Shown here one piece after another: positions 1-64,000 of a stretch of DNA of 64,000 nt. This stretch comes from Clostridiales bacterium (GTDB taxonomy: Bacteria > Bacillota > Clostridia > Christensenellales > UBA1242). The position numbers and the translations under genes are program-made. The notes under the pieces are model-generated. The model saw nothing but the letters and a program-made list of their open reading frames with translations. It did no database searches and was not told the DNA's origin. Each line of letters starts with the position of its first letter. Positions within the stretch are counted from its first letter, which is position 1. The stretch is from positions 11,082 through 75,081 of the forward strand of contig DPGI01000004.1 in NCBI GenBank assembly GCA_003522085.1. The letters are read 5' to 3'.

Positions 1-492
1 TATCAAAACCTTGACGTTATTGGCATAGACATTTCCAAACACGCAATTAAAAAAGCAGCCAAAGAAAAGGGAGCGGCAAGCTTTTTGGTGGCATCAATTT
101 TTAATTTGCCTTTTCAAGATGAAACGATTGACGCTGTGATAAACATCTTTGCTCCAAAACCGGAGAAAGAGTTTTTAAGAGTGTTAAAAGATGGTGGCGT
201 TGTGATAGAAGTAACACCCGGCAAAAACCATTTGATAGAATTAAAGAAAGCAATTTACAGTGACCAAACTCGCAAAAATCAAGAAAAAACTTCTTTCAGT
301 GAATTAACGCTGATTGATTTTCAAAGATTAACTTATCAGTCAAAGGTAAAAGAAAATGACGACTTGATGCAACTAGTGATGATGACCCCATATTGGTATA
401 AAGGCGGCGAGAAGAACTTGAACGCGCTTAAAGAGTGCAACATTGACAATATTACATTTGACTTTATCATCAAACTTTGGAAGAAACAATAA
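1..492 (+). CDS. Class I SAM-dependent methyltransferase, RlmA (23S rRNA guanine-N1 methyltransferase)-like; 5' end cut by the window edge
   Basis: Frame 1 is open from nt 1 (YQNLDVIGIDISKHAIKKAAKEKGAASFLVASIFNLPFQDETIDAVINIFAP...), so the M at 85 in the track is internal. The GIDIS ... LPF.D..ID.V...FAP ... GG..I.V.P...HL.ELK pattern matches the RlmA/RrmA-type methyltransferase core. Stop TAA at 490-492 is followed by a terminator. Confidence 0.7.
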   Translation, partial: YQNLDVIGIDISKHAIKKAAKEKGAASFLVASIFNLPFQDETIDAVINIFAPKPEKEFLRVLKDGGVVIEVTPGKNHLIELKKAIYSDQTRKNQEKTSFSELTLIDFQRLTYQSKVKENDDLMQLVMMTPYWYKGGEKNLNALKECNIDNITFDFIIKLWKKQ

Positions 493-496
493 AAAA

Positions 497-521
497 AGCC
501 TAGCGTTTGCTAGGTTTTTTT
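497..521 (+). terminator. Intrinsic terminator after the methyltransferase gene
   Basis: Stem AGCCTAGC (497-504), loop GTTT, stem GCTAGGTT (509-516), with a T-run to 521. Confidence 0.7.
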
Positions 522-616
522 ATTCTGATCCAAAAGTTTTCACCATGGAAAAATAATTTGCAGTTGTCAATCTCCAACATGTCTATGTTTGTTGAGAGTT
601 CGACTGGTAATGCGTT

Positions 617-691
617 TGGTAGCCTCGAGGGGAGTCGAACCCCTCATTCCGCCGTGAAAGGGCGGCGTCTTAACCGATTGACCACGAGGCC
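617..691 (-). tRNA. tRNA-Glu (anticodon UUC), CCA encoded
   Basis: Reverse complement of 617-691 is GGCCTCGTGGTCAATCGGTTAAGACGCCGCCCTTTCACGGCGGAATGAGGGGTTCGACTCCCCTCGAGGCTACCA. It has a 7-bp acceptor stem (G1-U72 wobble, then six Watson-Crick pairs), anticodon loop CUUUCAC (UUC), T-arm AGGGG/TTCGACT/CCCCT, discriminator A and CCA. Total length is 75 nt, and the layout resembles Bacillus-type tRNA-Glu. Confidence 0.9.
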
Positions 692-754
692 AAAACTAAA
701 ATGCTCTTTGATTATATTGGAAATTCATCATAAAGTCAAGCATTTTTTCTAAAT

Positions 755-1489
755 TTATTTATTTTTTAATTCACTTCGTGCAAAACTGACAACATAAACC
801 TTATTGCAGTATTTCTTTAATGCCTTGCAACATTCATTTGCAGTTGCTCCAGTTGTTATCACATCATCAACAAGCAACACATTTTTCTTGAATATTGCTT
901 CTTTGTCAGTAACTTTAAAAGCACCATGCAAATTGCGTTGTCTGTCTGCAAAGCCAAGTTCTTTTTGATGTTGCGTTTCTTTGCATTTAGCTAGAGCAGT
1001 ATCGGTTTCAGGAATGCTGGTCAACTTTGAAAGTTCGTGCGCAATAAGTGTTGACTGATTGTAGTGGCGTCTTTTCATAGACTTTGCTGAAAGTGGAACA
1101 GGAATGATGACGTCAAATTTTATGTCGAACTCACATATGTAATTAAAAATTATCTTGGCCATCTTGGGAGCCAAGTATTTTGCATTGTCGTTTTTAAATT
1201 TTAAAACCAAACTTTTAACTTTGCCTTCATAAATCATAGCGGACAGCGCTTTGTCAAACGCTTTGCGATGATCTTTGCAATGATCGCACACTTCGCTTTC
1301 GTCCGTTATTTGTGAGTCGCAAATTTTGCAACGATTGCCTTGATTAAATGGCATTTGATTTTTGCAATCTTCGCAATATGGGACAGGCGAATCTTTGTCG
1401 ATGTCGCGACCGCAAAACATACATTTATAATTTGAAGGGAATAAAAGTTCTAAAAAGTTTTGATATACAATTTTGAATATATTTTTCAT
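755..1489 (-). CDS. comFC: ComF family protein (ComFC-like amidophosphoribosyltransferase-fold competence protein)
   Basis: N-terminal Cys-rich zinc-finger-like region (CMFCGR...CEDC...CKIC...CDHC) plus a C-terminal PRTase motif (VLLVDDVITTGATANEC). This is the canonical ComFC architecture. Confidence 0.8.
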   Translation of the reverse strand: MKNIFKIVYQNFLELLFPSNYKCMFCGRDIDKDSPVPYCEDCKNQMPFNQGNRCKICDSQITDESEVCDHCKDHRKAFDKALSAMIYEGKVKSLVLKFKNDNAKYLAPKMAKIIFNYICEFDIKFDVIIPVPLSAKSMKRRHYNQSTLIAHELSKLTSIPETDTALAKCKETQHQKELGFADRQRNLHGAFKVTDKEAIFKKNVLLVDDVITTGATANECCKALKKYCNKVYVVSFARSELKNK

Positions 1490-1512
1490 AGCAGTTAAAA
1501 ATTTTGATAATC

Positions 1513-1541
1513 AAAAAAATGGTGAAACTCACCATTTTTTA
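1513..1541. terminator. Bidirectional intrinsic terminator between convergent comFC and the small membrane protein gene
   Basis: A-run, then stem ATGGTGA (1519-1525), loop AAC, stem TCACCAT (1529-1535), then a T-run. Confidence 0.7.
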
Positions 1542-1543
1542 TT

Positions 1544-1768
1544 TTAGCAGTTCAGCAAACGCCAGATGCGGCCGTTAGTAATCATAAGAACAAGGTCAAC
1601 AACCCAGATAATGAATCCAAGTCCAATGAGTCTGATGATTCCTGCAACAATTTTGCCTTCGCTGAATCTGGTTATAGCGCCAAGGATCCAAGCTGTAACA
1701 GGGATGATTGCAAGAATAATGCTTACGATTCTGCTAAGTCCAAAATAATCATTTGATACTTTTGCCAT
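1544..1768 (-). CDS. Small integral membrane protein (74 aa, two predicted TM helices), function unknown
   Basis: ORF in the track with two hydrophobic stretches (IVSIILAIIPVTAWILGAI and LIGLGFIIWVVDLVLMI). The opposite-strand ORF 1566-1748 is its shadow. Confidence 0.5.
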   Translation of the reverse strand: MAKVSNDYFGLSRIVSIILAIIPVTAWILGAITRFSEGKIVAGIIRLIGLGFIIWVVDLVLMITNGRIWRLLNC

Positions 1769-1858
1769 TTCTAACTTCCTCCTCTAAATATAGAATAATA
1801 CTTTTGGTGTTTTTTTTGCAAGCAAATCAAAACAAAATTTAATAATTTTTTAAAATAA

Positions 1859-2020
1859 TTATTGTTTCGTTATTGAAATTATGACGCCCTCTTGAATAGA
1901 AGATGGAGTCAGATAGTTTTCCACCAAAATTTGAGTTTGTGATACGTCAAACTTTTCCGCGAGTGACGCCAAGGTGTCTCCATTTTTTATTTTATAGAAA
2001 GGCACATATTCTTTCTGCAT
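1859..2020 (-). CDS. Small LysM domain protein (53 aa); not in the supplied ORF track
   Basis: My translation of the minus strand is MQKEYVPFYKIKNGDTLASLAEKFDVSQTQILVENYLTPSSIQEGVIISITKQ*. The Y.I..GDTL..LA..F.V....I...N ... G..I.I pattern is the LysM signature. A GGAGG RBS sits just upstream (rc of 2027-2031). Confidence 0.7.
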   Translation of the reverse strand: MQKEYVPFYKIKNGDTLASLAEKFDVSQTQILVENYLTPSSIQEGVIISITKQ

Positions 2021-2109
2021 TTTAAACCTCCACATTTATTGTATTAAAGGAGCAAGTCCAATAATACAATAATTTTAGTTAGAACTTCGCGCGCTATTTT
2101 GGAGGAAAA

Positions 2110-3645
2110 ATGAAATCACTCGTCAAAACGGTGGCTTTGATCACAGGTTTTTCTATTCTTACACGAATTGCAGGTTTTTTGTTTCGTGTTTATTTGTCAA
2201 GAGCGATTGGCGCGGAGGCGCTGGGACTTTATCAAGTGGCGTTTTCGGTTTTCATAGTCCTTCTTACTATCGTTTCAAGTGGATTGCCGTTTATCGTTTC
2301 TAGGTTGACTGCAAGTTATCGGGTGGGTGAAAATCACAAAAAACAAAGTGGGCTGCTTATGTCTGCGATAATTATTGGACTGGTTGTCAGTGCTCTGCTG
2401 TGTGGGTGCGTGTTGATTTTTAGGAGCATTTTTTCAAAGTTGTTTACTGATGCTTCATGTATGATGATTTTAATTGTGCTGTTACCGGCGTTGGTGTTTT
2501 CTTCAGTTTACAGTGTTGTTCGCGGGGCGTTGTGGGGGCAAGGGAATTATTTTGCGCTTTGTGTGAGTGAGTTTTTTGAACAGATTGTCCGAATTTTTGT
2601 TTGCGTGCTGATGCTTTCGCCAGTCGCAAGTGTTGTGACAAACTCAGTCAGCGCTGCGTGGTCGCTTACGATTGCTTGCGCCGCGTCGATGGTTTTTGTC
2701 CTTCTTTTATATTTCATTTATGGCGGAAGACTGTCTAAGCCAAAAGATTTTAAACAACTTTTGCGTCGCTCGACTCCAATCACTGGTGTAAGAGTTGGTG
2801 GAAGTTTGGCACAGCCGCTTGTGGCGTTGATTATTCCTGCTAGGCTTATGAGCATTGGATATTCGTCTTCGCAAGCGATGAGCCTTTTTGGCGTGGCTGT
2901 GGGCATGACGATGCCGCTGCTGTTTGTTCCATCTGCACTTATTGGAGCGCTTTCGACGGCGCTTGTTCCGGACATTTCGATGGCCGTGGCAAAAGAAGAC
3001 ACAAAGCACATTGAAACGCGCATTCGAACCAGTATTATATTCGCGTTGTTTATCAGCGCTATGACCGTGCCTTTGTTTGCGGGTGCGGGTGAAGAAATCG
3101 GGCAATTTTTGTATGGCAATTCACTCAGCGGGCTTATATTGGCCTCGTCTGCTTGGATCATGCTTCCGATGGGACTCAACAACATAACAAGTTCGCTTTT
3201 AAATTCGCTAGGTTATGAAATTCGCTCTTGCATCAATTATTTCATTGGAGCGATTGTAATGTTTTTAGCGATGTGGTTTTTGCCAATCATTTGTGGAATC
3301 AATGCACTGTTTTTGGGAACGGGATTGTGCATGTGTGTAACCAGTGCACTCAATTTCTTTATGCTTAAAAGAAAAACAAAAATATCACTTAAATTGTTTA
3401 AGCCACTTTCACTTTTGTGCTTGATTACTTTGCCATGTGCAGCGCTTGTTAGTTTTATTGATAAATTGTGCGTTATGGTTATGCCGGCTTTCTTTGCTAT
3501 CGTGATTTCGTGCACGGTGGGAGTTATTTTCTATTTGCTGCTTTGCATGGTGTTTAACATTGTTGACGTGAAGGGCTATTTTGTAAGCATTTCGTCAAAA
3601 TTTAAGCCAAAGCGGCCGAAAAAATTAAAAATAGTAAAAAATTAG
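2110..3645 (+). CDS. MOP-superfamily polysaccharide/lipid II flippase (MurJ/SpoVB/YtgP-like)
   Basis: 511 aa and polytopic. The N-terminus (ITGFSILTRIAGFLFRVYLSRAIGAEALGLYQVAFSVF) is typical of the SpoVB/MurJ-type family. GGAGG RBS upstream. The minus-strand ORFs inside it (2444-3515) are shadows. Confidence 0.75.
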   Translation: MKSLVKTVALITGFSILTRIAGFLFRVYLSRAIGAEALGLYQVAFSVFIVLLTIVSSGLPFIVSRLTASYRVGENHKKQSGLLMSAIIIGLVVSALLCGCVLIFRSIFSKLFTDASCMMILIVLLPALVFSSVYSVVRGALWGQGNYFALCVSEFFEQIVRIFVCVLMLSPVASVVTNSVSAAWSLTIACAASMVFVLLLYFIYGGRLSKPKDFKQLLRRSTPITGVRVGGSLAQPLVALIIPARLMSIGYSSSQAMSLFGVAVGMTMPLLFVPSALIGALSTALVPDISMAVAKEDTKHIETRIRTSIIFALFISAMTVPLFAGAGEEIGQFLYGNSLSGLILASSAWIMLPMGLNNITSSLLNSLGYEIRSCINYFIGAIVMFLAMWFLPIICGINALFLGTGLCMCVTSALNFFMLKRKTKISLKLFKPLSLLCLITLPCAALVSFIDKLCVMVMPAFFAIVISCTVGVIFYLLLCMVFNIVDVKGYFVSISSKFKPKRPKKLKIVKN

Positions 3646-3673
3646 TGAAAAATTTTTAAATTTTGCTCACACT

Positions 3674-4390
3674 ATGGATATGCTTACAATAATCATTCGC
3701 TCAATCATAATCTATCTGATAGTGCTTTTCATGTTTAGAATTATGGGCAAGCGGCAACTGGGGCAAATGCAGCCTTTCGAGTTGGTGCTGACTTTGATTA
3801 TTGCCGATTTGGCAACCATTCCTATGGCAGAGGTCGGCGTTCCGGTGCTGCATGGAATCATACCACTTTTCACGCTTGTTATATTGCACTATTTACTCAC
3901 GTTGCTTACAAGGTCGAGCACGGCTATTTCGGCAATTGTAAGTGGCAAGCCTGTGATTGTAATCAACTCGCAGGGAATCGATTATAAAGCGATGAAAAAA
4001 TTAAATCTGACAGTCGACGACATTTTAGAATCGATGCGCGGGCTGGGATACTTTTCGCTTGATCAAGTTGAGTTTGCCATAATGGAGACAAATGGAAAGC
4101 TGAGTGTTTTGCCTAAGGCCGAATATGCTCCAGCCACCAACGAAAGCGTTAAAGCGAAGGTCGAAAAATCTGTAATTCCGGTTAATTTGATTTGCGAAGG
4201 CAAACTTATGAAAGAAAACCTGCCAGTAGCAAAAGTTGACGAAGCATTTGTGCTAAAGTTTTTAAAAGACAAAAACAAGAAAGCAAAACTTAAAGATGTG
4301 CTTGTTATGACACTGGACGAAAACGGGCAGGTTTATTTGCAATACAAAACGGGCGGCAAGCAAATTTATGAAAATGTGAGGGCGGCATGA
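3674..4390 (+). CDS. DUF421 (YetF-like) membrane protein
   Basis: N-terminal TM region with MGKRQLGQMQPFELVLTLIIADLA, the hallmark of DUF421/YetF proteins, plus a C-terminal soluble domain. Confidence 0.75.
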   Translation: MDMLTIIIRSIIIYLIVLFMFRIMGKRQLGQMQPFELVLTLIIADLATIPMAEVGVPVLHGIIPLFTLVILHYLLTLLTRSSTAISAIVSGKPVIVINSQGIDYKAMKKLNLTVDDILESMRGLGYFSLDQVEFAIMETNGKLSVLPKAEYAPATNESVKAKVEKSVIPVNLICEGKLMKENLPVAKVDEAFVLKFLKDKNKKAKLKDVLVMTLDENGQVYLQYKTGGKQIYENVRAA

Positions 4391-4782
4391 GAATTTTTTC
4401 AAAAATAATGTTAGCCTTGATTTTTGTGTTTTTGATTGTAATAAGTGTCAGTGAAGACCTTGTCGTGACGGGAGGACTTAGGCAAGTTATGGACGATTGC
4501 CTTTACATAGAAAAACTTTCAGACGAACTTGATGACGTGCGCACAATGCCAATCGCTTTGGCTGTGGGAGATTTGGAAAGCAACTGGAAGAAAAATGAAG
4601 GGGATATGTGCTATTTGGTAAATCACAAAAACATTCAAGAAATCGGTCTTGAAATATCCAAAATGAAAGTCTATCAAAAAGAAAACGACACAAAAGAATT
4701 TCGCGCTTGTTTAGAATCGATTAAACTTTACAGCAAAGGATATTTGCATTTTATGGGAGCAAATTTACACAATGTTTTATAA
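4387..4782 (+). CDS. DUF4363-like small membrane-anchored protein
   Basis: ATGA start/stop overlap with the DUF421 gene. It has an N-terminal TM helix and is 131 aa. The DUF421-DUF4363 pairing is a common Firmicutes arrangement. Confidence 0.55.
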   Translation: MRIFSKIMLALIFVFLIVISVSEDLVVTGGLRQVMDDCLYIEKLSDELDDVRTMPIALAVGDLESNWKKNEGDMCYLVNHKNIQEIGLEISKMKVYQKENDTKEFRACLESIKLYSKGYLHFMGANLHNVL

Positions 4783-4832
4783 AATTGTAAAAGTAGAAGA
4801 AGAAATAAACTATCAAAAAAGATAAAAAGCAT

Positions 4833-4867
4833 AAAAAAAACGACTGAAGATCTCAGTCGGTTTTTTG
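4833..4867. terminator. Bidirectional intrinsic terminator
   Basis: A8 run, stem CGACTGA (4841-4847), loop AGATC, stem TCAGTCG (4853-4859), T-run 4861-4866. It lies between convergent genes. Confidence 0.75.
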
Positions 4868-4875
4868 GTTAATTT

Positions 4876-5997
4876 TTAATAAACTTTTTCTTTTTTGATT
4901 GATATTACAATCACTACGGCCACTGCAATTCCTGCGGCGGCAGCGGCACCAACAACAATCCAGATAATAGATTGTGTTGAAAGTCCTTTAACGGTTGAAA
5001 CTTTTGCACTTATTGCAACTTCATGAGTTGTGGTTAAGTCTTCTTTGAAGATGCGGCATTCTGCTTTCCAAGTTCCTTCAATGCCTGGGTCGAAGGTGAA
5101 CGACTGTCCTCTTCTTTCAACTGATTCGTGTGGAAAGATTGCGTTTGTTGTATTTGGATTTGTGATTTCTTCAGGAGTCAACACATATGATCTTCCGTCT
5201 TTTCCTGTGCCTGTCACAGACCAGTAAATTTGTTCGCGGTTAACGAATTTGTATGATGCGTCAATGCTGAAAAGGAAGGCATCTTTTACGCTTCCTTTAC
5301 TTGAAATTGCTTTGACAGAGACGATAGGCTTTGAAAGACTCTCAACAGAGTCCGGCTTTAATTGGAAAATTTGACTTTGTTTTGCTCCGGTTACTGGATC
5401 TTGATACGAGAAGATATAAAGTCCCATTCCGCCACGTTTTGTGTATTTTTCGCCCAAAGTGCTTGAGCCGATGAATACATTTTCACCAGGGATCGTGTTT
5501 GAATCAATTGTGAAATACAATTCTTTTACGATTTTGTCTTTTGTTACGGTTTCGTCTGGTGCAAGTGCAAGAAGATCAACGGTTATTGTGTGGTCAGTAT
5601 CAAAAAGTGCTTGTTTGTCTTTGATGAGTTCTGGCGTCCATGAAAGAGTGTATTTGTAGTTGTAAAATTCGGCATCGGCTAGGGCGTCAGTGTTTAATGT
5701 AATTTTAAAATTGCGAATGTCTTTCCACGCATAGGTTTCTGACTTCCAGTTGTCAACTGTGCTTGAGCCGTTGTTTAACTTAATGTCGTTTGCAATGTCC
5801 AGAGTTGACAACCTTGCATTGTCGTGGCCGTAAGCTTCAACGGCAATAAGTGATGTGTCAAGCGCAGCAATATTCATTTCGCCTTCAGCAGCGTTTAATG
5901 CACTGGTTTGAAATGCACCAAATGTGAAAACTAAAGATAGGGCAATCATGATTGCCATGCCAATAAAAACAAATGATTTTGAAATTGCTTTTTTCAT
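4876..5997 (-). CDS. Secreted, C-terminally membrane-anchored surface protein (373 aa), function unknown
   Basis: The likely start is the ATG at 5997 (MKKAISKSFVFIGMAIMIALSLVFTFGAFQTSALNA signal peptide) with a GAGAGG RBS, not the track start at 6030. The ectodomain is beta-rich. The C-terminal TM helix (IIWIVVGAAAAAGIAVAVVIVISI) is followed by KKEK. Confidence 0.6.
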   Translation of the reverse strand: MKKAISKSFVFIGMAIMIALSLVFTFGAFQTSALNAAEGEMNIAALDTSLIAVEAYGHDNARLSTLDIANDIKLNNGSSTVDNWKSETYAWKDIRNFKITLNTDALADAEFYNYKYTLSWTPELIKDKQALFDTDHTITVDLLALAPDETVTKDKIVKELYFTIDSNTIPGENVFIGSSTLGEKYTKRGGMGLYIFSYQDPVTGAKQSQIFQLKPDSVESLSKPIVSVKAISSKGSVKDAFLFSIDASYKFVNREQIYWSVTGTGKDGRSYVLTPEEITNPNTTNAIFPHESVERRGQSFTFDPGIEGTWKAECRIFKEDLTTTHEVAISAKVSTVKGLSTQSIIWIVVGAAAAAGIAVAVVIVISIKKEKVY

Positions 5998-6144
5998 TTT
6001 GACCTCTCTAAATTTAGATAAGTATAACATAAGAATAAATATTTAAAAAATATTTTTGACTATTTTTTAAAATTTGTTCAATAAGATTTTGTTGACTTTA
6101 TGCTGTTTTTAAACTAAAATAATTGTATAAATGTGAGGTTTTTA

Positions 6145-6882
6145 ATGGAAACTTTAATAGAAGAAGAAAAAAGCATAATATTTGAACAACCAATCATCGC
6201 CCCAAAGGATTATGGCTGGGTTAGAGACGAGGCTATGGCAGTTGTTTTTCACACGCCTGGCGACGATCTTGACTTGTGCGGGAAAAGCAAACTTGAATGG
6301 GTGGAACTTAGCTGTGTAAACATGCTTACAAAAGTGGCAGACGAGCCAAACGATGACGAATTTTTTGGATTGTTAAAACAACTTTCTGCTGGGAAACAAT
6401 ATGTTGTTGTTCTTTATTCAGATACGCCGCTTCTTAAGCAAAACACAATTTTAGAAGCACTTGATTATGTTTCAAGCAAAAATTTGAATGCGGTTATTCT
6501 TCCAAGAGGTTTTATTTTTAAAGCCGCATATCTTGATGGAAACATGATAAGTTCGCCAATCAGAAAAAACTTTGCTCCCGAACAATTTGAAAGCATCAAT
6601 TCGCCTGAGCAGATAAGTCGTGCTTGTGAAAAACTTTGGGCTGAAATAAGACAATTTCATAAAGACAACGGTGTTGTTTTAAAAGGCGAAAACACTATTT
6701 TTATTGATGCAGATGTTGTTATTGAAAGCGGCACAATAATCGAGCCAAACAACATCATTAAAGGCAAAAGCACAATCGAACAAAACGTGATTTTAAAAAG
6801 CGGAAACTACATCGAAGATTCGGTTGTCGCAGCGGGCTTAGTTTTGGCGAGAAAGACAATTATAAACGGAGAAATAGTTTGA
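6145..6882 (+). CDS. Degenerate, truncated GlmU-like protein (nucleotidyltransferase-like N-domain plus a short left-handed beta-helix)
   Basis: It occupies the position upstream of pth-mfd that glmU/gcaD holds in Bacillus-type gene order. VVLYSDTPLL resembles the GlmU YGD.PL motif. The C-terminal hexapeptide-like repeats are IFIDADVVIESGTIIEPNNIIKGKSTIEQNVILKSGNYIEDS. The L.AG.GTRM signature is absent and the beta-helix is much shorter than in GlmU. ATG 6145 is preferred because GAGG sits 6 nt upstream. Confidence 0.5.
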   Translation: METLIEEEKSIIFEQPIIAPKDYGWVRDEAMAVVFHTPGDDLDLCGKSKLEWVELSCVNMLTKVADEPNDDEFFGLLKQLSAGKQYVVVLYSDTPLLKQNTILEALDYVSSKNLNAVILPRGFIFKAAYLDGNMISSPIRKNFAPEQFESINSPEQISRACEKLWAEIRQFHKDNGVVLKGENTIFIDADVVIESGTIIEPNNIIKGKSTIEQNVILKSGNYIEDSVVAAGLVLARKTIINGEIV

Positions 6883-7379
6883 GAATTATTGTAGGTCTGG
6901 GAAATCCTGGAAAAGAATATGAAAATACATCTCACAACATCGGCTTTAAAACTGTGAACAAACTTGCCGATGATTTTTCGATACCTTTTTCTAAAAAAGG
7001 ATACAAAGCAGTTTATGGCGAAGGGAAAATTGGCGGCGAAAAAATTATGCTTGTCAAGCCACAAACTTATATGAACAATTCTGGCGAATGTCTTTTGATG
7101 CTTAAAAGCAAATTTAAAGATGCTAGGATTTTAGTTATTGTCGACGATATTGACACCGAAAGGGGAAATATAAAATACAAACTCCGCGGCAGTGGCGGAA
7201 CGCACAACGGGCTTAGAGATATTGTTAGCTTGATTGGAGAAGAATTTGAAAGACTGAAACTTGGCATAGGAAAACCGGACGGCGATTTAAAAGATTTTGT
7301 TTTACACAAAATGGACTCATCGTTGCAGACAGAACTTGTTGAAAAGGCTTGCCAAAGAGTTGAAGAATGGCTGAGATAA
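6879..7379 (+). CDS. pth: Peptidyl-tRNA hydrolase
   Basis: MRIIVGLGNPGKEYENTSHNIGF ... KPQTYMNNSGE ... GGHNGLRD-type motifs. The TTG start overlaps the upstream TGA. Confidence 0.95.
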   Translation: MRIIVGLGNPGKEYENTSHNIGFKTVNKLADDFSIPFSKKGYKAVYGEGKIGGEKIMLVKPQTYMNNSGECLLMLKSKFKDARILVIVDDIDTERGNIKYKLRGSGGTHNGLRDIVSLIGEEFERLKLGIGKPDGDLKDFVLHKMDSSLQTELVEKACQRVEEWLR

Positions 7380-10300
7380 AAGACGTTTTAAATGCGCTTA
7401 GTCAAAGCCCCCTTGGAAAAGCTAAGCACATAAGCGGAATTAAAGATGGAGAAAAGGCGCTGCTGGTCGCATTAAAGGGACGCAGCGTTGTTTTGTCATC
7501 TGACTTTGTTGAAGCAGTAAAATTAAAAAGAAACCTAACAAGCCTTGGACAGAAGTGCGAAATTATTTCGGCGGGCAGAGAAGTTGGAATTAAAAACGAC
7601 GACAACCTTGCAGCGTTTGCAAGCGGCTTGGCAAATTTTGTTTCGCACAAACTGAGCCACTTAATTTTTCTTCCAAGCTCGATTGTAACAAAGTTTGATT
7701 TGCAACCATTTTTGCATCCAATACGTGTGGCTGTTGGGCAAGAAATAGCGCCTACAAAACTGGCGGAGGAACTTATTAAAATTGGATATGAGCGTGTTGG
7801 ACTTGTTTCGTCAGAAGGCGAATTTGCTCTTCGCGGCGACATTTTTGATATATTTCCTATGGGAAGTGAAACGCCAATAAGATGTGACTTTTTTGATGAA
7901 AATATCGAAAATATCACGTTTTTTAACCAAAATGACATGAAAAATCTAGAAAAAATTGATAATTATTTGATTTTTCCGTCATCTTTATCGGTCGGAGAAA
8001 ACAACGTTTGCGATTTGTGCGAAAATGTTGTGGCCGACAAAATTGAAAGGCTTGGACCACAAATTGATTTGCTTTTAAAAAGTTACAGCGTGATGAACGA
8101 ATATGATGCAAAAGAATATTTGCACTCTGACGAATTGAAATATACACTTGCATTTTCACTCTCAGGAGGCGAAGATGTTAGGTCTGAAGCTGAAGTGAGC
8201 TATCTGCACAATTTTGCCGATCTTGCCAGCGACTTAAAAATTTTTGACCCTGAAAAACAAAAAGTTATTTTGTTTGCTGGCGATGAAAATTCTAAAAACA
8301 GAATTAAAAATTTCTTGCTTGGACAAGAGATTTCATTTTACGATTTTGAAAACTCTTCTTTTGATGAACACGGCTTTTTTGTTTCAAGTTTTTATTTTCC
8401 AAATTCATTTTCTTTTCCAGAACTTGGCATCTTTGCAATTGGCTCGGATAATTTAACAAAACAAAAAGCCAGCGTTCTTTCGCGTGCGAAAAAAGATGCA
8501 TTTTATCAACCTAAAATTGGCGAATATGTTGTTCACGATTTTCACGGCATAGGCAAATGTATCAAAATTGAAAGAATGTCGCTTGCAGGCTGTGAAAAAG
8601 ATTATTTTGTAATTGAATATCGCAACGGCGGAACGTTATATTTGCCAAGTGAGCAGGCAAGTTCGCTTTCGGCTTACGTCGGCGAAGAAAACCCTAAAAT
8701 GAACACTCTTGGTGGCCGCGAGTTTGAACAGATGAAAGCCAAAGTCAAAGAAAAACTTGAAGGTTTTGCTTTGGAACTTATGCAGGCTTACAAAGAGCGC
8801 GAAGAGTCAAAAGGATACAAATTTAAATCAGAACCTTTTTTAGAGTCGGCCTTTGCAAATGCATTTGAATTTGAAGAAACTGCCGACCAAGCACAGGCAA
8901 TAAGCGAAGTGCTTGCGGATATGGAAAGCGACAAGGTTATGGACAGGCTGCTTTGCGGCGATGTTGGATTCGGCAAGACCGAAGTTGCATATCGTGCTGC
9001 ATTTAAGGCAGTTATCAACAACAAGCAAGTTGCGTTTTTGTGTCCAACAACGATTTTAAGCGAGCAGCATTTTGCAAACGCCGAAAAGCGAATGAAAGAT
9101 TTTGGTGTTAAAATTGAAGTGCTGAACCGCTTTAAAAAACCTTCTGAAGTCAAAGAAATTTTAGAAAGAGTGCAAAAGGGCGAAATTGATATTTTGATTG
9201 GAACACACAAAATTTTATCAAAAAACGTTGTGTTTAAAGACCTTGGGCTTTTAATTGTTGATGAAGAACAGAGATTTGGGGTTGCCGACAAAGAAAAAAT
9301 TAAAGCGATGAAAAAGAATGTTGATGTTCTTGCGCTGTCGGCTACGCCTATTCCTAGAACGCTGCATATGTCACTTGCTGGTATAAGAGATATTTCTGTT
9401 ATTACAACTCCGCCTAAAGATAGGCTTCCAATTCAAACCTATGTCACAAGTGAGGACGACGATGTAGTTGCTTCTGTCATTCGAAGAGAACTTGCACGAG
9501 AAGGCAAGTGTTTTGTCATTTACAACCGCGTGCAGAGTATTAATTTGGTTGCCGGACATATTGCTTCGCTTGTTCCAGAAGCGAAAATTGGAGTTGCGCA
9601 CGGGCAGATGAACGAGCGCGCTTTGCAAAATGTTATTGACAAACTTTTCCAAGGTCAATACAACGTTTTTGTCTCGACAACATTGATTGAAAACGGAATT
9701 GACTTGCCATCTGCAAACAGCATGATTATTTTTGATGCAGACTTGTTGGGACTTAGTCAACTATATCAGTTGCGTGGCAGAATTGGACGAAGTGACAAAC
9801 TGAGTTATGCATATTTGCTTTATAAACAAGGAAAACTGCTGACCGAAGAGTCTTACAAGCGCCTAGAAGCGATAAAAGAATTTAGAGAACTTGGCAGCGG
9901 CTTTAAAATTTCGATGCGCGATTTAGAGATTCGCGGGGCAGGAAATGTTTTTGGAAAGGAACAACATGGCCACATTGAAAAAGTCGGATACGACATGTAT
10001 GTCAAGTTGTTAAACGAAACAATCGGGCAGTTACAAGGCAAGGTTAAACGCGAAACAAAGCCTGTTAAGATTGAACTTCCTGTCGACGCGTTTATTCCTG
10101 AAAATTATGTTCCTGTAAGCGAAGAGCGCATTGCATATTATGTTAAAATCAGCGAATGTTCGTCGAGGGACGATGTTCGAAGCGTTCTTCAATCGCTTAG
10201 CGAAGGATTTGGAGATGTTCCACAAAGCGTTGTGAATTTGACTAAAATTGCGCTCATCAAAAACTTGTCGGAGCAATTTAATATTAAAACTGTCAAATTC

Positions 10301-10510
10301 GACAGAGATATTAAAATTGAACTTTATAAGGAAGAAAATGTGGTCGATGCGCGTTTGGTGGCTGTTCTTGCTAAATTTGGCGCAAGTTTAAGATTTGAGA
10401 ATTTGCCAATAATTAAGATTATAAAAGATAGGCCTTTGGTCAAAGAACTTGACGTGCTTATTGAATTTCTTGAAAGCGCAAAAAGCGAAAAACTTGGTAA
10501 ATCCGCTTAA
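7367..10510 (+). CDS. mfd: Transcription-repair coupling factor
   Basis: 1,047 aa. It has a CarD-like segment (GEYVVHDFHGIGK), SF2 helicase motifs (GDVGFGKTEVA, DEEQRFG, SATPIPRT) and a TRG motif region (LRGRIGRS). pth-mfd synteny supports the call. Confidence 0.95.
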   Translation: MAEIKDVLNALSQSPLGKAKHISGIKDGEKALLVALKGRSVVLSSDFVEAVKLKRNLTSLGQKCEIISAGREVGIKNDDNLAAFASGLANFVSHKLSHLIFLPSSIVTKFDLQPFLHPIRVAVGQEIAPTKLAEELIKIGYERVGLVSSEGEFALRGDIFDIFPMGSETPIRCDFFDENIENITFFNQNDMKNLEKIDNYLIFPSSLSVGENNVCDLCENVVADKIERLGPQIDLLLKSYSVMNEYDAKEYLHSDELKYTLAFSLSGGEDVRSEAEVSYLHNFADLASDLKIFDPEKQKVILFAGDENSKNRIKNFLLGQEISFYDFENSSFDEHGFFVSSFYFPNSFSFPELGIFAIGSDNLTKQKASVLSRAKKDAFYQPKIGEYVVHDFHGIGKCIKIERMSLAGCEKDYFVIEYRNGGTLYLPSEQASSLSAYVGEENPKMNTLGGREFEQMKAKVKEKLEGFALELMQAYKEREESKGYKFKSEPFLESAFANAFEFEETADQAQAISEVLADMESDKVMDRLLCGDVGFGKTEVAYRAAFKAVINNKQVAFLCPTTILSEQHFANAEKRMKDFGVKIEVLNRFKKPSEVKEILERVQKGEIDILIGTHKILSKNVVFKDLGLLIVDEEQRFGVADKEKIKAMKKNVDVLALSATPIPRTLHMSLAGIRDISVITTPPKDRLPIQTYVTSEDDDVVASVIRRELAREGKCFVIYNRVQSINLVAGHIASLVPEAKIGVAHGQMNERALQNVIDKLFQGQYNVFVSTTLIENGIDLPSANSMIIFDADLLGLSQLYQLRGRIGRSDKLSYAYLLYKQGKLLTEESYKRLEAIKEFRELGSGFKISMRDLEIRGAGNVFGKEQHGHIEKVGYDMYVKLLNETIGQLQGKVKRETKPVKIELPVDAFIPENYVPVSEERIAYYVKISECSSRDDVRSVLQSLSEGFGDVPQSVVNLTKIALIKNLSEQFNIKTVKFDRDIKIELYKEENVVDARLVAVLAKFGASLRFENLPIIKIIKDRPLVKELDVLIEFLESAKSEKLGKSA

Positions 10511-10578
10511 AAATGCTTGAAAAAGATAAATAAATAATATATACTTATATTTGTTAATCAACCAGGGAAAGGAAGGCT

Positions 10579-12366
10579 ATGAAAAATTCTAAAGTAACAA
10601 AAGTGATAGCAGCTGTTTGTTTATGCCTAATGTTAGGCGTTTCTTTGCTTGCAGGCTGCACGTTGGTCACTAAAGATATGGCAAAATATTACAACACCGT
10701 TGTTGCGTCATTCAGTTATGAAGACGGCACAACAGTTAACATCACAAAGAAAGAACTTATCACTGCATTTGGTTCATATGGTTATCAATATATTCAAAAA
10801 TACAAAATGGAAAAGCCAGAAGCATACAAGTTGACAATCGAAAGAATCATTGACAGCAAACTTACTGTAAAAAGTGCAGAAAAAGATGCCAAAGCCAAAA
10901 ATGGTGGCGAAGTTTTGACTACAAAAGAAAAGACATATTTGTGGAACAAAACTTATGATGCAATTCAAAATAACATTGTAAGTTATTACAACGACATCAA
11001 TGGAATTAAAGATGACTCTTCAAGCAAAGATTCTTCAGAAGGAATTTCAAGAGAAGTTTACACTCCAAAAGCAGAACTTGTTGGGGAAAACGGAAATTAC
11101 AGCATCAAAATCAAACAAACAAAAACCGATGAAATTGCACTTTATTTAAACAGTCGTGAAAATATTGATCGTGATTTTAATGTAGAAAACGATAAAGAAG
11201 CTTTGTATACTTACGTGTCAAATTTTGTTAGAGAAAACGCTAAATACACACAAGCTTACAACAAATATGTTGCTCAAGCAAAAAAAGCAGAAGACGGTAT
11301 GAAACTTTCAACTGACAACAAATCAGTTATGCAAAGAGAATTCAAAAGAATTTATGAAATTCTTTACGATTCACTCATGACTTCAAAATACACCGAATCT
11401 CATCAATCACAAAATTCTGTCACAACAATCAATCATATTTTAGAAACCTATCAGAACAAAGTAGCATCAGACTATAATAAATACATCACTGAAAAGGCAT
11501 CAGGCTATGACGACGCTGTTCTGAAAGATGTAAGCAAACTCAACTATTTTAAAGCAGCTGGAACTGAATACTTCTATGTTTCACACATTCTTGCAAAATT
11601 CAGCAAAGAACAACAAAATGAATATGACGAATGCACAAAATGCATCAAAGGCGAAAGCGATAAATATACTGTTGGCGTTGCAAAAGCAAAAATCGAACAA
11701 CTTTATGCAAATCTTGCTTTCCCAGTAAGACAATACAACGAAACAACAGGTAAATGGGAAGAAACCGGCGAAACAAAATCTCTTAAAGCTGTTTTGCAAG
11801 AAGTAAAACTTAAACTTGCTACTGCAGGTGACGACGAATATCTTAAAGCTGAATATTTTGACGAATTCGTTTATAAATACAACGAAGACACAGGAATTCA
11901 AAATAGTGCAAGAAACTATGTTATCGGCGTTGATTATACAACACCTGACACCAAAAAGGGAACGCCATACACTTCTCATTCAAACATGGTAGAACCTTTT
12001 ACAAACGCAGCGATTTCTGTTTACAACAATGGCAATGCAAAAGTTGGGGATATTTATTCATCAGAAGACGACGTGGGGCTTGTAAGAAGCAATTATGGCG
12101 TTCACATCATCGTTTATGAAGGCAAAGTTCAAAACCTTTTCACAGGAATTGACAAAAACTTTAAACTTTCAACAAAAGACATTGAAATGTTGGATTCAAA
12201 ACAGGCACGCCTTAAAGCGGGTGAATCAAAAACAATATTTGATGCAATCTTTGATGAAATCAACACTGACAGATATTCAGTTTATGAAAATATGAATCTT
12301 GAAAAACTTAGAAGTGAAGTCAGCATCAAATATTACCCAGACGGATACAAAGACCTTGTAAAATAG
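10579..12366 (+). CDS. PrsA/SurA-like peptidyl-prolyl isomerase lipoprotein (enlarged, 595 aa)
   Basis: Signal peptide with a canonical lipobox, LLAGC|T. Parvulin-type segments are present (YFYVSHILAKF ... VRSNYGVHIIVYEG). A foldase gene commonly follows mfd in Clostridia. Confidence 0.65.
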   Translation: MKNSKVTKVIAAVCLCLMLGVSLLAGCTLVTKDMAKYYNTVVASFSYEDGTTVNITKKELITAFGSYGYQYIQKYKMEKPEAYKLTIERIIDSKLTVKSAEKDAKAKNGGEVLTTKEKTYLWNKTYDAIQNNIVSYYNDINGIKDDSSSKDSSEGISREVYTPKAELVGENGNYSIKIKQTKTDEIALYLNSRENIDRDFNVENDKEALYTYVSNFVRENAKYTQAYNKYVAQAKKAEDGMKLSTDNKSVMQREFKRIYEILYDSLMTSKYTESHQSQNSVTTINHILETYQNKVASDYNKYITEKASGYDDAVLKDVSKLNYFKAAGTEYFYVSHILAKFSKEQQNEYDECTKCIKGESDKYTVGVAKAKIEQLYANLAFPVRQYNETTGKWEETGETKSLKAVLQEVKLKLATAGDDEYLKAEYFDEFVYKYNEDTGIQNSARNYVIGVDYTTPDTKKGTPYTSHSNMVEPFTNAAISVYNNGNAKVGDIYSSEDDVGLVRSNYGVHIIVYEGKVQNLFTGIDKNFKLSTKDIEMLDSKQARLKAGESKTIFDAIFDEINTDRYSVYENMNLEKLRSEVSIKYYPDGYKDLVK

Positions 12367-12405
12367 GATTATGATATATTAAGATATATATAATTAAATA
12401 AATGA

Positions 12406-12437
12406 ACTCTTGTTTTAATTGACAAGAGTTTTTTTAT
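12406..12437 (+). terminator. Intrinsic terminator after the PrsA-like gene
   Basis: Stem AACTCTTGT (12406-12414), 8-nt loop, stem ACAAGAGTT (12423-12431), then a T-run. Confidence 0.75.
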
Positions 12438-12454
12438 TTGCTAAACTTTAAAGC

Positions 12455-13747
12455 ATGGAAGAAAACGAGGAAGTTAAACAACCTGAAGAGCAAAAAGTTG
12501 AAGAGAAGAAAGTCTCTGATTTTTCTCAAATGGAAATTGAATTTCCTAAACTAAGCGAAGAAGAAAAAGCAAAGTTAGACGCATCACAGCAAGCTGTTGC
12601 AAAACGTAAGGGTAAAAATAAAAAATTATGGAACATTTTAATGTTTTTGCTTAACGTTGCAATCGTTGTGGGCATTTTTTTATACCAATTTCTTAAAAAT
12701 GAATTTGTTCCACTTTCAAACCTGCCAATAAATGTTGGATATCTGTTTGTTTGTTTTGGTTTGTTTGGATTGGCGCTCTTACTGGACACGTATTCAACCG
12801 AATATTTAGTTCGAAAAGCAAGCAAAAAACCAAGTTGGGGGCTGGGATTTAAAACGACTGTTTGTGGAAGATATTACGACGCAGTTACACCACTCTCAAC
12901 AGGCGGACAGCCATTTCAAGTAACATACTTGATGAGCAGGGGCATTTCATCAAGCGCATCTCTTTCAATTCCTATTGCTAAACTGTTCTTTTTTCAACTT
13001 TCTTGGTTTGTAGTTTCTTCAGTGTGTCTGATTGTTTCGTTTGTTGACACTTCATTCAACGCCTTTGTAAACATCGCGTCAATTATCGGTTTTGTGCTTA
13101 GTTTCGCAGTTATGTTTTTGACGCTGTTTCTTTCTATCAGTAAAAATGTAGGAAAGAAATTGGTTGCAAAAACTTTGAAATTGCTGCAAAAAATGAAAAT
13201 CATAAAAAATTATGAAAAGCAATATCAAAAAGTTATCAACTACGTCGAAGACTATCAAAACATTATGAGAGAATACGTCAAAAACCCAAAAGATTTCTTT
13301 ATTGAATTTCTTTCAGCACTGCTAAGAATAGTTGTTGTTTATTCGCTTCCTTTCTTTATTTATTGTGTATTCAGCGGCTTTACAACTGGACTTTATTTTA
13401 AGTTCTTTGTTATGGGTGTGCTTGTCGACTTGGCATCAAGCTTTATTCCTTTGCCTGGTGGAAGCGGAATGAACGAAGTTTCGTTCAGCCTTATGTTTGG
13501 CTTGTATTTTGAGGCGGGGCCACTTTTCTGGGCTATGCTTTTGTGGAGATTTTTCACATACTATGCATACTTATTGATCGGTCTTGGCATGATAACTTAT
13601 GATGTTGCCTACGGCAACCGAAAATATCGTTGGCTTAAAGTTGAAAAACAGTTGCAAGAAGAAAGCAAGGTCTTTAAAGATCAACAAATTGCAAACTTTA
13701 AAAAAGAAAGAGCATATCGCCGCAAAAGACAACTTAAAAAGTCGTAG
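12455..13747 (+). CDS. UPF0104/flippase-like (lysylphosphatidylglycerol-synthase TM-region family) membrane protein
   Basis: Polytopic, with the family-typical PLSTGGQPFQV and IPLPGGSGMNEVSF motifs. It also has an acidic N-terminal extension of about 55 aa and a basic C-tail. Confidence 0.7.
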   Translation: MEENEEVKQPEEQKVEEKKVSDFSQMEIEFPKLSEEEKAKLDASQQAVAKRKGKNKKLWNILMFLLNVAIVVGIFLYQFLKNEFVPLSNLPINVGYLFVCFGLFGLALLLDTYSTEYLVRKASKKPSWGLGFKTTVCGRYYDAVTPLSTGGQPFQVTYLMSRGISSSASLSIPIAKLFFFQLSWFVVSSVCLIVSFVDTSFNAFVNIASIIGFVLSFAVMFLTLFLSISKNVGKKLVAKTLKLLQKMKIIKNYEKQYQKVINYVEDYQNIMREYVKNPKDFFIEFLSALLRIVVVYSLPFFIYCVFSGFTTGLYFKFFVMGVLVDLASSFIPLPGGSGMNEVSFSLMFGLYFEAGPLFWAMLLWRFFTYYAYLLIGLGMITYDVAYGNRKYRWLKVEKQLQEESKVFKDQQIANFKKERAYRRKRQLKKS

Positions 13748-13782
13748 AGAATATATTTAATTAAATTGTAAAACCTAAAACC

Positions 13783-14316
13783 ATGAGAAAATTGTCAAAA
13801 ACATCTTATGGTTTTATTTTTACGATTGTTTTGCTGCTGATAACACTGGGCACTGTGCTTTATTTAGCACTGTCTGGCTGGTTTTATTCAAACACATCAA
13901 ATCTTGATTCCGATATTGTATTGGGACAAACTGTAAACATCGACATAAAGGAAAACGAGGCGCAGACTGTGGCATTTACGTTTCCGGGAGCATATTTGCC
14001 GGGGCAAAAAATAGATCAATTCATAAATATTACAAATGCAAGCAGTAAAAATCTTTATGTGCGAGCAAAAATCACTCTTTTTGACTATTCGTCAGGAGAA
14101 GCAAAACTGCAAGCGGGAGTCAGCGAACATTGGACCGAAAATGATGGTAAATATTATTTTGACAATGTTTTGCTGGCGTCAAACAAGGTGTCGTTTGCTT
14201 CGTATGTAAAACTGCTTGAAAACAGATACTACGATTCAACAAAAAATTATATTGTATCAGTTGTTGTCGAATCGCTGGATTCGAGTCTCGACAAAACAGC
14301 AATTTGGGGATATTAA
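13783..14316 (+). CDS. Membrane-anchored/secreted protein with weak TasA/camelysin-like (SipW-cognate-type) features
   Basis: N-terminal hydrophobic anchor, then LPGQKIDQFINITNASSKNLYVRAKITL and W.ENDGKYYFDNVL, which resemble TasA-family beta-sandwich proteins. The call rests on pattern recognition only. Confidence 0.4.
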   Translation: MRKLSKTSYGFIFTIVLLLITLGTVLYLALSGWFYSNTSNLDSDIVLGQTVNIDIKENEAQTVAFTFPGAYLPGQKIDQFINITNASSKNLYVRAKITLFDYSSGEAKLQAGVSEHWTENDGKYYFDNVLLASNKVSFASYVKLLENRYYDSTKNYIVSVVVESLDSSLDKTAIWGY

Positions 14317-14344
14317 AAATTTTAAAACCGTCAATAATTCAGTT

Positions 14345-14797
14345 ATGAAAAAGTTGGCGGTATTTTTAATTGCGGGGGTGCTGATTTCGCTTGTGGGGAT
14401 TATCCCGAGCGACAATATTTTTGATTTAAAAGGAATAGAAAGTGCAAAATTTGTTATGACAGCAGAGGCAGCGCAAAACGAAGAGCTTGATTTTGTCCAA
14501 AGCGGAGAAGATGCGATTGTTGAAATTAAACAATCCGAATTAAAGGAAAAATATCAAAAATATTCGCCTAAAAGCGTTGTTTTAGAGTTTAAAAAAGGAA
14601 AAACACAATATATAACCGATTTTTTGAATCTTTCCCTTGCAAGCGAGCAGGAGATTGACGGAATTCGAATTATTTATGGCTACACTTCTTTTTATAAAGA
14701 TTCTCAATATATAGATGGCAAAAAAATCAATGTTATGCTTGTTGAAAAAGATGATTGCGTGTTGGTTGGATTTCCGATAATTATGACGGGATTTTAA
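14345..14797 (+). CDS. Secreted YwmB-like (DUF1779) protein, 150 aa
   Basis: The true start is probably ATG 14345 (MKKLAVFLIAGVLISLVG signal-like), because the upstream part of track ORF 14216-14797 overlaps the previous gene. The C-terminal IIYGYT...IDGKKINVMLVEKDDCVLVGFPIIMTGF resembles the YwmB family ending. Synteny with a spoIIQ-like gene and spoIIID is consistent. Confidence 0.4.
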   Translation: MKKLAVFLIAGVLISLVGIIPSDNIFDLKGIESAKFVMTAEAAQNEELDFVQSGEDAIVEIKQSELKEKYQKYSPKSVVLEFKKGKTQYITDFLNLSLASEQEIDGIRIIYGYTSFYKDSQYIDGKKINVMLVEKDDCVLVGFPIIMTGF

Positions 14798-14844
14798 TGT
14801 ATAAACACAAAAATTGTGGCAATAACTTATCTAGGGAGGGGAAA

Positions 14845-15420
14845 ATGGAATTGAAAGCTGAAAACAAATTTATCACATTTATCAAAAGGTTTGGTTACTA
14901 CATCTTGGGAGGCATCATTGTTCTGGCGTTAATTTTGACAGCGACTTTGGTTGGCGTGTTTGCAAACAAGCATACTCCGGCTGTTGACGTTGATACAAAT
15001 CCTTTGGTGTTTGGTCTGCCTACAAACGGCGCGAGTGTCATTAAAGATTTTTCAGACACAAAGTTGCAGTTTAATGAAACCTTAAATAAATGGGAAGCGC
15101 ACTATTCGGTCGACCTTGCAGGTGATGACTTAAATGTTCTTGCAGTTTTAGATGGGAAAGTCAGTAGTGTAGATTACAAATACATGTCTGGTTATACTGT
15201 AACCATCGCGCACGCGGACGGATTTGAAAGTGTTTATGCTTCGCTTGATGAAAGCGTTCAAGTAAAAGCGGGCGACACTGTAAGCAAGGGACAAATACTT
15301 GGGCAAATGTCAACGTCGGCTGCTGGTGAATCGACCTATGGCGCCCACTTAGATTTTACTCTTAAACAAAACGGCAAAGAAGTAGATCCAAATAATTATA
15401 TCGCTTTGCAAAATAAATAA
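14845..15420 (+). CDS. Membrane-anchored M23/LytM-domain protein, SpoIIQ-like
   Basis: Start ATG 14845 follows GGGAGGGG. There is an N-terminal TM helix (YYILGGIIVLALILTATLVGVF). The LytM domain has an HxxxD motif (HYSVD) but HLD (AHLDFTL) in place of the usual HxH. It lies just upstream of spoIIID, as spoIIQ does in Bacillus. Confidence 0.65.
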   Translation: MELKAENKFITFIKRFGYYILGGIIVLALILTATLVGVFANKHTPAVDVDTNPLVFGLPTNGASVIKDFSDTKLQFNETLNKWEAHYSVDLAGDDLNVLAVLDGKVSSVDYKYMSGYTVTIAHADGFESVYASLDESVQVKAGDTVSKGQILGQMSTSAAGESTYGAHLDFTLKQNGKEVDPNNYIALQNK

Positions 15421-15423
15421 CGA

Positions 15424-15452
15424 AAAAGAGACGTCAAAATGGCGTCTTTTTT
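15424..15452 (+). terminator. Intrinsic terminator after the M23 gene
   Basis: AAAGAGACG(T)C ... G(G)CGTCTTT hairpin with an AAAAT loop, followed by a T-run. Confidence 0.65.
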
Positions 15453-15480
15453 AATAAAGTGATAAAACCAATAAAAACAT

Positions 15481-15510
15481 TTGTCTTTTTTCACGTTTTT
15501 ATGATATAAT
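15481..15510 (+). promoter_or_regulatory. Sigma-A-type promoter for acpP
   Basis: TTGTCT (15481-15486), 18-nt spacer, extended -10 TGaTATAAT (15502-15510). Confidence 0.45.
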
Positions 15511-15529
15511 ACAAGACGTGGAGGAAAAC

Positions 15530-15748
15530 ATGAAAGAAAAGATTAAAAATTTGATCGCCGATCAACTTTGCATTTCTCCAGATGATATTGCTGATGATGC
15601 TGATATTGTAAATGATTTAGGAGCAGATTCTTTGGATATTGTTGAAATGCTTATGACACTTGAAGATGAATTCGGAGTTAAAATCCCAGACGATCAAGCA
15701 AATAAAATTCGTTCAGTTAATGCAATTTGCGAAATAATTAAAAAATAG
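15530..15748 (+). CDS. acpP: Acyl carrier protein
   Basis: LGADSLDIVE phosphopantetheine-attachment motif. The product is 72 aa from ATG 15530, with a GGAGG RBS at 15520-15524. The track start at 15518 is GTG inside the RBS. Confidence 0.9.
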   Translation: MKEKIKNLIADQLCISPDDIADDADIVNDLGADSLDIVEMLMTLEDEFGVKIPDDQANKIRSVNAICEIIKK

Positions 15749-15763
15749 TTTTCAGTTTACGAC

Positions 15764-15796
15764 AAAGCAGCCACGAAAGAGGCTGCTTTTATTTTG
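15764..15796 (+). terminator. Intrinsic terminator after acpP
   Basis: Stem AAAGCAGCC (15764-15772), loop ACGAAAGA, stem GGCTGCTTT (15781-15789), then TTTTATTTT. Confidence 0.8.
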
Positions 15797-15853
15797 CAAA
15801 TTTTGACATAAACCGACAAGAAAGTGAATAGGTTATTGTCAAGGAGGATTGCC

Positions 15854-16102
15854 GTGAGGGAAGATATTGACAAGCGAGTTTCACTTGAAGCAGAATATAT
15901 CATATCAACGCACAGCACTTTAAGACAAACCGCAAAACTTTTTGGGGTAAGCAAAAGCACAGTTCATGTTGACATGTCACAGAGACTTAAAAAAATAAAT
16001 GGGAAAAAATATAAAAAAATAGAAAAAATTCTGCAAATAAATTTTGCAGAAAAGCATATTCGTGGGGGCAAGGCAACAAAAGAAAAATATTTATATGCAT
16101 AA
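15854..16102 (+). CDS. spoIIID: Stage III sporulation protein D (HTH transcription factor)
   Basis: The core AKLFGVSKSTVHVDMSQRL ... HIRGGKATKEKY matches SpoIIID (B. subtilis has FGVSKSTVHKDL ... RGGEATK). GTG 15854 lies 6 nt after AGGAGG (15842-15847). Confidence 0.9.
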   Translation: MREDIDKRVSLEAEYIISTHSTLRQTAKLFGVSKSTVHVDMSQRLKKINGKKYKKIEKILQINFAEKHIRGGKATKEKYLYA

Positions 16103-16103
16103 A

Positions 16104-16140
16104 ATTATTCGCCTTTAATTTAAAGGCGAATAATTGTTTT
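16104..16140. terminator. Bidirectional intrinsic terminator between spoIIID and the convergent PP-loop ATPase gene
   Basis: Perfect 14-bp stem ATTATTCGCCTTTA (16104-16117), loop ATT, stem TAAAGGCGAATAAT (16121-16134), then a T-run. Confidence 0.85.
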
Positions 16141-16845
16141 TTATTTCCATAAATTGTATCTTTCGGGGTGGACAAGCGCATTTAATATCTTATTTTTGCA
16201 ATTTGGATATAAATTATTTAATTTTTCCATTATTTTTTTAGCATTTTCACGCTCTGAAAAATGATTTTTAGGACAAATATTGTGAATTATTGGCATATTT
16301 TTTGTGGCATTTATTATGTCATTTTCTTCGACTAATAAAAATGGTCTAATCACGGTCAATTCGGTGCGCGAAAGATATGATTTTGGCTGCATTACATAAA
16401 GGCGTCCTTCAAAAAATATACTCATCAAAAACGTCTCAACAAGGTCGTCGCTGTGGTGGGCAAGAGCCACTTTGTTGCAGCCTAATTTTTTTGCGGCTGT
16501 GTTTAAGATTCCGCGGCGCATATTGGCGCAAAGTGAACATGGATTTTTCTCTTTTTTTATGTCGAATACAATTTCGAAAACATTTGAATTTTCAATATAA
16601 AACTCCACTTCGTGTTGCTTGCAAAATTCAGCGACCTCACTGTAATCCATTTCACCGTTTGAAAGGTCTACACTTATAGCAACAAGATCAAACTTTTTGT
16701 CCGAAAATTTTTGAAACTCGCGCAGTGCAACCATCAGTGCCAAACTGTCTTTTCCGCCGGATAATCCAACGGCGATTTTATCACCATTTTCTATGAGCGA
16801 TTGTTCTTCTATTAACTTTCTCGTTAGTGACATTATTTTTCGCAT
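16141..16845 (-). CDS. PP-loop ATPase, TtcA-like tRNA 2-thiocytidine synthetase family
   Basis: SGGKDS PP-loop, NPCSLCANMRRG motif and a second Cys region (NICPK). At 234 aa it is typical of the TtcA/TIGR00269-type family. Confidence 0.7.
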   Translation of the reverse strand: MRKIMSLTRKLIEEQSLIENGDKIAVGLSGGKDSLALMVALREFQKFSDKKFDLVAISVDLSNGEMDYSEVAEFCKQHEVEFYIENSNVFEIVFDIKKEKNPCSLCANMRRGILNTAAKKLGCNKVALAHHSDDLVETFLMSIFFEGRLYVMQPKSYLSRTELTVIRPFLLVEENDIINATKNMPIIHNICPKNHFSERENAKKIMEKLNNLYPNCKNKILNALVHPERYNLWK

Positions 16846-16910
16846 AAAATTACCTCGAAAATATTATAACAAAATAATATTTTGTTGGCAAGTTTTGACT
16901 TGCAATTTAT

Positions 16911-16940
16911 TTGACAATATTCTTATTTTTGTTTTATAAT
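16911..16940 (+). promoter_or_regulatory. Consensus sigma-A promoter upstream of the giant gene
   Basis: TTGACA (16911-16916), 18-nt spacer, TATAAT (16935-16940). Both hexamers match consensus perfectly. It lies about 85 nt upstream of the start codon. Confidence 0.55.
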
Positions 16941-17026
16941 TTTATATATCTAGAAAAATATTATTTTTCTTCCGACAAAAAACATATTTTTTTTCGAAAT
17001 TAAAATAATAAATATAGGAGGAAATT

Positions 17027-20000
17027 TTGAAAAATAAAATCAGTAAAATTTTCTTAGCGTTATTTAGTGTATTTCTTCTCGTCGGTGGCGGAATTTTTTC
17101 TGCCTGCGGGAAAGAGCAACCTCAAGCAACAATCGAAGTTTCTTCCTCAGATTTTGCAGGAGATGATTATATTGAAATTGATTTAGGTTCGTCAATCAAC
17201 ACTGCAACCATCACGGCTAAGGTGACAGGGGCAAGTGCCGGCATAGTGTCGGTTAACAACGACTATCAAGATAAAATTGCAACCTCAGCTGTTTATGACA
17301 GCAAAACCGAATCAACAGTTATCACTATAGTCGGCAAAAGCGAAGGCAATGCCGAGTTGATTTTAAAATCTCACGGCAATGGGCAACGAATTATCAGAGT
17401 TTATGTTTACAGCGATATCTTAGCGCTTGACCCAAGCGACGAATTGTCAGAACAATATGTTGTTCGTGGACAAAGCAATATTTTAAATCCTGACAAATTA
17501 TTGAAATTCACGTCACGTCCCAATGGAGAAAGCAATCGTAAAAATGTTACTTGGTCGTTGAAAACTCAAGATGAAAACCTTTCAATCGACGGCAATGTGC
17601 TTACAGTTGGAGAGGACTATCAAAAATTCAACACAGAAGCAAGTGTAGAAGTTTATGCGGATTCTGTTTACGTTGACAAACGTGCGACAATAAAACTTAA
17701 CGTTATTTCACCTTTACCTGATTTTGCCACTTACATTTCAAGAACAAGCGATGCGCAAGGCACCGAACTTACAGAAGCCGGCCAAGCATTCAACTTAGTA
17801 AAAAACAACGACTTAAACGAAGAAGCTTCGTTGTATGCACGTTTGGTTGTTCCTGTTTCATCAAAATTGAATGTTACACCAAAAGTGTATGATGCAGAAG
17901 GCAGAACAATAACAGACAAGCTTGACATCACACTTTTCAATTCTCGCATCATCAGCAACACAAACGAAATTATTTATTTAATCAAAGCAAAAAGCCAAAT
18001 TATAGAACCTCAAAAACTTACTGTTTGCTTTGATGTTGCATACGAAAAATATTCATATACAAAAGAGTCAACAAAATTTGCTGTTGACCTTGTTGACGTT
18101 ATTGACAGGATTGACGTTAAATCAAACAACTTGTCAATAACCAAAAACGAATCAATCAACGTTTACGATTATTACAACAACGATTCGTCATATCAATTTG
18201 GGCATCCTTTCTATGTTGCGCTTGGCCCAGACACTGTTGCAAACAGCTTAGCAAAATATTTTGTTCAAGTGACAATCCCAGCCGGAAGATCAATCAACGG
18301 CACTGTGCTTTTGAGCGATCAGTTTGGCAACCCAATCAGTTTTGGAGAAAAAATTGACAGCACCGCACTTGGCGATGTTTATCGCAGTCAGCCAATCAAC
18401 AACAAAACGGTTGTTTACTTAATTGCAGGAAATGCATTCACAAACGGCGATGAAATTGATTGCGTGTTTATGTCGCAACAATCTGAAAGTGTAAACTTGC
18501 CAATTAAAATCAGACTTTACAACTCTCCAAAAGACAACTTTGATATTGACGGAGGAGATTTAGAATACTATCTTTCAACCAACAAACACGACAGAAAGAT
18601 TGTCGAAATTTCCTCTTCATCTTTGATGGGAATCGACAAGGCAGGAGTGAAACTTAGTTATGAAGAAAATGACAAAATTAAAGTTTCAAACTATCAATTT
18701 GACTCTGAAACCGGCAAAATTTCGTTCACAATCGAAAATTTGGCGTTAAATCTTTCTGGAAACGATGCAAAACTTGCTATAAAAGTCGAACACAAAAACG
18801 GATTTGTATCAAAACAAGAAATAATAGTTTCGGCATTTATTCCACTTAAAAATGCGTATGTGAATTATCAAGGGCAATCAACAACGGCTGTTTCTAAAAC
18901 AGAATACGGCAAACAAAACTTTAACAGCACAAATGTTGAAGGCGAAGGGGATAACACATTAACAAGATTGGTGTTAAAAACCGGCAGCACAGTAAGCATG
19001 ACTTTCAACAGCAACTGCAATGCTAATGTTGCGTTTAAATTTGTTAAAGGTGTAAACCTTGATACGATTGAAGATGAAAACGCAAAACTTCAAGAACTGA
19101 TCAATGCAACTGAAGACACTTCAGTCAACAATCCACTTGCAAATGCTGGCAGAATGACAATGCCATCGGTCGATGTGAAAGGATATGCTCTTGTGACTTT
19201 CACCGGATATGATGAAGACCATCAGGAAATAACATTCTACAGATATTTTGCATTGGAAGGTTATACTTCGCCAACAAGATTGACAGCAAATGTTGACGAA
19301 AAAGGCGTTGAACTTTTTGCAGCGGATTCCATTTCATCTGAAGACACTCAACTTTCTACTTCACGAATCACGATAAGATACAGAACAGACGGATTGCCTG
19401 TTACATATTTTGGAAATGGAAACGGCGCAACTGTTAACATTGCTCGAGGAAACACGATTTCAATTTCAAATGAAAATCACACAAATGAAACAATCAGTTT
19501 TGACGTAACCGCGCTTACTACAAATGGCTACAGCGCTTGGGAAGATCAAATCCTTGTATCATATAAAGTTTTCAACTCTGTTTATTATGCTCAAATCAAC
19601 GTTTCAATCAAAAACGCACAACGTGTTGAAAAAGTTGTTTACACGAACCAAAATCCAGACGACGGAATTATTTATCTTGACGTAAACGGCACAACTTCAA
19701 ATGAAAGAAATGCAGTGATTTTAACATCTGTTACTCCAAGCAATGCTTACAACCAAGAACTCAGATATATTTTCGTTGCCGACAGCGGCACACAATCTGA
19801 TCTTGTATCAGTAAACGAACTTGGCGCGGTTTCATTTAAGGCGGGAACTCGCGTAGGCGGAACAGGATATATTTATGTTCTTCCAAAAGACGCAATTCGC
19901 AACATCGGCGGCGCCCAAGGGATTAAATATTATGTAGACGGCGACGACAATGTGAAAAATGTTTTGCTGACAGAAATTGCAACAAAATACGATGAAATCA

Positions 20001-23000
20001 CCACAAAAGGATATTTTAAAGGCAAAATATTAGACAAGGAAAAGAATATCCGTGAAAAAATTTATTACAAAGATAGTCTTCTTAAAATCAGAGTTGTAGT
20101 GGCAGACGGAGCAAGCGAAGAGACGGCGACAAGAATTTACAACGCTAATTCGCTTAAAAACATCGACTTGAATCGCCATTACGAACTTATGAATTCAATT
20201 TCACTTGATTCAAACTGGACAAAGCTTGCTGGAACATTAAACGGAACTTTAAGAGGTCACAATTCAAATGTAACAATTCGATTTAATGGCGGCGGAAGCA
20301 TTTTTGAAAATATTGGCAAGGGAGCAAAGGTTTACAATCTTAACTTGGCCGGAAATGTCAAGGGCTCAGGAATGCTCGCTCAAACCAACGAAGGTTCAAT
20401 TTCAAATGTAAATGTTGTTGTTTACAGCGAAGGGGCAACAATCAAAAGTTCAACAATCACAGGTAAGGGATATGTTGGCGGAATTGTCGGAATCAACAAA
20501 GGAACAATTCAAGATTCAGCAGTAGAGGGTGCAACCATCGTTTCTGATTCTGGTGAAGCATCACTTTCAGATATTGCAGGTGGAATCGCAGGGCAAAACT
20601 CAGGAAAAATTTTAAACAGCAAAGTTGAATTTTACAATATCGACAAAGTTGGCGGCACAAACATTGTCAACACCTTTAAAGCATTTTATGTTGGTGGAAT
20701 TGTCGGCGAACTTACCGAAGGCGCAACTATTGAAAAATCATACGCTTACAACTATTCAAACAAATATCCACTTTCAAGTGTTTATCCACAGGACACAAAA
20801 CTTTCTGCGCTTATAACAGCAGATGACAACCCAGGGGAAAGCATAACCAAATCGGATTTTCAAGCAGTATCTGGGGCTATTGTCGGAAAAACAATCCGTT
20901 ATGATGAAACAAAAAATCTTGGATATGTAGTAAACTCTTTTGCAATTTTGGCGCCTAAAGAGGAAGAAGAAAACATCAGTTGGGTTGGTCAAAATGGAAA
21001 ATGGGTTTACACAAAATCTGGCTCTGGGTATATATTGGCACTTACCAATGGTGGTTCAATCTCAGATTCATACTGGGGATATACAAAACAAACAACTGTA
21101 GGCACAACAGAAAGATGGATTGTTTCAGGTGACGGCTTTAAAGAATATGTAAGAGACGGGGCGGCTCACCTTACTTTCTATCAAGCACAAGCGATTAGTG
21201 AAGGTGTTGTTAATGGTTTTTTTGTAAAAGACGTTAAAGAATCAAACAGTGCAAAAGCATTGGCAATCACAAAAGACGCTAGTGGAAATCCCGTTGACGA
21301 TCAAGGACTTTTGTTTATAAAATCGCTTAAAGATTCATCGGGGCTTGACGACGGCGAAAGAAGTTCGCTTCGCGCGTTGAACACAATTTCAGTTGCCCGT
21401 TTGCTTGGAATTAGTGATGAAAACGTAAACAAAATTGTTATATCTTCTGACAGCAGCGACATAACTATTGATGGGAAAAATATTATTCTGTTAAACAGAA
21501 GCGACGAAGTTGCAATTACAGTTTCGTCTAAATACGATTTTACAATCAAAAAACAATTTACATTCAAAATTATTTATGCTGTTGACGAATTTACAATTTG
21601 GCACGACGGCATTGAAACATCGGGATTTACTCTTCAAGAAGGAAGACCTGACGGCGTTTCATTTACAATCAAAGATTTTGTTTATATAGGCAATTCAGGT
21701 AACAAATTTGAAATAAAGCTTGAAGATTTTGTAATTACTCCATCTTTGGAAGAAATTGAAAACCTATCAGACCTTGTGACATTTAAAACTGACGGGATGA
21801 CCGCTTCAATTTTGGCAAGAAGAGGAACTAAAGACCTTTTAACAAAAAATAGCAAAGAATTTTTTGAAGCATATGTTCAAATTGACTTAAAAAATGTTGA
21901 CGGGGAATATAAAGCTACAGTTCAAAAATTTACAAAGAAAACTCTTCAAATTTATCCAACCAAAGGTGCTCAAACAATCAGAGTTCCTGTTGATCAAATC
22001 AACATCGAACCTGCTTATCAGTCAAACTTAAACGTTGTTTTAGTAACTGACGATAATAATGATCAACTTAATCTTTCACTTGCTTTTGGTGACACTGTTT
22101 TATCAAAAGAACAAACAGGAAATATTTACACATTCTCATTAAACGGAACTAAAAGAATACAAATAGTTGCAGAGGCTCAAAAGTATGATTCAACAAACGC
22201 TTTAAGAAACTATGCTCTTACAATTACTGTTTGCGACGAATATAGAAGCCAAATCAGCGAAAGCGAAAATTATACTCTCAGCCTTACATCACAAAGTGGA
22301 ACGGCCGACAACGAACCTGTTAATGTTAATATTACTCTTTCAACACAAATGATCAACAATATTGACATGACAAACTACAAGGCAGGAACTACTCTTGTAG
22401 AAAATGGTGTTGTTTATTATAGCCATGAAACAGAGACAATCTCAGTTATCTCACCTGGCAGAAACACAATGATGCAAGTTGCCATTGACCCAACATTTGC
22501 TTATTATGACCACATGACTTTGACATTTGAAAACGCTGACGGCGCTATACTTGGAATCACAGCCTTAGACGAGGGGGGAACGAATGGCTATAAAGTAGAC
22601 TATTCGGCTGTTCAAATTGACGGTGGAGTAAGACTTGCAAGAAGATCAAGTGGCAATTACAATTTCAGATTGTATGCTGCGGCAAATATTACAACAGACA
22701 CAGTGTTCTATGTTGTTGCTTCATTCCTTGACAAAAACAACAACTTAGTTGTTCCTGCTCAAAGATATGAACTTTACGTTTCATACCTTCCAGAAGCAGA
22801 AATTACAGTTAATGGTGACATCTCAGCAGTTGTTGCAAAGGGTGGCAGCCTTGACCTTGTAATGCTGTTAAAATCAGATCAAGAAATCGAAAGCCTTGTT
22901 GCTAATAATGTAAGAGGAATAACAATTTCTCCACAAAGCACATGGACAATCGAAGATAATGGCAACGGAACAAAAACTATGCGTGCCAAACTTTATGCAG

Positions 23001-26000
23001 GACTCAACGCCGGCATTAAAGGCACAACCGAAACTGAATATGTAAACGGCGAGTTTGCACTTACAGCCGTTGTTTCAAGAATATTCAACGGCGCAAGAGA
23101 AGAAAAACGTTCAAGTGCATACATTACAATCGTTGACTTCTTGCCTGAAAAAGCAACAATCAAAAATGCTCGCGAAAAAGACAACTCATCAAATCTTGTT
23201 TTGGATTCTTACATTGGCATTCCAGTTGCTGTCGACTTTGACTATACATTTAATCCTGAAGAATATGGATATGATCATTCAAGCGATGGCGACATAACAC
23301 TTGTTAACGATTTGATTCAAGCAAGACAAGAGTTTGAACAAAAAAGATACTATGCAAATGAAAATGCTGGATTCTATATCAACTATGACAAAGAAAGCAA
23401 TCAAGTCATTCCAATTACGCAAAGAATCAAAGTTGGAAATCAAATGGCTAGATTTGTTCAGTCTAGTGAAGACGAAAACGTTTGGACATTTAATTACACA
23501 AAATTCAGATTAAACTACAACTCAAAAACAAACATGCTTACAGTTTTAGGGCTTTCGTCAACTGCTTCACCGGTAACTGTTACACTGATTGATGAAATCT
23601 ATGTGGCAAGCTCTGGAAAAGCAATCAAATACACAATCGAAACTCCTTTTGCTATTGATGTTGTGACTTATTCAGATGCGGATCTGCCACTTTTAATCAG
23701 AGATGAAGAAGAATTTTTGAAGGTGGCAAACGAAGGAACAGCTCAAAACTACATCTTGCTTAATGACATTACATTAAAAAATTACACTCCAATTTCAGCA
23801 AACATGTTTAAGATGCTTGATGGAAACGGATATTCAATCAACATTGAAAGCTTTAATATGGAAGGCTCAGGAACGCTCAATCTTGCATTATTTACAAGCA
23901 TTCCTGCAACAACCACTATTAAAAACCTTAAAGTTAACTATTACAACGGTGGAAAGATCAACGTTGACACAACTTCAAGCGGATACACATCAATCAATGT
24001 TGCTGGACTTGCCATTACAAACGCCGGAATAGTTACAAACACTCAAGTTATTGCTTATCAAAACGCAGATGCGCAAATAATTCACAATAACAGCGTTGGC
24101 TTACAAGTAAACTTAATGCGCGGCTCGACACCATATTACATTGACGACAACTCATCAGTAAAGGCACAAATTGCAGGCTTTGTTTTGACAAACACGGGTT
24201 CAATCACAAATTCTCGCGTTGGTGGTGAAAGCATCGTTGTAATTGGCGATCAAATCGGCGATACAAACTATACTTATTATTCAAATGTCGCGCTCAACCA
24301 ATTTGTTCTTTCTGGACAAGGAGATATGGCCGGATTTGTATTAACCAACTCGGGAAGTATTGTTGCATCTGGCGCATCAAACATTCAAATTACAAACCTT
24401 TCAACGGCGGCAAAAACTTCGACTGCAGGCTTTGCAGTTGCAAATGGTGGAAACATCCGCACATCATACGTTGAAGGATCAAAAGACCCAAGCGAAGCTA
24501 CACAATATCACCTTAAAGGCAGCAGCATCAGCTCAAAGGGAACAGTTGCCGGATTTGTTGTAAACAATACAGCAAATGGTGTTATTGCAAACGCTTACTC
24601 AAACATCTTTATTTCAAACAACGATGAATCACAAAGCAGAACGAGTGCCGGATTTGTTTATAAAAACGAAGGCAAAATCGCTTACAGTTATTCGGCTTCA
24701 AGAGTCGAAAAGGCAAACATTCTTCAAACTAATTTCTCGGGTGTTGACAGCAACGGAAACAGTTTGAACCTCGGAAAAATCGAACTTAGTTATTACTACA
24801 TTCAAGACTATGCCGACGACACTTCTGAAGACATTCAAGGCGCTATTGAAAATCAAGCGACACTCATCAATAAAGATGCAGTAAACAGCGAAAACGCATA
24901 CTATGGTTTCATTTTCAGCAGTTCAACATCGCTTCAAGACGGACTTTGGAAAATTGATGCAGATGCGGAAGAAGGTGTTAAACTTATATGCAGAAATGAA
25001 GTAACAGTCAGCCATAGATATTACTTCTCAATCTCAGAAGATGAATACGCTTTGCCATATTCAATTTTGAGAAACCAAGAAAATACTGCAGGCGTTGAAT
25101 ACAACACCGAACTCGGCAACGACTGCAACCCAATTTTGATTAGCAATGCCAACGAGTTTAAAGAGGCTATGGGCGAATCAAAATCGATTTATGTTCAAAA
25201 ATTCTACAACAAAGACAAAGTATTTGGTGCTTACAGATTTGTAAGTGACATTATGCTTTCAGACTTAAACAACGAACTTGGCAACGCCGAAGTTAAGTCA
25301 ATCGATAAAATCTTTGCTGGTAAACTTGACGGAAACGGCTTCACAATCAAAAACATCTCAATCAAGAGTTCAAACAACAGCGTAGGTTTGTTTGGAGAAA
25401 TCAACAGTGGTATTGTAAGGGGAGTTAACCTTGAAGTTGACAACATCACGGCTTCAAACTCTTATACAGTCGGTGCATTGACGGGACTTGCTAAAAACTC
25501 AATCATATCAAACGTTGCTCTTACTCAAAAAACCGTTACTTCAGGTGGCTCAAACTCAGGTAAGGGTGTGCTTGGAAGAAACATCACCGGCGGAATTATC
25601 GGTTCAGCGTTTGGCGATTGCTACATCACGGGACTTACTTCAACCGATGTTATCGTTCAATCATCTTTCTACAATGATGAAAAAGATGGATATGAAAAAT
25701 ATTTAGACAACACGTTCAACTCAAAAACAATCAGACAAAACGAAAATCAACTTCGCGCACGCTTCTTCTCAGATGACGGAATTGGATCTGTTTCGTTCGC
25801 GGGCGGTGTGATTGGATATTCAGACACTTATCTTACAAACGAAATCTCTTCGCTTGAGTTTGTTTACGGCCAAAACTTAAATGACAGCCGCTATGCAATC
25901 AAAAAACTCGTTGTAAATGGCTCAGTTGATGTTCGCGGCGAAGTAGTCGGCGGCGTGATTGGCTTCACAGGAATCAACACAAAAGCAAAAGATATCAGCC

Positions 26001-29000
26001 TTACAATTTCAAAAGGCGATGGACTTTCAAACAACTTGCTTTCATACAACGGCTTTGCAGGTTCAATCGTAGGTTATGCAAATGGTCAATTCCATCAAGT
26101 TTATGCTGAACACGACGAAAAGACTCAAGACCTTATTGAAACATCAACTAAGAATTATTATAAAGATGGCAACGCCGAAACCGAACGCGGTGAACTTGCA
26201 CTGTTTAAATTTAAAGAAGCTTCGACTGGCGCTTATAAATATGAACCTGTCTATGTCGGCGGCCTTATGGGCGTTATGGATGCCGGAGCAATCACTGTTG
26301 CTTACAGCAAAATCAACGCTATAAATCACTCTGAAACAGGTTATGCAGGCGGAATCGCCGGACTCGTAAAAGACTCATCACAATTTACAGTAAGTGTTGA
26401 ATCTCTTGGCCAAACTGCAAAAACTTCACTTTTACTCAACGAAGTTTACGCATCAGGCGATGTCTATGCTAATGGCGAGAAAGTTGAAGAGAAAACTGTC
26501 ATAGGCTTTGCAGGATTGTTTGGTAAACTTTCAACAAACACAAAATTAACCATGATGTCAGTCAACGCTGTAAACCATTATGGTATTGTTGGCAATAGTG
26601 CTAAATATAAAAACGGAATCTATGCAATTGCTCCAAATGCAAATGCAACCAACGTTCAAGTATTCCCGGCTGTTGTCGCAACAGATGGACTTGCACAGGG
26701 CGACATTGCAAGCGCTAAATCATTTGGGTATATGAGTGATTATTCGCCCAAAGACGCAAACGACAATGTTAAAGTTATTCCTTATGAAGGTTTTGTAGAC
26801 GCAGATTACTTCTTCAAAATCACAGCAGTGACATCGTTCACTTCGTCAGAAGATGGCTACACCGAAACAAACGGCGCGTTCATCAACTCAAACGCATGGG
26901 ATTCTGACAATTGGACACACAAGATCACCGATCTTTATCCAAGAATCAATCTTATAAACAAACTCAACTACATCTATCTTGATGTTTACAACAAAGTTAG
27001 CGTTGTTGCAAAAATGCAAAACTCTTCAATTGAAGTAAGAGTTCGTGGTAAAAAGTCTGTAAACGAAAACGTTTATGAAAACGTTGACCTTACTGACGTT
27101 ATCGGCGCCGGAATCCAAAACTACTCAGGAAAACTTGTCGGCGGAACAGACAGCACTTGGGGAACAGGCTTTGGACCTATCACTCTTGTTGCAAACAAAC
27201 CAGGCGGATACCCAGGAATCATAATCAACAACACTCTATTTGCTTCAACTGGATCGGGTGTTTCAATCAGCAACCTTAACATCATTGTTCGAAATGATAA
27301 TGTTGCAAACCCTCAAACAATACCAAATGAGGGAAGTAATGGCGGTAGATTATCTATAAAGGGTGGCCTTATTTCAAAAGCAGAAGTTATTAGGGGCAAG
27401 TTTGAAAATGTCAAACTTCATGTAAACGAATTAATTTATCTTACTCCTGATGGCGCAGGCAAGGCAGGTTTGCTTGTTCCAAGTGCCAACAGCACTTCAT
27501 TTAGAAATATCACATTTAATTTCTTTGGCCCTGACAATGACTATATGGTATTGGTTAAGAATACTACAAACACAATCAATGCAGGTTTGCTTGCAGGCTC
27601 TATCGTTCAAGCATCAAAATATGAAGCAGTTAAGGTTCAAGATATTTCAATAAGACAAAACAATTTTGCGACAGGTCCAATTAAGCTGCTAAAAGTTCAA
27701 GGAATTCAAGACAGCGGAACAAGCAGTGGAACAGGCAGTGGAACAAGCAGCAAAACAAACAACGTTGGTTTGTATGTTGGTTCAATCACTTCGGCTTCAG
27801 AAGGAAATGTTGCAGCCGTTGTGCTTTCAGCCAAAGCGCCAGATGTGTGGGACGGAACAGCCCCGGTTGACAGCGAAAAAGGTGTCCAATCAATAATCGA
27901 GGTTACTGGTGACGGCGGTACAGTCAACTTTGGTGGATATTTTGGAAGCGTTCAAGCAGCGGGAACTACGCTAACACTATATAAAGAGAAAGATTATGTT
28001 CAAAAATTGAAGCTCTCGAATGCCGTTACAACATCTCGACTTAACGAAGGTGGATTGATTGGTGATGCTGCATTGCAATCGTTTACAATCATAAACCAAA
28101 CCGGAAACGATGAGAAGGTTGTTTTAAACACAGAACTAGAGTTCTCGCAAGATCAAAGCGACACAAACATTGGCTCAATGTTTGGTCATGTGTCAGGAAC
28201 ATTCACAATCGACAACACCTACGGCGGTATCCAAGCAAAAATTACAACTGTGGCTCCTTCAGAGTCGAGCACCAAACCTAAGCTTGATCCTAAAATTGGA
28301 GAAAATGGAGAAACCTATGGTTTAGGTGGGATAATTGGTAAAAATGAAGCGAATATAACAATTAAAAACTTGACAGTTAAACTTGGTATTGGAGACAACA
28401 ACTCAGTAGGCTTGGCCGCGGGAGCTTCAGTGGGCGGCGTAATTGGCGACGAGAATAACGCAGTAGATTGGACAAGCAAAGGGGCTTCAGTTGGTGGAGT
28501 GATTGGAACTAATAGTGGTATCATTACAACTGATGATAATAGCAATATCGAATTTAATGTTGGATCAGAAATTATTAACATATCAATGCCGCAATATTAT
28601 GGAAACTTCGTAGGTTATAATACAGAACCTATAACATTAACCAATTTTAATACTAATGCCAATATAAAAATATCAGGCAAAGAGTCTGGCATAGGGTCAT
28701 ATGGCGGAATAGTTGGACAAACCAGCGGTTCAGTAACAATCGGTCAAAATACTCAATCAGTAAAAATCAATTCAACGTTTGATATTAATTGTAATTCGGC
28801 ACAATCATTTGAATTGGGCGGCGTAATCGGGAACATTAATCAGGAGTATCAAATGGGTTCAAGCGAGCCTGTAAAGATTACTACGCTTAATAACATTATT
28901 TTCAGTGGGGCATTTAAACTCACATTATCTCAGACGAATGTCAGCCACAGTATTGGTGGACTAATTGGTAAAATAAAAGCCGCGAAGAAAGTTTCTTTAA

Positions 29001-32000
29001 CCAGCAACTTAGTATATGGTGATGTTATTTACACATATAGTAAAGCTACTGCTCAATTAAGTACATATCATTTTGGTGGTTTGATTGGTTCGGGAGCAGG
29101 CAAATTGAAGCAGGCCTCAGCCCTTACAGAATTAGCAACAAAAGGTTTCTATAGTAATGACAACATAATTGCCTTTACTAACAACAATTCACGAAAAGCA
29201 GTTGGTACGGTAAGTAACCCTCCTGACCCTATTGGCACTCATGTAAATGCAATTTGTGGAACTAATAGTGATCTTGGATCGCAATCTGATGTTTATTGTT
29301 CACAACTTGTGCTTGCAACAAATGACCAAGCAACCGATTTAGCATATGCTGACAAAACAAGCGCAAACGGTTACAAGACAATAAGCAACAGCGAATCTAT
29401 CATTGCTAAGGCAACTCAATTTGACACAGAATTAACAACTACATCAATGCCTGATGGGCATAAATTTAAACCTATTACTAGTGGTGAAGCCAAAACTACA
29501 GGTTTAAATGGAATTACTTATTACACAACAAAATATCCAAATGTAACAGATGCAACACTTACTAGTGCAGCGTTTATTGGTGATTTTAAAGATTTTAGAA
29601 CAGAATATGGCTATTCGCCTATCAATATCGTTGGACAAAAAGCGTTTGTTTCGGGCGTAGTTATAGACTGCAACATCTCAGATACGGATACAACTGGATT
29701 TACTGATTCAGTTGGCGGAATTGCGAAGAAACTTCAAGATGGAATTATCTTCGCTTGCAAAGCAACAGGCAAACTTTCTGTTGGTGGAACAACGACACTA
29801 AACGTTGGTGGCATTGTGGGTTTAATGCAAACAGGTCGAATTGCAGAATGCTATTCTTCAGTCGACATCGTTTATCGCGCAGGCAAAAACGGCGATACAC
29901 TTGGAAATGCTGCAGCGGTTGCTGTAACAAGCGGCGAAAACAAAGAAATCAACTTTATTGAAAACACTTATGCAACGGGCGAAGTTGCTTCATATATAAG
30001 TGCAAATCTTTATGCGTTCACAAACGGGGCAAATGCATTTGTTCAAAACTCATACACAATATCTCACATCAGTGCTAAGGACCACACAAGCATTGACATG
30101 TCTTCTAATGTAGAACTTGGAATATTTGGCTCTGCAGACACAACAGCTTGCTCATATGATGAAAATGGAACAGAATGCCTTGAAAATCAAGATAAAAATG
30201 GTTTTAAGGGTAACAACAAAGTAAGCAACGTTTCATATAAAAACGGAACGGAATTAACAGGCTTAACTTCAGGTTGGGTAGCAGATATTAACAATAACTA
30301 TGGCTATATGCGTCGAAACTTTAAAGCATTTGAGTCATCATCTAGCGAGAAAATTGGCGATATAACATATCTTCTTATTCCAAATGCAACAAAACTTTAT
30401 CAAATGACAAATGATACTACAACTACAGCGCAAACAGTAAATAGTAGTTATAAATTAACTCGTGATATTGATTTGTCAAAAACGACATACAATAACAAGA
30501 GCGCTCAACCAGCAATAGTTATCAGCGGAAAAACATTTGAAGGTGACAACCACACAATTAAAAATGTTACGGCAACACTATTTAGTAATGTGACAACCTT
30601 AAACAACTTGCGTGTAACAACAGTTGTAGATGGTGATAAGGGTAGCGGTATCACTGGCAGTGCAGTTGTGGCAAATGAAGTTGGCACAGCAACCAACGTT
30701 GTTGCAACTGGAATATTGACCGGAGATGACACCACAGTTGGTGGATTATTCGCCACAGCAACTGGCGCTTTAAAAAACTGCAAAAACTATGTAAAAATTG
30801 ATGTAATTAACAAAACAGGTGCAAAAGTTGGTGGTATTGCAGGCGAAGGCAAAGGCGCAACAGAATGTATTAACTATTCTCCAATCAACGTCTCGAGTTC
30901 AACGGGCAGCTATGTTGGCGGAATTTTTGGTAAGGGCACAGAAAAAACAGAAAAAATAGAAAATTGTGGAAACGAAAACACAGTGTTTAATGGTTATACC
31001 GCAGGAGGCGACGGCAATTATTATGCTGCAGGCATTGTTGGGTCTTCATCAGCACAAATTAGCAGTTGCTACAACACAGCAATGATTAAAGCGGGCAATA
31101 AAAACATTAACGCTTCAGGTGAAACAAAAGCCTACGCAGCCGGAATTGTTGCAGATGGCACTAATGTTGCAAATGACGCTGATAAGAAATGCTACAACTC
31201 AGGGCATATTGAAGCATTGGGAAGTTTAGCAGGTGCACTGAAGTCTCCGACTGTCACAAATGGTATCATTACAGACAATAACCAAGCATATAAAATCAAC
31301 TTTGAGTTTAATAGTGCTGATATAATAAATGTTAAAGCCGGTTCAATAACGGGAGATGGCAATGATAATAGTTCTTCTTATGTATTCAGAAATGGTTTAC
31401 ATGGCAAATACACAAATGAAATTGATGCGGGAAGCTTAGAAAACGAACATGCAGATGAAACGGGCTTAGATATTAATGGACTTAATATAAAAGCTTCTGA
31501 TCAAACAGCGCATGTGGCTTCTATTGACGAAATGGGTGTTCCAAAATCATTCTTTGTTACTTCAACTAGAAATATTAAATATCCTGGCATAGACAAACCT
31601 AAAAGTCAAATTCGTTATACAACCACAAAATCAGTAACAGAAACATACTATAAAACATCCATTTTAAATGGTCAAAATGCCATTAAAATAAATGGTAACG
31701 ATACAACTATTTCGCAGGAGATAGGGAAAATTAGAACTACAATCTCAAATCAGACCCCAAATGCTGGATCTGCCAATGAAAAAGTTGATATCAGTGGTGA
31801 AACTTATATGTTTGTAAGTTTGGGAAGTGGATTTGCGCAAGTTGCAAATTCTACTACGAGAACGGAAGAAATTAGCATTTTAGGGTCAACGACAGTTAGT
31901 GGCAATAAAACGATAACTGAGCTTGACAACGCTGGTTATACATTTAGGATAACAGACCTTATTGTTTCAGAAGTGGCAAACGCTTCTGACCTAACTGTTT

Positions 32001-35000
32001 CAAGCCAACCAAGCTATAGCAACAACAATCTTAAGTTCACAGTTTCTTATAATTGCGTTCCTACAACGGCTACTTCTGCTAAACTTTCATATAAGATAAC
32101 GGCTGAAAAGGCAAATGGCACAATAACTATTAATTTAGTGCAAAGCAACATCTTTGAAGAAAATGGCAACACCGTTATTTATCTTGAAGGACAAAAAGAC
32201 ACTGCTGGAAACAATATTAATATAAGTGGACTTACAAATGGTCAAGAATACACGCTTACAGTAAATGGTGAACCAAAAAAATTTAAATATGCAAGCGCAA
32301 CAAAAACATTGTCTCGCAGTGAAAATTTATTGAAAACATGGAAAGGTAAGCCGGCAACAATCAACCTTAATGAAGGAAAGACCACAACTATAAATGAAAC
32401 CAGTTATGCTTCTTCGAATGTTGAAGACGTAGAAATAGATACATCAGAGTCAGATCAAACCGAAATTCGAAGATTGTATACGTCTGTTAGTGTCAGAAAT
32501 GGAGATGAAGGCGATGCTGTTATGGACGGCGTTAAAGTCATTAAAGATCGCACTTATCAATGGAATGAAAAAAATGGCAAAGTTGACAAACACAGGCTTA
32601 GAACGACTCGAAGAGTAAAAGGCAAAGTGAACTCAGTGTCTATTTCAAGCGCCTGGGGAAACCATACATTTACTATTCAAGGCGGAGGTGAGAATGCATG
32701 GTGGCATGTACCCCAAGGTTTGCATGATCCATTCTATCTTGACGTTTGGTGGGATAACATGGATGGAGAAGGATATTCGAAAGTTTATTTTGACGTGCAA
32801 GGCAGTGCCAACTTAGGTGATGAAGCGCAGACAAGGTTCGCTAATGTAAATATTACATTCAATTTGGATGGATCTAATTATAATAGTTACAACACATTTA
32901 AAGATAGTTATGTAAAAACAACGGCTACCAGCAGTTACGATAAAATTGAATCAGAATATCAAAAAAATGGTGACAAGGTGCTGCGTATTACTGGCTATCC
33001 AACTAGTGCATATGGCAATACAAGTATTTATGCAACAGACTATTATTATTATCAATCATACCAGCTTACTAAAGTTACAGCTACGGCTGCTAACACAAAT
33101 GCAACTTTAGTGTATACTTTCAATGGAGAAGTTAAAAACATCTATCCTAGCGATAGCAATAAGGCAGCATCTTTCGAAAACATTGCTTCAGGCACTAAAA
33201 ACACGCTAACTCGTAATGTTGTTACCATCTCAGGATTAACTGTCAATGCAACGAAAGGTCAAATATCTAATAGCGAGAGTTGCGCAGTTCTTTATGAACG
33301 GGTGTTGAAATTGACATCTCAAAATGCCATAACATCTAATTCCGACGATTCTACCATTACAATTGGCGACACAAATTATACCTATGAACTTACAGGAAAG
33401 GCAGGTGATGCAAATAGACAACTAGCAAAATTCAATGGAGCCGAAGTTGCTGGTGAGGAAATTAGCGTTGGCAGAGCAACGTATTCATATGAAGTTGATG
33501 GAGATGGATTGTCTTTATATCAACGGTTTATAGGAGACAAAGGCAAACTTTCGCTCCCAAAAGAAACAAATGAAATTATCATCAAATATGGTTTTGATGC
33601 AAATGGAGATATTGTAATTGCTGGATACCAAGTTAATTCTAATGGAATGGTGACTATCGACGGAACAGCATATTATAAACTTGAAGATGATAAAGTGATT
33701 TCTAGAGAGCCTAAGTTTACAGAAAGCAATGGGCAAACCACTATATATTTTTATGGTGAAATTAATGTGTATTCGTATATTGAGTATTCTGTTGATATAA
33801 AAGTGGCGGATGATTACAAGACATTTAATTTAGTTAATCAAAAGTCAGAACTTGGAATTACAGGACAAGATTGCAACTTTATTGATTCAAACGCATATGA
33901 AGGACAAACAATTGACGGTCAAACAATTTCATATGAAAACAATAAAATTATTGTTTCAGCAGGCAGAGCTTCTGGTGCAAGAAGTATTGATTTGATTTAT
34001 TCATCGTTCACTTCGGTTGATATTAATAAAGCAATTTATAGAAGTGAAGAACAAACTGCCGTTACTATAAATAATATGATTTTAAAAAGAGATATTGATG
34101 TTGGACATATAAACAATTCATATTCAAATTCTGGTTTCGGCGGAAAAATATCTGGTGACGGATATATCATCAATTACACATCGGAAAATGCAAGTTTGTT
34201 TAATCAAGTGTCATCAAACAACAATTTTGTAAAAGATTTGAGTGTGGCAGGTTCAATAATTACAGATGGAACATCAACAACTTCTAATTACGGAATGCTT
34301 GCAAAAACAATCAGCACAGGCATAAAAAACATTTCAACATATGGCAGTATTTCACACATAACAACAAGAGCAATCAAAGCGGGCGGGATTGCTTATGAAA
34401 TTAATGGATCAGCACAAAACTTAAACAACTTTGTTTCATATTCAGCATTCAACTATGCCTATGATGGAACAACAGAGTGCGGAATGATGGGCATTATGTG
34501 GAATAAAGGAACTGATAATTCGATATCTTATGCAAATAACTATGGCACCATCATTGGTTTTAGAGGGAAAGATGGAGCTGATGGCACTTCTACTGATAAA
34601 GCAGGGGATGATGGTGAGGACGGTCAAAATGTTTATGCAATCTCTTCGCAAAACGTAACTTCTGCGAATAATTACGGCATAGTCAAAGCCGGCGACGGCG
34701 GCAACGGCGGCCGAGGTGCCGATGGAGTTGGCGGCAGTGATAAAACTGATGGAACCGCTCCAACTACTGGTATAATTGGGGGTTCAGAGGGTGAGCAAGG
34801 GAAGCCTGGTTCAGCTTACGTAGCATCACAAGATGACACTCTGTCAAAGTGCTCTAATGCATTGAAGTCTGAAATTGGCAAAAAAGGCAAAAAGGGCAAC
34901 TCCGGCTGGGGTGGCTTAAATTTATCTGAGAATTTAATAGATGAAAAAGAGCTTGTTGGACTTTCTTATCTACATTGGGAATTTTATGCCAATGCTGGGG

Positions 35001-35320
35001 TAGCCCAAGAACAACAGACTGAGGCCGGTAAATACAAAAATTGTGGCTTTGAAATAAAAAGGCATAAAGGTCCAGGCGGCTCTTATCGACATTATTACAT
35101 AAACGATAATCACATGGTTTTTGAATCAAGCAAAGATACTGAGTGGAAAGATGGCTACGGACAAGGATTTATTGATGTGAATGGCAAGTTTATTTATAAG
35201 TGGGAAAAAGTGTACTTTTATTTTTTTACTAAATACACAGGCAATGCAAGCAAATATAAAGCTTTTATATATGTATATGGTGGTATTGTAGATGGTAAAA
35301 TTTCACCTTGGGAAGGATAA
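17027..35320 (+). CDS. Giant surface lipoprotein (6,097 aa) with Ig-like region, six or more GLUG-type beta-helix-like modules, a Gly-rich linker and a switchable C-terminal domain
   Basis: A single uninterrupted 18,294-nt ORF. The TTG start is 5 nt after AGGAGG (17016-17021). The N-terminus MKNKISKIFLALFSVFLLVGGGIFSAC|GKEQ is a signal peptide with a lipobox-like FSAC. The first ~1,000 aa are beta-rich and Big_2-like. Repeated modules have the pattern 'NP.xI..., F.G.LDGNG(Y/F).I.N..., VGLFG, GG(I/V/L)(V/I/A)G' (GLUG-motif type). They start near nt 20141, 23687, 25127, ~27950, 30371 and 34076. The C-terminus is a Gly-rich, partly G-X-Y stretch followed by a ~130-aa terminal domain. Confidence 0.9.
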   Translation: MKNKISKIFLALFSVFLLVGGGIFSACGKEQPQATIEVSSSDFAGDDYIEIDLGSSINTATITAKVTGASAGIVSVNNDYQDKIATSAVYDSKTESTVITIVGKSEGNAELILKSHGNGQRIIRVYVYSDILALDPSDELSEQYVVRGQSNILNPDKLLKFTSRPNGESNRKNVTWSLKTQDENLSIDGNVLTVGEDYQKFNTEASVEVYADSVYVDKRATIKLNVISPLPDFATYISRTSDAQGTELTEAGQAFNLVKNNDLNEEASLYARLVVPVSSKLNVTPKVYDAEGRTITDKLDITLFNSRIISNTNEIIYLIKAKSQIIEPQKLTVCFDVAYEKYSYTKESTKFAVDLVDVIDRIDVKSNNLSITKNESINVYDYYNNDSSYQFGHPFYVALGPDTVANSLAKYFVQVTIPAGRSINGTVLLSDQFGNPISFGEKIDSTALGDVYRSQPINNKTVVYLIAGNAFTNGDEIDCVFMSQQSESVNLPIKIRLYNSPKDNFDIDGGDLEYYLSTNKHDRKIVEISSSSLMGIDKAGVKLSYEENDKIKVSNYQFDSETGKISFTIENLALNLSGNDAKLAIKVEHKNGFVSKQEIIVSAFIPLKNAYVNYQGQSTTAVSKTEYGKQNFNSTNVEGEGDNTLTRLVLKTGSTVSMTFNSNCNANVAFKFVKGVNLDTIEDENAKLQELINATEDTSVNNPLANAGRMTMPSVDVKGYALVTFTGYDEDHQEITFYRYFALEGYTSPTRLTANVDEKGVELFAADSISSEDTQLSTSRITIRYRTDGLPVTYFGNGNGATVNIARGNTISISNENHTNETISFDVTALTTNGYSAWEDQILVSYKVFNSVYYAQINVSIKNAQRVEKVVYTNQNPDDGIIYLDVNGTTSNERNAVILTSVTPSNAYNQELRYIFVADSGTQSDLVSVNELGAVSFKAGTRVGGTGYIYVLPKDAIRNIGGAQGIKYYVDGDDNVKNVLLTEIATKYDEITTKGYFKGKILDKEKNIREKIYYKDSLLKIRVVVADGASEETATRIYNANSLKNIDLNRHYELMNSISLDSNWTKLAGTLNGTLRGHNSNVTIRFNGGGSIFENIGKGAKVYNLNLAGNVKGSGMLAQTNEGSISNVNVVVYSEGATIKSSTITGKGYVGGIVGINKGTIQDSAVEGATIVSDSGEASLSDIAGGIAGQNSGKILNSKVEFYNIDKVGGTNIVNTFKAFYVGGIVGELTEGATIEKSYAYNYSNKYPLSSVYPQDTKLSALITADDNPGESITKSDFQAVSGAIVGKTIRYDETKNLGYVVNSFAILAPKEEEENISWVGQNGKWVYTKSGSGYILALTNGGSISDSYWGYTKQTTVGTTERWIVSGDGFKEYVRDGAAHLTFYQAQAISEGVVNGFFVKDVKESNSAKALAITKDASGNPVDDQGLLFIKSLKDSSGLDDGERSSLRALNTISVARLLGISDENVNKIVISSDSSDITIDGKNIILLNRSDEVAITVSSKYDFTIKKQFTFKIIYAVDEFTIWHDGIETSGFTLQEGRPDGVSFTIKDFVYIGNSGNKFEIKLEDFVITPSLEEIENLSDLVTFKTDGMTASILARRGTKDLLTKNSKEFFEAYVQIDLKNVDGEYKATVQKFTKKTLQIYPTKGAQTIRVPVDQINIEPAYQSNLNVVLVTDDNNDQLNLSLAFGDTVLSKEQTGNIYTFSLNGTKRIQIVAEAQKYDSTNALRNYALTITVCDEYRSQISESENYTLSLTSQSGTADNEPVNVNITLSTQMINNIDMTNYKAGTTLVENGVVYYSHETETISVISPGRNTMMQVAIDPTFAYYDHMTLTFENADGAILGITALDEGGTNGYKVDYSAVQIDGGVRLARRSSGNYNFRLYAAANITTDTVFYVVASFLDKNNNLVVPAQRYELYVSYLPEAEITVNGDISAVVAKGGSLDLVMLLKSDQEIESLVANNVRGITISPQSTWTIEDNGNGTKTMRAKLYAGLNAGIKGTTETEYVNGEFALTAVVSRIFNGAREEKRSSAYITIVDFLPEKATIKNAREKDNSSNLVLDSYIGIPVAVDFDYTFNPEEYGYDHSSDGDITLVNDLIQARQEFEQKRYYANENAGFYINYDKESNQVIPITQRIKVGNQMARFVQSSEDENVWTFNYTKFRLNYNSKTNMLTVLGLSSTASPVTVTLIDEIYVASSGKAIKYTIETPFAIDVVTYSDADLPLLIRDEEEFLKVANEGTAQNYILLNDITLKNYTPISANMFKMLDGNGYSINIESFNMEGSGTLNLALFTSIPATTTIKNLKVNYYNGGKINVDTTSSGYTSINVAGLAITNAGIVTNTQVIAYQNADAQIIHNNSVGLQVNLMRGSTPYYIDDNSSVKAQIAGFVLTNTGSITNSRVGGESIVVIGDQIGDTNYTYYSNVALNQFVLSGQGDMAGFVLTNSGSIVASGASNIQITNLSTAAKTSTAGFAVANGGNIRTSYVEGSKDPSEATQYHLKGSSISSKGTVAGFVVNNTANGVIANAYSNIFISNNDESQSRTSAGFVYKNEGKIAYSYSASRVEKANILQTNFSGVDSNGNSLNLGKIELSYYYIQDYADDTSEDIQGAIENQATLINKDAVNSENAYYGFIFSSSTSLQDGLWKIDADAEEGVKLICRNEVTVSHRYYFSISEDEYALPYSILRNQENTAGVEYNTELGNDCNPILISNANEFKEAMGESKSIYVQKFYNKDKVFGAYRFVSDIMLSDLNNELGNAEVKSIDKIFAGKLDGNGFTIKNISIKSSNNSVGLFGEINSGIVRGVNLEVDNITASNSYTVGALTGLAKNSIISNVALTQKTVTSGGSNSGKGVLGRNITGGIIGSAFGDCYITGLTSTDVIVQSSFYNDEKDGYEKYLDNTFNSKTIRQNENQLRARFFSDDGIGSVSFAGGVIGYSDTYLTNEISSLEFVYGQNLNDSRYAIKKLVVNGSVDVRGEVVGGVIGFTGINTKAKDISLTISKGDGLSNNLLSYNGFAGSIVGYANGQFHQVYAEHDEKTQDLIETSTKNYYKDGNAETERGELALFKFKEASTGAYKYEPVYVGGLMGVMDAGAITVAYSKINAINHSETGYAGGIAGLVKDSSQFTVSVESLGQTAKTSLLLNEVYASGDVYANGEKVEEKTVIGFAGLFGKLSTNTKLTMMSVNAVNHYGIVGNSAKYKNGIYAIAPNANATNVQVFPAVVATDGLAQGDIASAKSFGYMSDYSPKDANDNVKVIPYEGFVDADYFFKITAVTSFTSSEDGYTETNGAFINSNAWDSDNWTHKITDLYPRINLINKLNYIYLDVYNKVSVVAKMQNSSIEVRVRGKKSVNENVYENVDLTDVIGAGIQNYSGKLVGGTDSTWGTGFGPITLVANKPGGYPGIIINNTLFASTGSGVSISNLNIIVRNDNVANPQTIPNEGSNGGRLSIKGGLISKAEVIRGKFENVKLHVNELIYLTPDGAGKAGLLVPSANSTSFRNITFNFFGPDNDYMVLVKNTTNTINAGLLAGSIVQASKYEAVKVQDISIRQNNFATGPIKLLKVQGIQDSGTSSGTGSGTSSKTNNVGLYVGSITSASEGNVAAVVLSAKAPDVWDGTAPVDSEKGVQSIIEVTGDGGTVNFGGYFGSVQAAGTTLTLYKEKDYVQKLKLSNAVTTSRLNEGGLIGDAALQSFTIINQTGNDEKVVLNTELEFSQDQSDTNIGSMFGHVSGTFTIDNTYGGIQAKITTVAPSESSTKPKLDPKIGENGETYGLGGIIGKNEANITIKNLTVKLGIGDNNSVGLAAGASVGGVIGDENNAVDWTSKGASVGGVIGTNSGIITTDDNSNIEFNVGSEIINISMPQYYGNFVGYNTEPITLTNFNTNANIKISGKESGIGSYGGIVGQTSGSVTIGQNTQSVKINSTFDINCNSAQSFELGGVIGNINQEYQMGSSEPVKITTLNNIIFSGAFKLTLSQTNVSHSIGGLIGKIKAAKKVSLTSNLVYGDVIYTYSKATAQLSTYHFGGLIGSGAGKLKQASALTELATKGFYSNDNIIAFTNNNSRKAVGTVSNPPDPIGTHVNAICGTNSDLGSQSDVYCSQLVLATNDQATDLAYADKTSANGYKTISNSESIIAKATQFDTELTTTSMPDGHKFKPITSGEAKTTGLNGITYYTTKYPNVTDATLTSAAFIGDFKDFRTEYGYSPINIVGQKAFVSGVVIDCNISDTDTTGFTDSVGGIAKKLQDGIIFACKATGKLSVGGTTTLNVGGIVGLMQTGRIAECYSSVDIVYRAGKNGDTLGNAAAVAVTSGENKEINFIENTYATGEVASYISANLYAFTNGANAFVQNSYTISHISAKDHTSIDMSSNVELGIFGSADTTACSYDENGTECLENQDKNGFKGNNKVSNVSYKNGTELTGLTSGWVADINNNYGYMRRNFKAFESSSSEKIGDITYLLIPNATKLYQMTNDTTTTAQTVNSSYKLTRDIDLSKTTYNNKSAQPAIVISGKTFEGDNHTIKNVTATLFSNVTTLNNLRVTTVVDGDKGSGITGSAVVANEVGTATNVVATGILTGDDTTVGGLFATATGALKNCKNYVKIDVINKTGAKVGGIAGEGKGATECINYSPINVSSSTGSYVGGIFGKGTEKTEKIENCGNENTVFNGYTAGGDGNYYAAGIVGSSSAQISSCYNTAMIKAGNKNINASGETKAYAAGIVADGTNVANDADKKCYNSGHIEALGSLAGALKSPTVTNGIITDNNQAYKINFEFNSADIINVKAGSITGDGNDNSSSYVFRNGLHGKYTNEIDAGSLENEHADETGLDINGLNIKASDQTAHVASIDEMGVPKSFFVTSTRNIKYPGIDKPKSQIRYTTTKSVTETYYKTSILNGQNAIKINGNDTTISQEIGKIRTTISNQTPNAGSANEKVDISGETYMFVSLGSGFAQVANSTTRTEEISILGSTTVSGNKTITELDNAGYTFRITDLIVSEVANASDLTVSSQPSYSNNNLKFTVSYNCVPTTATSAKLSYKITAEKANGTITINLVQSNIFEENGNTVIYLEGQKDTAGNNINISGLTNGQEYTLTVNGEPKKFKYASATKTLSRSENLLKTWKGKPATINLNEGKTTTINETSYASSNVEDVEIDTSESDQTEIRRLYTSVSVRNGDEGDAVMDGVKVIKDRTYQWNEKNGKVDKHRLRTTRRVKGKVNSVSISSAWGNHTFTIQGGGENAWWHVPQGLHDPFYLDVWWDNMDGEGYSKVYFDVQGSANLGDEAQTRFANVNITFNLDGSNYNSYNTFKDSYVKTTATSSYDKIESEYQKNGDKVLRITGYPTSAYGNTSIYATDYYYYQSYQLTKVTATAANTNATLVYTFNGEVKNIYPSDSNKAASFENIASGTKNTLTRNVVTISGLTVNATKGQISNSESCAVLYERVLKLTSQNAITSNSDDSTITIGDTNYTYELTGKAGDANRQLAKFNGAEVAGEEISVGRATYSYEVDGDGLSLYQRFIGDKGKLSLPKETNEIIIKYGFDANGDIVIAGYQVNSNGMVTIDGTAYYKLEDDKVISREPKFTESNGQTTIYFYGEINVYSYIEYSVDIKVADDYKTFNLVNQKSELGITGQDCNFIDSNAYEGQTIDGQTISYENNKIIVSAGRASGARSIDLIYSSFTSVDINKAIYRSEEQTAVTINNMILKRDIDVGHINNSYSNSGFGGKISGDGYIINYTSENASLFNQVSSNNNFVKDLSVAGSIITDGTSTTSNYGMLAKTISTGIKNISTYGSISHITTRAIKAGGIAYEINGSAQNLNNFVSYSAFNYAYDGTTECGMMGIMWNKGTDNSISYANNYGTIIGFRGKDGADGTSTDKAGDDGEDGQNVYAISSQNVTSANNYGIVKAGDGGNGGRGADGVGGSDKTDGTAPTTGIIGGSEGEQGKPGSAYVASQDDTLSKCSNALKSEIGKKGKKGNSGWGGLNLSENLIDEKELVGLSYLHWEFYANAGVAQEQQTEAGKYKNCGFEIKRHKGPGGSYRHYYINDNHMVFESSKDTEWKDGYGQGFIDVNGKFIYKWEKVYFYFFTKYTGNASKYKAFIYVYGGIVDGKISPWEG
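34640..34736 (+). repeat. Left arm of a perfect 97-bp inverted repeat (inside the giant CDS)
   Basis: ATCTCTTCGCAAAACGTAACTTCTGCGAATAATTACGGCATAGTCAAAGCCGGCGACGGCGGCAACGGCGGCCGAGGTGCCGATGGAGTTGGCGGCA. I reverse-complemented 35937-36033 block by block and it is identical, 97/97. Confidence 0.95.
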
Positions 35321-35936
35321 AAAAACGGCTAATATAGCCGTTTTTTTTATTACCAAGCAGAAATATTTGCATCCATGATGCCAGAATATGCATAACGACA
35401 GAATTTAATATCCTTAGGGAACAAATTTCCTGAGTTGGTCTTGACAGATATTTTACCTGTCCAGTATACAGCAAAATAATCTTGAATTGTCATATTGTCA
35501 AAATTAACTTCATATTCATGAACAGCCACATCAGCATGTATATTTAAGTATAATATATAAGAAGTATAAAATTTAGGATTTTCATACCCACGCGGACGCA
35601 CAACAACCTTACTTTCTATAGTGTTTGTTGATGCTTCGCCATTAGTCCCTGTGGCATGCCTGTAAATTGTCTCTTGCAAGATATCTCTATCTTCAAGCCA
35701 AACTCCATTAGAATAATCACAAAGTCGGTTGCTAACTGCAACTGTTTTTGTTTTAGAAACTTCATATTTATTTAAATTTAATCCGCCCCAACAACCATTG
35801 CCATTCTTTCCATCTTTGCCGTTTGTTGCTTTTTCTTCTTTATTAAATAAATATGCCGTGCCTGCTGTCCCTTTGTCCCCACCTGTTCCGTTTTGAGTCC
35901 CGTTTATTGGAGCGTCTTCTTTTTTAATGCTATCCT
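34737..35936. other. Putative invertible 1,200-bp segment carrying two opposed C-terminal cassettes and a shared terminator
   Basis: The segment is bounded exactly by the two 97-bp arms. It contains cassette CT1 (34737-35320, + strand, currently expressed), a bidirectional terminator (35321-35348) and cassette CT2 (35936-35350, - strand). Confidence 0.7.
35321..35348. terminator. Bidirectional intrinsic terminator shared by the two C-terminal cassettes
   Basis: AAAAA, stem CGGCT (35326-35330), loop AATAT, stem AGCCG (35336-35340), then TTTTTTTT. The A-run and T-run flanks are symmetric, so it works in either orientation. Confidence 0.75.
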
Positions 35937-36033
35937 TGCCGCCAACTCCATCGGCACCTCGGCCGCCGTTGCCGCCGTCGCCGGCTTTGACTATGCCGTA
36001 ATTATTCGCAGAAGTTACGTTTTGCGAAGAGAT
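35350..36033 (-). other. Promoterless, start-less alternative 3' cassette (CT2) for the giant gene, including the right repeat arm
   Basis: The minus-strand frame reads ISSQNVTSANNYGIVKAGDGGNGGRGADGVGG, identical to giant aa ~5872-5903. It continues with a diverged 195-aa ending (KDSIKKEDAPING...GKDGKNGNGCWGGLNLNKYE...YSGIMDANISAW*) that is homologous in layout to CT1 (...KGKKGNSGWGGLNLSENL...YGGIVDGKISPWEG*). The only upstream in-frame 'start' is a TTG at 36135 with no RBS. Confidence 0.75.
35937..36033 (-). repeat. Right arm of the perfect 97-bp inverted repeat
   Basis: Exact reverse complement of 34640-34736. Identity ends abruptly at both borders: outer flank CAT|ATC here versus GCA|ATC in the giant gene, and inner flank GGCA|AGG here versus GGCA|GTG. 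Confidence 0.95.
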
Positions 36034-36120
36034 ATGGGCGCGGGAGAGCGAGCGGAGCGAGCGGGGGCGGCGTGAGCCGGCTAAAAATTTTGCGGGCAAA
36101 ATTTTTGCTCCCGCGCGGTG
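36034..36120. other. Short, strongly GC-rich non-coding island abutting the right repeat arm
   Basis: GGGCGCGGGAGAGCGAGCGGAGCGAGCGGGGGCGGCGTGAGCCGGC has 40 G/C in 46 nt by my count, in a high-30s % GC background. It contains a 9-bp tandem AGCGAGCGG x2. A long-range stem pairs GCGCGGGAG(A)GC with GCTCCCGCGC, enclosing an AAAAATTTT/GCGGGC/AAAATTTTT palindrome. Confidence 0.6.
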
Positions 36121-36163
36121 TGGAGAGAAATGCAAAAAAATATTAGAAAACAGGCGAAATCAT

Positions 36164-36192
36164 TTGCGTTAGGAAGGCGAAAATGATAAAAT
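36164..36192 (+). promoter_or_regulatory. Sigma-A-type promoter for radC
   Basis: TTGCGT (36164-36169), 17-nt spacer including an extended -10 TGa, then TAAAAT (36187-36192). Confidence 0.5.
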
Positions 36193-36218
36193 TTTGTCTG
36201 AAATAAAGGGCTTTGATT

Positions 36219-36920
36219 ATGGAAGAAAAGAAGAATATGCATGCAGGGCACAGACAAAGGTTGCTTGAAACTATTCTTGACGCAGGTCTAGATAAGGTCA
36301 GCAATGTTCAAGCATTAGAATTTATTTTAACATATGTAATCCCTCGTTGCGACACAAATGAACTTGCTCATCGTTTGCTGGACAAGTTTGGAACAGCGGC
36401 AGATGTTTTGAATGCAGATTGGGAATATGTGGCAGAAGTTGAAGGCATGGGTGAAACTTCAGCAAAGAAGCTTCATCTGTTTGTTGAAATTTTTGATTAC
36501 TACACAGAACAACAACTTGCGAAACGTTATGTATTTGAATATCGCAGTGATATTTCTGATTTCTTTGAAGAGCTTTTACGTTTTAAACCAGTTGAAACAA
36601 CATATATAGTCGGCATTGATGCTTCGAATCGTGTTAGATCAAAGATTAAACTTGGCACTGGTGGAATTAACAGTGTTGGGGTTAGCACACATCAAATTGC
36701 AAAGTTTGTAACTAGTTCGAAGCCTACATACATCTTTCTTGCTCACAATCATCCAGGCGGCAAGGCTTTGCCATCTCAACAAGATGTAGAAGGGACGGCA
36801 GTTGTTCGCACTTTGCTTAGCAGTTTGAATGTGCCATTAGCCGATCATATAATTGTTGGTATTGACGGCGTTTACAGTATGGAGCACGAAACATATTTTA
36901 GAGAATTTAGGACCAATTAA
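36219..36920 (+). CDS. radC: RadC-like JAB/MPN domain protein
   Basis: N-terminal HRQRLLE... helix-hairpin-helix-like region (GMGETSAKKL) and a JAB motif (LAHNHPGG...PSQQD). ATG 36219 follows AAGGG. Confidence 0.85.
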   Translation: MEEKKNMHAGHRQRLLETILDAGLDKVSNVQALEFILTYVIPRCDTNELAHRLLDKFGTAADVLNADWEYVAEVEGMGETSAKKLHLFVEIFDYYTEQQLAKRYVFEYRSDISDFFEELLRFKPVETTYIVGIDASNRVRSKIKLGTGGINSVGVSTHQIAKFVTSSKPTYIFLAHNHPGGKALPSQQDVEGTAVVRTLLSSLNVPLADHIIVGIDGVYSMEHETYFREFRTN

Positions 36921-37279
36921 ATTTTTATAAATTTTGCAATAATTGAACCTAAAAGACCACCTATCATTGAAAAAACAGCGATAAAAATTAGCAAAAGCCA
37001 ATATTTTGGCTTTTCTTTTTTGTTTTTTTCTTCCTTTTCAGTTATTTGGTTTCCTATTGGCAAAACGCATAAACAATAAACGTTTTCATCGTCGTATTTT
37101 ACATGTATGCATTCGCTTCTTTCTAAATATGTGATAATATGGTCAAGATTTTCTTCATCGACTCGATATTTTGCGGGCATGGCAGATATAATGTCACTTT
37201 TGTCGATCACTTTGTATCCTGAACCATGACACTCTTTTTGTAATATCTTTAATATTATGGTTGATTTTAAGTCTAGCAT
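36917..37279 (-). CDS. Small protein with a winged-helix-like N-domain and a C-terminal TM anchor (paralog A)
   Basis: 120 aa. The pattern ILKILQKECHGSGYKVIDKSDIISAM...LDHIITYLERSECIHVKY...YCLCVLPIG is followed by a KEK-rich linker and a TM helix (WLLLIFIAVFSMIGGLLGSIIA). It is homologous to the protein at 38123-38482. Its stop overlaps the radC stop (TTAA). Confidence 0.55.
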   Translation of the reverse strand: MLDLKSTIILKILQKECHGSGYKVIDKSDIISAMPAKYRVDEENLDHIITYLERSECIHVKYDDENVYCLCVLPIGNQITEKEEKNKKEKPKYWLLLIFIAVFSMIGGLLGSIIAKFIKI

Positions 37280-37368
37280 AGTTTACTATTTGTATTTTTA
37301 ACTGAATAATGCATGAAAGCAATATCAGTTTAAAAATCGACAAAGTTAGACAAAAATAAAATTTGCTA

Positions 37369-37398
37369 TTGACTTAGGGTGCCGTATTGTGGTAAAAT
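37369..37398 (+). promoter_or_regulatory. Sigma-A-type promoter with extended -10
   Basis: TTGACT (37369-37374), 18-nt spacer, TGgTAAAAT (37390-37398). Confidence 0.55.
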
Positions 37399-37422
37399 AT
37401 TATTAACAAAGAGGGGAAGTAA

Positions 37423-38055
37423 ATGATGAACAAAAATTGGGCTAAAGAAAGAGCTGATGGAAAAGTTATAGTTCCAGAAGAATACGAAGACATGCCTCAA
37501 GAATGGCTTGAATCATTTGGTTATATTAGAAAGGAAGACATCAAAATTACTGATTATGATGAAGAGTTGGCACAATGTCTTAGCGAACTTATTGAAGTTC
37601 CATTTGAAGATTTGAAACCATATCTTGCAGATAATATAAATAAAATTTTTATCAACGGCAATGAATTTAAAGCCGTTTTTGAGGAAGCTAAAAACAATTA
37701 CGCACAAGCGTTAAACGAAAATAATAAATTGGTTAGATTGTTTACAGAGTCTTTTGCTCCAAAGTATTATTATGAATCGCAATTAAAGTTTATTTTTGAA
37801 GCAATGAGAGATAAAGAAGCGATGAGCCGTCAATTTAGATGGGCAGACGAAAAATTGGATAAATTGTTTGATAACAGATCTTGCGGATACAGTGTTTCAA
37901 ACTCTGATATTGATGAAGCAAATGACGAATATGAATATTACCATAATAAATTGCAAGAAGCAAATCAATATCACAAAGAATTAAGACAAAAGATGGCAGA
38001 GATGGCTTGTCCAGAACTTGTTGCAAAAAAAGGCGACGGAGAGGTATCGCTTTAA
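37423..38055 (+). CDS. Acidic cytoplasmic protein (210 aa), function unknown
   Basis: ORF with a GAGGGGAAG RBS, a strong promoter upstream and a terminator-like hairpin downstream. I recognise no motif in it. Confidence 0.6.
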   Translation: MMNKNWAKERADGKVIVPEEYEDMPQEWLESFGYIRKEDIKITDYDEELAQCLSELIEVPFEDLKPYLADNINKIFINGNEFKAVFEEAKNNYAQALNENNKLVRLFTESFAPKYYYESQLKFIFEAMRDKEAMSRQFRWADEKLDKLFDNRSCGYSVSNSDIDEANDEYEYYHNKLQEANQYHKELRQKMAEMACPELVAKKGDGEVSL

Positions 38056-38082
38056 TAGGTGTCTAAAATAAAGAAAAAATGG

Positions 38083-38124
38083 AAAAAAAAGAGTAGCCGA
38101 ACAAAGGAGCGGCACTCTTTTTTT
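38083..38124 (+). terminator. Probable intrinsic terminator or attenuator
   Basis: A8 run, stem GAGT(A)GCCG ... CGGCACTC (8 bp with one bulge), then a T7 run. The TTG start of the next gene lies inside the T-run. Confidence 0.4.
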
Positions 38125-38482
38125 GACGAGAAAAGAAAGGTCAGTTTTATTATATCTTTGCAAGGTTTGCCCTAAAAAACGGACATGCCTAATTTCTCCA
38201 AGTGACGTTTCGGCGGCGTTATCAAAAAAGTTTGTGCTTTCTATTGCCGAACTTGATGAAATTATGACAGTGCTTTCTGATGAAAACTATATTGATTTTG
38301 TTGTTTCTGAAAGCAAAATGGGGTATTATTATTGTGTAACATTAAAAAAGAAAGGACAGACATTTGTCATAGACTCAAAAAGTCGAAGGCGAAATTTTGG
38401 TTTGCTTGTATTGCGCAGTTTGTTTTTGGCGACAGTCAGTTTTATTTTCGGGCTTGTGCTGAAAACTATTTTCAAAGGATAA
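38123..38482 (+). CDS. Small protein with a winged-helix-like N-domain and a C-terminal TM anchor (paralog B)
   Basis: VLLYLCKVCPKKRTCLISPSDVSAAL...LDEIMTVLSDENYIDFVV...YYCVTLKKKG is followed by a basic linker and a TM helix. It aligns along its full length with the 36917-37279 product. The TTG start is uncertain. Confidence 0.5.
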   Translation: MTRKERSVLLYLCKVCPKKRTCLISPSDVSAALSKKFVLSIAELDEIMTVLSDENYIDFVVSESKMGYYYCVTLKKKGQTFVIDSKSRRRNFGLLVLRSLFLATVSFIFGLVLKTIFKG

Positions 38483-38485
38483 AGA

Positions 38486-40444
38486 ATGGATAAGTTTGTA
38501 TTGCACGCACCTTTTAAAGCGTCTGGCGATCAGCCGCAAGCTATTGATAAGCTTGTGGAAGGGTTTAACGAGGGCTTAAAAGAACAAGTGCTGTTGGGAG
38601 TTACGGGAAGTGGGAAGACTTTCACAATGGCAAACATAATTGCCAAATTAAACAGACCAACGCTTGTTATTGCTCACAACAAAACGCTTGCGGCACAACT
38701 TTGCAATGAATTTAGAGAGTTTTTCCCTGAAAATCGAGTGGAATATTTTGTTTCATATTACGACTATTATCAGCCAGAAGCGTATATCGTTCCGACCGAT
38801 ACCTACATTGAAAAAGATATGGCAATCAATGACGAAATTGATAAGCTTCGCTCTTCTGCCACATCATCTTTGCTCGAAAGAAAAGATGTGATTGTTGTAG
38901 CGTCGGTTTCGTGCATATATGGCTTGGGCAGCCCAGAAGAATATTACAATTTGCACTTATCGCTTAGAAAGGGTGACATCGTTGATCGCGATGAAATCAT
39001 GAAGCGTTTGATTGACATTCAATACACCAGAAATGAGATGGATTTTAAGCGTTCGACGTTTAGGGCGAAAGGCGACACATTGGATATTTTTCCTGCAAAC
39101 CAATCAGAAATGGCGCTTAGAGTGCGTTTTTTTGGCGATGAAATTGAAAAAATGTTTGAATTTGATCCAATTACTGGAAATATGTTAAACGAAGTTGGCT
39201 ATGCTGCGATTTATCCTGCGACTCATTATGCAGTCGGAAACGAACGCTTGAAAAGAGCGATTGCAGAGATTACTGAAGATCGTGAAAAGGCGATTAAAAA
39301 GTTTAATGATGAAGGGAAACCACTCGAAGCTGAACGCATCGGGCAGCGTGTGGCATATGACCTTGAAATGATGCAAGAACTTGGATATTGCAACGGCATT
39401 GAAAATTATTCGCGATACTTTGACGGGCGAAAGCCTGGCGAGCCACCATTCACTTTGATGGATTATTTTCCACGTGGGTTTTTAACAATTATTGACGAAA
39501 GCCATATGACTCTGCCACAGGTTAGAGCGATGTATAACGGCGACAAGGCGCGCAAAGATAATTTGATTGAATTTGGGTTCCGCCTTGAAGCGGCGCGCGA
39601 CAACAGACCACTTAAATTTGACGAATTTAACGAACGCTTGGGACAGACTTTGTATGTATCGGCGACTCCAGCGCCATACGAACTTTCTAGGGCGGGGCAG
39701 GTTGTTGAACAGTTGCTTAGACCTACTGGGCTGCTTGATCCGACAATTGAAGTGCGACCTTCAAAAGGTCAGATTGATGATTTGATTTCAGAAATAAACG
39801 CCACAATCGCGCGAGGCGCTCGTGTGCTTGTAACCACTCTGACAAAGAAAATGGCTGAAAGTTTGACGACTTATCTTGGTGACCGCAAAATTAAAGTTAA
39901 ATATTTGCATTCTGAAATTGACACCATGGAGCGTGTCGAAATTATCAACGGGCTTCGAAATGGCGAATTTGATGTGCTTGTAGGAATCAACTTGCTTAGG
40001 GAAGGTCTTGATATGCCGGAAGTTGAATTAGTTGCGATTTTAGATGCCGACAAAGAAGGATTCTTGCGCAGCGAAGGAGCGTTGATTCAAACAATCGGAA
40101 GAGTTGCGCGAAATGAAAACGGCAGAGCGATTATGTATGCTGATGAAATCACCGATTCGATGAGACGTGCGATTGACGAAACGGCAAGGCGTCGCGAGAT
40201 ACAAAATCAATACAACAAAGAGCACGGAATAACTCCAAAAACAATTAAAAAGAATGTTAAAAACACTCTTGAAATCACCAAAAAGGTGACAGCTGATGAA
40301 ATTAAAAAGAAAGATATTCCGGCTGAAATTGAGCGCTTAACAAGCATGATGAAGCTTGCTTCCAATTCGCTTGATTTTGAAAGAGCGATTGAAATTCGAA
40401 ATAAAATACTAGTTTTAAAGAAAAAATTAGGCAAAAAAGATTAA
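38486..40444 (+). CDS. uvrB: Excinuclease ABC subunit B
   Basis: [17 protein letters not shown], beta-hairpin region [10 protein letters not shown], helicase motifs and a C-terminal UVR domain ([13 protein letters not shown]). Confidence 0.97.
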
Positions 40445-40457
40445 AAAGGCAGAAATT

Positions 40458-43292
40458 ATGGAAGAAAACATTACAATCGTGGGGGCGAAGGAAAATAATT
40501 TAAAAAACATCAACCTTACTCTTCCACGTGAAAAATTGATCGTGTTTACTGGTGTGAGCGGGTCGGGGAAGACGTCGCTTGCTTTTGGCACGATTTTCGC
40601 TGAGGGACAACGACGATATATTGAAAGTCTTTCTTCTTATGCACGCATGTTTTTAGGTCAGGCGCAAAAGCCAGATGTCGAATCGATCGACGGGCTGTCG
40701 CCTGCGATTTCGATAGACCAAAAAACAACCAACCACAACCCTCGCTCTACTGTGGGCACAGTTACTGAAATTTACGATTATTTAAGATTGCTGTTTGCGC
40801 GTGTTGGCACGGCATACTGTCCGCATTGTCATAAAGCAATTTCACGCCAAACTATCGATCAAATTGTTGAAGATGTGATGACTCGACCAGCGGGAACGAA
40901 GCTCACCATTCTCAGCCCTGTTGTAAGAAAAGAGAAAGGTGCGTTTGCAAAACTTTTTGAAAACTTGAAAAAGAGCGGATATGTGCGTGTCGAAGTTGAC
41001 GGAAGCATGTATACACTTGATGAACAAATCGAACTTGACAAAAACATAAAGCACGAAATCAAGGTTGTTATCGACCGTATTGTTTTAAAAGAAGGAATTG
41101 AAGGGCGTTTAAACGAAAGTTTGGAAGCCGCTTTAAAACTTACTGATGGGCTTGCGATTGTTTCGTTTGATGACCAAGAAGAACTTTATTCAACAAATTA
41201 TTCTTGCCCAACTTGTGGCTGGACTCTTGAAGAAATCACTCCAAGGCTCTTTTCGTTTAATGCACCTTTCGGGGCTTGTCCAAATTGTTCGGGTCTTGGC
41301 GAAATTGCTGACATTGATGAAAGTATTGTGCTTAAAAATTCGCATTTGTCGGTTGAGCAGGGTGCTTTCAATTTGACAGGTTGGAGATATGAAGAAGGCA
41401 GCATGGCGAAACTTTATTTCGACGCGCTCAGCAATAAATATGATATTCCACTAAATGTTCCTGTTAAATATTTGCCTAAAAAGGCGATTGACATATTCTT
41501 GTATGGCAATGGTGGCGAAAAGATGGATATCTTTGGCGACCAATATCGCAACAAAATGGCAGAGCGATGGAGAGGAAATCATGCGCTCAGTTTTGAAGGG
41601 CTTGTAAACAATTTAAAACGCAGATTAGCAGAAACAAAAAGCGAATTTATGCGCTTTGAAATCGGCAAGTTTTTGCGCAATCAAACATGTAAAGTTTGCG
41701 GAGGAAAACGTTTAAATGAATCCGCACTTGCGATTAAAATTGACGGTAAAGACATAATTGACATGTGCGATATGCCAGTTAGTGAATTGTTGCCTTATAT
41801 GCAAAACATCAAATTGCCTAAATATAAAATGGTGATTGCAGAAAGCATTTTAAAAGAAGTTGTCGCACGTTTAAAATTCCTTTCTGATGTTGGACTGGGA
41901 TATTTGACTCTTTCACGTTCGGCTGAAAGTTTGTCGGGCGGTGAGTCTCAAAGAATTAGACTTGCCACACAAATTGGCTCGGGACTTGTTGGCGTACTTT
42001 ACATTTTGGATGAGCCTAGCATTGGGCTGCATCAGAGAGACAACGAAAAACTGCTTGCAACGCTTAAAAATCTTCGCGATTTAGGAAACACGTTGATTGT
42101 TGTAGAACACGACGAAGACACAATGCGCGCGGCTGATTGGCTTGTTGACGTTGGGCCTTATGCTGGCGTTCACGGCGGAGAGATTGTGGCTAGTGGTCCG
42201 GTTGAAGAGGTAATGAAAAATCCAAATTCAATCACTGCTAAATTTTTGCGCGGAGAAGAAAAAATCGCTATTCCTACTTCACGCCGAAAACCAAGTGGCT
42301 ATATAACAGTTACGGGCGCTGCTCAAAACAACTTGAAAAAGATGAATGTTAAAATTCCGCTTGGCGTGTTTACTGCTGTTACTGGCGTGTCGGGCAGTGG
42401 AAAGTCTAGCCTTGTCAACGGCGTGCTTTATCCACACTTGTCAAATTTACTTAATGGCAGCCACATCGAAGAAGGAAAATTCGCAAAGATTGAAGGAGTC
42501 GAACAACTTGATAAAGTTATTTGCATCGACCAAGCACCAATCGGCAGAACGCCTCGAAGCAACCCAGCTACCTACACGGGATTGTTCACTCCAATTAGAG
42601 AACTGTTTGCAGCGACGGCTGATGCAAAGATGCGTGGCTATACTTCAAGCAGATTTTCATTCAATGTAAAAGGTGGACGATGCGAGGCGTGTGATGGCGC
42701 GGGCGTAAAAGAAATCGAAATGTATTTTTTACCAGACATTACTGTTCCTTGCGAAGTGTGTAAGGGAAAACGCTATAACCATGAAACGCTTGAAGTCAAA
42801 TACAAGGGCAAGACTATTTCAGAAGTGCTTGACATGACAGTTGAAGAAGCATTGAAGTTTTTTGAAAATATTCCAACAATCAAAAACAAATTGCAGGCGC
42901 TTTATGATGTTGGTTTGTCATATATTAAACTTGGACAGCCCGCAACCGAACTTTCGGGCGGTGAAGCGCAGAGGGTTAAACTTGCAACCGAACTTTCAAA
43001 ACGAGAGACAGGCAAAACGTTTTATATTCTTGACGAGCCAACTACTGGACTGCATATGTATGACGTTAAAAAACTTGTTGCTATTCTTGACAGGTTGGTT
43101 GGCAACGGAAACAGCGTTGTAGTGATCGAACACAATTTGGACGTAATTAAATGCGCAGATCAAATTATTGATTTGGGGCCAGAAGGCGGCTCGGGCGGAG
43201 GCGAAGTTGTTGCCACAGGAACGCCTGAAGAAGTTGCAAAAAATGAAAAATCATGGACAGGAAAATTTCTTAAAAATGTATTAAAACAATAA
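40458..43292 (+). CDS. uvrA: Excinuclease ABC subunit A
   Basis: Two ABC ATPase modules (GVSGSGKTSLAF and GVSGSGKSSLV; LSGGESQRIRLA and LSGGEAQRVKLA) and zinc-finger Cys clusters (CPHC, CPTC...CPNC, CEAC...CEVC). Confidence 0.97.
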   Translation: MEENITIVGAKENNLKNINLTLPREKLIVFTGVSGSGKTSLAFGTIFAEGQRRYIESLSSYARMFLGQAQKPDVESIDGLSPAISIDQKTTNHNPRSTVGTVTEIYDYLRLLFARVGTAYCPHCHKAISRQTIDQIVEDVMTRPAGTKLTILSPVVRKEKGAFAKLFENLKKSGYVRVEVDGSMYTLDEQIELDKNIKHEIKVVIDRIVLKEGIEGRLNESLEAALKLTDGLAIVSFDDQEELYSTNYSCPTCGWTLEEITPRLFSFNAPFGACPNCSGLGEIADIDESIVLKNSHLSVEQGAFNLTGWRYEEGSMAKLYFDALSNKYDIPLNVPVKYLPKKAIDIFLYGNGGEKMDIFGDQYRNKMAERWRGNHALSFEGLVNNLKRRLAETKSEFMRFEIGKFLRNQTCKVCGGKRLNESALAIKIDGKDIIDMCDMPVSELLPYMQNIKLPKYKMVIAESILKEVVARLKFLSDVGLGYLTLSRSAESLSGGESQRIRLATQIGSGLVGVLYILDEPSIGLHQRDNEKLLATLKNLRDLGNTLIVVEHDEDTMRAADWLVDVGPYAGVHGGEIVASGPVEEVMKNPNSITAKFLRGEEKIAIPTSRRKPSGYITVTGAAQNNLKKMNVKIPLGVFTAVTGVSGSGKSSLVNGVLYPHLSNLLNGSHIEEGKFAKIEGVEQLDKVICIDQAPIGRTPRSNPATYTGLFTPIRELFAATADAKMRGYTSSRFSFNVKGGRCEACDGAGVKEIEMYFLPDITVPCEVCKGKRYNHETLEVKYKGKTISEVLDMTVEEALKFFENIPTIKNKLQALYDVGLSYIKLGQPATELSGGEAQRVKLATELSKRETGKTFYILDEPTTGLHMYDVKKLVAILDRLVGNGNSVVVIEHNLDVIKCADQIIDLGPEGGSGGGEVVATGTPEEVAKNEKSWTGKFLKNVLKQ

Positions 43293-43294
43293 AA

Positions 43295-43320
43295 ATGGAG
43301 CAAAAATGCTTCATTTTTTG
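43295..43320 (+). terminator. Intrinsic terminator after uvrA
   Basis: Stem ATGGAGCA (43295-43302), loop AAAA, stem TGCTTCAT (43307-43314, one G-U pair), then a T-run. Confidence 0.6.
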
Positions 43321-43327
43321 TTTTTTC

Positions 43328-43356
43328 TTGCAAAATTATGTGAAAAATGCTAAAAT
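43328..43356 (+). promoter_or_regulatory. Sigma-A-type promoter placed for a leaderless transcript of the MBL-fold gene
   Basis: TTGCAA (43328-43333), 17-nt spacer ending in the extended -10 TGc, then TAAAAT (43351-43356). ATG 43363 begins 7 nt after the -10 hexamer. Confidence 0.5.
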
Positions 43357-43362
43357 ATGCTC

Positions 43363-44145
43363 ATGCGAATAATATCATTAGCATCGGGCAGCGATGGCAA
43401 CATGACATATCTTGAAAGCGAAAAAGTCAAGGTTTTAATTGACATAGGTTTGTCGTGCTCTGAGGCGGTTAAAAGGCTTAGTCTTATCGGTGTTAAACCT
43501 TCGCAAATTGATGTAATTTTGATTACGCACGAGCACAACGACCACATAAAAGGCGTCGATGCTTTTTCATACAAATACGACAAACCTATTTTTGCGCACA
43601 AAGACGTGTGGGAAAATATGAAATACAAACTTTTAAAAACTCCACCAAAAAACCGCCGCTTTTTTGAGACGGAATCGTTTATGCTGCGCGACATAACTGT
43701 TCATGCTGTGCCGCTTAATCACGATGTGCCTTGCTTTGGATACGTGTTTGAAAATAATGGCGCGAAGATAAGTATTTTGACAGATGTTGGGCATACTAAC
43801 GACAGAATACTTGACAGTATTCGAGGGAGCCAACTGGTTTACCTTGAAGCAAACTATGACAAGACGATGCTTAGAGAGGGAACAAAATATCCGCTTGCTC
43901 TTAAAAACCGCATTGCTGGTGGACACGGGCATATATCAAATGACGAAAGCGCTATGATTGTTAAAAGTCTTGTCGAAAGTGGCAGTAGACAGATTGTTCT
44001 GTCGCACTTAAGCAGAGAAAACAATTCTCCAAGTCTGGCATACAACTATATTTCAGACAAGCTCAAAAACTGGGGGATCATTGAAGGCGTGCATGTCAAG
44101 ATTGATGTCGCAACATCGCAGCCGGGCACATTGTTTAAGCTTTAA
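43363..44145 (+). CDS. MBL-fold metallo-hydrolase, YycJ/WalJ-like
   Basis: MRIISLASGSDGN..., the HEHNDH metal-binding motif, and a position directly upstream of an HtrA-type protease gene, as with yycJ-yyxA in Bacillus. The start could also be ATG 43357, which directly abuts the -10 box. Confidence 0.8.
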   Translation: MRIISLASGSDGNMTYLESEKVKVLIDIGLSCSEAVKRLSLIGVKPSQIDVILITHEHNDHIKGVDAFSYKYDKPIFAHKDVWENMKYKLLKTPPKNRRFFETESFMLRDITVHAVPLNHDVPCFGYVFENNGAKISILTDVGHTNDRILDSIRGSQLVYLEANYDKTMLREGTKYPLALKNRIAGGHGHISNDESAMIVKSLVESGSRQIVLSHLSRENNSPSLAYNYISDKLKNWGIIEGVHVKIDVATSQPGTLFKL

Positions 44146-44178
44146 GGTTTCTTCGTGACTCCTAAAAAGGAGAAAATT

Positions 44179-45189
44179 ATGAAGAAACTTTTTTATTGTG
44201 CGTGGGCGCTTGCAATGGCGTCAGTGTTGATGCTGACAGGTTGCGGAAGCAGCGAAGTTGCCGACCAAAGTGTTGACATGAGCGTGCGACGTATAGCAAC
44301 CGAAAACGCGGCTTCAACAAGTGATATGCTGGAAGAAGCCAGAAGTGCCGTCGTCGGAATTTCTGTTTCATATCCTGATGGCTATGTCATTGGCAGCGGT
44401 GTGGCAATTTCAGACGGCGGGCTAATTTTAACAAATAATCACGTCGTTGAAGACGGCAAAAAAATCACGCTTTATTATGCAGACAAAACCACAGGACAAG
44501 CCAAACTTATGTGGTCTGACGCAGGGCTTGACCTTGCCATAATTTCGTCGTCAAAAGTTATTCCATATTTAGGCATCGAAACAAGTGTGCCACAAATCGG
44601 AGAAGAAGTTTTTACACTTGGAACACCGCTTACTCTTGAATTTAAACACACCGTTACGCACGGAATTGTCAGCGCAATAAACAGGACATTAGAGACTGAG
44701 ACTTCTTCGGGAGTAAGTTTTTTGCAATCATTGATTCAGCATGACGCGCCAATAAATCCCGGCAATTCTGGCGGCCCGCTTATAAATAGTCAAGGGCAAG
44801 TTATCGGGATTAACACTTTAAAAGCGACAGAAGGTGAAGGGATAGGGTTTGCCATTCCTATTGAAACAGCAAGTTTAGCGGTTGAAAAACTTAAACAAAA
44901 TCCAAATTACCAGTCCGCATATCTTGGAATTTTTGGATTTGACAGCGACATCGCGCTTGCAAATGGTCAAAATCTTTCAAGCCAAGGTGTTTACACGGTT
45001 TCAACAGATGGGCCAGCAGCCAAAGCGGGCATACAAAAAGGTGACTTGGTTGTCAAAGTTGGCGACTATAATATAGATAATTTGCTATCGCTTCGAAAAT
45101 CGGTTTTTGCATACAACAAAGGAGACAATGTGCTTGTTAAATTTGTTCGTGATGGGCAGATGAAAGAAGCGCTTGTTACTCTTAAATAA
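44179..45189 (+). CDS. S1C (HtrA/YyxA-like) trypsin-like serine protease lipoprotein with a PDZ domain
   Basis: ATG 44179 follows AAAGGAG. The lipobox is MLTGC|G. The protease motifs are TNNHVV, D..LAI and GNSGGPL (catalytic Ser). The C-terminal PDZ-like region is GIQKGDLVVKVGD. Confidence 0.8.
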   Translation: MKKLFYCAWALAMASVLMLTGCGSSEVADQSVDMSVRRIATENAASTSDMLEEARSAVVGISVSYPDGYVIGSGVAISDGGLILTNNHVVEDGKKITLYYADKTTGQAKLMWSDAGLDLAIISSSKVIPYLGIETSVPQIGEEVFTLGTPLTLEFKHTVTHGIVSAINRTLETETSSGVSFLQSLIQHDAPINPGNSGGPLINSQGQVIGINTLKATEGEGIGFAIPIETASLAVEKLKQNPNYQSAYLGIFGFDSDIALANGQNLSSQGVYTVSTDGPAAKAGIQKGDLVVKVGDYNIDNLLSLRKSVFAYNKGDNVLVKFVRDGQMKEALVTLK

Positions 45190-45260
45190 TTGTCAAAAAA
45201 ACAGCTTTAAAACAGCAATTTTACGGAAGTGGCGTTTTCCAACTTTTTTTAAATAACATC

Positions 45261-45289
45261 TTGAAATCTTCAGCAGAAAGTGCTATAAT
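45261..45289 (+). promoter_or_regulatory. Near-consensus sigma-A promoter with extended -10
   Basis: TTGAAA (45261-45266), 17-nt spacer, TGcTATAAT (45281-45289). Confidence 0.6.
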
Positions 45290-45329
45290 ATTATGTAAAC
45301 AAAAAAATATTTTGTTAAGGAGAGGGAAA

Positions 45330-47222
45330 ATGACAATTTCTGAATTAATTTTAAATCCAAATGAATTGAAAAATTTAAATGCAGCAAGTGTTAGAAAAGC
45401 GTCTAAAGAATCTTTCATTCCAGGTGTTAAAAATTACTCCGATAAAGAACGCGGAGTGCTTAGTGCATTTTGCAATACAGATTTTAAAATGTATGATAAA
45501 GAAGTGGGTTATTTCTGGAAGACATTAGAAAATGCTTATAAAGATTTAGAACAACTTCAAAATACAGGTGTTTTTGTTGCAGAACCAGATAAAAGAACAA
45601 AATTTCCAACCGACATTGTTGATGCGTGCCGAGTGTGTGATAAATTTTATGGTATCGTAATGGGCAAAATGAAAGACTCATTTAACCTTATTAAAGGAAA
45701 AAGGGGAAAGGACGACTATTATGAAATTAAAAGCGACTCACCATTAGCAAAACTTGTTAAAGATAAATCTGACGAAAGAGATATGTCGCTTTACAACGCT
45801 AGAGAAGTTGTTGCTTATTTGGCAACTTATCTTGCAGTTGAAAACGGACTAGTTGACAGTATTGTAACAAGTGAACAATCAAAACAAGATACTTTAACAT
45901 ATCTTTTTAACGGACTTGTTGAGCCAAAAAACGGTGGGATTCTTAATGCACTTAAAAAATATAAAAATGCTTACGAAGGTCAAAAAGAAAACATGATGGA
46001 TGTTTTCACAATTAGAGAAATTGCAAGTGAACTTGCAAAACTATCAATTGAAAGTGTAAAAGAAGAAATCACATCAAAAATTGACTTAGATGTAGCAAGT
46101 AATTTCTATAACTGTGAAATGCTTGAAGCAATTGAAACAATGTCACCAACTGAATTTAAAGATATCCCACTTGCTCTTGATGAAGGAAAATCAAACTACC
46201 GTGTTGCTTTTATTGATGAAAAAGCAAGAAGGGACTTTAGAGAAAATGTTAGGAATTACGAAACAGCAGACGAAGCAAAAAAAGCACTTGACGATAATGG
46301 TGCGCGCGGAACGGATCTTCTTGCAGCAATAAAGTATTATGATAAACAAATGTTGCAAGACGAAAAAGACAAGGTAGTTGATACATTTGAAGAAGGCGCA
46401 TGGCTTTGCATTGCAAACCTTTTAATCGTAGAATTTGCTGGTGTAGAAGGAAAAAACAAAGAACGTCTTCAACAGGTGTTTGCAATTCCTCTTGCACAAT
46501 GTCTTGACAGAGTTGAATCTCCAGAAAAAAGACTTGAAATTGTTAAAAAAGCAATCAAAAAAGTTGACGAACTACATTTTGAAAGCAAAATTGAATTAAC
46601 AGAAGAAGACTCGGCAGCTGTGGACACAGGATATGTTAGATTGGCTGCTTTTGCTGCAGCAAGAAGCTCAGATAAGAGTGCCGAAGTAAAAGCACCAAGC
46701 TATCCTTTAAAGAAATACAAAACATATATGCACGAGGCAATGTCGGGCGTATTAAAAGACATAAAGAAAGAAGGTAAAAAACAATACTATCAATATTGCC
46801 CTGTGACGGCACTTATGCAAGCTGGACTTTTGCCAAGAATGAAAAAGAACGGCATTGTTATTGAAGGCAACAAGCAAGTCGAAAAAGACTTTAAAACTTT
46901 TGTTCAAATGAAATCTGAAATTGAAGGAACAGTTGCATCTGAAAAAGCCCAAAAGAAAGCAAATAAAATCGCCAAAAACTACAATTTAAGTGAAGAAGAA
47001 CAAGAAGTTGTTGAGAAAGTATATGGTGGCTTGTTAGATAAGGAACAACAATTTAAAGAAAAAGTTGAAGCAACTGGCAAAAAATATAACGAGCTTAGTA
47101 ATGCTGAAAAACTTAAATTGCTTGAAACGATTGGTCTTACACAGGAAGAAGCAGAAGCATCAGTTTATGACGCTTACGGCAAAAAGAAACCCACAGGCGA
47201 CGAAGTTGACGCTGCGAGATAG
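45330..47222 (+). CDS. Large Lys/Glu-rich cytoplasmic protein (630 aa), function unknown
   Basis: ATG 45330 follows AAGGAGAGGG. The track start at 45261 lies inside the promoter. It has no signal peptide or TM helix and no motif I recognise. The gene is monocistronic, sitting between a strong promoter and a bidirectional terminator. Confidence 0.6.
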   Translation: MTISELILNPNELKNLNAASVRKASKESFIPGVKNYSDKERGVLSAFCNTDFKMYDKEVGYFWKTLENAYKDLEQLQNTGVFVAEPDKRTKFPTDIVDACRVCDKFYGIVMGKMKDSFNLIKGKRGKDDYYEIKSDSPLAKLVKDKSDERDMSLYNAREVVAYLATYLAVENGLVDSIVTSEQSKQDTLTYLFNGLVEPKNGGILNALKKYKNAYEGQKENMMDVFTIREIASELAKLSIESVKEEITSKIDLDVASNFYNCEMLEAIETMSPTEFKDIPLALDEGKSNYRVAFIDEKARRDFRENVRNYETADEAKKALDDNGARGTDLLAAIKYYDKQMLQDEKDKVVDTFEEGAWLCIANLLIVEFAGVEGKNKERLQQVFAIPLAQCLDRVESPEKRLEIVKKAIKKVDELHFESKIELTEEDSAAVDTGYVRLAAFAAARSSDKSAEVKAPSYPLKKYKTYMHEAMSGVLKDIKKEGKKQYYQYCPVTALMQAGLLPRMKKNGIVIEGNKQVEKDFKTFVQMKSEIEGTVASEKAQKKANKIAKNYNLSEEEQEVVEKVYGGLLDKEQQFKEKVEATGKKYNELSNAEKLKLLETIGLTQEEAEASVYDAYGKKKPTGDEVDAAR

Positions 47223-47246
47223 AAGCATAGAAGGCATAGCTTAAAA

Positions 47247-47279
47247 ACAAAAAAGAAGTTGAAATTCAACTTCTTTTTT
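47247..47279. terminator. Bidirectional intrinsic terminator
   Basis: A-run, stem GAAGTTG (47255-47261), loop AAATT, stem CAACTTC (47267-47273), then T7. It lies between convergent genes. Confidence 0.8.
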
Positions 47280-48203
47280 TTATGCTTGATTTGATGAATT
47301 TAAAAGATGTTGCATTTTTCTTTCAACAACTTTTTGTATGCCGTCCATTCCTTCCTTAAGATATTTGCGTTGGTCAAAGTTTTCTGGATGTTCAGTAAGG
47401 CTGCGGCGAACGCCTTCGGTGAAGGCGATTCTTAAATCGGTGTCGGTGTTAATTTTTACTACGTTGTGCTTAGTTAGGGCGATATGAGTAAGGTTTTCAT
47501 CAACGCCTTTTGGTTTTCCTAAATTGCCGCCGAGCGCGTTTATGCTTTCAACAAGTTTTTCATCTACGGAAGAAGCGCCGTGAAGCACAAGGGGATAATC
47601 CTTTGGCAGTGCGTTTTCAATTTGCGAAAGAATATCAAATCGTAATTTACTTTCGCCCGAAAATTTGTAGGCGCCGTGGCTTGTTCCAATTGCAACGGCA
47701 AGGCTGTCTACGCCGGTTTGCTCTACAAACAATTTCGCTTGCGCTGGGTCGGTGAAGTGATGTTCGTCGCAAGAGACGTTGTCTTCGACGCCTTTAAGCT
47801 GGCCAAGTTCACCTTCAACGAAAATTCCTTTTTGGTGTGCATATTTTACAACTTTTTTTGTAAGTGCAACATTTTCGTTAAATTCAAGAGAGCTTGCGTC
47901 AATCATAACGCTGTCAAAGCCAAGTGCGATTGCTTTTTTGCATACTTCAAAACTTTTGCCGTGGTCAAGATGCAAAAATATTGGGGCCTTGTATTGTTTT
48001 TTAGCAACGGCTACTACTGCTTTGATGTATTCGCCACCCATAAATGACAAAGCGCCTTCGCTGACTGCGATGATTACTGGGCTGTGCTGGTTTTCGGCTG
48101 CTGCGCAAATTGCTTTAAGACCTTCTAGGCTTGAAAAATTGAATGCGCCAAGCGCGAAACCTTTTTTATTTGCTTTTTTATAATAAAACATTAAATCTTT
48201 CAT
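47280..48203 (-). CDS. fba: Class II fructose-1,6-bisphosphate aldolase
   Basis: GFALGAFNFSSLE, HLDHG, GELG and TSHGAYKF are class II FBA/tagatose-bisphosphate aldolase family motifs. ATG 48203 (MKDLMFYYKKANKKG...) fits the family N-terminus better than the TTG at 48230. Plus-strand ORFs 47510-48183 are shadows. Confidence 0.9.
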   Translation of the reverse strand: MKDLMFYYKKANKKGFALGAFNFSSLEGLKAICAAAENQHSPVIIAVSEGALSFMGGEYIKAVVAVAKKQYKAPIFLHLDHGKSFEVCKKAIALGFDSVMIDASSLEFNENVALTKKVVKYAHQKGIFVEGELGQLKGVEDNVSCDEHHFTDPAQAKLFVEQTGVDSLAVAIGTSHGAYKFSGESKLRFDILSQIENALPKDYPLVLHGASSVDEKLVESINALGGNLGKPKGVDENLTHIALTKHNVVKINTDTDLRIAFTEGVRRSLTEHPENFDQRKYLKEGMDGIQKVVERKMQHLLNSSNQA

Positions 48204-48210
48204 ATGACAA

Positions 48211-48239
48211 ATTATATCATATTTTCGCAAAAATCAAAA
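48211..48239 (-). promoter_or_regulatory. Extended -10 promoter placed for a leaderless fba transcript
   Basis: The minus strand reads TTTTGA, a 17-nt spacer ending TGa, TATAAT (48216-48211), then TTGTCAT and ATG (48203). The start codon begins 8 nt after the -10 hexamer and there is no RBS. Confidence 0.45.
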
Positions 48240-48265
48240 CATATGTTGTTTATGGGAGAGAAAAT

Positions 48266-48940
48266 ATGAAAAATAAATTTTTATTCGCACTTGCATTTAT
48301 TTCGGCGTGTGTGGGTATGACGGGTTGCGCGCAATATGACGAACTCAGCCTTGTTGGCAAAAATATGTCAGAAATGAGCGATGTTTATTATTTTTCGGAC
48401 AATTCGCAATTTAGTGTTTCGCTTTGTTCTGGCAAAAGGGAAGACCCATATGCCTATGATGGTTACAGCCAAAACAAAGTTGATTTTGCGTTGATAACTG
48501 CACAACTTGATTCGTGTGATGACGAAATGGCGTGTGTTGTAATTGATGGACAAGAGCAAAATGTGCTGCTTGAATTTAATTATAAAACCGCCAACCATGT
48601 CGCCGACTTAGAAAGAAAATTAACAGGCAATGAGCAAATTTTTATAAAAGTTGGTCAAAAAAGTGCAAATTTAGTGTGCAAAAGCGCAGATTTCGGAGTT
48701 TCGGCACAACAAGCAATTAAACTTGGAGTAGAAACAATGCAGGAATTTATCACTCCGCTTTGCAATCAGGACAAGTTTAATGGCGAATGTTATTTGAAGG
48801 TGCTTGACAGTTTGACGGGCGGGTTCAACGAAGTGTTTTGGCTGTTTAGTGTGCTTGATAGAAATGGGCACGTTGAAAATATAGTAATTTCAACAAATCA
48901 GCCAATTGTGCTTGCAGACGGAAATGAAAGTATGATATAA
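48266..48940 (+). CDS. Lipoprotein (224 aa), function unknown
   Basis: ATG 48266 follows GGGAGAG. The signal peptide MKNKFLFALAFISACVGMTGC|AQ carries a lipobox. The upstream part of track ORF 48143-48940 overlaps the fba 5' end. Confidence 0.6.
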   Translation: MKNKFLFALAFISACVGMTGCAQYDELSLVGKNMSEMSDVYYFSDNSQFSVSLCSGKREDPYAYDGYSQNKVDFALITAQLDSCDDEMACVVIDGQEQNVLLEFNYKTANHVADLERKLTGNEQIFIKVGQKSANLVCKSADFGVSAQQAIKLGVETMQEFITPLCNQDKFNGECYLKVLDSLTGGFNEVFWLFSVLDRNGHVENIVISTNQPIVLADGNESMI

Positions 48941-48947
48941 TTTTCGT

Positions 48948-50045
48948 GTGAAAACATATTCGACCGCCGAGGAAAAAGAGAAAGCGCTGCTTGTTGTGGT
49001 GCTTACTAAAAAAGGCGAAAGTAAAAACCGAAAAACTGACGAAATTACGCGTTTGGCACTTTCTACCGACCTTGAAGTGGAAGGTGTTTTTTCGCAGAAC
49101 GTTAAAGATTTCAACCGCGCAACCGTAATAGGCAGCGGCAAGGTTGACGAAATCGCCGAATATTTAAAACAGCATCCTGTTGATGTCGTTGTGGTTGATT
49201 ATAAACTCACAGGTTCACAAATTAAAAACCTTTCAAAAGAGTTTGATACAAGAGTGATTGATAGGGTTGGGCTTATTCTTGATATTTTCGCGCGCGGGGC
49301 AAAAACAAATGAAGCAAAGTTGCAGGTTCGACTTGCACAAAATCTTTACAATTTGCCTAAACTTGCAGACATGCAAGGAACAAGCGGACGATTCGGAAAT
49401 GGCGGGGTCGGAATGCGTGGGCCCGGCGAAACAAAACTTGAATTAAACAGGCGGTTGCTTGAAAAAGAAATTGACATGCTGAAAAAAGAAATCGCAAAAA
49501 TAAAAGAGCGCAGGCAAGTCAATCGCCGCGAACGTGAAAAAAATCGCATAAAGCGCATTGCACTTGTTGGGTATACAAACGCAGGGAAAAGCAGTTTATT
49601 GAATGCGCTGACTCGCGAAAATATTTACGCGGACGATAAATATTTTGCAACGCTTGACACGACAAGCAGAAAACTTTATTTGGATGGCGAAACGGTTATG
49701 ATTACCGATACTGTAGGTTTTATTTCAGAATTGCCACACGAACTTGTCGACGCATTTGCTTCGACGCTTGAAGAAGCAAAAGATGCTGATCTTATCCTTC
49801 ACGTTGTAGACCCAACAGCAACGTCGCTGACGGACGATAAGGAAAAGTATTACATCGAATCGATGCGCGTGACAAACAAAGTGCTTGATGATATCGGTGC
49901 AACGCAAAACAGATTGGTCGTTTACAACAAAATAGACTTAATAAATGACGAGTTTGAATTAAAAGCAAACGAAATTGCCGTTTCTGCAACAAAAAAGATT
50001 GGGCTTGACCAATTAAAAATAAAAATTAAGGAGATGTTAGTATGA
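48948..50045 (+). CDS. hflX: GTPase HflX
   Basis: HflX N-domain (LILDIFARGAKTNEAKLQVRLAQ), G-domain motifs (GYTNAGKSSLLN, DTVGF, NKID). The start is GTG. Confidence 0.9.
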   Translation: MKTYSTAEEKEKALLVVVLTKKGESKNRKTDEITRLALSTDLEVEGVFSQNVKDFNRATVIGSGKVDEIAEYLKQHPVDVVVVDYKLTGSQIKNLSKEFDTRVIDRVGLILDIFARGAKTNEAKLQVRLAQNLYNLPKLADMQGTSGRFGNGGVGMRGPGETKLELNRRLLEKEIDMLKKEIAKIKERRQVNRREREKNRIKRIALVGYTNAGKSSLLNALTRENIYADDKYFATLDTTSRKLYLDGETVMITDTVGFISELPHELVDAFASTLEEAKDADLILHVVDPTATSLTDDKEKYYIESMRVTNKVLDDIGATQNRLVVYNKIDLINDEFELKANEIAVSATKKIGLDQLKIKIKEMLV

Positions 50046-50839
50046 TAAATAAAATAATTCACTATATGTGGTTTGGCGGAAAGGAAATGCCGGACGATTT
50101 AAAAAAGAACCTTGCTTCTTGGAAGAAGTATTGCCCAGACTTTGAATTTATGTGCTGGGATGAAAGCAATTTTGATGTTAACATGTGCGATTTTACAAGA
50201 CAAACATTCGAAACCAAAAAATTTGGCTTTTTGTCGGACTACGTAAGACTTTATGCTTTAAAAAAGTATGGCGGAATTTATCTCGACCTTGACATTGAAA
50301 TGCTTAAACCTATCGATGACCTTCTTGAAAACGACAGTTTTATTGGGTTTGAAAACAAATATTGGTGCGGTTCAACACCTATCGGCGGACAAGGTGAATG
50401 GATTGACGATTTGCTTGAAATCTATAGCAAGCGTGATTTTATTGTGAATGGGAAAATGCAAATGATTCCGGCTCCTGTTATTTTTACTGATGTTCTTGTT
50501 AAAAAATATGGACTTGTTCAAAACAACACTCTTCAAAAATTCGGTGGGCTTACTGTTTATCCTGATGACTATCTCAGCCCTAAAAATTTCTGGACTGGTG
50601 AAATTAAGACTACTGAAAACTCATATTTTATTCATTACTATGCTGCGTCTTGGTTTGGAGCAAAAGACAAGATTGCAAATTTCTTTGGACATATGTTGAA
50701 AGGAATTATCGGCAATAAAAATTATAACAATCTTATTGAGAAAGCATCACTTAATGACGGCAAAAAGAAAATGAAGGCTTTAAACAAAGCGTTGAAAAAG
50801 AAAGAAGAACGCTTGAAAAAACAAGCGCTTAAAAATTAA
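50042..50839 (+). CDS. GT32-family glycosyltransferase (DXD sugar-binding region type)
   Basis: IIHYMWFGG...P, SDYVRLYALKKYGGIYLDLDIE (DXD). ATGA overlap with the hflX stop. It has a basic C-terminal tail. Confidence 0.7.
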   Translation: MINKIIHYMWFGGKEMPDDLKKNLASWKKYCPDFEFMCWDESNFDVNMCDFTRQTFETKKFGFLSDYVRLYALKKYGGIYLDLDIEMLKPIDDLLENDSFIGFENKYWCGSTPIGGQGEWIDDLLEIYSKRDFIVNGKMQMIPAPVIFTDVLVKKYGLVQNNTLQKFGGLTVYPDDYLSPKNFWTGEIKTTENSYFIHYYAASWFGAKDKIANFFGHMLKGIIGNKNYNNLIEKASLNDGKKKMKALNKALKKKEERLKKQALKN

Positions 50840-50847
50840 ATAGTATT

Positions 50848-50880
50848 AAAAAAAGCGGAACATTTGTTCCGTTTTTTTTG
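50848..50880. terminator. Bidirectional intrinsic terminator
   Basis: A-run, stem CGGAAC (50856-50861), loop ATTT, stem GTTCCG (50866-50871), then T8. Confidence 0.75.
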
Positions 50881-50891
50881 TGCGTTTTAAA

Positions 50892-51116
50892 TTATTTGAA
50901 TGCTTTGTTTGCGTTGAGTTTTTTTACTAAGAAATCAACATCAATGCCGTGAACTTCGGCGGCTTCTTCCAAAGTTTCCATTTGACTCATAGGGCAGTAG
51001 ATGCAGTGCATTCCAAAACCGAGTAAAACTTCAGCAAGGGTTTCGTCCATTTCAAGAATGTCTTTTATGGTCATATCTTTTGTGATTTGTGTAATTTCTT
51101 TTTTCTGTTTTTTCAT
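50892..51116 (-). CDS. DUF1858 protein (hybrid-cluster-protein-associated redox disulfide domain family)
   Basis: 74 aa. TIKDILEMDETLAEVLLGFGMHCIYCPMSQMETLEEAAEVHGID is the typical DUF1858 pattern with a C..C pair. Confidence 0.7.
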   Translation of the reverse strand: MKKQKKEITQITKDMTIKDILEMDETLAEVLLGFGMHCIYCPMSQMETLEEAAEVHGIDVDFLVKKLNANKAFK

Positions 51117-51267
51117 AATATTTGCTTCCTTTTTTACGGAAATAAATAATACATAAAAAAGTGTAAATTGTCAAATAATTGCAATAAAAATATGTTATTT
51201 TTTGCAATTTTTTGTCTTTTTTTTGTAATTATTCATAATTTAATTATTTTTTAAATAATTTTGTGGT

Positions 51268-51942
51268 ATGGAAAAATTATCAGATTTAATTTCAAAAAAA
51301 ATATTTTCTTTTGCCCAAGGCCGCAAAATTGGCTATGTGTTAAACGTTAAGTTTGACAATGCTTTTAACATTGATAAAATTATTGTGGCAAGCGAAGAAG
51401 ATGAAAAAGAACTTGAACTTTCCGCCGATCGCATTCGAATAAGCGGCGACAATATTTTTATTGAAAACGAAAACGCGATTGTGCCTGCAACCTCACAAGT
51501 GTTCAGTATTATTGGCAAACAAGTTTTTACAAATCGCGGAATAGACTTGGGAAGGGTTATAGATGTTTATTTATCTAACAAAAAAGCCGTTTGCGTCATA
51601 TCTGATAAGTTGGCGTTTTCACCAAGACAAATTGGGGTGATTGGACAAGATGCTATAATCTTAGGTAAGGTGAATGCCACAGCAAGGCAAGTTAATGTTT
51701 TTGCTCCAAAAGGGGAAGAAGAGTATGTTTCGATTATGCCAATTCAGCAAAAGATAGAGCCGCAAATCCCACAGCGCGTGAGCATGGATTCGCGAAGTTT
51801 AATTGGCAAAATGGCAACAAAAGATATTTTTGGGTTAAATAATGAATTAATTATTAAAAAATATGAAATAATTACTCAAAAAAAATTAAATGAAATAAAA
51901 AAACACAATAAATTAAATATATTATTTTATAATTGCAAATAG
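51268..51942 (+). CDS. Protein with two PRC-barrel-like segments (224 aa)
   Basis: Two segments of the form L.GK.V......G..lG.V.dv... (FSFAQGRKIGYVLNVKFD and IIGKQVFTNRGIDLGRVIDVYL). This is pattern-level recognition only. Confidence 0.4.
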   Translation: MEKLSDLISKKIFSFAQGRKIGYVLNVKFDNAFNIDKIIVASEEDEKELELSADRIRISGDNIFIENENAIVPATSQVFSIIGKQVFTNRGIDLGRVIDVYLSNKKAVCVISDKLAFSPRQIGVIGQDAIILGKVNATARQVNVFAPKGEEEYVSIMPIQQKIEPQIPQRVSMDSRSLIGKMATKDIFGLNNELIIKKYEIITQKKLNEIKKHNKLNILFYNCK

Positions 51943-51953
51943 GGTTAAATCGT

Positions 51954-51983
51954 TTGTATTTTTGAGTGCGTTTGTAGTAAAAT
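51954..51983 (+). promoter_or_regulatory. Possible promoter of the ATPase and giant 2 operon
   Basis: TTGTAT (51954-51959), 18-nt spacer, TAAAAT (51978-51983). The match is weak. Confidence 0.3.
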
Positions 51984-52004
51984 ATTTACAAGGAGAATTT
52001 TATT

Positions 52005-54728
52005 ATGCAACGCATTATTCCTAGAAAGACGAAAGTCAAACTTGAATTTATTCGCGGTATTACCGGAATCGACTTAATCCTTGGTGTCATTGGTGCAGCA
52101 ATCGCTGTTGTTTTGTTTGCGTCAAACTTTCCTGGCCACTTTTGGATAGCCGGTGTTTACACAATATTTTTCTTGTCTATCTTCATAAAGATTTCAGAAG
52201 ACGAAAGACTGTATGTGACGTGTGCTTACTTGTTCCGATTTATGGCACAAAAGAAAAAGTTTTCTGTTGACAGCAAAAAAGGGAAAAAGGGCGACATCAG
52301 CGAGATGATTCCTTTTGAAGACATCTATCAAGACAGATTTATCAACTTTGGCTCTTATTATGGACAAGTCATTGAAATTACCCCTGTGCTTTTTGGCTTG
52401 CTTACTGAATACACCCAAGACAACGTTATCGAAAGCTTTGCCAATGCGCTGCGTCGTTTAAGTCCTGACCAAACATGTTCGATCATCAAACTCAACCTTG
52501 CTATGGTGCTGGACAATTACATATACAATGAAAATAAAAAATACGAACTTTTGCTTGAAATGCAATATGAGCATCAAGTGACTGACAAAGAAGTTGAAGC
52601 AAGAAGCCCTGTTTTTGAAGAAAGAGTTTCATTTATGGAAAACTTAAACAGAAAAGACAAGGTTTACAAAGATCACTTCTACGTTGTAGTTTACGACAAA
52701 GATAAAGACTTGCTTGAAAACACTGTAAACGGAATGATCAATGCTTTGGCGTCATCTCTTGCCCCAGTAAGTTCAAAAAGACTTTATGGAACAGACCTTA
52801 CAGTTTTCTTAAAAGCAAACTACGGCCGTGAATTTGACCAAAGAGATTTGGAAAGCCTTCCATTCTCACAATATATGGATTGGGCAAAACCTAAAAAAGT
52901 TCAATTCAAAGCGGCTAAATATTTGATCGACGACAACGCGTTTAGAACATATGCAATCACCGACTATCCATTGAATGTTGGCAACGCATGGGGAGCAGAC
53001 ATATTCTTGCTTGACAGAACAAAAGTTGTTATGAAATTCAACCAAGTTCCAAAATACAATGCCGAACGTTCAATTGATAAAGCCATCATGGATATGGAAT
53101 CAAAACTTTACAAGACAGGACGTTCTTCAAGCCAAATCGAACTTCAAACTCACGTTGAAACTCTTAGAAACTTGCTTGTAAGTTTGAAAAACAACAACCA
53201 ACAACTTTATGATGTAAACACATTCATCACTTGCGAAGATGCTGCTAAACGTGATGTTAAGGCTATGCTTAAACAAAGTGGCTTTAAATTTAGTGAAATG
53301 TTTGCCCGTCAACAAGACGCATTCATCAGCTCAAACATCTCTCGCCGTGACAACATTAAATCATACCGCAGAGGTATTCCAACTTCTACTCTTGCTGCTG
53401 TGTTCCCATTTATTTCGAGCGCTCTTCAAGATGAAAGCGGAATTTATATCGGCGACAACGAATATCCAGTTTTTGTTGACTTCTTTAAACGTGACAGCGT
53501 TCGTGTCAACTCAAATATGATGGTTATTGGTAAGTCTGGTTCTGGTAAATCTTACGCAACCAAAACCTTGCTGGCAAACCTTGCCGCCGACAACTGCAAA
53601 ATCTTTATTCTCGACCCTGAAAAAGAATACGCATTGCTCACCGAATCACTGGGCGGCAAATATATCGACGTTGGTTCGTCATTGCATGGTATTTTAAACC
53701 CATTCCACGTTATTTCATCTCTCGATGAAGGAGAAGAAGAGCAACAAGATGATGACGAAGGCGAAATTGACCTTGAAACATTTCAAGTTAAAAAGAAGAA
53801 AAAGAAGGTTCAAGTTGTAAATGACTCATATTCGCAGCACTTGCAGTTCTTGGAACAATTCTTCCGTAGTATTTTGGAAGGTATTAGTTCGGACGCTTTC
53901 GAACTTTTGAACTCGCTTATCGTTGATACATATAAAAAGAAAGGAATTGACGAAAACACATATATTCCTGCCTTAAAGCCTGCAGACTTCCCAATATTTG
54001 ACGACCTTTACGCTTTAATTTTGGATAGAATTAAAACTTGCAAAGACGAGTTTACTCTTAGAAACTTGATGACGATTGAAACATATATCAAAAAGTTTGC
54101 TACTGGCGGACGTAACAGCAAGTTGTGGAACGGTCCTACATCAATCGAAACAAACGAAAACTTTGTTTGCTTTAACTTTCAATCGCTTATTGCAAACAAC
54201 AACGCGTTGCTGACAAACGCGCAGATGCTTTTGGTGTTTAGATACCTTAACAACGAAATCATCAACAACAAAGATTTCAACGCAAAATACCACAAAGGCG
54301 ACAAGAAAAACAACCGTAAAATTATTGTTGCCGTCGACGAAGCCCACGTGTTTATTAACCCACGTTATCCAATCGCGCTTGACTTTATGGCGCAAATGGC
54401 TAAACGTATCCGTAAATATTCGGGTATGCAAATCGTTATTACACAAAACATCGCCGACTTTGTTGGTAGTGAAGAAATTCAAAGACAATCAACAGCCGTT
54501 ATTAACGCCTGCCAATATTCACTTATATTCGCTTTGGCGCCAAACGATATCAACGACTTGGTTGAGCTTTATAAAAAATCAGGCGGAATCAACGAAGAAG
54601 AACAAAACGCTATCGTTACCGCAACTTTGGGTCAAGCATTCTTGATTACTGGCCCAACAAACAGAACCATGATTCAAGTTGTTGCTCAAGACTATATCAG
54701 AGCAATGTTCTCAAACCCTAACGAATAG
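52005..54728 (+). CDS. VirB4/TrsE/PrgJ-family type IV secretion-like ATPase with a fused N-terminal PrgI/VirB3-like two-TM segment
   Basis: The N-terminus has two TM helices (IDLILGVIGAAIAVVLFA and FWIAGVYTIFFLSIFI), as in PrgI/VirB3. Walker A is VIGKSGSGKSYATKTLL, followed by ILDPEKEY. Walker B is IIVAVDEAHVFI. AKRIRKYSGMQIVITQNIADF is the typical VirB4 C-terminal motif. An acidic/Lys insert (DEGEEEQQDDDEGEIDLETFQVKKKKKKV) sits between the Walker motifs. Confidence 0.8.
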   Translation: MQRIIPRKTKVKLEFIRGITGIDLILGVIGAAIAVVLFASNFPGHFWIAGVYTIFFLSIFIKISEDERLYVTCAYLFRFMAQKKKFSVDSKKGKKGDISEMIPFEDIYQDRFINFGSYYGQVIEITPVLFGLLTEYTQDNVIESFANALRRLSPDQTCSIIKLNLAMVLDNYIYNENKKYELLLEMQYEHQVTDKEVEARSPVFEERVSFMENLNRKDKVYKDHFYVVVYDKDKDLLENTVNGMINALASSLAPVSSKRLYGTDLTVFLKANYGREFDQRDLESLPFSQYMDWAKPKKVQFKAAKYLIDDNAFRTYAITDYPLNVGNAWGADIFLLDRTKVVMKFNQVPKYNAERSIDKAIMDMESKLYKTGRSSSQIELQTHVETLRNLLVSLKNNNQQLYDVNTFITCEDAAKRDVKAMLKQSGFKFSEMFARQQDAFISSNISRRDNIKSYRRGIPTSTLAAVFPFISSALQDESGIYIGDNEYPVFVDFFKRDSVRVNSNMMVIGKSGSGKSYATKTLLANLAADNCKIFILDPEKEYALLTESLGGKYIDVGSSLHGILNPFHVISSLDEGEEEQQDDDEGEIDLETFQVKKKKKKVQVVNDSYSQHLQFLEQFFRSILEGISSDAFELLNSLIVDTYKKKGIDENTYIPALKPADFPIFDDLYALILDRIKTCKDEFTLRNLMTIETYIKKFATGGRNSKLWNGPTSIETNENFVCFNFQSLIANNNALLTNAQMLLVFRYLNNEIINNKDFNAKYHKGDKKNNRKIIVAVDEAHVFINPRYPIALDFMAQMAKRIRKYSGMQIVITQNIADFVGSEEIQRQSTAVINACQYSLIFALAPNDINDLVELYKKSGGINEEEQNAIVTATLGQAFLITGPTNRTMIQVVAQDYIRAMFSNPNE

Positions 54729-54750
54729 TTTTAACTTTTGAAAGGAAAAA

Positions 54751-57700
54751 ATGGAAAGAGTAAGACGAAATATTAAAAAATTGATAAGTTGTTTATGCCT
54801 AGGAGTGATTATGTTGCTCTCAGGCCTCTTTTTTGTCGGTTGCGGCGAAAGCCCTGCTGATAAACTTACTCTTAACCCAGACAGGGAAGTGGTTGATGTT
54901 TATGCCGGCGAAAGTGAAAACATCACTTTCACAATTGGCAACTATACAAACGGCATTGACACTTCACTTAGTTTTACTCTTGTTGACAGCACAATTTCAT
55001 CAACCGAAAGTGAGCACGTTAAACTTGAAGTTGTCAATAAGGATGGCACAAAAACAACCGTTAAAGTAACAGGCAAAACTGGTGGCAAGACCACACTTGT
55101 TGCTTCGACAAATGAAGGAAACAAAAAAGCTAGCGTAATAATCAACGTAAAACAATATTCTTCTAAATTTGAACTTAAAAGAAACTCTTTAATTTACGTG
55201 TCAAAAACTACACCTTTTATTCCTAGTGAAAAACTTTTCAATTTCGACGACAATGCAACCGAACGTAAAGTTACATTTCACTTTACAGATGCGGTGAGCA
55301 AAGCCAACGACAACAACGCATTTGTAAAGGCGGAACTTGTTAAAGATGAAAACGATATTTATTCTGTAATCTTCTATCAAGAAGATGGATTTGCCGTTGT
55401 CCGCGACGAATACAAAAACATTTTAGAAGGAACTGGAATAAGCATTGTTGCAAAATATTACAACCCACAAACTAATGCAACCGAAAGTCAACAATTCAAT
55501 TTAACAGTGCTGTATGGATTCGAAGACGGAACGAAAATTGAAGCGTATGACGATGCCGGCGCAGTTGAAAAAATCGAACTTGTAACAAACGACGATGGTG
55601 ACGGGACTAACAACTGGAGAAGCAAAAATTTCAAAGTTAAAGTTCCTCACGTTGAAAATATTGAAGGAACGGAAAATGTAAAATTTGACGTTCAAAATGA
55701 TAAAAATGGCTTAATTTCTGTTCAAAAAGTTAAAAATTTGGACGAATCAACCGCAAATATTGATGTTTACGACTTTGAAATTGTAAGCACAGCAGTTGCT
55801 GCAAGCCAAACAACAATCAGACTTAGATTGTATTATGAAATTGACGGAATCAGTTATGTTGACAGCGGAGATTCTTCAGTTGAGCAACAAATTTCAATTC
55901 CGGTTTATGTAAAAATTGCACCTTCAAAAATAGTTGTAAATAATGTTGAACAAACATCAGCAGACAACCAATACGACTTTTATAACCACTATGATGGCGA
56001 ATTTGGCTGGAGAGAATTTAACATTGACGTTTATGCAACAGACAGCAGTTTTGAACACGTTTTAATGACATTCGACAATGATTTGATTGTCAAATATAAA
56101 AACAAAGTTTACACAGCAGGTGTTACAACTTATCAACTTAAAATTGATGATGTAAAACAAAAAGTTTATGTTCGTGGCGCGAGTGATGCCCCAGCGACAA
56201 CATCTCCAAAACAAATTAAATTTGAAGTAGTAAGTGATTACATTCGAAGCGAATGCTCGTATGTGTGCAACTACTCAATTTTGACGGGCGCGACTCGTCT
56301 TGAATATGACAACCCAAACACTGGATATGAATACAAACCAAATCAAGGCAACACTGGTGTTTTTGTGTCATCATCTTCAATCGAAGCAGTGTTTACACAC
56401 TTAATTACTGATAATGATTTTGGATATGCAACTGTTTCATATTATGATGGCCAAATAACAGCAGCAAGGGTTGTTTATGACGGCAAAGAAGAATATGCTG
56501 GCAGCGCTCTTGGAAAAATTGTAAAATTGAAAATTATTCCTCAAAAAGTTGGGGACGTTACATATAAAATCACACTTGATAACGGTGTTTCAAAGCTAGT
56601 TACATTCCGTGTGATTGATACTTTTGACAACTTTTCTGTAAACTTGGCGGGAACAGGCAATGACGGCGTTCAAAGTGCTGAAAAAGTGACCGCACCAGAA
56701 GAAGGCTACAACGACGAGATGAAACTCGTTATGCAAAACACCACAGAAAAAGACAGCGATGGCAACATCAAAATTGTTTATGACAAAAAAGCGAGCTTGA
56801 TTTTGGGGAGTTCAAATGGAAGCAGTGTTTTTTACTCAGTAACACATTCTATTTCAAACGTCGGAGTAGTTGCTGTTGAAGGATCAGACAAAACAAACTA
56901 TGTTGTGACAACTTCAAAATATGGGGAAGGCTACATTGACTTTAAAGCAGTGGGAATAAACATTGAAGACTTTAAAGTTTCTTCAATTACAAGACTTGCA
57001 AAAGTCAACTTTACAAGTTTTGTTCCAGTTTATTCATTGGACGTTTATGACACAAATAAAGATGGCGTAATCAATGCCAAAGCCAACAATATCTCACTTT
57101 ATGTTGGCAGCATGGTAAGTGATCCGGAGTTGCAAACTGCAAGACTCAGCATAAAAGTTGAGCCACAAGCGGACGCATATGGTTTTTACGATCCAACCAG
57201 CAGTGACGCAAGCACAAGCGTTATGCGCAATGAAAATTATAATGAAAGATATGTTTATTGGACAGTAAACGGTGCAAATGTTTACACTCTTAATAACGAG
57301 CCGGCGGACCTTGCAAGAATGATTTATGGACAAACTTATAAGATTGGTCCAGATGCAATAAATTATTTTGGGACATTTGATACAATTACAGGAACATTCC
57401 TTATAAATAAAGATATGAAAGCGACATTTACATTTACTATGTTTGCTTCAATCAGACAATACGGAAATTCTAAATATTTCTCAGTTACTATCAAAGGTGA
57501 GACATACGATTTTGTTGAAAGAGTTTACACAAACGTAAGCGCAAATGAATTGGTGTTTACTCCTTCTAAAAAGTCTTATGAAATTGGCGTTTATTTAAAT
57601 CCTGCCACTGCGACAAACACAGATGTTGTAGCAAAATTTATAAGCAATAATGCAGAAGAAAAAAATAAGCTGATCAATGAAGGTGAGATTGTTATCAAAG

Positions 57701-60700
57701 AAGTTGGAAAAGGAATCCGACTTGTTACAATCAAGTTAAACGAAGCCGTGCTCAGTCCATCACATACAGGTACATTGTCGGGAGTGCTTCAAATCATTCC
57801 GAAAGCGTGGTATGTTGACGACAAGATTATCGCAGGCTATGAAAACTCGATTATTAAAATGGTAATTAATTATGCGGACGGAACAGAAGAAAATCCTTAT
57901 GTTTTAAGTTCGGCAGAAGATGTGATTGCTATTGGCGAAAGTGATGCCGCAATGAAATCACATTATAGATTGTCGACCACTATTGATTTAAGCGGATATT
58001 CAAGCAAATTGCCTCTTGGTGGAGATAAAGCATTTTCTGGATCGATTGTCGGAACAGACGATGCTTCAATCGTTGGAATTAACATTAAAAATGTTTCGGC
58101 AACCGGCAATTTTGGATTATTTAATTCTATAACAGGAAAAATTAAAAATTTAACAATAAAAGGTTCTATCAACCTTCAAACAGGAAGCGTTGTTGGTGGC
58201 TTGCTTGCAAGCAAACTTGCTAGCGGCGCGCAACTTACAAACGTAACCGCATACATTTCAAAAAGCAGCATAAAAGCAGGAGCAAACCCTGTAAAATTCG
58301 GTGGACTTGTTGGTGAAAATAATGGCACAATAGAAGATATGTGCGTGATTTATGAAGACTTTATGACAATCTCTTCAACATCTTCTGAAGTTCGTGCCGG
58401 TGGAATTGCAGGAGAAAGCACTGGCAGTATCTTAGGAAGAAAAGATGTAACAAGTCGCTTTGGCATTTCTGCTTATTCAGTTTATGCACTTATTAAAGTT
58501 GAAGACGAAAACGGTCAATTTGTAACAACAGGCTCAGTCGGCGCAGTTGCTTCGCAGCAAACTGGTGGACAAATTCTCAATATACTTGCTGGCGGAGAGC
58601 TTTATGCTGAGCGTGCCGGCGGAATAGTTGCTGATTTTGCTGAGAACAAAGGAACTAAAATAGATGGATTTACAGTTCGAACTCAAGTTCGCGGACAAAA
58701 AGTTGCACTTATTGCTGTAAGTGCGCCAGAAGGTTCAATCGCTTTCGCGGAAAATACTTCTGATGATCCAATTAAAGGATTCAAAATTCAAGCAACAGAC
58801 GATGGTGTAAGCACAGGTATTTATGCTTCAATGTATGTATTGATTCGAAATTCGATTGGCGAAGGAGACTTCAAATTTGAAAGCGAAAAAGCGAGAAACC
58901 ACAAACTTGCAATTTACGATGGACCAGCGGAAATAGAAAAGTATACATCATTTGACTCTTATGTAAACAGAACTGAAATCAGCCTTGCCAATAGCATTGA
59001 TTTTGAATATACAAACGATCAATACTTTGGCGACGTTTTGTTTGTTTCTCGAAACGAAGGCCTTGTAAAAGAAGTATACAATTTTGCAAAACAAACCACA
59101 TCATTTGATGTCGAGCCAAACGAAGATAACGGCTTTAAACGTCTTGTTGACAATGCCGGCAATGGTTCAAACGTAATATTTGCATATTATTTTGAAGCGG
59201 CCGGATATTATGGTGCGCAAGGTTATACAACGGAACAAGTTTACGAAGCGCAACTTGTTTTGGACGATTTAAACAAACTTAAATTGAACAGCAAGTTCTA
59301 TCCAATCAAAATAGCGGGTTCTGATATTTCAATTTCATCAAAAAGTTCACTTGTTGAAATTTCGGCTTCTGGCGAACTTTACATCAAAGGCACAGGTGTT
59401 GCTGAAATTGAAGTGAGCAGTTTACTTAACAGAAAAAACAACGAAAAGATTTATTTATATATAATAAATTACTTCAATATTGAGTCTTATTTAAATGAGG
59501 GTCCGGATAAAGAAACGGGAATTTTCACACTTGGAGATTTAGTTCTCGGAGCGGAAAGTTCGTTTAAAGTTTACTCTAATGCAGGCGTTGATGTTATGAT
59601 TTCTCCTTCATATTATCAAAAAAACTTTAAGGTAAAAGATATTGTCGCAAAAGATGCGGGAAGTGAAAACACCGACAACGGAGTTTGGGCATCGATTTCG
59701 CGCAGCGGACTTGTTCGAATTTCAAACCAACTTATTCAATTAAAATCAAACCATTCAGTTACGGCTAAAGCTGAAGGAACATTAAATCACGGGGCAGCAA
59801 CTCCTTCAAGAGATGGCATCACTTTCACAAAAACCAAGGATGTTTTAGATCCTAACGCAAGTGATACGATTACGTTAAAAGCATCAATGAAACAAACAAT
59901 TGATGGCAAGGAATATCACCTTGATATCACAACTCTTAAAAATGTTAAAATCAATTATTATGAAGGGGCAAAAGAAATTAAGTCGCTTAATGAAAATTAT
60001 GTTCTTTCCTCAAGTATCGTTGTAAATGATACGTTCGTAATTGACTCAGACGATAAAGATGATTTCATCAACGAAAATAAGGTCAAATTTGTTGATAAAG
60101 AAACTGACATAGAGACAAAAATATTTAATGTAAAATTTGAAAAAGTGAAAGACAAAGCACTGACATTTAATGCTCAAATTTCAGTTAATAAAAATTCTGA
60201 AGAATTTCAAAACAGATTTACTAAAAACATTTATAAAGAATATAAAATGATTCTTCAAGCAAAATCAAATGAAGAATATGTGAAAGAAATTCCTATTCTT
60301 CTTGTTCAAGAAAACGTTGATGTAATTGCTTTCACAAATTATGCGTTGAGTGTAGCCGAAAACGGAGGCAACCTTGTATTAGATGAGACAAACAATATTG
60401 TTCCTGGAATTAGGGGAATGCTTTCAGTTACACTTTCACCACTTGATGCTGATTTTGACTATGTTGAAATTGCAAACAACGAAATGAATACTCTTGATGG
60501 TGCAAGCCAAGGAACATTTGTTATTGGAATGATGGTTAATGGCGAATTTAAAGTTATTCCAAACGCAGAATCAATCGACGGCGGAGTAAAAATTTCAAAA
60601 TCAAATCTTGAAAAATTCTTTGCAGATAAAAGCAACAACGCAAACTATCAAGGTCAAATTTTCGTTAGATACATTTTCTCAAACAAAGATGTTGAAGACG

Positions 60701-63700
60701 GAACCTCAGTTGGAATTGATGTAACGGTAAGACAAACCGGCGGAGACCTTTCAAGAACAGCAAGTTATAAATTCTATAAGAAAGACGGGGTTAAACTGGG
60801 GCTTACAGGATTTACAAACAAAACATTTGTTGCTCGTGGTCTTGAATATGAACTTGATGTATCGACGATTGGCTATGACGAAAGCACAGTATTATTGACA
60901 TCTAATAAGCCTCAACAGGCTGCCATCATAAATCGTGATGGAAAGTATTATGTAAAAATCACTAATGATACAATCTCTTATCCAAACGGCATTGCGGGAT
61001 TGCCATTTACATTGACTCTTTCAGCAAGCAAAGTCGATGACTTTGGCGGAAGTGTTGTTGATACTTGCGAATTAAACTTGACCATTTTGGAATATGTCAT
61101 TAACTATGACAATCAAACAGCGCAAGACATTGTTTCGGGAACAAGCAACGGCGTATTGACAACTGCAGTTGGAGATAAAAAACAACTTGCGATTTCATTT
61201 GACGGACTTGTAGAATACGACCATGAAAACAACACGGTTGCGGCTATGGTGGCTTCGTTCCTTAACGAACTTTCAACAAAAGGAACTTGGACGATTTACA
61301 CCGACCTTAACCAAAACAATGCAAGCGGTGAACCTACTCTTGCTTTGCCTATTTCGAATCTAAATTCGACAAAATCGGTTATCACAGAGCGCGAAGATTT
61401 CAATATAAGATATCTTAAAATTTCAGACCTTGCTCTTACAACTTTACAATCTCACGATCCACAAGTCGTAAGAAGATATTACTTCACATACAGCGGACGC
61501 TACAAAGTGAGCGGGGGAAAATATGTCTATGAAAACGATAATAGTGCTCTTCCTATCAACTCTCAATTTGATGTTTACTCTTACATGAGAGGTTCGGAAG
61601 AGAGCCCTAACCCTGTAACCACCTATAAAGAATTTTTAGAGATGGAACAAGGCGGATATTACATTCAGTTGCAAGATATTCATGTTCCTGCTGATGAATT
61701 TGCTCCATTAAACACGGCAATCAAATATTTTGACGGAAATAGTTATAAATTTATATTTGACGATGCAACATACGAACTTGGAACAACAAATTCAGTTGGA
61801 CTCTTTGGAACAGTTAATTCAGGCACAATTATTAAAAACATCACAATTCAAACGGGAAGCGAAGAAGTTGACTATGTCACATTCAATTCTTCAGCAACTT
61901 CTGCCATTAACTTTGGTTTTGTGGCTGGCTCAAACAGCGGAACAATCACAAATGCAAAGATTATAAATGGTGGAGTGTCAAGTTCGCTTGCGTTTAAAAA
62001 CACACCTTCAACCGAAGGTTACTATTTCGGCGGTGTTGTTGGACAAAACAGCGGCTACATAACTCACAGCCAATCACACATTGTGATTGAATCGGTTGTC
62101 AGTATGGGAGGTGTTGTTGGCTCAAACCAAGGCACAGTCGCATCATCACTTTTCAAAAACGGAAAATTGACAAACAAATCAATTTACAACGATATTTTTG
62201 GAGTCGGCGGCGTTGCTGCAGTCAACAGCGAAAGCGCTGTGATTGTCACAAGTTATTCGTCGGGTGTTGTAAGCGGCGACAGAATCTACTCTATGGAAAC
62301 AGATGGAAGCATTCTTGATTCGAGTGTTCCGGTTGGCGGATTCATTTTCAGAAACGAAGGAACAATCAGAGATTGCTATTCAAATATACCTTTGGTTACA
62401 ACTTCACGTTGCGCAGGATTTGCATTTAACAACAACGGAAAAATCATTCGCAGTTTCTCCACAAGCAAAATCACAAACGACAACAGTGCAACAAACTTCT
62501 ATTTTGCAGGAGAGGGCATTGGAACGTTTGAAAACTGTTATTACATCAAAGGAAAAAGAATCAACAAAACACTTTCACCTTTGACACATACGGGTATCGC
62601 TGCTTTGACTTACAATGAAGAAGGCAACGGCAATTCACCAACTATTACTCAGAATGATTTTAAAGATCTTGCAAAACACTTTGGCGAATATTCATATGCT
62701 CAAGTGCCAAGCTATAACACAGTTTGGTTCTTCAGCGACGGCAATATTTCAACAGCGTTTCCATCACAGCAATTTGCTGGCGGAAGATTAGAACTTGCAA
62801 GTGCAAATATTGTTGCTACAAGTAAAAAGGAACACGTTAGAACAACACTCAATTCAGACGGAATTGCAGTTTACATTTATGCAACTGCAAAAGACACTCC
62901 AGATGACGGAAGCGTATTCAATCCATACGTGATTTATTCTCCAGAAACAATGGAAAATTATTTTGTCACAAACAACAAAATTGCAAGTGGCAATTATAGA
63001 CTTGTTTGTCCAATAGATTACTCATCACTTGCTTCGGACTATTCACGTCTTTACACAATCGACATGAAAGGAAATTTTGAAGCAAACGATATGACAATCA
63101 GCGGTATCACTCTTTCATCAAATGAAAAATTGGATTATGCTGGATTGTTTGGAAGCATCACAGGTGCGGCAAGTGGCATCAATGCTTCAATTATGAACCT
63201 TAACTTGATTCCAAAAGAAGTTGTCTTTAACAACGCTTCAGAAGTTGGTGGGCTTGTTGGACGTGCTCAAAACGCCAATATTTACAACATCAACATCTAT
63301 GGTGCAAGTTCAGGTGAAGAAGCAGATGTGACCGACGAACTTACAACCGTTACGGGCAAAAACATCGTCGGCGGTGTTGTCGGACTCACCAAAAACAGCT
63401 TCAATATTAAAAATGTTCGCTCACTTATCGGCGCATTTGCAACAAACGTGCCATCAGATAAGAGCCAAATCGATTTTGAAAAAGAAGGCTCAAACTATGA
63501 CAATATCTCGTTTGTTGGCGGAATCGCAGGATACGTTTCGGGCAGCGGAACAATCAAAAATGCTTATGTAAACCGCGCAGCATCAAACATAATCGGTGGC
63601 AAAGCAGGATTTATGTATGGCGGAGTTGCAAAAGAGGCAACAATTAGAAATTCTTACCTTTATATGAACACTGCTATGAGAATGAAACCATATAGATATG

Positions 63701-64000
63701 CCGGACTTATCGCAGGCGAAATTAAAGGTAAGCTTTATGATACTTATGTTTATGGATATGCAAACGTGGTTGACGGAACAGAAGAACTGTTTGCATTAAA
63801 ACCTTTTGCGGCAACCGCTATCGGCGGAATCGCGGGATTGCTTAATGGCGGTGAAATCACAACTGCTTACACAAGCCAAGGTTTTGCAATCGGAAACCAA
63901 CCAACTGCATCGGTTGAAATTAACACAGTAAACTATGTCGGCGGAATTGTCGGCCAAGTAAGCGGCACAGGCAACAAAATTAGTCAAGTTGTAGTTGCCG
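54751..64000 (+). CDS. Second giant GLUG-module surface lipoprotein, 3' end beyond the window (more than 3,083 codons); absent from the supplied ORF track
   Basis: ATG 54751 lies 22 nt after the ATPase stop, preceded by GAAAGGA. The N-terminus MERVRRNIKKLISCLCLGVIMLLSGLFFVGC|GES has a lipobox-like FVGC. Frame 1 stays open to 63999. I translated 54751 to about 58700 and spot-checked 61681-61860, 62881-63180 and 63901-63999. A Big_2-like start is followed by GLUG-type modules beginning near 57892 (NPYVLSSAEDVIAIG...FSGSIVG...GLFNSITGKIKNLTIKG), 61609 and 62920. All the small track ORFs in this span are in frame 2 or on the minus strand. Confidence 0.85.
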   Translation, partial: MERVRRNIKKLISCLCLGVIMLLSGLFFVGCGESPADKLTLNPDREVVDVYAGESENITFTIGNYTNGIDTSLSFTLVDSTISSTESEHVKLEVVNKDGTKTTVKVTGKTGGKTTLVASTNEGNKKASVIINVKQYSSKFELKRNSLIYVSKTTPFIPSEKLFNFDDNATERKVTFHFTDAVSKANDNNAFVKAELVKDENDIYSVIFYQEDGFAVVRDEYKNILEGTGISIVAKYYNPQTNATESQQFNLTVLYGFEDGTKIEAYDDAGAVEKIELVTNDDGDGTNNWRSKNFKVKVPHVENIEGTENVKFDVQNDKNGLISVQKVKNLDESTANIDVYDFEIVSTAVAASQTTIRLRLYYEIDGISYVDSGDSSVEQQISIPVYVKIAPSKIVVNNVEQTSADNQYDFYNHYDGEFGWREFNIDVYATDSSFEHVLMTFDNDLIVKYKNKVYTAGVTTYQLKIDDVKQKVYVRGASDAPATTSPKQIKFEVVSDYIRSECSYVCNYSILTGATRLEYDNPNTGYEYKPNQGNTGVFVSSSSIEAVFTHLITDNDFGYATVSYYDGQITAARVVYDGKEEYAGSALGKIVKLKIIPQKVGDVTYKITLDNGVSKLVTFRVIDTFDNFSVNLAGTGNDGVQSAEKVTAPEEGYNDEMKLVMQNTTEKDSDGNIKIVYDKKASLILGSSNGSSVFYSVTHSISNVGVVAVEGSDKTNYVVTTSKYGEGYIDFKAVGINIEDFKVSSITRLAKVNFTSFVPVYSLDVYDTNKDGVINAKANNISLYVGSMVSDPELQTARLSIKVEPQADAYGFYDPTSSDASTSVMRNENYNERYVYWTVNGANVYTLNNEPADLARMIYGQTYKIGPDAINYFGTFDTITGTFLINKDMKATFTFTMFASIRQYGNSKYFSVTIKGETYDFVERVYTNVSANELVFTPSKKSYEIGVYLNPATATNTDVVAKFISNNAEEKNKLINEGEIVIKEVGKGIRLVTIKLNEAVLSPSHTGTLSGVLQIIPKAWYVDDKIIAGYENSIIKMVINYADGTEENPYVLSSAEDVIAIGESDAAMKSHYRLSTTIDLSGYSSKLPLGGDKAFSGSIVGTDDASIVGINIKNVSATGNFGLFNSITGKIKNLTIKGSINLQTGSVVGGLLASKLASGAQLTNVTAYISKSSIKAGANPVKFGGLVGENNGTIEDMCVIYEDFMTISSTSSEVRAGGIAGESTGSILGRKDVTSRFGISAYSVYALIKVEDENGQFVTTGSVGAVASQQTGGQILNILAGGELYAERAGGIVADFAENKGTKIDGFTVRTQVRGQKVALIAVSAPEGSIAFAENTSDDPIKGFKIQATDDGVSTGIYASMYVLIRNSIGEGDFKFESEKARNHKLAIYDGPAEIEKYTSFDSYVNRTEISLANSIDFEYTNDQYFGDVLFVSRNEGLVKEVYNFAKQTTSFDVEPNEDNGFKRLVDNAGNGSNVIFAYYFEAAGYYGAQGYTTEQVYEAQLVLDDLNKLKLNSKFYPIKIAGSDISISSKSSLVEISASGELYIKGTGVAEIEVSSLLNRKNNEKIYLYIINYFNIESYLNEGPDKETGIFTLGDLVLGAESSFKVYSNAGVDVMISPSYYQKNFKVKDIVAKDAGSENTDNGVWASISRSGLVRISNQLIQLKSNHSVTAKAEGTLNHGAATPSRDGITFTKTKDVLDPNASDTITLKASMKQTIDGKEYHLDITTLKNVKINYYEGAKEIKSLNENYVLSSSIVVNDTFVIDSDDKDDFINENKVKFVDKETDIETKIFNVKFEKVKDKALTFNAQISVNKNSEEFQNRFTKNIYKEYKMILQAKSNEEYVKEIPILLVQENVDVIAFTNYALSVAENGGNLVLDETNNIVPGIRGMLSVTLSPLDADFDYVEIANNEMNTLDGASQGTFVIGMMVNGEFKVIPNAESIDGGVKISKSNLEKFFADKSNNANYQGQIFVRYIFSNKDVEDGTSVGIDVTVRQTGGDLSRTASYKFYKKDGVKLGLTGFTNKTFVARGLEYELDVSTIGYDESTVLLTSNKPQQAAIINRDGKYYVKITNDTISYPNGIAGLPFTLTLSASKVDDFGGSVVDTCELNLTILEYVINYDNQTAQDIVSGTSNGVLTTAVGDKKQLAISFDGLVEYDHENNTVAAMVASFLNELSTKGTWTIYTDLNQNNASGEPTLALPISNLNSTKSVITEREDFNIRYLKISDLALTTLQSHDPQVVRRYYFTYSGRYKVSGGKYVYENDNSALPINSQFDVYSYMRGSEESPNPVTTYKEFLEMEQGGYYIQLQDIHVPADEFAPLNTAIKYFDGNSYKFIFDDATYELGTTNSVGLFGTVNSGTIIKNITIQTGSEEVDYVTFNSSATSAINFGFVAGSNSGTITNAKIINGGVSSSLAFKNTPSTEGYYFGGVVGQNSGYITHSQSHIVIESVVSMGGVVGSNQGTVASSLFKNGKLTNKSIYNDIFGVGGVAAVNSESAVIVTSYSSGVVSGDRIYSMETDGSILDSSVPVGGFIFRNEGTIRDCYSNIPLVTTSRCAGFAFNNNGKIIRSFSTSKITNDNSATNFYFAGEGIGTFENCYYIKGKRINKTLSPLTHTGIAALTYNEEGNGNSPTITQNDFKDLAKHFGEYSYAQVPSYNTVWFFSDGNISTAFPSQQFAGGRLELASANIVATSKKEHVRTTLNSDGIAVYIYATAKDTPDDGSVFNPYVIYSPETMENYFVTNNKIASGNYRLVCPIDYSSLASDYSRLYTIDMKGNFEANDMTISGITLSSNEKLDYAGLFGSITGAASGINASIMNLNLIPKEVVFNNASEVGGLVGRAQNANIYNINIYGASSGEEADVTDELTTVTGKNIVGGVVGLTKNSFNIKNVRSLIGAFATNVPSDKSQIDFEKEGSNYDNISFVGGIAGYVSGSGTIKNAYVNRAASNIIGGKAGFMYGGVAKEATIRNSYLYMNTAMRMKPYRYAGLIAGEIKGKLYDTYVYGYANVVDGTEELFALKPFAATAIGGIAGLLNGGEITTAYTSQGFAIGNQPTASVEINTVNYVGGIVGQVSGTGNKISQVVVA

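Follow-up and report, generated by a model that had tools for sequence, protein, structure and literature searches.

A giant lipoprotein gene of an uncultured human-gut Clostridia lineage very probably carries a genuine gene-altering DNA inversion switch, in which a constant body of 5,871 codons can be joined to either of two exchangeable tips, as judged by comparing the 64-kb stretch of DNA analysed here (the window) with related contigs. In the proposed mechanism, two in-frame inverted arms of ~100 nt would bracket two convergent cassettes and one two-way terminator. Recombination between the arms would invert this 1.4-kb block, thereby fusing the stored, start-less cassette in frame to the constant body, and the previous tip would become the stored cassette.

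The giant gene (6,097 aa) spans positions 17027–35320 of the plus strand in the list of open reading frames, starts with TTG and is constant up to position 34639. By inspection, the N-terminus LLVGGGIFSAC resembles a lipoprotein signal peptide with a lipobox-like FSAC. The stretch MKNKISKIFLALFSVFLLVGGGIFSAC followed by G, with Phe as the −3 residue (likewise judged by inspection), is kept in every full-length relative, and the N-termini of the full-length relatives P0012, P0040, P0043, P0044 and P0064 are identical. Searches of both halves of the protein against Pfam-A and NCBIfam returned no family at E ≤ 0.01 and the literal string GLUG is absent from it, leaving the label “GLUG-type adhesin” (PF07581), which an earlier sequence-only reading of this DNA had used, unsupported.

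The exchangeable part of the locus is delimited by an outer inverted repeat. Its left arm (34640–34736, plus strand) lies inside the expressed gene and its right arm (35937–36033, minus strand) heads the silent cassette. A direct string test of the left arm against the reverse complement of the right reproduced the perfect repeat claimed by the sequence-only reading (97/97), including the sharp end of arm identity at the outer flanks; a repeat search placed the arms at 34640–34742 and 35931–36033 (103 nt, 98%). The window contains exactly two copies of the arm's first 30 nt (none expected from 100 shuffles), and the outer arm pair is the sole long inverted repeat within these 64 kb. Both arms, when translated, share a codon phase, as had been claimed, and encode ISSQNVTSANNYGIVKAGDGGNGGRGADGVGG. 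The outer arm boundary falls at the same ATCTCTTCGCAAAAC in all conspecific loci as well as in the relatives L088 and L086, and the invertible segment including both arms measures 1,394 bp.

Between the arms, the layout is the one previously read from the sequence. The expressed cassette (tip type A; 34737–35320, plus strand) comprises a Gly-rich linker, the motif GNSGWGGLNL and a beta-rich body ending in ISPWEG and a stop codon. The silent cassette (tip type B; 35350–35936, minus strand) comprises a linker, the motif GKNGNGCWGGLNL and a body ending in ISAW, with its own stop at 35350–35352. The two tips are ~50% identical for ~75 aa past the arm and unrelated thereafter. The stop codons are separated by 29 nt occupied by a bidirectional intrinsic terminator (35320–35348, both strands; A-run, hairpin, T-run), whose strong fold on each strand (−16.5 and −15.0 kcal/mol, z −5.4 and −4.5) agrees with the claim of a single terminator flanked by an A-run and a T-run. 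Rfam gave only two sub-threshold chance matches over 33.0–38.5 kb, both on the terminator, and a consensus scan for promoters and terminators found sites no more frequently than in shuffled sequence. Within the cassettes lies an inner repeat, a second, weak crossover point, whose left copy (GKKGKKGNSGWGGLNL; 34877–34924, plus strand) pairs with a right copy at 35773–35820 on the minus strand (35/48 identical as reverse complement, longest identical run 9 nt). The inner repeat of L091 and L093 measures 39 nt at 90% identity.

The inversion itself is seen between strains. L001, a conspecific gut-metagenome contig, carries the whole segment on the opposite strand: the right flank aligns to the window on the plus strand with 98.7% identity over 10,163 nt, the segment aligns on the minus strand (1,394 nt, 98.2%), after which the alignment returns to plus, and the strand changes are located at the arms. 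L001 thus encodes the constant part fused to tip B and holds tip A in the silent slot, which bears out the prediction that inversion swaps the C-terminal ~195 aa in frame and provides the opposite orientation that a comparison of related genomes had been suggested to reveal. The asymmetric loop of the terminator is reverse-complemented in L001, and the segment therefore flips as one block. This evidence consists of consensus contigs and concerns variation between strains or assemblies of one species; we infer that the flip is reversible within a lineage. By the published operational criteria (PMC9881135), the locus is a gene-altering programmed inversion: a long repeat alters two opposed coding sequences (97 nt, perfect, in frame), the gap is short and the length asymmetry large (29 nt; 6,097 versus ~227 aa), and intra-species variation has its breakpoints at the repeats (window versus L001). 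That the inverted state results from mis-joining at the repeat has a practically negligible probability. Short-read assemblers can be confused by inverted repeats, but the alternative states recur across independent samples, assemblers and archives (SPAdes NODE, MEGAHIT, Logan), include MEGAHIT k119 and k141 contigs with k above the arm length, and show a coherent flipped terminator loop and SNP pattern.

The open reading frame opposed to the giant gene extends over 35350–36135 of the minus strand, and upstream of the arm its in-frame start codons are TTG only. The sequence-only reading had seen no credible start, only a TTG lacking a ribosome-binding site. Denying a ribosome-binding site was too strong, since the second in-frame TTG (36099–36097, minus strand) is preceded at 8 nt by an SD-like GGGAG. 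GGGAG and TTG are enclosed in a stable hairpin, and this start is not conserved in other species. Gene callers predict the frame in many assemblies, and one could regard it as an independent gene for a ~249-aa protein (MPAKFL...) that merely shares a domain with the giant protein, with the GGGAG-preceded TTG as its start. We give this very little credence: the frame lacks an ATG or GTG start, its SD-like element and TTG are hidden in the hairpin, its leader has no signal peptide and is the GC-rich spacer translated into an Arg-rich stretch, the upstream sequence of L086, L090 and L091 differs and has stops directly before the arm, and the same cassettes occur fused to the giant protein. “Hypothetical proteins” beginning MPAKFLVGSRRP... 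are stored cassettes, not genes.

The spacer itself (36034–36135) reaches from the right arm to the radC promoter region and contains a GC-rich stretch and the hairpin GCGGGCAAAATTTTTGCTCCCGC. Its part at 36034–36110 has 62% GC and GAGCG-type short repeats, and gene callers read the spacer as the leader “MPAKFLVGSRRPRSLRSLSRAH”. It is near-invariant across six conspecific loci, is also present in L088, folds with a z of −2.4 on the minus strand and has no Rfam match; it may act as an insulator of the silent cassette. Beyond it lies a RadC-like JAB/HhH gene (36213–36920, plus strand; PF04002, 4e-24), which served as flank marker, follows the silent cassette on the right in every related locus and is duplicated in L091–L093; an exact search with the RadC protein of the window gave no record.

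The two tips of the window belong to a larger repertoire. One species, in which the flanks are 98.3–98.8% identical, contains six tip types (A–F), of which A to E were each found in expressed and silent slots, whereas F is expressed only as a mosaic. The pairings (expressed/silent) are A/B in the window, L002 and L094+L097, B/A in L001, D/C in L083 and L096, E/D in L084, B/F in L085 and C/E in L098. Full-length giants on record carry tips A, B (P0012, P0040 and P0043) and C (P0064); tip B is also the expressed tip in L001 and L085, and the tip A cassette occupies the silent slot in P0005 as it does in L001. Silent-slot counts are 6 contigs for tip A and about 10 for tip B. The species exchanges cassettes between strains, yielding different pairings, and was seen in several human gut metagenomes, Hadza samples included. 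Placement by UvrB, whose best matches reach 66–69% (Clostridia MAG HGM11416, Christensenella sp. UBA1259, Ca. Onthoplasma), goes no further than Christensenellales-like, uncultured Clostridia. The C/E pairing was revealed by L098, a 1.7-kb contig; the idea that this contig signals assembly breakage at the arms was rejected, given that it reaches ~300 nt into the flank. Searching genome and metagenome contigs with a cassette alignment produced 600 low-complexity pattern matches, none of which was confirmed; the Gly-rich pattern saturated the scan, and a specific 27-nt arm pattern recovered four stretches.

The layout of giant gene, silent cassette and RadC-like gene with ~100-nt arms is kept in at least four further relatives, with arms of 131 nt (97%) in L088, 110 nt (93%) in L086/L087, 96 nt (93%) in L090 and 105 nt (95%) in L091–L093. 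Cassette dN/dS ratios range from 0.13 to 0.59 (0.20–0.58 for tip B), and two silent cassettes compared with each other, B of the window and B′ of L088, are both intact at 56% amino acid identity with a dN/dS of 0.20. Judged by these ratios, the stored cassettes are under purifying selection. Decayed arms and a broken silent ending, which the sequence-only reading had named as signs against a switch, were not encountered for the window species: the arms are conserved in relatives and the silent cassettes are intact.

The arms also record exchange between their two copies. Those of L002 differ at eight positions in the inner half, whereas both arms are of the B-linked haplotype in the window and of the A-linked haplotype in L001, a pattern that identifies gene conversion. 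Since conversion has made the two arms uniform in the window and likewise in L001, arm haplotypes did not resolve where the crossover lies. In the mosaic L089, the expressed slot combines a B linker with an F body and the silent slot an F linker with a B body, with non-reciprocal junctions at the inner motif; by its structure, this allele originated from a crossover at the inner repeat, followed by the loss of an arm. The resulting locked allele (P0045 type) is the most frequent one in public assemblies, with about 172 contigs; a microhomology deletion removed its right arm, and it cannot flip at the outer arms. These natural locked and mosaic alleles are ready-made controls.

The dominance of the locked allele in public data, the truncated silent cassette in the relative L095 and the fact that the variation shown is variation between assemblies would suit a different history, namely an old tail duplication with rare inversions and horizontal replacements, in which lineages are effectively fixed and nothing switches. 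We consider this unlikely. Arms are 87–100% identical within each genome (five species) but diverged between species, and therefore evolve in concert, which needs ongoing exchange; moreover, five of the six tip types occur in both slots, stored cassettes remain intact and, even where only 56% identical, have dN/dS far below 1, and silent-slot A and B are both common.

All cassettes follow one plan, in which the Gly-rich linker and a conserved GN-GW-GLN motif are combined with a variable body, beta-rich and about 125–190 residues long. The tip body probably sets the binding or recognition at the distal end of the giant protein, and we infer that the tip determines ligand binding or antigenicity. 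An AlphaFold2 model of tip B, built from a 31-sequence alignment, has a mean pLDDT of 64 with low values across most of the body, which is poorly modelled (31–46 over residues 151–200), and Foldseek found no match to it in the PDB with E < 1. Tips and giant protein likewise have no meaningful family in Pfam, PHROGs or NCBIfam; matches to collagen-like and tail-fibre PHROGs (E ~0.005) were dismissed as caused by the Gly-rich linker. A conserved demarcation motif, highly polymorphic C-termini behind it and a stored extra copy downstream are also what polymorphic toxins of the CdiA/Rhs type with an “orphan” module would present, and the cassettes might then serve inter-bacterial competition. In CdiA/Rhs systems, each toxic C-terminus is followed by its cognate immunity gene and the orphans lie in direct orientation. 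Here, by contrast, the cassettes are separated by nothing but the 29-nt terminator, with no immunity ORF, the stored copy is inverted, exchange is reciprocal and no toxin domain was found in Pfam, PHROGs or NCBIfam, all of which makes a toxin very improbable.

What catalyses the inversion was approached through the gene content of the region. Domain searches agree with the claim that the window lacks a serine or tyrosine recombinase gene: no recombinase domain was found in its substantial ORFs, over 34 kb upstream and 28 kb downstream, and the 10 kb around the loci of L001, L002 and L083–L093 were likewise free of resolvase, invertase and integrase domains. The neighbouring 120-, 210- and 119-aa ORFs and the RadC-like gene contain no recombinase domain, and there is no adjacent small serine recombinase (PF00239). 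The UvrA, MBL and HtrA ORFs of the window were identified via syntenic loci.

We give about an even chance to homology-dependent recombination across the arms, either of RecA type or by the unexplained recombinase-independent route of the pneumococcal hsdS kind. We lean to this route because there is no adjacent recombinase in any species while the arms show gene conversion, and because the crossover behind the mosaic allele took place at a second conserved coding motif. Against it stands the length of the arms, as in several strains their uninterrupted identity is only 22–62 nt, which is short for efficient RecA recombination. It has also been documented that inversions at coding repeats can persist without a local recombinase or recombination genes (PMC6620402).

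A serious contender, though short of even probability, is a dedicated site-specific recombinase that is encoded elsewhere and recognises a core site within the outer ~30 nt of each arm, in which case the remaining arm sequence would be duplicated coding sequence only. RecV of Clostridioides difficile and Mpi of Bacteroides fragilis are precedents for recombinases encoded elsewhere in the chromosome. The outer identity boundary is fixed at ATCTCTTCGCAAAAYGTAAMTTCTGCG in three species, and the first 30 nt differ at two positions between the window and L086, whereas further in 9 of 15 comparable codons are synonymously changed; such unusual conservation of the outermost ~30 nt would be compatible with a site recognised by a protein. 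Cassettes are accompanied by their own inner-half arm haplotype in most strains, which places crossovers in the outer half. Invertible regions with no recombinase nearby are documented as well (PMC9881135). Opposed to these points are the lack of a recombinase over the distances searched in the window and its relatives, and the arm gene conversion and non-reciprocal mosaic, neither of which conservative site-specific recombination produces. At their outer end, the arms carry an imperfect 13-2-13 dyad (9/13), which would suit such an enzyme, but it is statistically unremarkable (about 0.2 expected per arm by a binomial estimate) and conservation of the motif drops to ~70% in L090 and L091. As evidence for a recombinase core site, we set aside both this dyad (TTCGCA-N12-TGCGAA / 13-2-13), which is not significant, and a partial match to the Bacteroides Mpi motif ARACGTW, which is not conserved in L086 and L090.

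We regard it as quite unlikely that there is no dedicated invertase at all and that cis-features drive a programmed inversion by an undescribed route, akin to the unexplained pneumococcal hsdS inversions that need no recombinase, with the nested repeats giving four linker–body combinations and inter-strain exchange supplying a species-wide tip library. The conserved cis-features in question may be the ~100-nt in-frame coding arms, the GC-rich repeat/hairpin element abutting the silent arm and the RadC-like HhH/JAB gene, which is always adjacent.

For an uncultured lineage of human-gut Clostridia, the locus documents comparatively well how the tip of a very large surface protein varies, and at least six tip alleles in the species point to strong diversifying pressure, be it from host ligands, immunity or phages. 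It adds a coding-sequence inversion with no linked recombinase and thus bears on how such inversions are catalysed. The novelty that the sequence-only reading had attached to it was overstated, as gene-altering or “partial intergenic” inversions already number hundreds to thousands in surveys (PMC9881135, PMC10028968).

Among known systems, the gene-altering programmed inversions of these surveys (Milman et al, 2023, PMC9881135; Chanin et al, PMC10028968) likewise have one repeat in a long coding sequence and the other heading a short opposed fragment. They also share the tail-to-tail arrangement, tiny gap, extreme length asymmetry and conspecific breakpoints at the repeats. Recombinases are statistically enriched beside them, whereas none is near this locus, and the giant lipoprotein, unannotated and from uncultured gut Clostridia, is not among the enriched families in the passages of Tables 1 and 2 of PMC9881135 that were compared. 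A further difference is that here six tip alleles segregate in one species.

With the G segment of Mu (Gin) and the C segment of P1 (Cin), the locus shares the arrangement of an invariant N-terminal part beyond the repeats and opposed alternative C-termini between them, which in the phages are the receptor-binding parts; the repeats of the P1 C segment are long and have their crossover sites at the outer ends. Invertases of the Hin/Gin/Cin/Pin group act on 26-bp hix/gix-type sites, two 12-bp half-sites around a 2-bp core, with an enhancer carried by the adjacent small serine recombinase gene (PF00239). The present locus has neither an adjacent serine invertase nor an enhancer-bearing gene, has no accessory or chaperone gene per tip, and is chromosomal with ~100-nt coding repeats. 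The proposed likeness to Mu G or a shufflon therefore stands for what the system does but not for membership, there being no Gin- or Rci-type recombinase gene adjacent. The R64 shufflon (Rci, pilV) also exchanges the C-terminal tip of an adhesin by inversion and has more than one crossover point, here the outer and inner repeat. It consists of four segments with seven 19-bp sfx sites and an adjacent Rci tyrosine recombinase, in contrast to the one invertible block with two nested repeat pairs and no Rci-type recombinase found here; it is named in Table 1 of PMC9881135.

In the vsa locus of Mycoplasma pulmonis (HvsR) and related mycoplasma lipoprotein systems, DNA inversion similarly places alternative 3′ coding regions behind the retained 5′ expression site and signal peptide of a surface lipoprotein. 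Vsa-type loci contain numerous silent genes with short ~34-bp sites and have a recombinase next to them, whereas here there are one silent cassette, ~100-nt arms and no recombinase. At the S-layer sap locus of Campylobacter fetus, as here, inversion between conserved coding regions diversifies a large surface protein. That inversion is largely RecA-dependent and has no known dedicated invertase; whole genes are exchanged behind a single invertible promoter via ~600-bp 5′ homologies, in contrast to the 3′ tip alone here.

The spnIII/ivr hsdS locus of Streptococcus pneumoniae, finally, uses coding inverted repeats of tens to hundreds of bp to swap the variable specificity domains (PMC6620402). 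Its target is a restriction-specificity subunit and the recombinase CreX/PsrA is normally present in the locus, yet inversions continue without local or other known site-specific recombinases or recombination genes, which makes it a precedent for a switch with no identifiable invertase (PMC6620402). Seen against these systems, the giant lipoprotein locus is a further case of a known class and a familiar kind of switch.

The repeat search recovered the arms of the switch locus (arm-related sequence ATCTCTTCGCAAAACGTAACTTCTGCG) at 34640-34742 and 35931-36033 (103 nt, 98% identity, spaced by 1,188 nt), the only pair of sizeable inverted repeats in the 64 kb. By string comparison, 34640-34736 is the reverse complement of 35937-36033 at 97 of 97 positions and the outer flanks are unrelated (...GTTTATGCA on the left versus ...CGCGCCCAT on the right), which bears out the perfect 97-nt repeat with abruptly ending identity described in the sequence-only reading. 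The first 30 nt of the arm occur exactly twice in the window and not once in 100 shuffles. As that reading also noted, both arms are read in the same codon phase, translating to ISSQNVTSANNYGIVKAGDGGNGGRGADGVGG, and a single terminator separates two opposed endings. The left arm lies within the giant ORF (17027-35320, 6,097 codons), the product of which has a signal peptide and ...IFSAC at its N-terminus and tail A (34737-35320, + strand) at its end. The right arm stands at the head of an opposing frame that lacks an upstream ATG or GTG, carries the silent tail B (35350-35936, - strand) and ends at 35350. The 29 nt between the two stop codons comprise an A-run, a hairpin and a T-run, folding strongly on both strands (z -5.4 and -4.5). 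Past the arm, tails A and B are about 50% identical for about 75 residues, from a Gly-rich linker to a GN-GW-GLN motif, and then unrelated. The encoded peptide across the junction of arm and tail is ...GRGADGVGG-SDKTDG for A and ...GVGG-KDSIKK for B.

A search with the silent cassette returned short ORFs only, each consisting of the translated spacer next to the silent arm (MPAKFLVGSRRPRSLRSLSRAH), the arm and a differing tail. In P0005, one of these ORFs, the silent slot is occupied by tail A, which the window expresses. P0005 lies on the 243-kb contig L001, which shares synteny with the window and whose giant protein carries tail B at its end. BLASTN between the two splits into three pieces: a flank of 10,163 nt (98.7%, plus strand), the entire 1,394-nt segment with both arms (98.2%, minus strand) and, back on the plus strand, the giant gene. 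In L001 the central terminator is flipped as well, its asymmetric loop reading as the reverse complement. What separates these two strains of the same species is a clean inversion en bloc, confirming the predicted swap of the C-terminal tip; the comparison, made between assemblies (consensus contigs), shows the switch to be a reciprocal inversion between the arms, with one terminator working in both orientations. Under the operational criteria that Milman et al. (PMC9881135) give for gene-altering programmed inversions, the locus qualifies as one.

Inversion acts on a larger repertoire, with tails named A to F. Loci were counted as conspecific where their flanks were 98.3-98.8% identical to the window; L098 was placed in the species by synteny alone. 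The expressed/silent pairing is A/B in the window, L002 and L094+L097, B/A in L001, D/C in L083 and L096, E/D in L084, B/F in L085 and C/E in L098, and the full-length giants among the cluster members carry tail B (P0012, P0040, P0043), A (P0044) or C (P0064), so that types A to E each occupy both slots. The samples behind L001, L002, L083 and L085 are ERZ4559632, ERZ27274155, ERZ27244629 and ERZ27295805, respectively. The changing partners imply that, besides being inverted, cassettes are also replaced between strains. The giant-gene body (25000-34600) is only 79-97% identical to its counterparts in L001, L083, L084 and L085, with many indels, whereas the housekeeping flank is 98.3-98.8% identical; diversifying pressure or frequent recombination appears to act on the giant protein as a whole and not on its tip alone. 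The tip may be ligand-binding or antigenic, as suggested by its place farthest from the N-terminal anchor of the protein, a beta-rich prediction and its extreme polymorphism. The label "GLUG-type" is unsupported, as neither Pfam nor NCBIfam matches the giant protein. A second gene for a giant lipoprotein (54742-64000, + strand) runs past the window end (>3,086 aa, signal peptide ...LFFVGCGESP) and shows only patchy similarity to the first (25-27% identity over ~350-420 aa).

Neither a start nor a leader is conserved for the stored cassette: the sequence upstream varies between species, and in L086 there are stops immediately before the arm. The spacer adjoining the silent arm (36034-36135) has 62% GC over 36034-36110 (window average 37.7%), short repeats of the GAGCG type and, after the GC-rich stretch, a hairpin (GCGGGCAAAATTTTTGCTCCCGC). 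It is almost invariant among conspecific strains and also present in L088; L091 has another GC-rich stretch at this position, and L086 and L090 are AT-rich there. The spacer has no Rfam match.

A cassette profile search found 32 representative proteins among 1.84 billion, comprising giants of 6,076-6,321 aa, matched at their C-termini, and many ORFs of 200-300 aa with further tail types. In all loci from other relatives, the order giant, silent cassette, RadC and 120-aa ORF is kept and an inverted repeat lies at the same place (L088, 131 nt, 97%; L086/L087, 110 nt, 93%; L090, 96 nt, 93%; L091-L093, 105 nt, 95%), so the arms are conserved across relatives. Being almost identical within a genome and divergent between species, they evolve in concert, which requires continuing exchange between them. 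Cassette dN/dS is 0.13-0.59, that is, purifying selection, and window B and L088 B', silent in both genomes, have intact ORFs at 56% identity and a dN/dS of 0.20. Such selection on silent cassettes means that their expression must be frequent enough for selection to act. The concern that the alternative ending is dead in relatives does not apply to this pair. In L095, a second strain of the L086 species, the expressed tip differs from that of L086 and the silent cassette (~4324, - strand) is truncated by a stop 148 aa past the arm; stored cassettes do sometimes decay.

No ORF of at least 100 aa in the window has a recombinase domain, in agreement with the sequence-only reading, and no recombinase is found nearby in any of five species. 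As the route of inversion, we give about an even chance to homology-dependent or otherwise invertase-free exchange, for which the arm haplotypes also speak, since they show conversion: the inner halves of the L002 arms differ at 8 positions, and the window is B-linked on both arms and L001 A-linked on both. A second repeat pair at the GN-GW-GLN motif (34877-34924 and 35773-35820) is weak in the window (35 of 48 positions identical, longest identical run 9 nt), yet reaches 39 nt at 90% in L091. At this inner repeat lie the non-reciprocal junctions of the mosaic allele L089, whose expressed slot joins B linker to F body and whose silent slot joins F linker to B body; these junctions too favour exchange through homology. 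A site-specific recombinase acting in trans from a distant locus, which we rate at somewhat below an even chance, is favoured by several features of the arms: their outer boundary is fixed, their outermost ~30 nt are strongly conserved between the window species and L086, the inner half usually moves with its cassette, and in some strains the uninterrupted identity is short (22-62 nt). The dyad at the arm's outer end is imperfect and statistically unconvincing. Inversions at coding repeats can persist without a local recombinase, without other known recombinases or in recombination mutants (PMC6620402), and certain invertible regions are described as having no recombinase nearby (PMC9881135).

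In L089-type alleles (L089:10001-10597, P0045; approximately window 35350-36135), a deletion at an AGCAA microhomology has removed the right arm together with the beginning of the linker. Without that arm, these alleles are locked, with the F body, and they are by far the commonest in public assemblies (about 172 contigs, the longest 656 kb).

The locus sits among housekeeping genes on both sides, with RadC, two small membrane-anchored proteins, a 210-aa protein, UvrB, UvrA, an MBL-fold hydrolase and HtrA downstream and Mfd, Pth, a PP-loop ATPase and others upstream. The best matches to UvrB in the species-representative genome collection (uncultured Clostridia MAGs, Christensenella sp. UBA1259 and Ca. 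Onthoplasma) reach only 66-69% identity, which places the source in an uncultured lineage of gut Clostridia; human gut metagenomes, a Hadza sample for example, supplied the related contigs. The small proteins (36917-37279, - strand, 120 aa; 38123-38482, + strand, 119 aa) match no family and are apparently paralogous, each combining a soluble domain at the N-terminus with a single transmembrane helix at the C-terminus. The gene for the 120-aa protein overlaps the radC end and lies beside radC in every related locus, and the RadC-like gene adjoining the silent cassette is tandemly duplicated in one related species (L091:8383-9828, L092, L093). Directly 5' of the second giant gene, and preceded by a PRC-barrel protein (51268-51942), lies a 907-aa TraG/VirB4-like P-loop ATPase (52005-54728, + strand; PF19044, DUF87, FtsK-like), which might serve as a partner in export or assembly or might be left over from a mobile element. 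Pfam gives no match for ORFs 10579-12366, 45261-47222 and 4876-6030 (595, 653 and 384 aa), nor does NCBIfam for the first two.

A polymorphic-toxin locus is ruled out by the lack of an immunity gene, the inverted orientation of the stored copy and the reciprocal nature of the exchange. The proposed likeness to Gin/G-segment, Cin/C-segment and the R64 shufflon holds for function and fails for family, membership of Gin/Hin or Rci being ruled out because no such enzyme is present. In function, the locus is equivalent to the Mu G segment, the P1 C segment, the Moraxella pilin inversion, the R64 shufflon and the mycoplasma lipoprotein inversion loci. Chanin et al. report 733 "partial intergenic invertons" (PMC10028968). 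This kind of switch, gene-altering inversion, is already known and the locus adds another case, distinguished by the absence of a linked recombinase, a nested second crossover point, a natural locked allele, a large and obscure target protein and a six-allele repertoire in one uncultured gut species.
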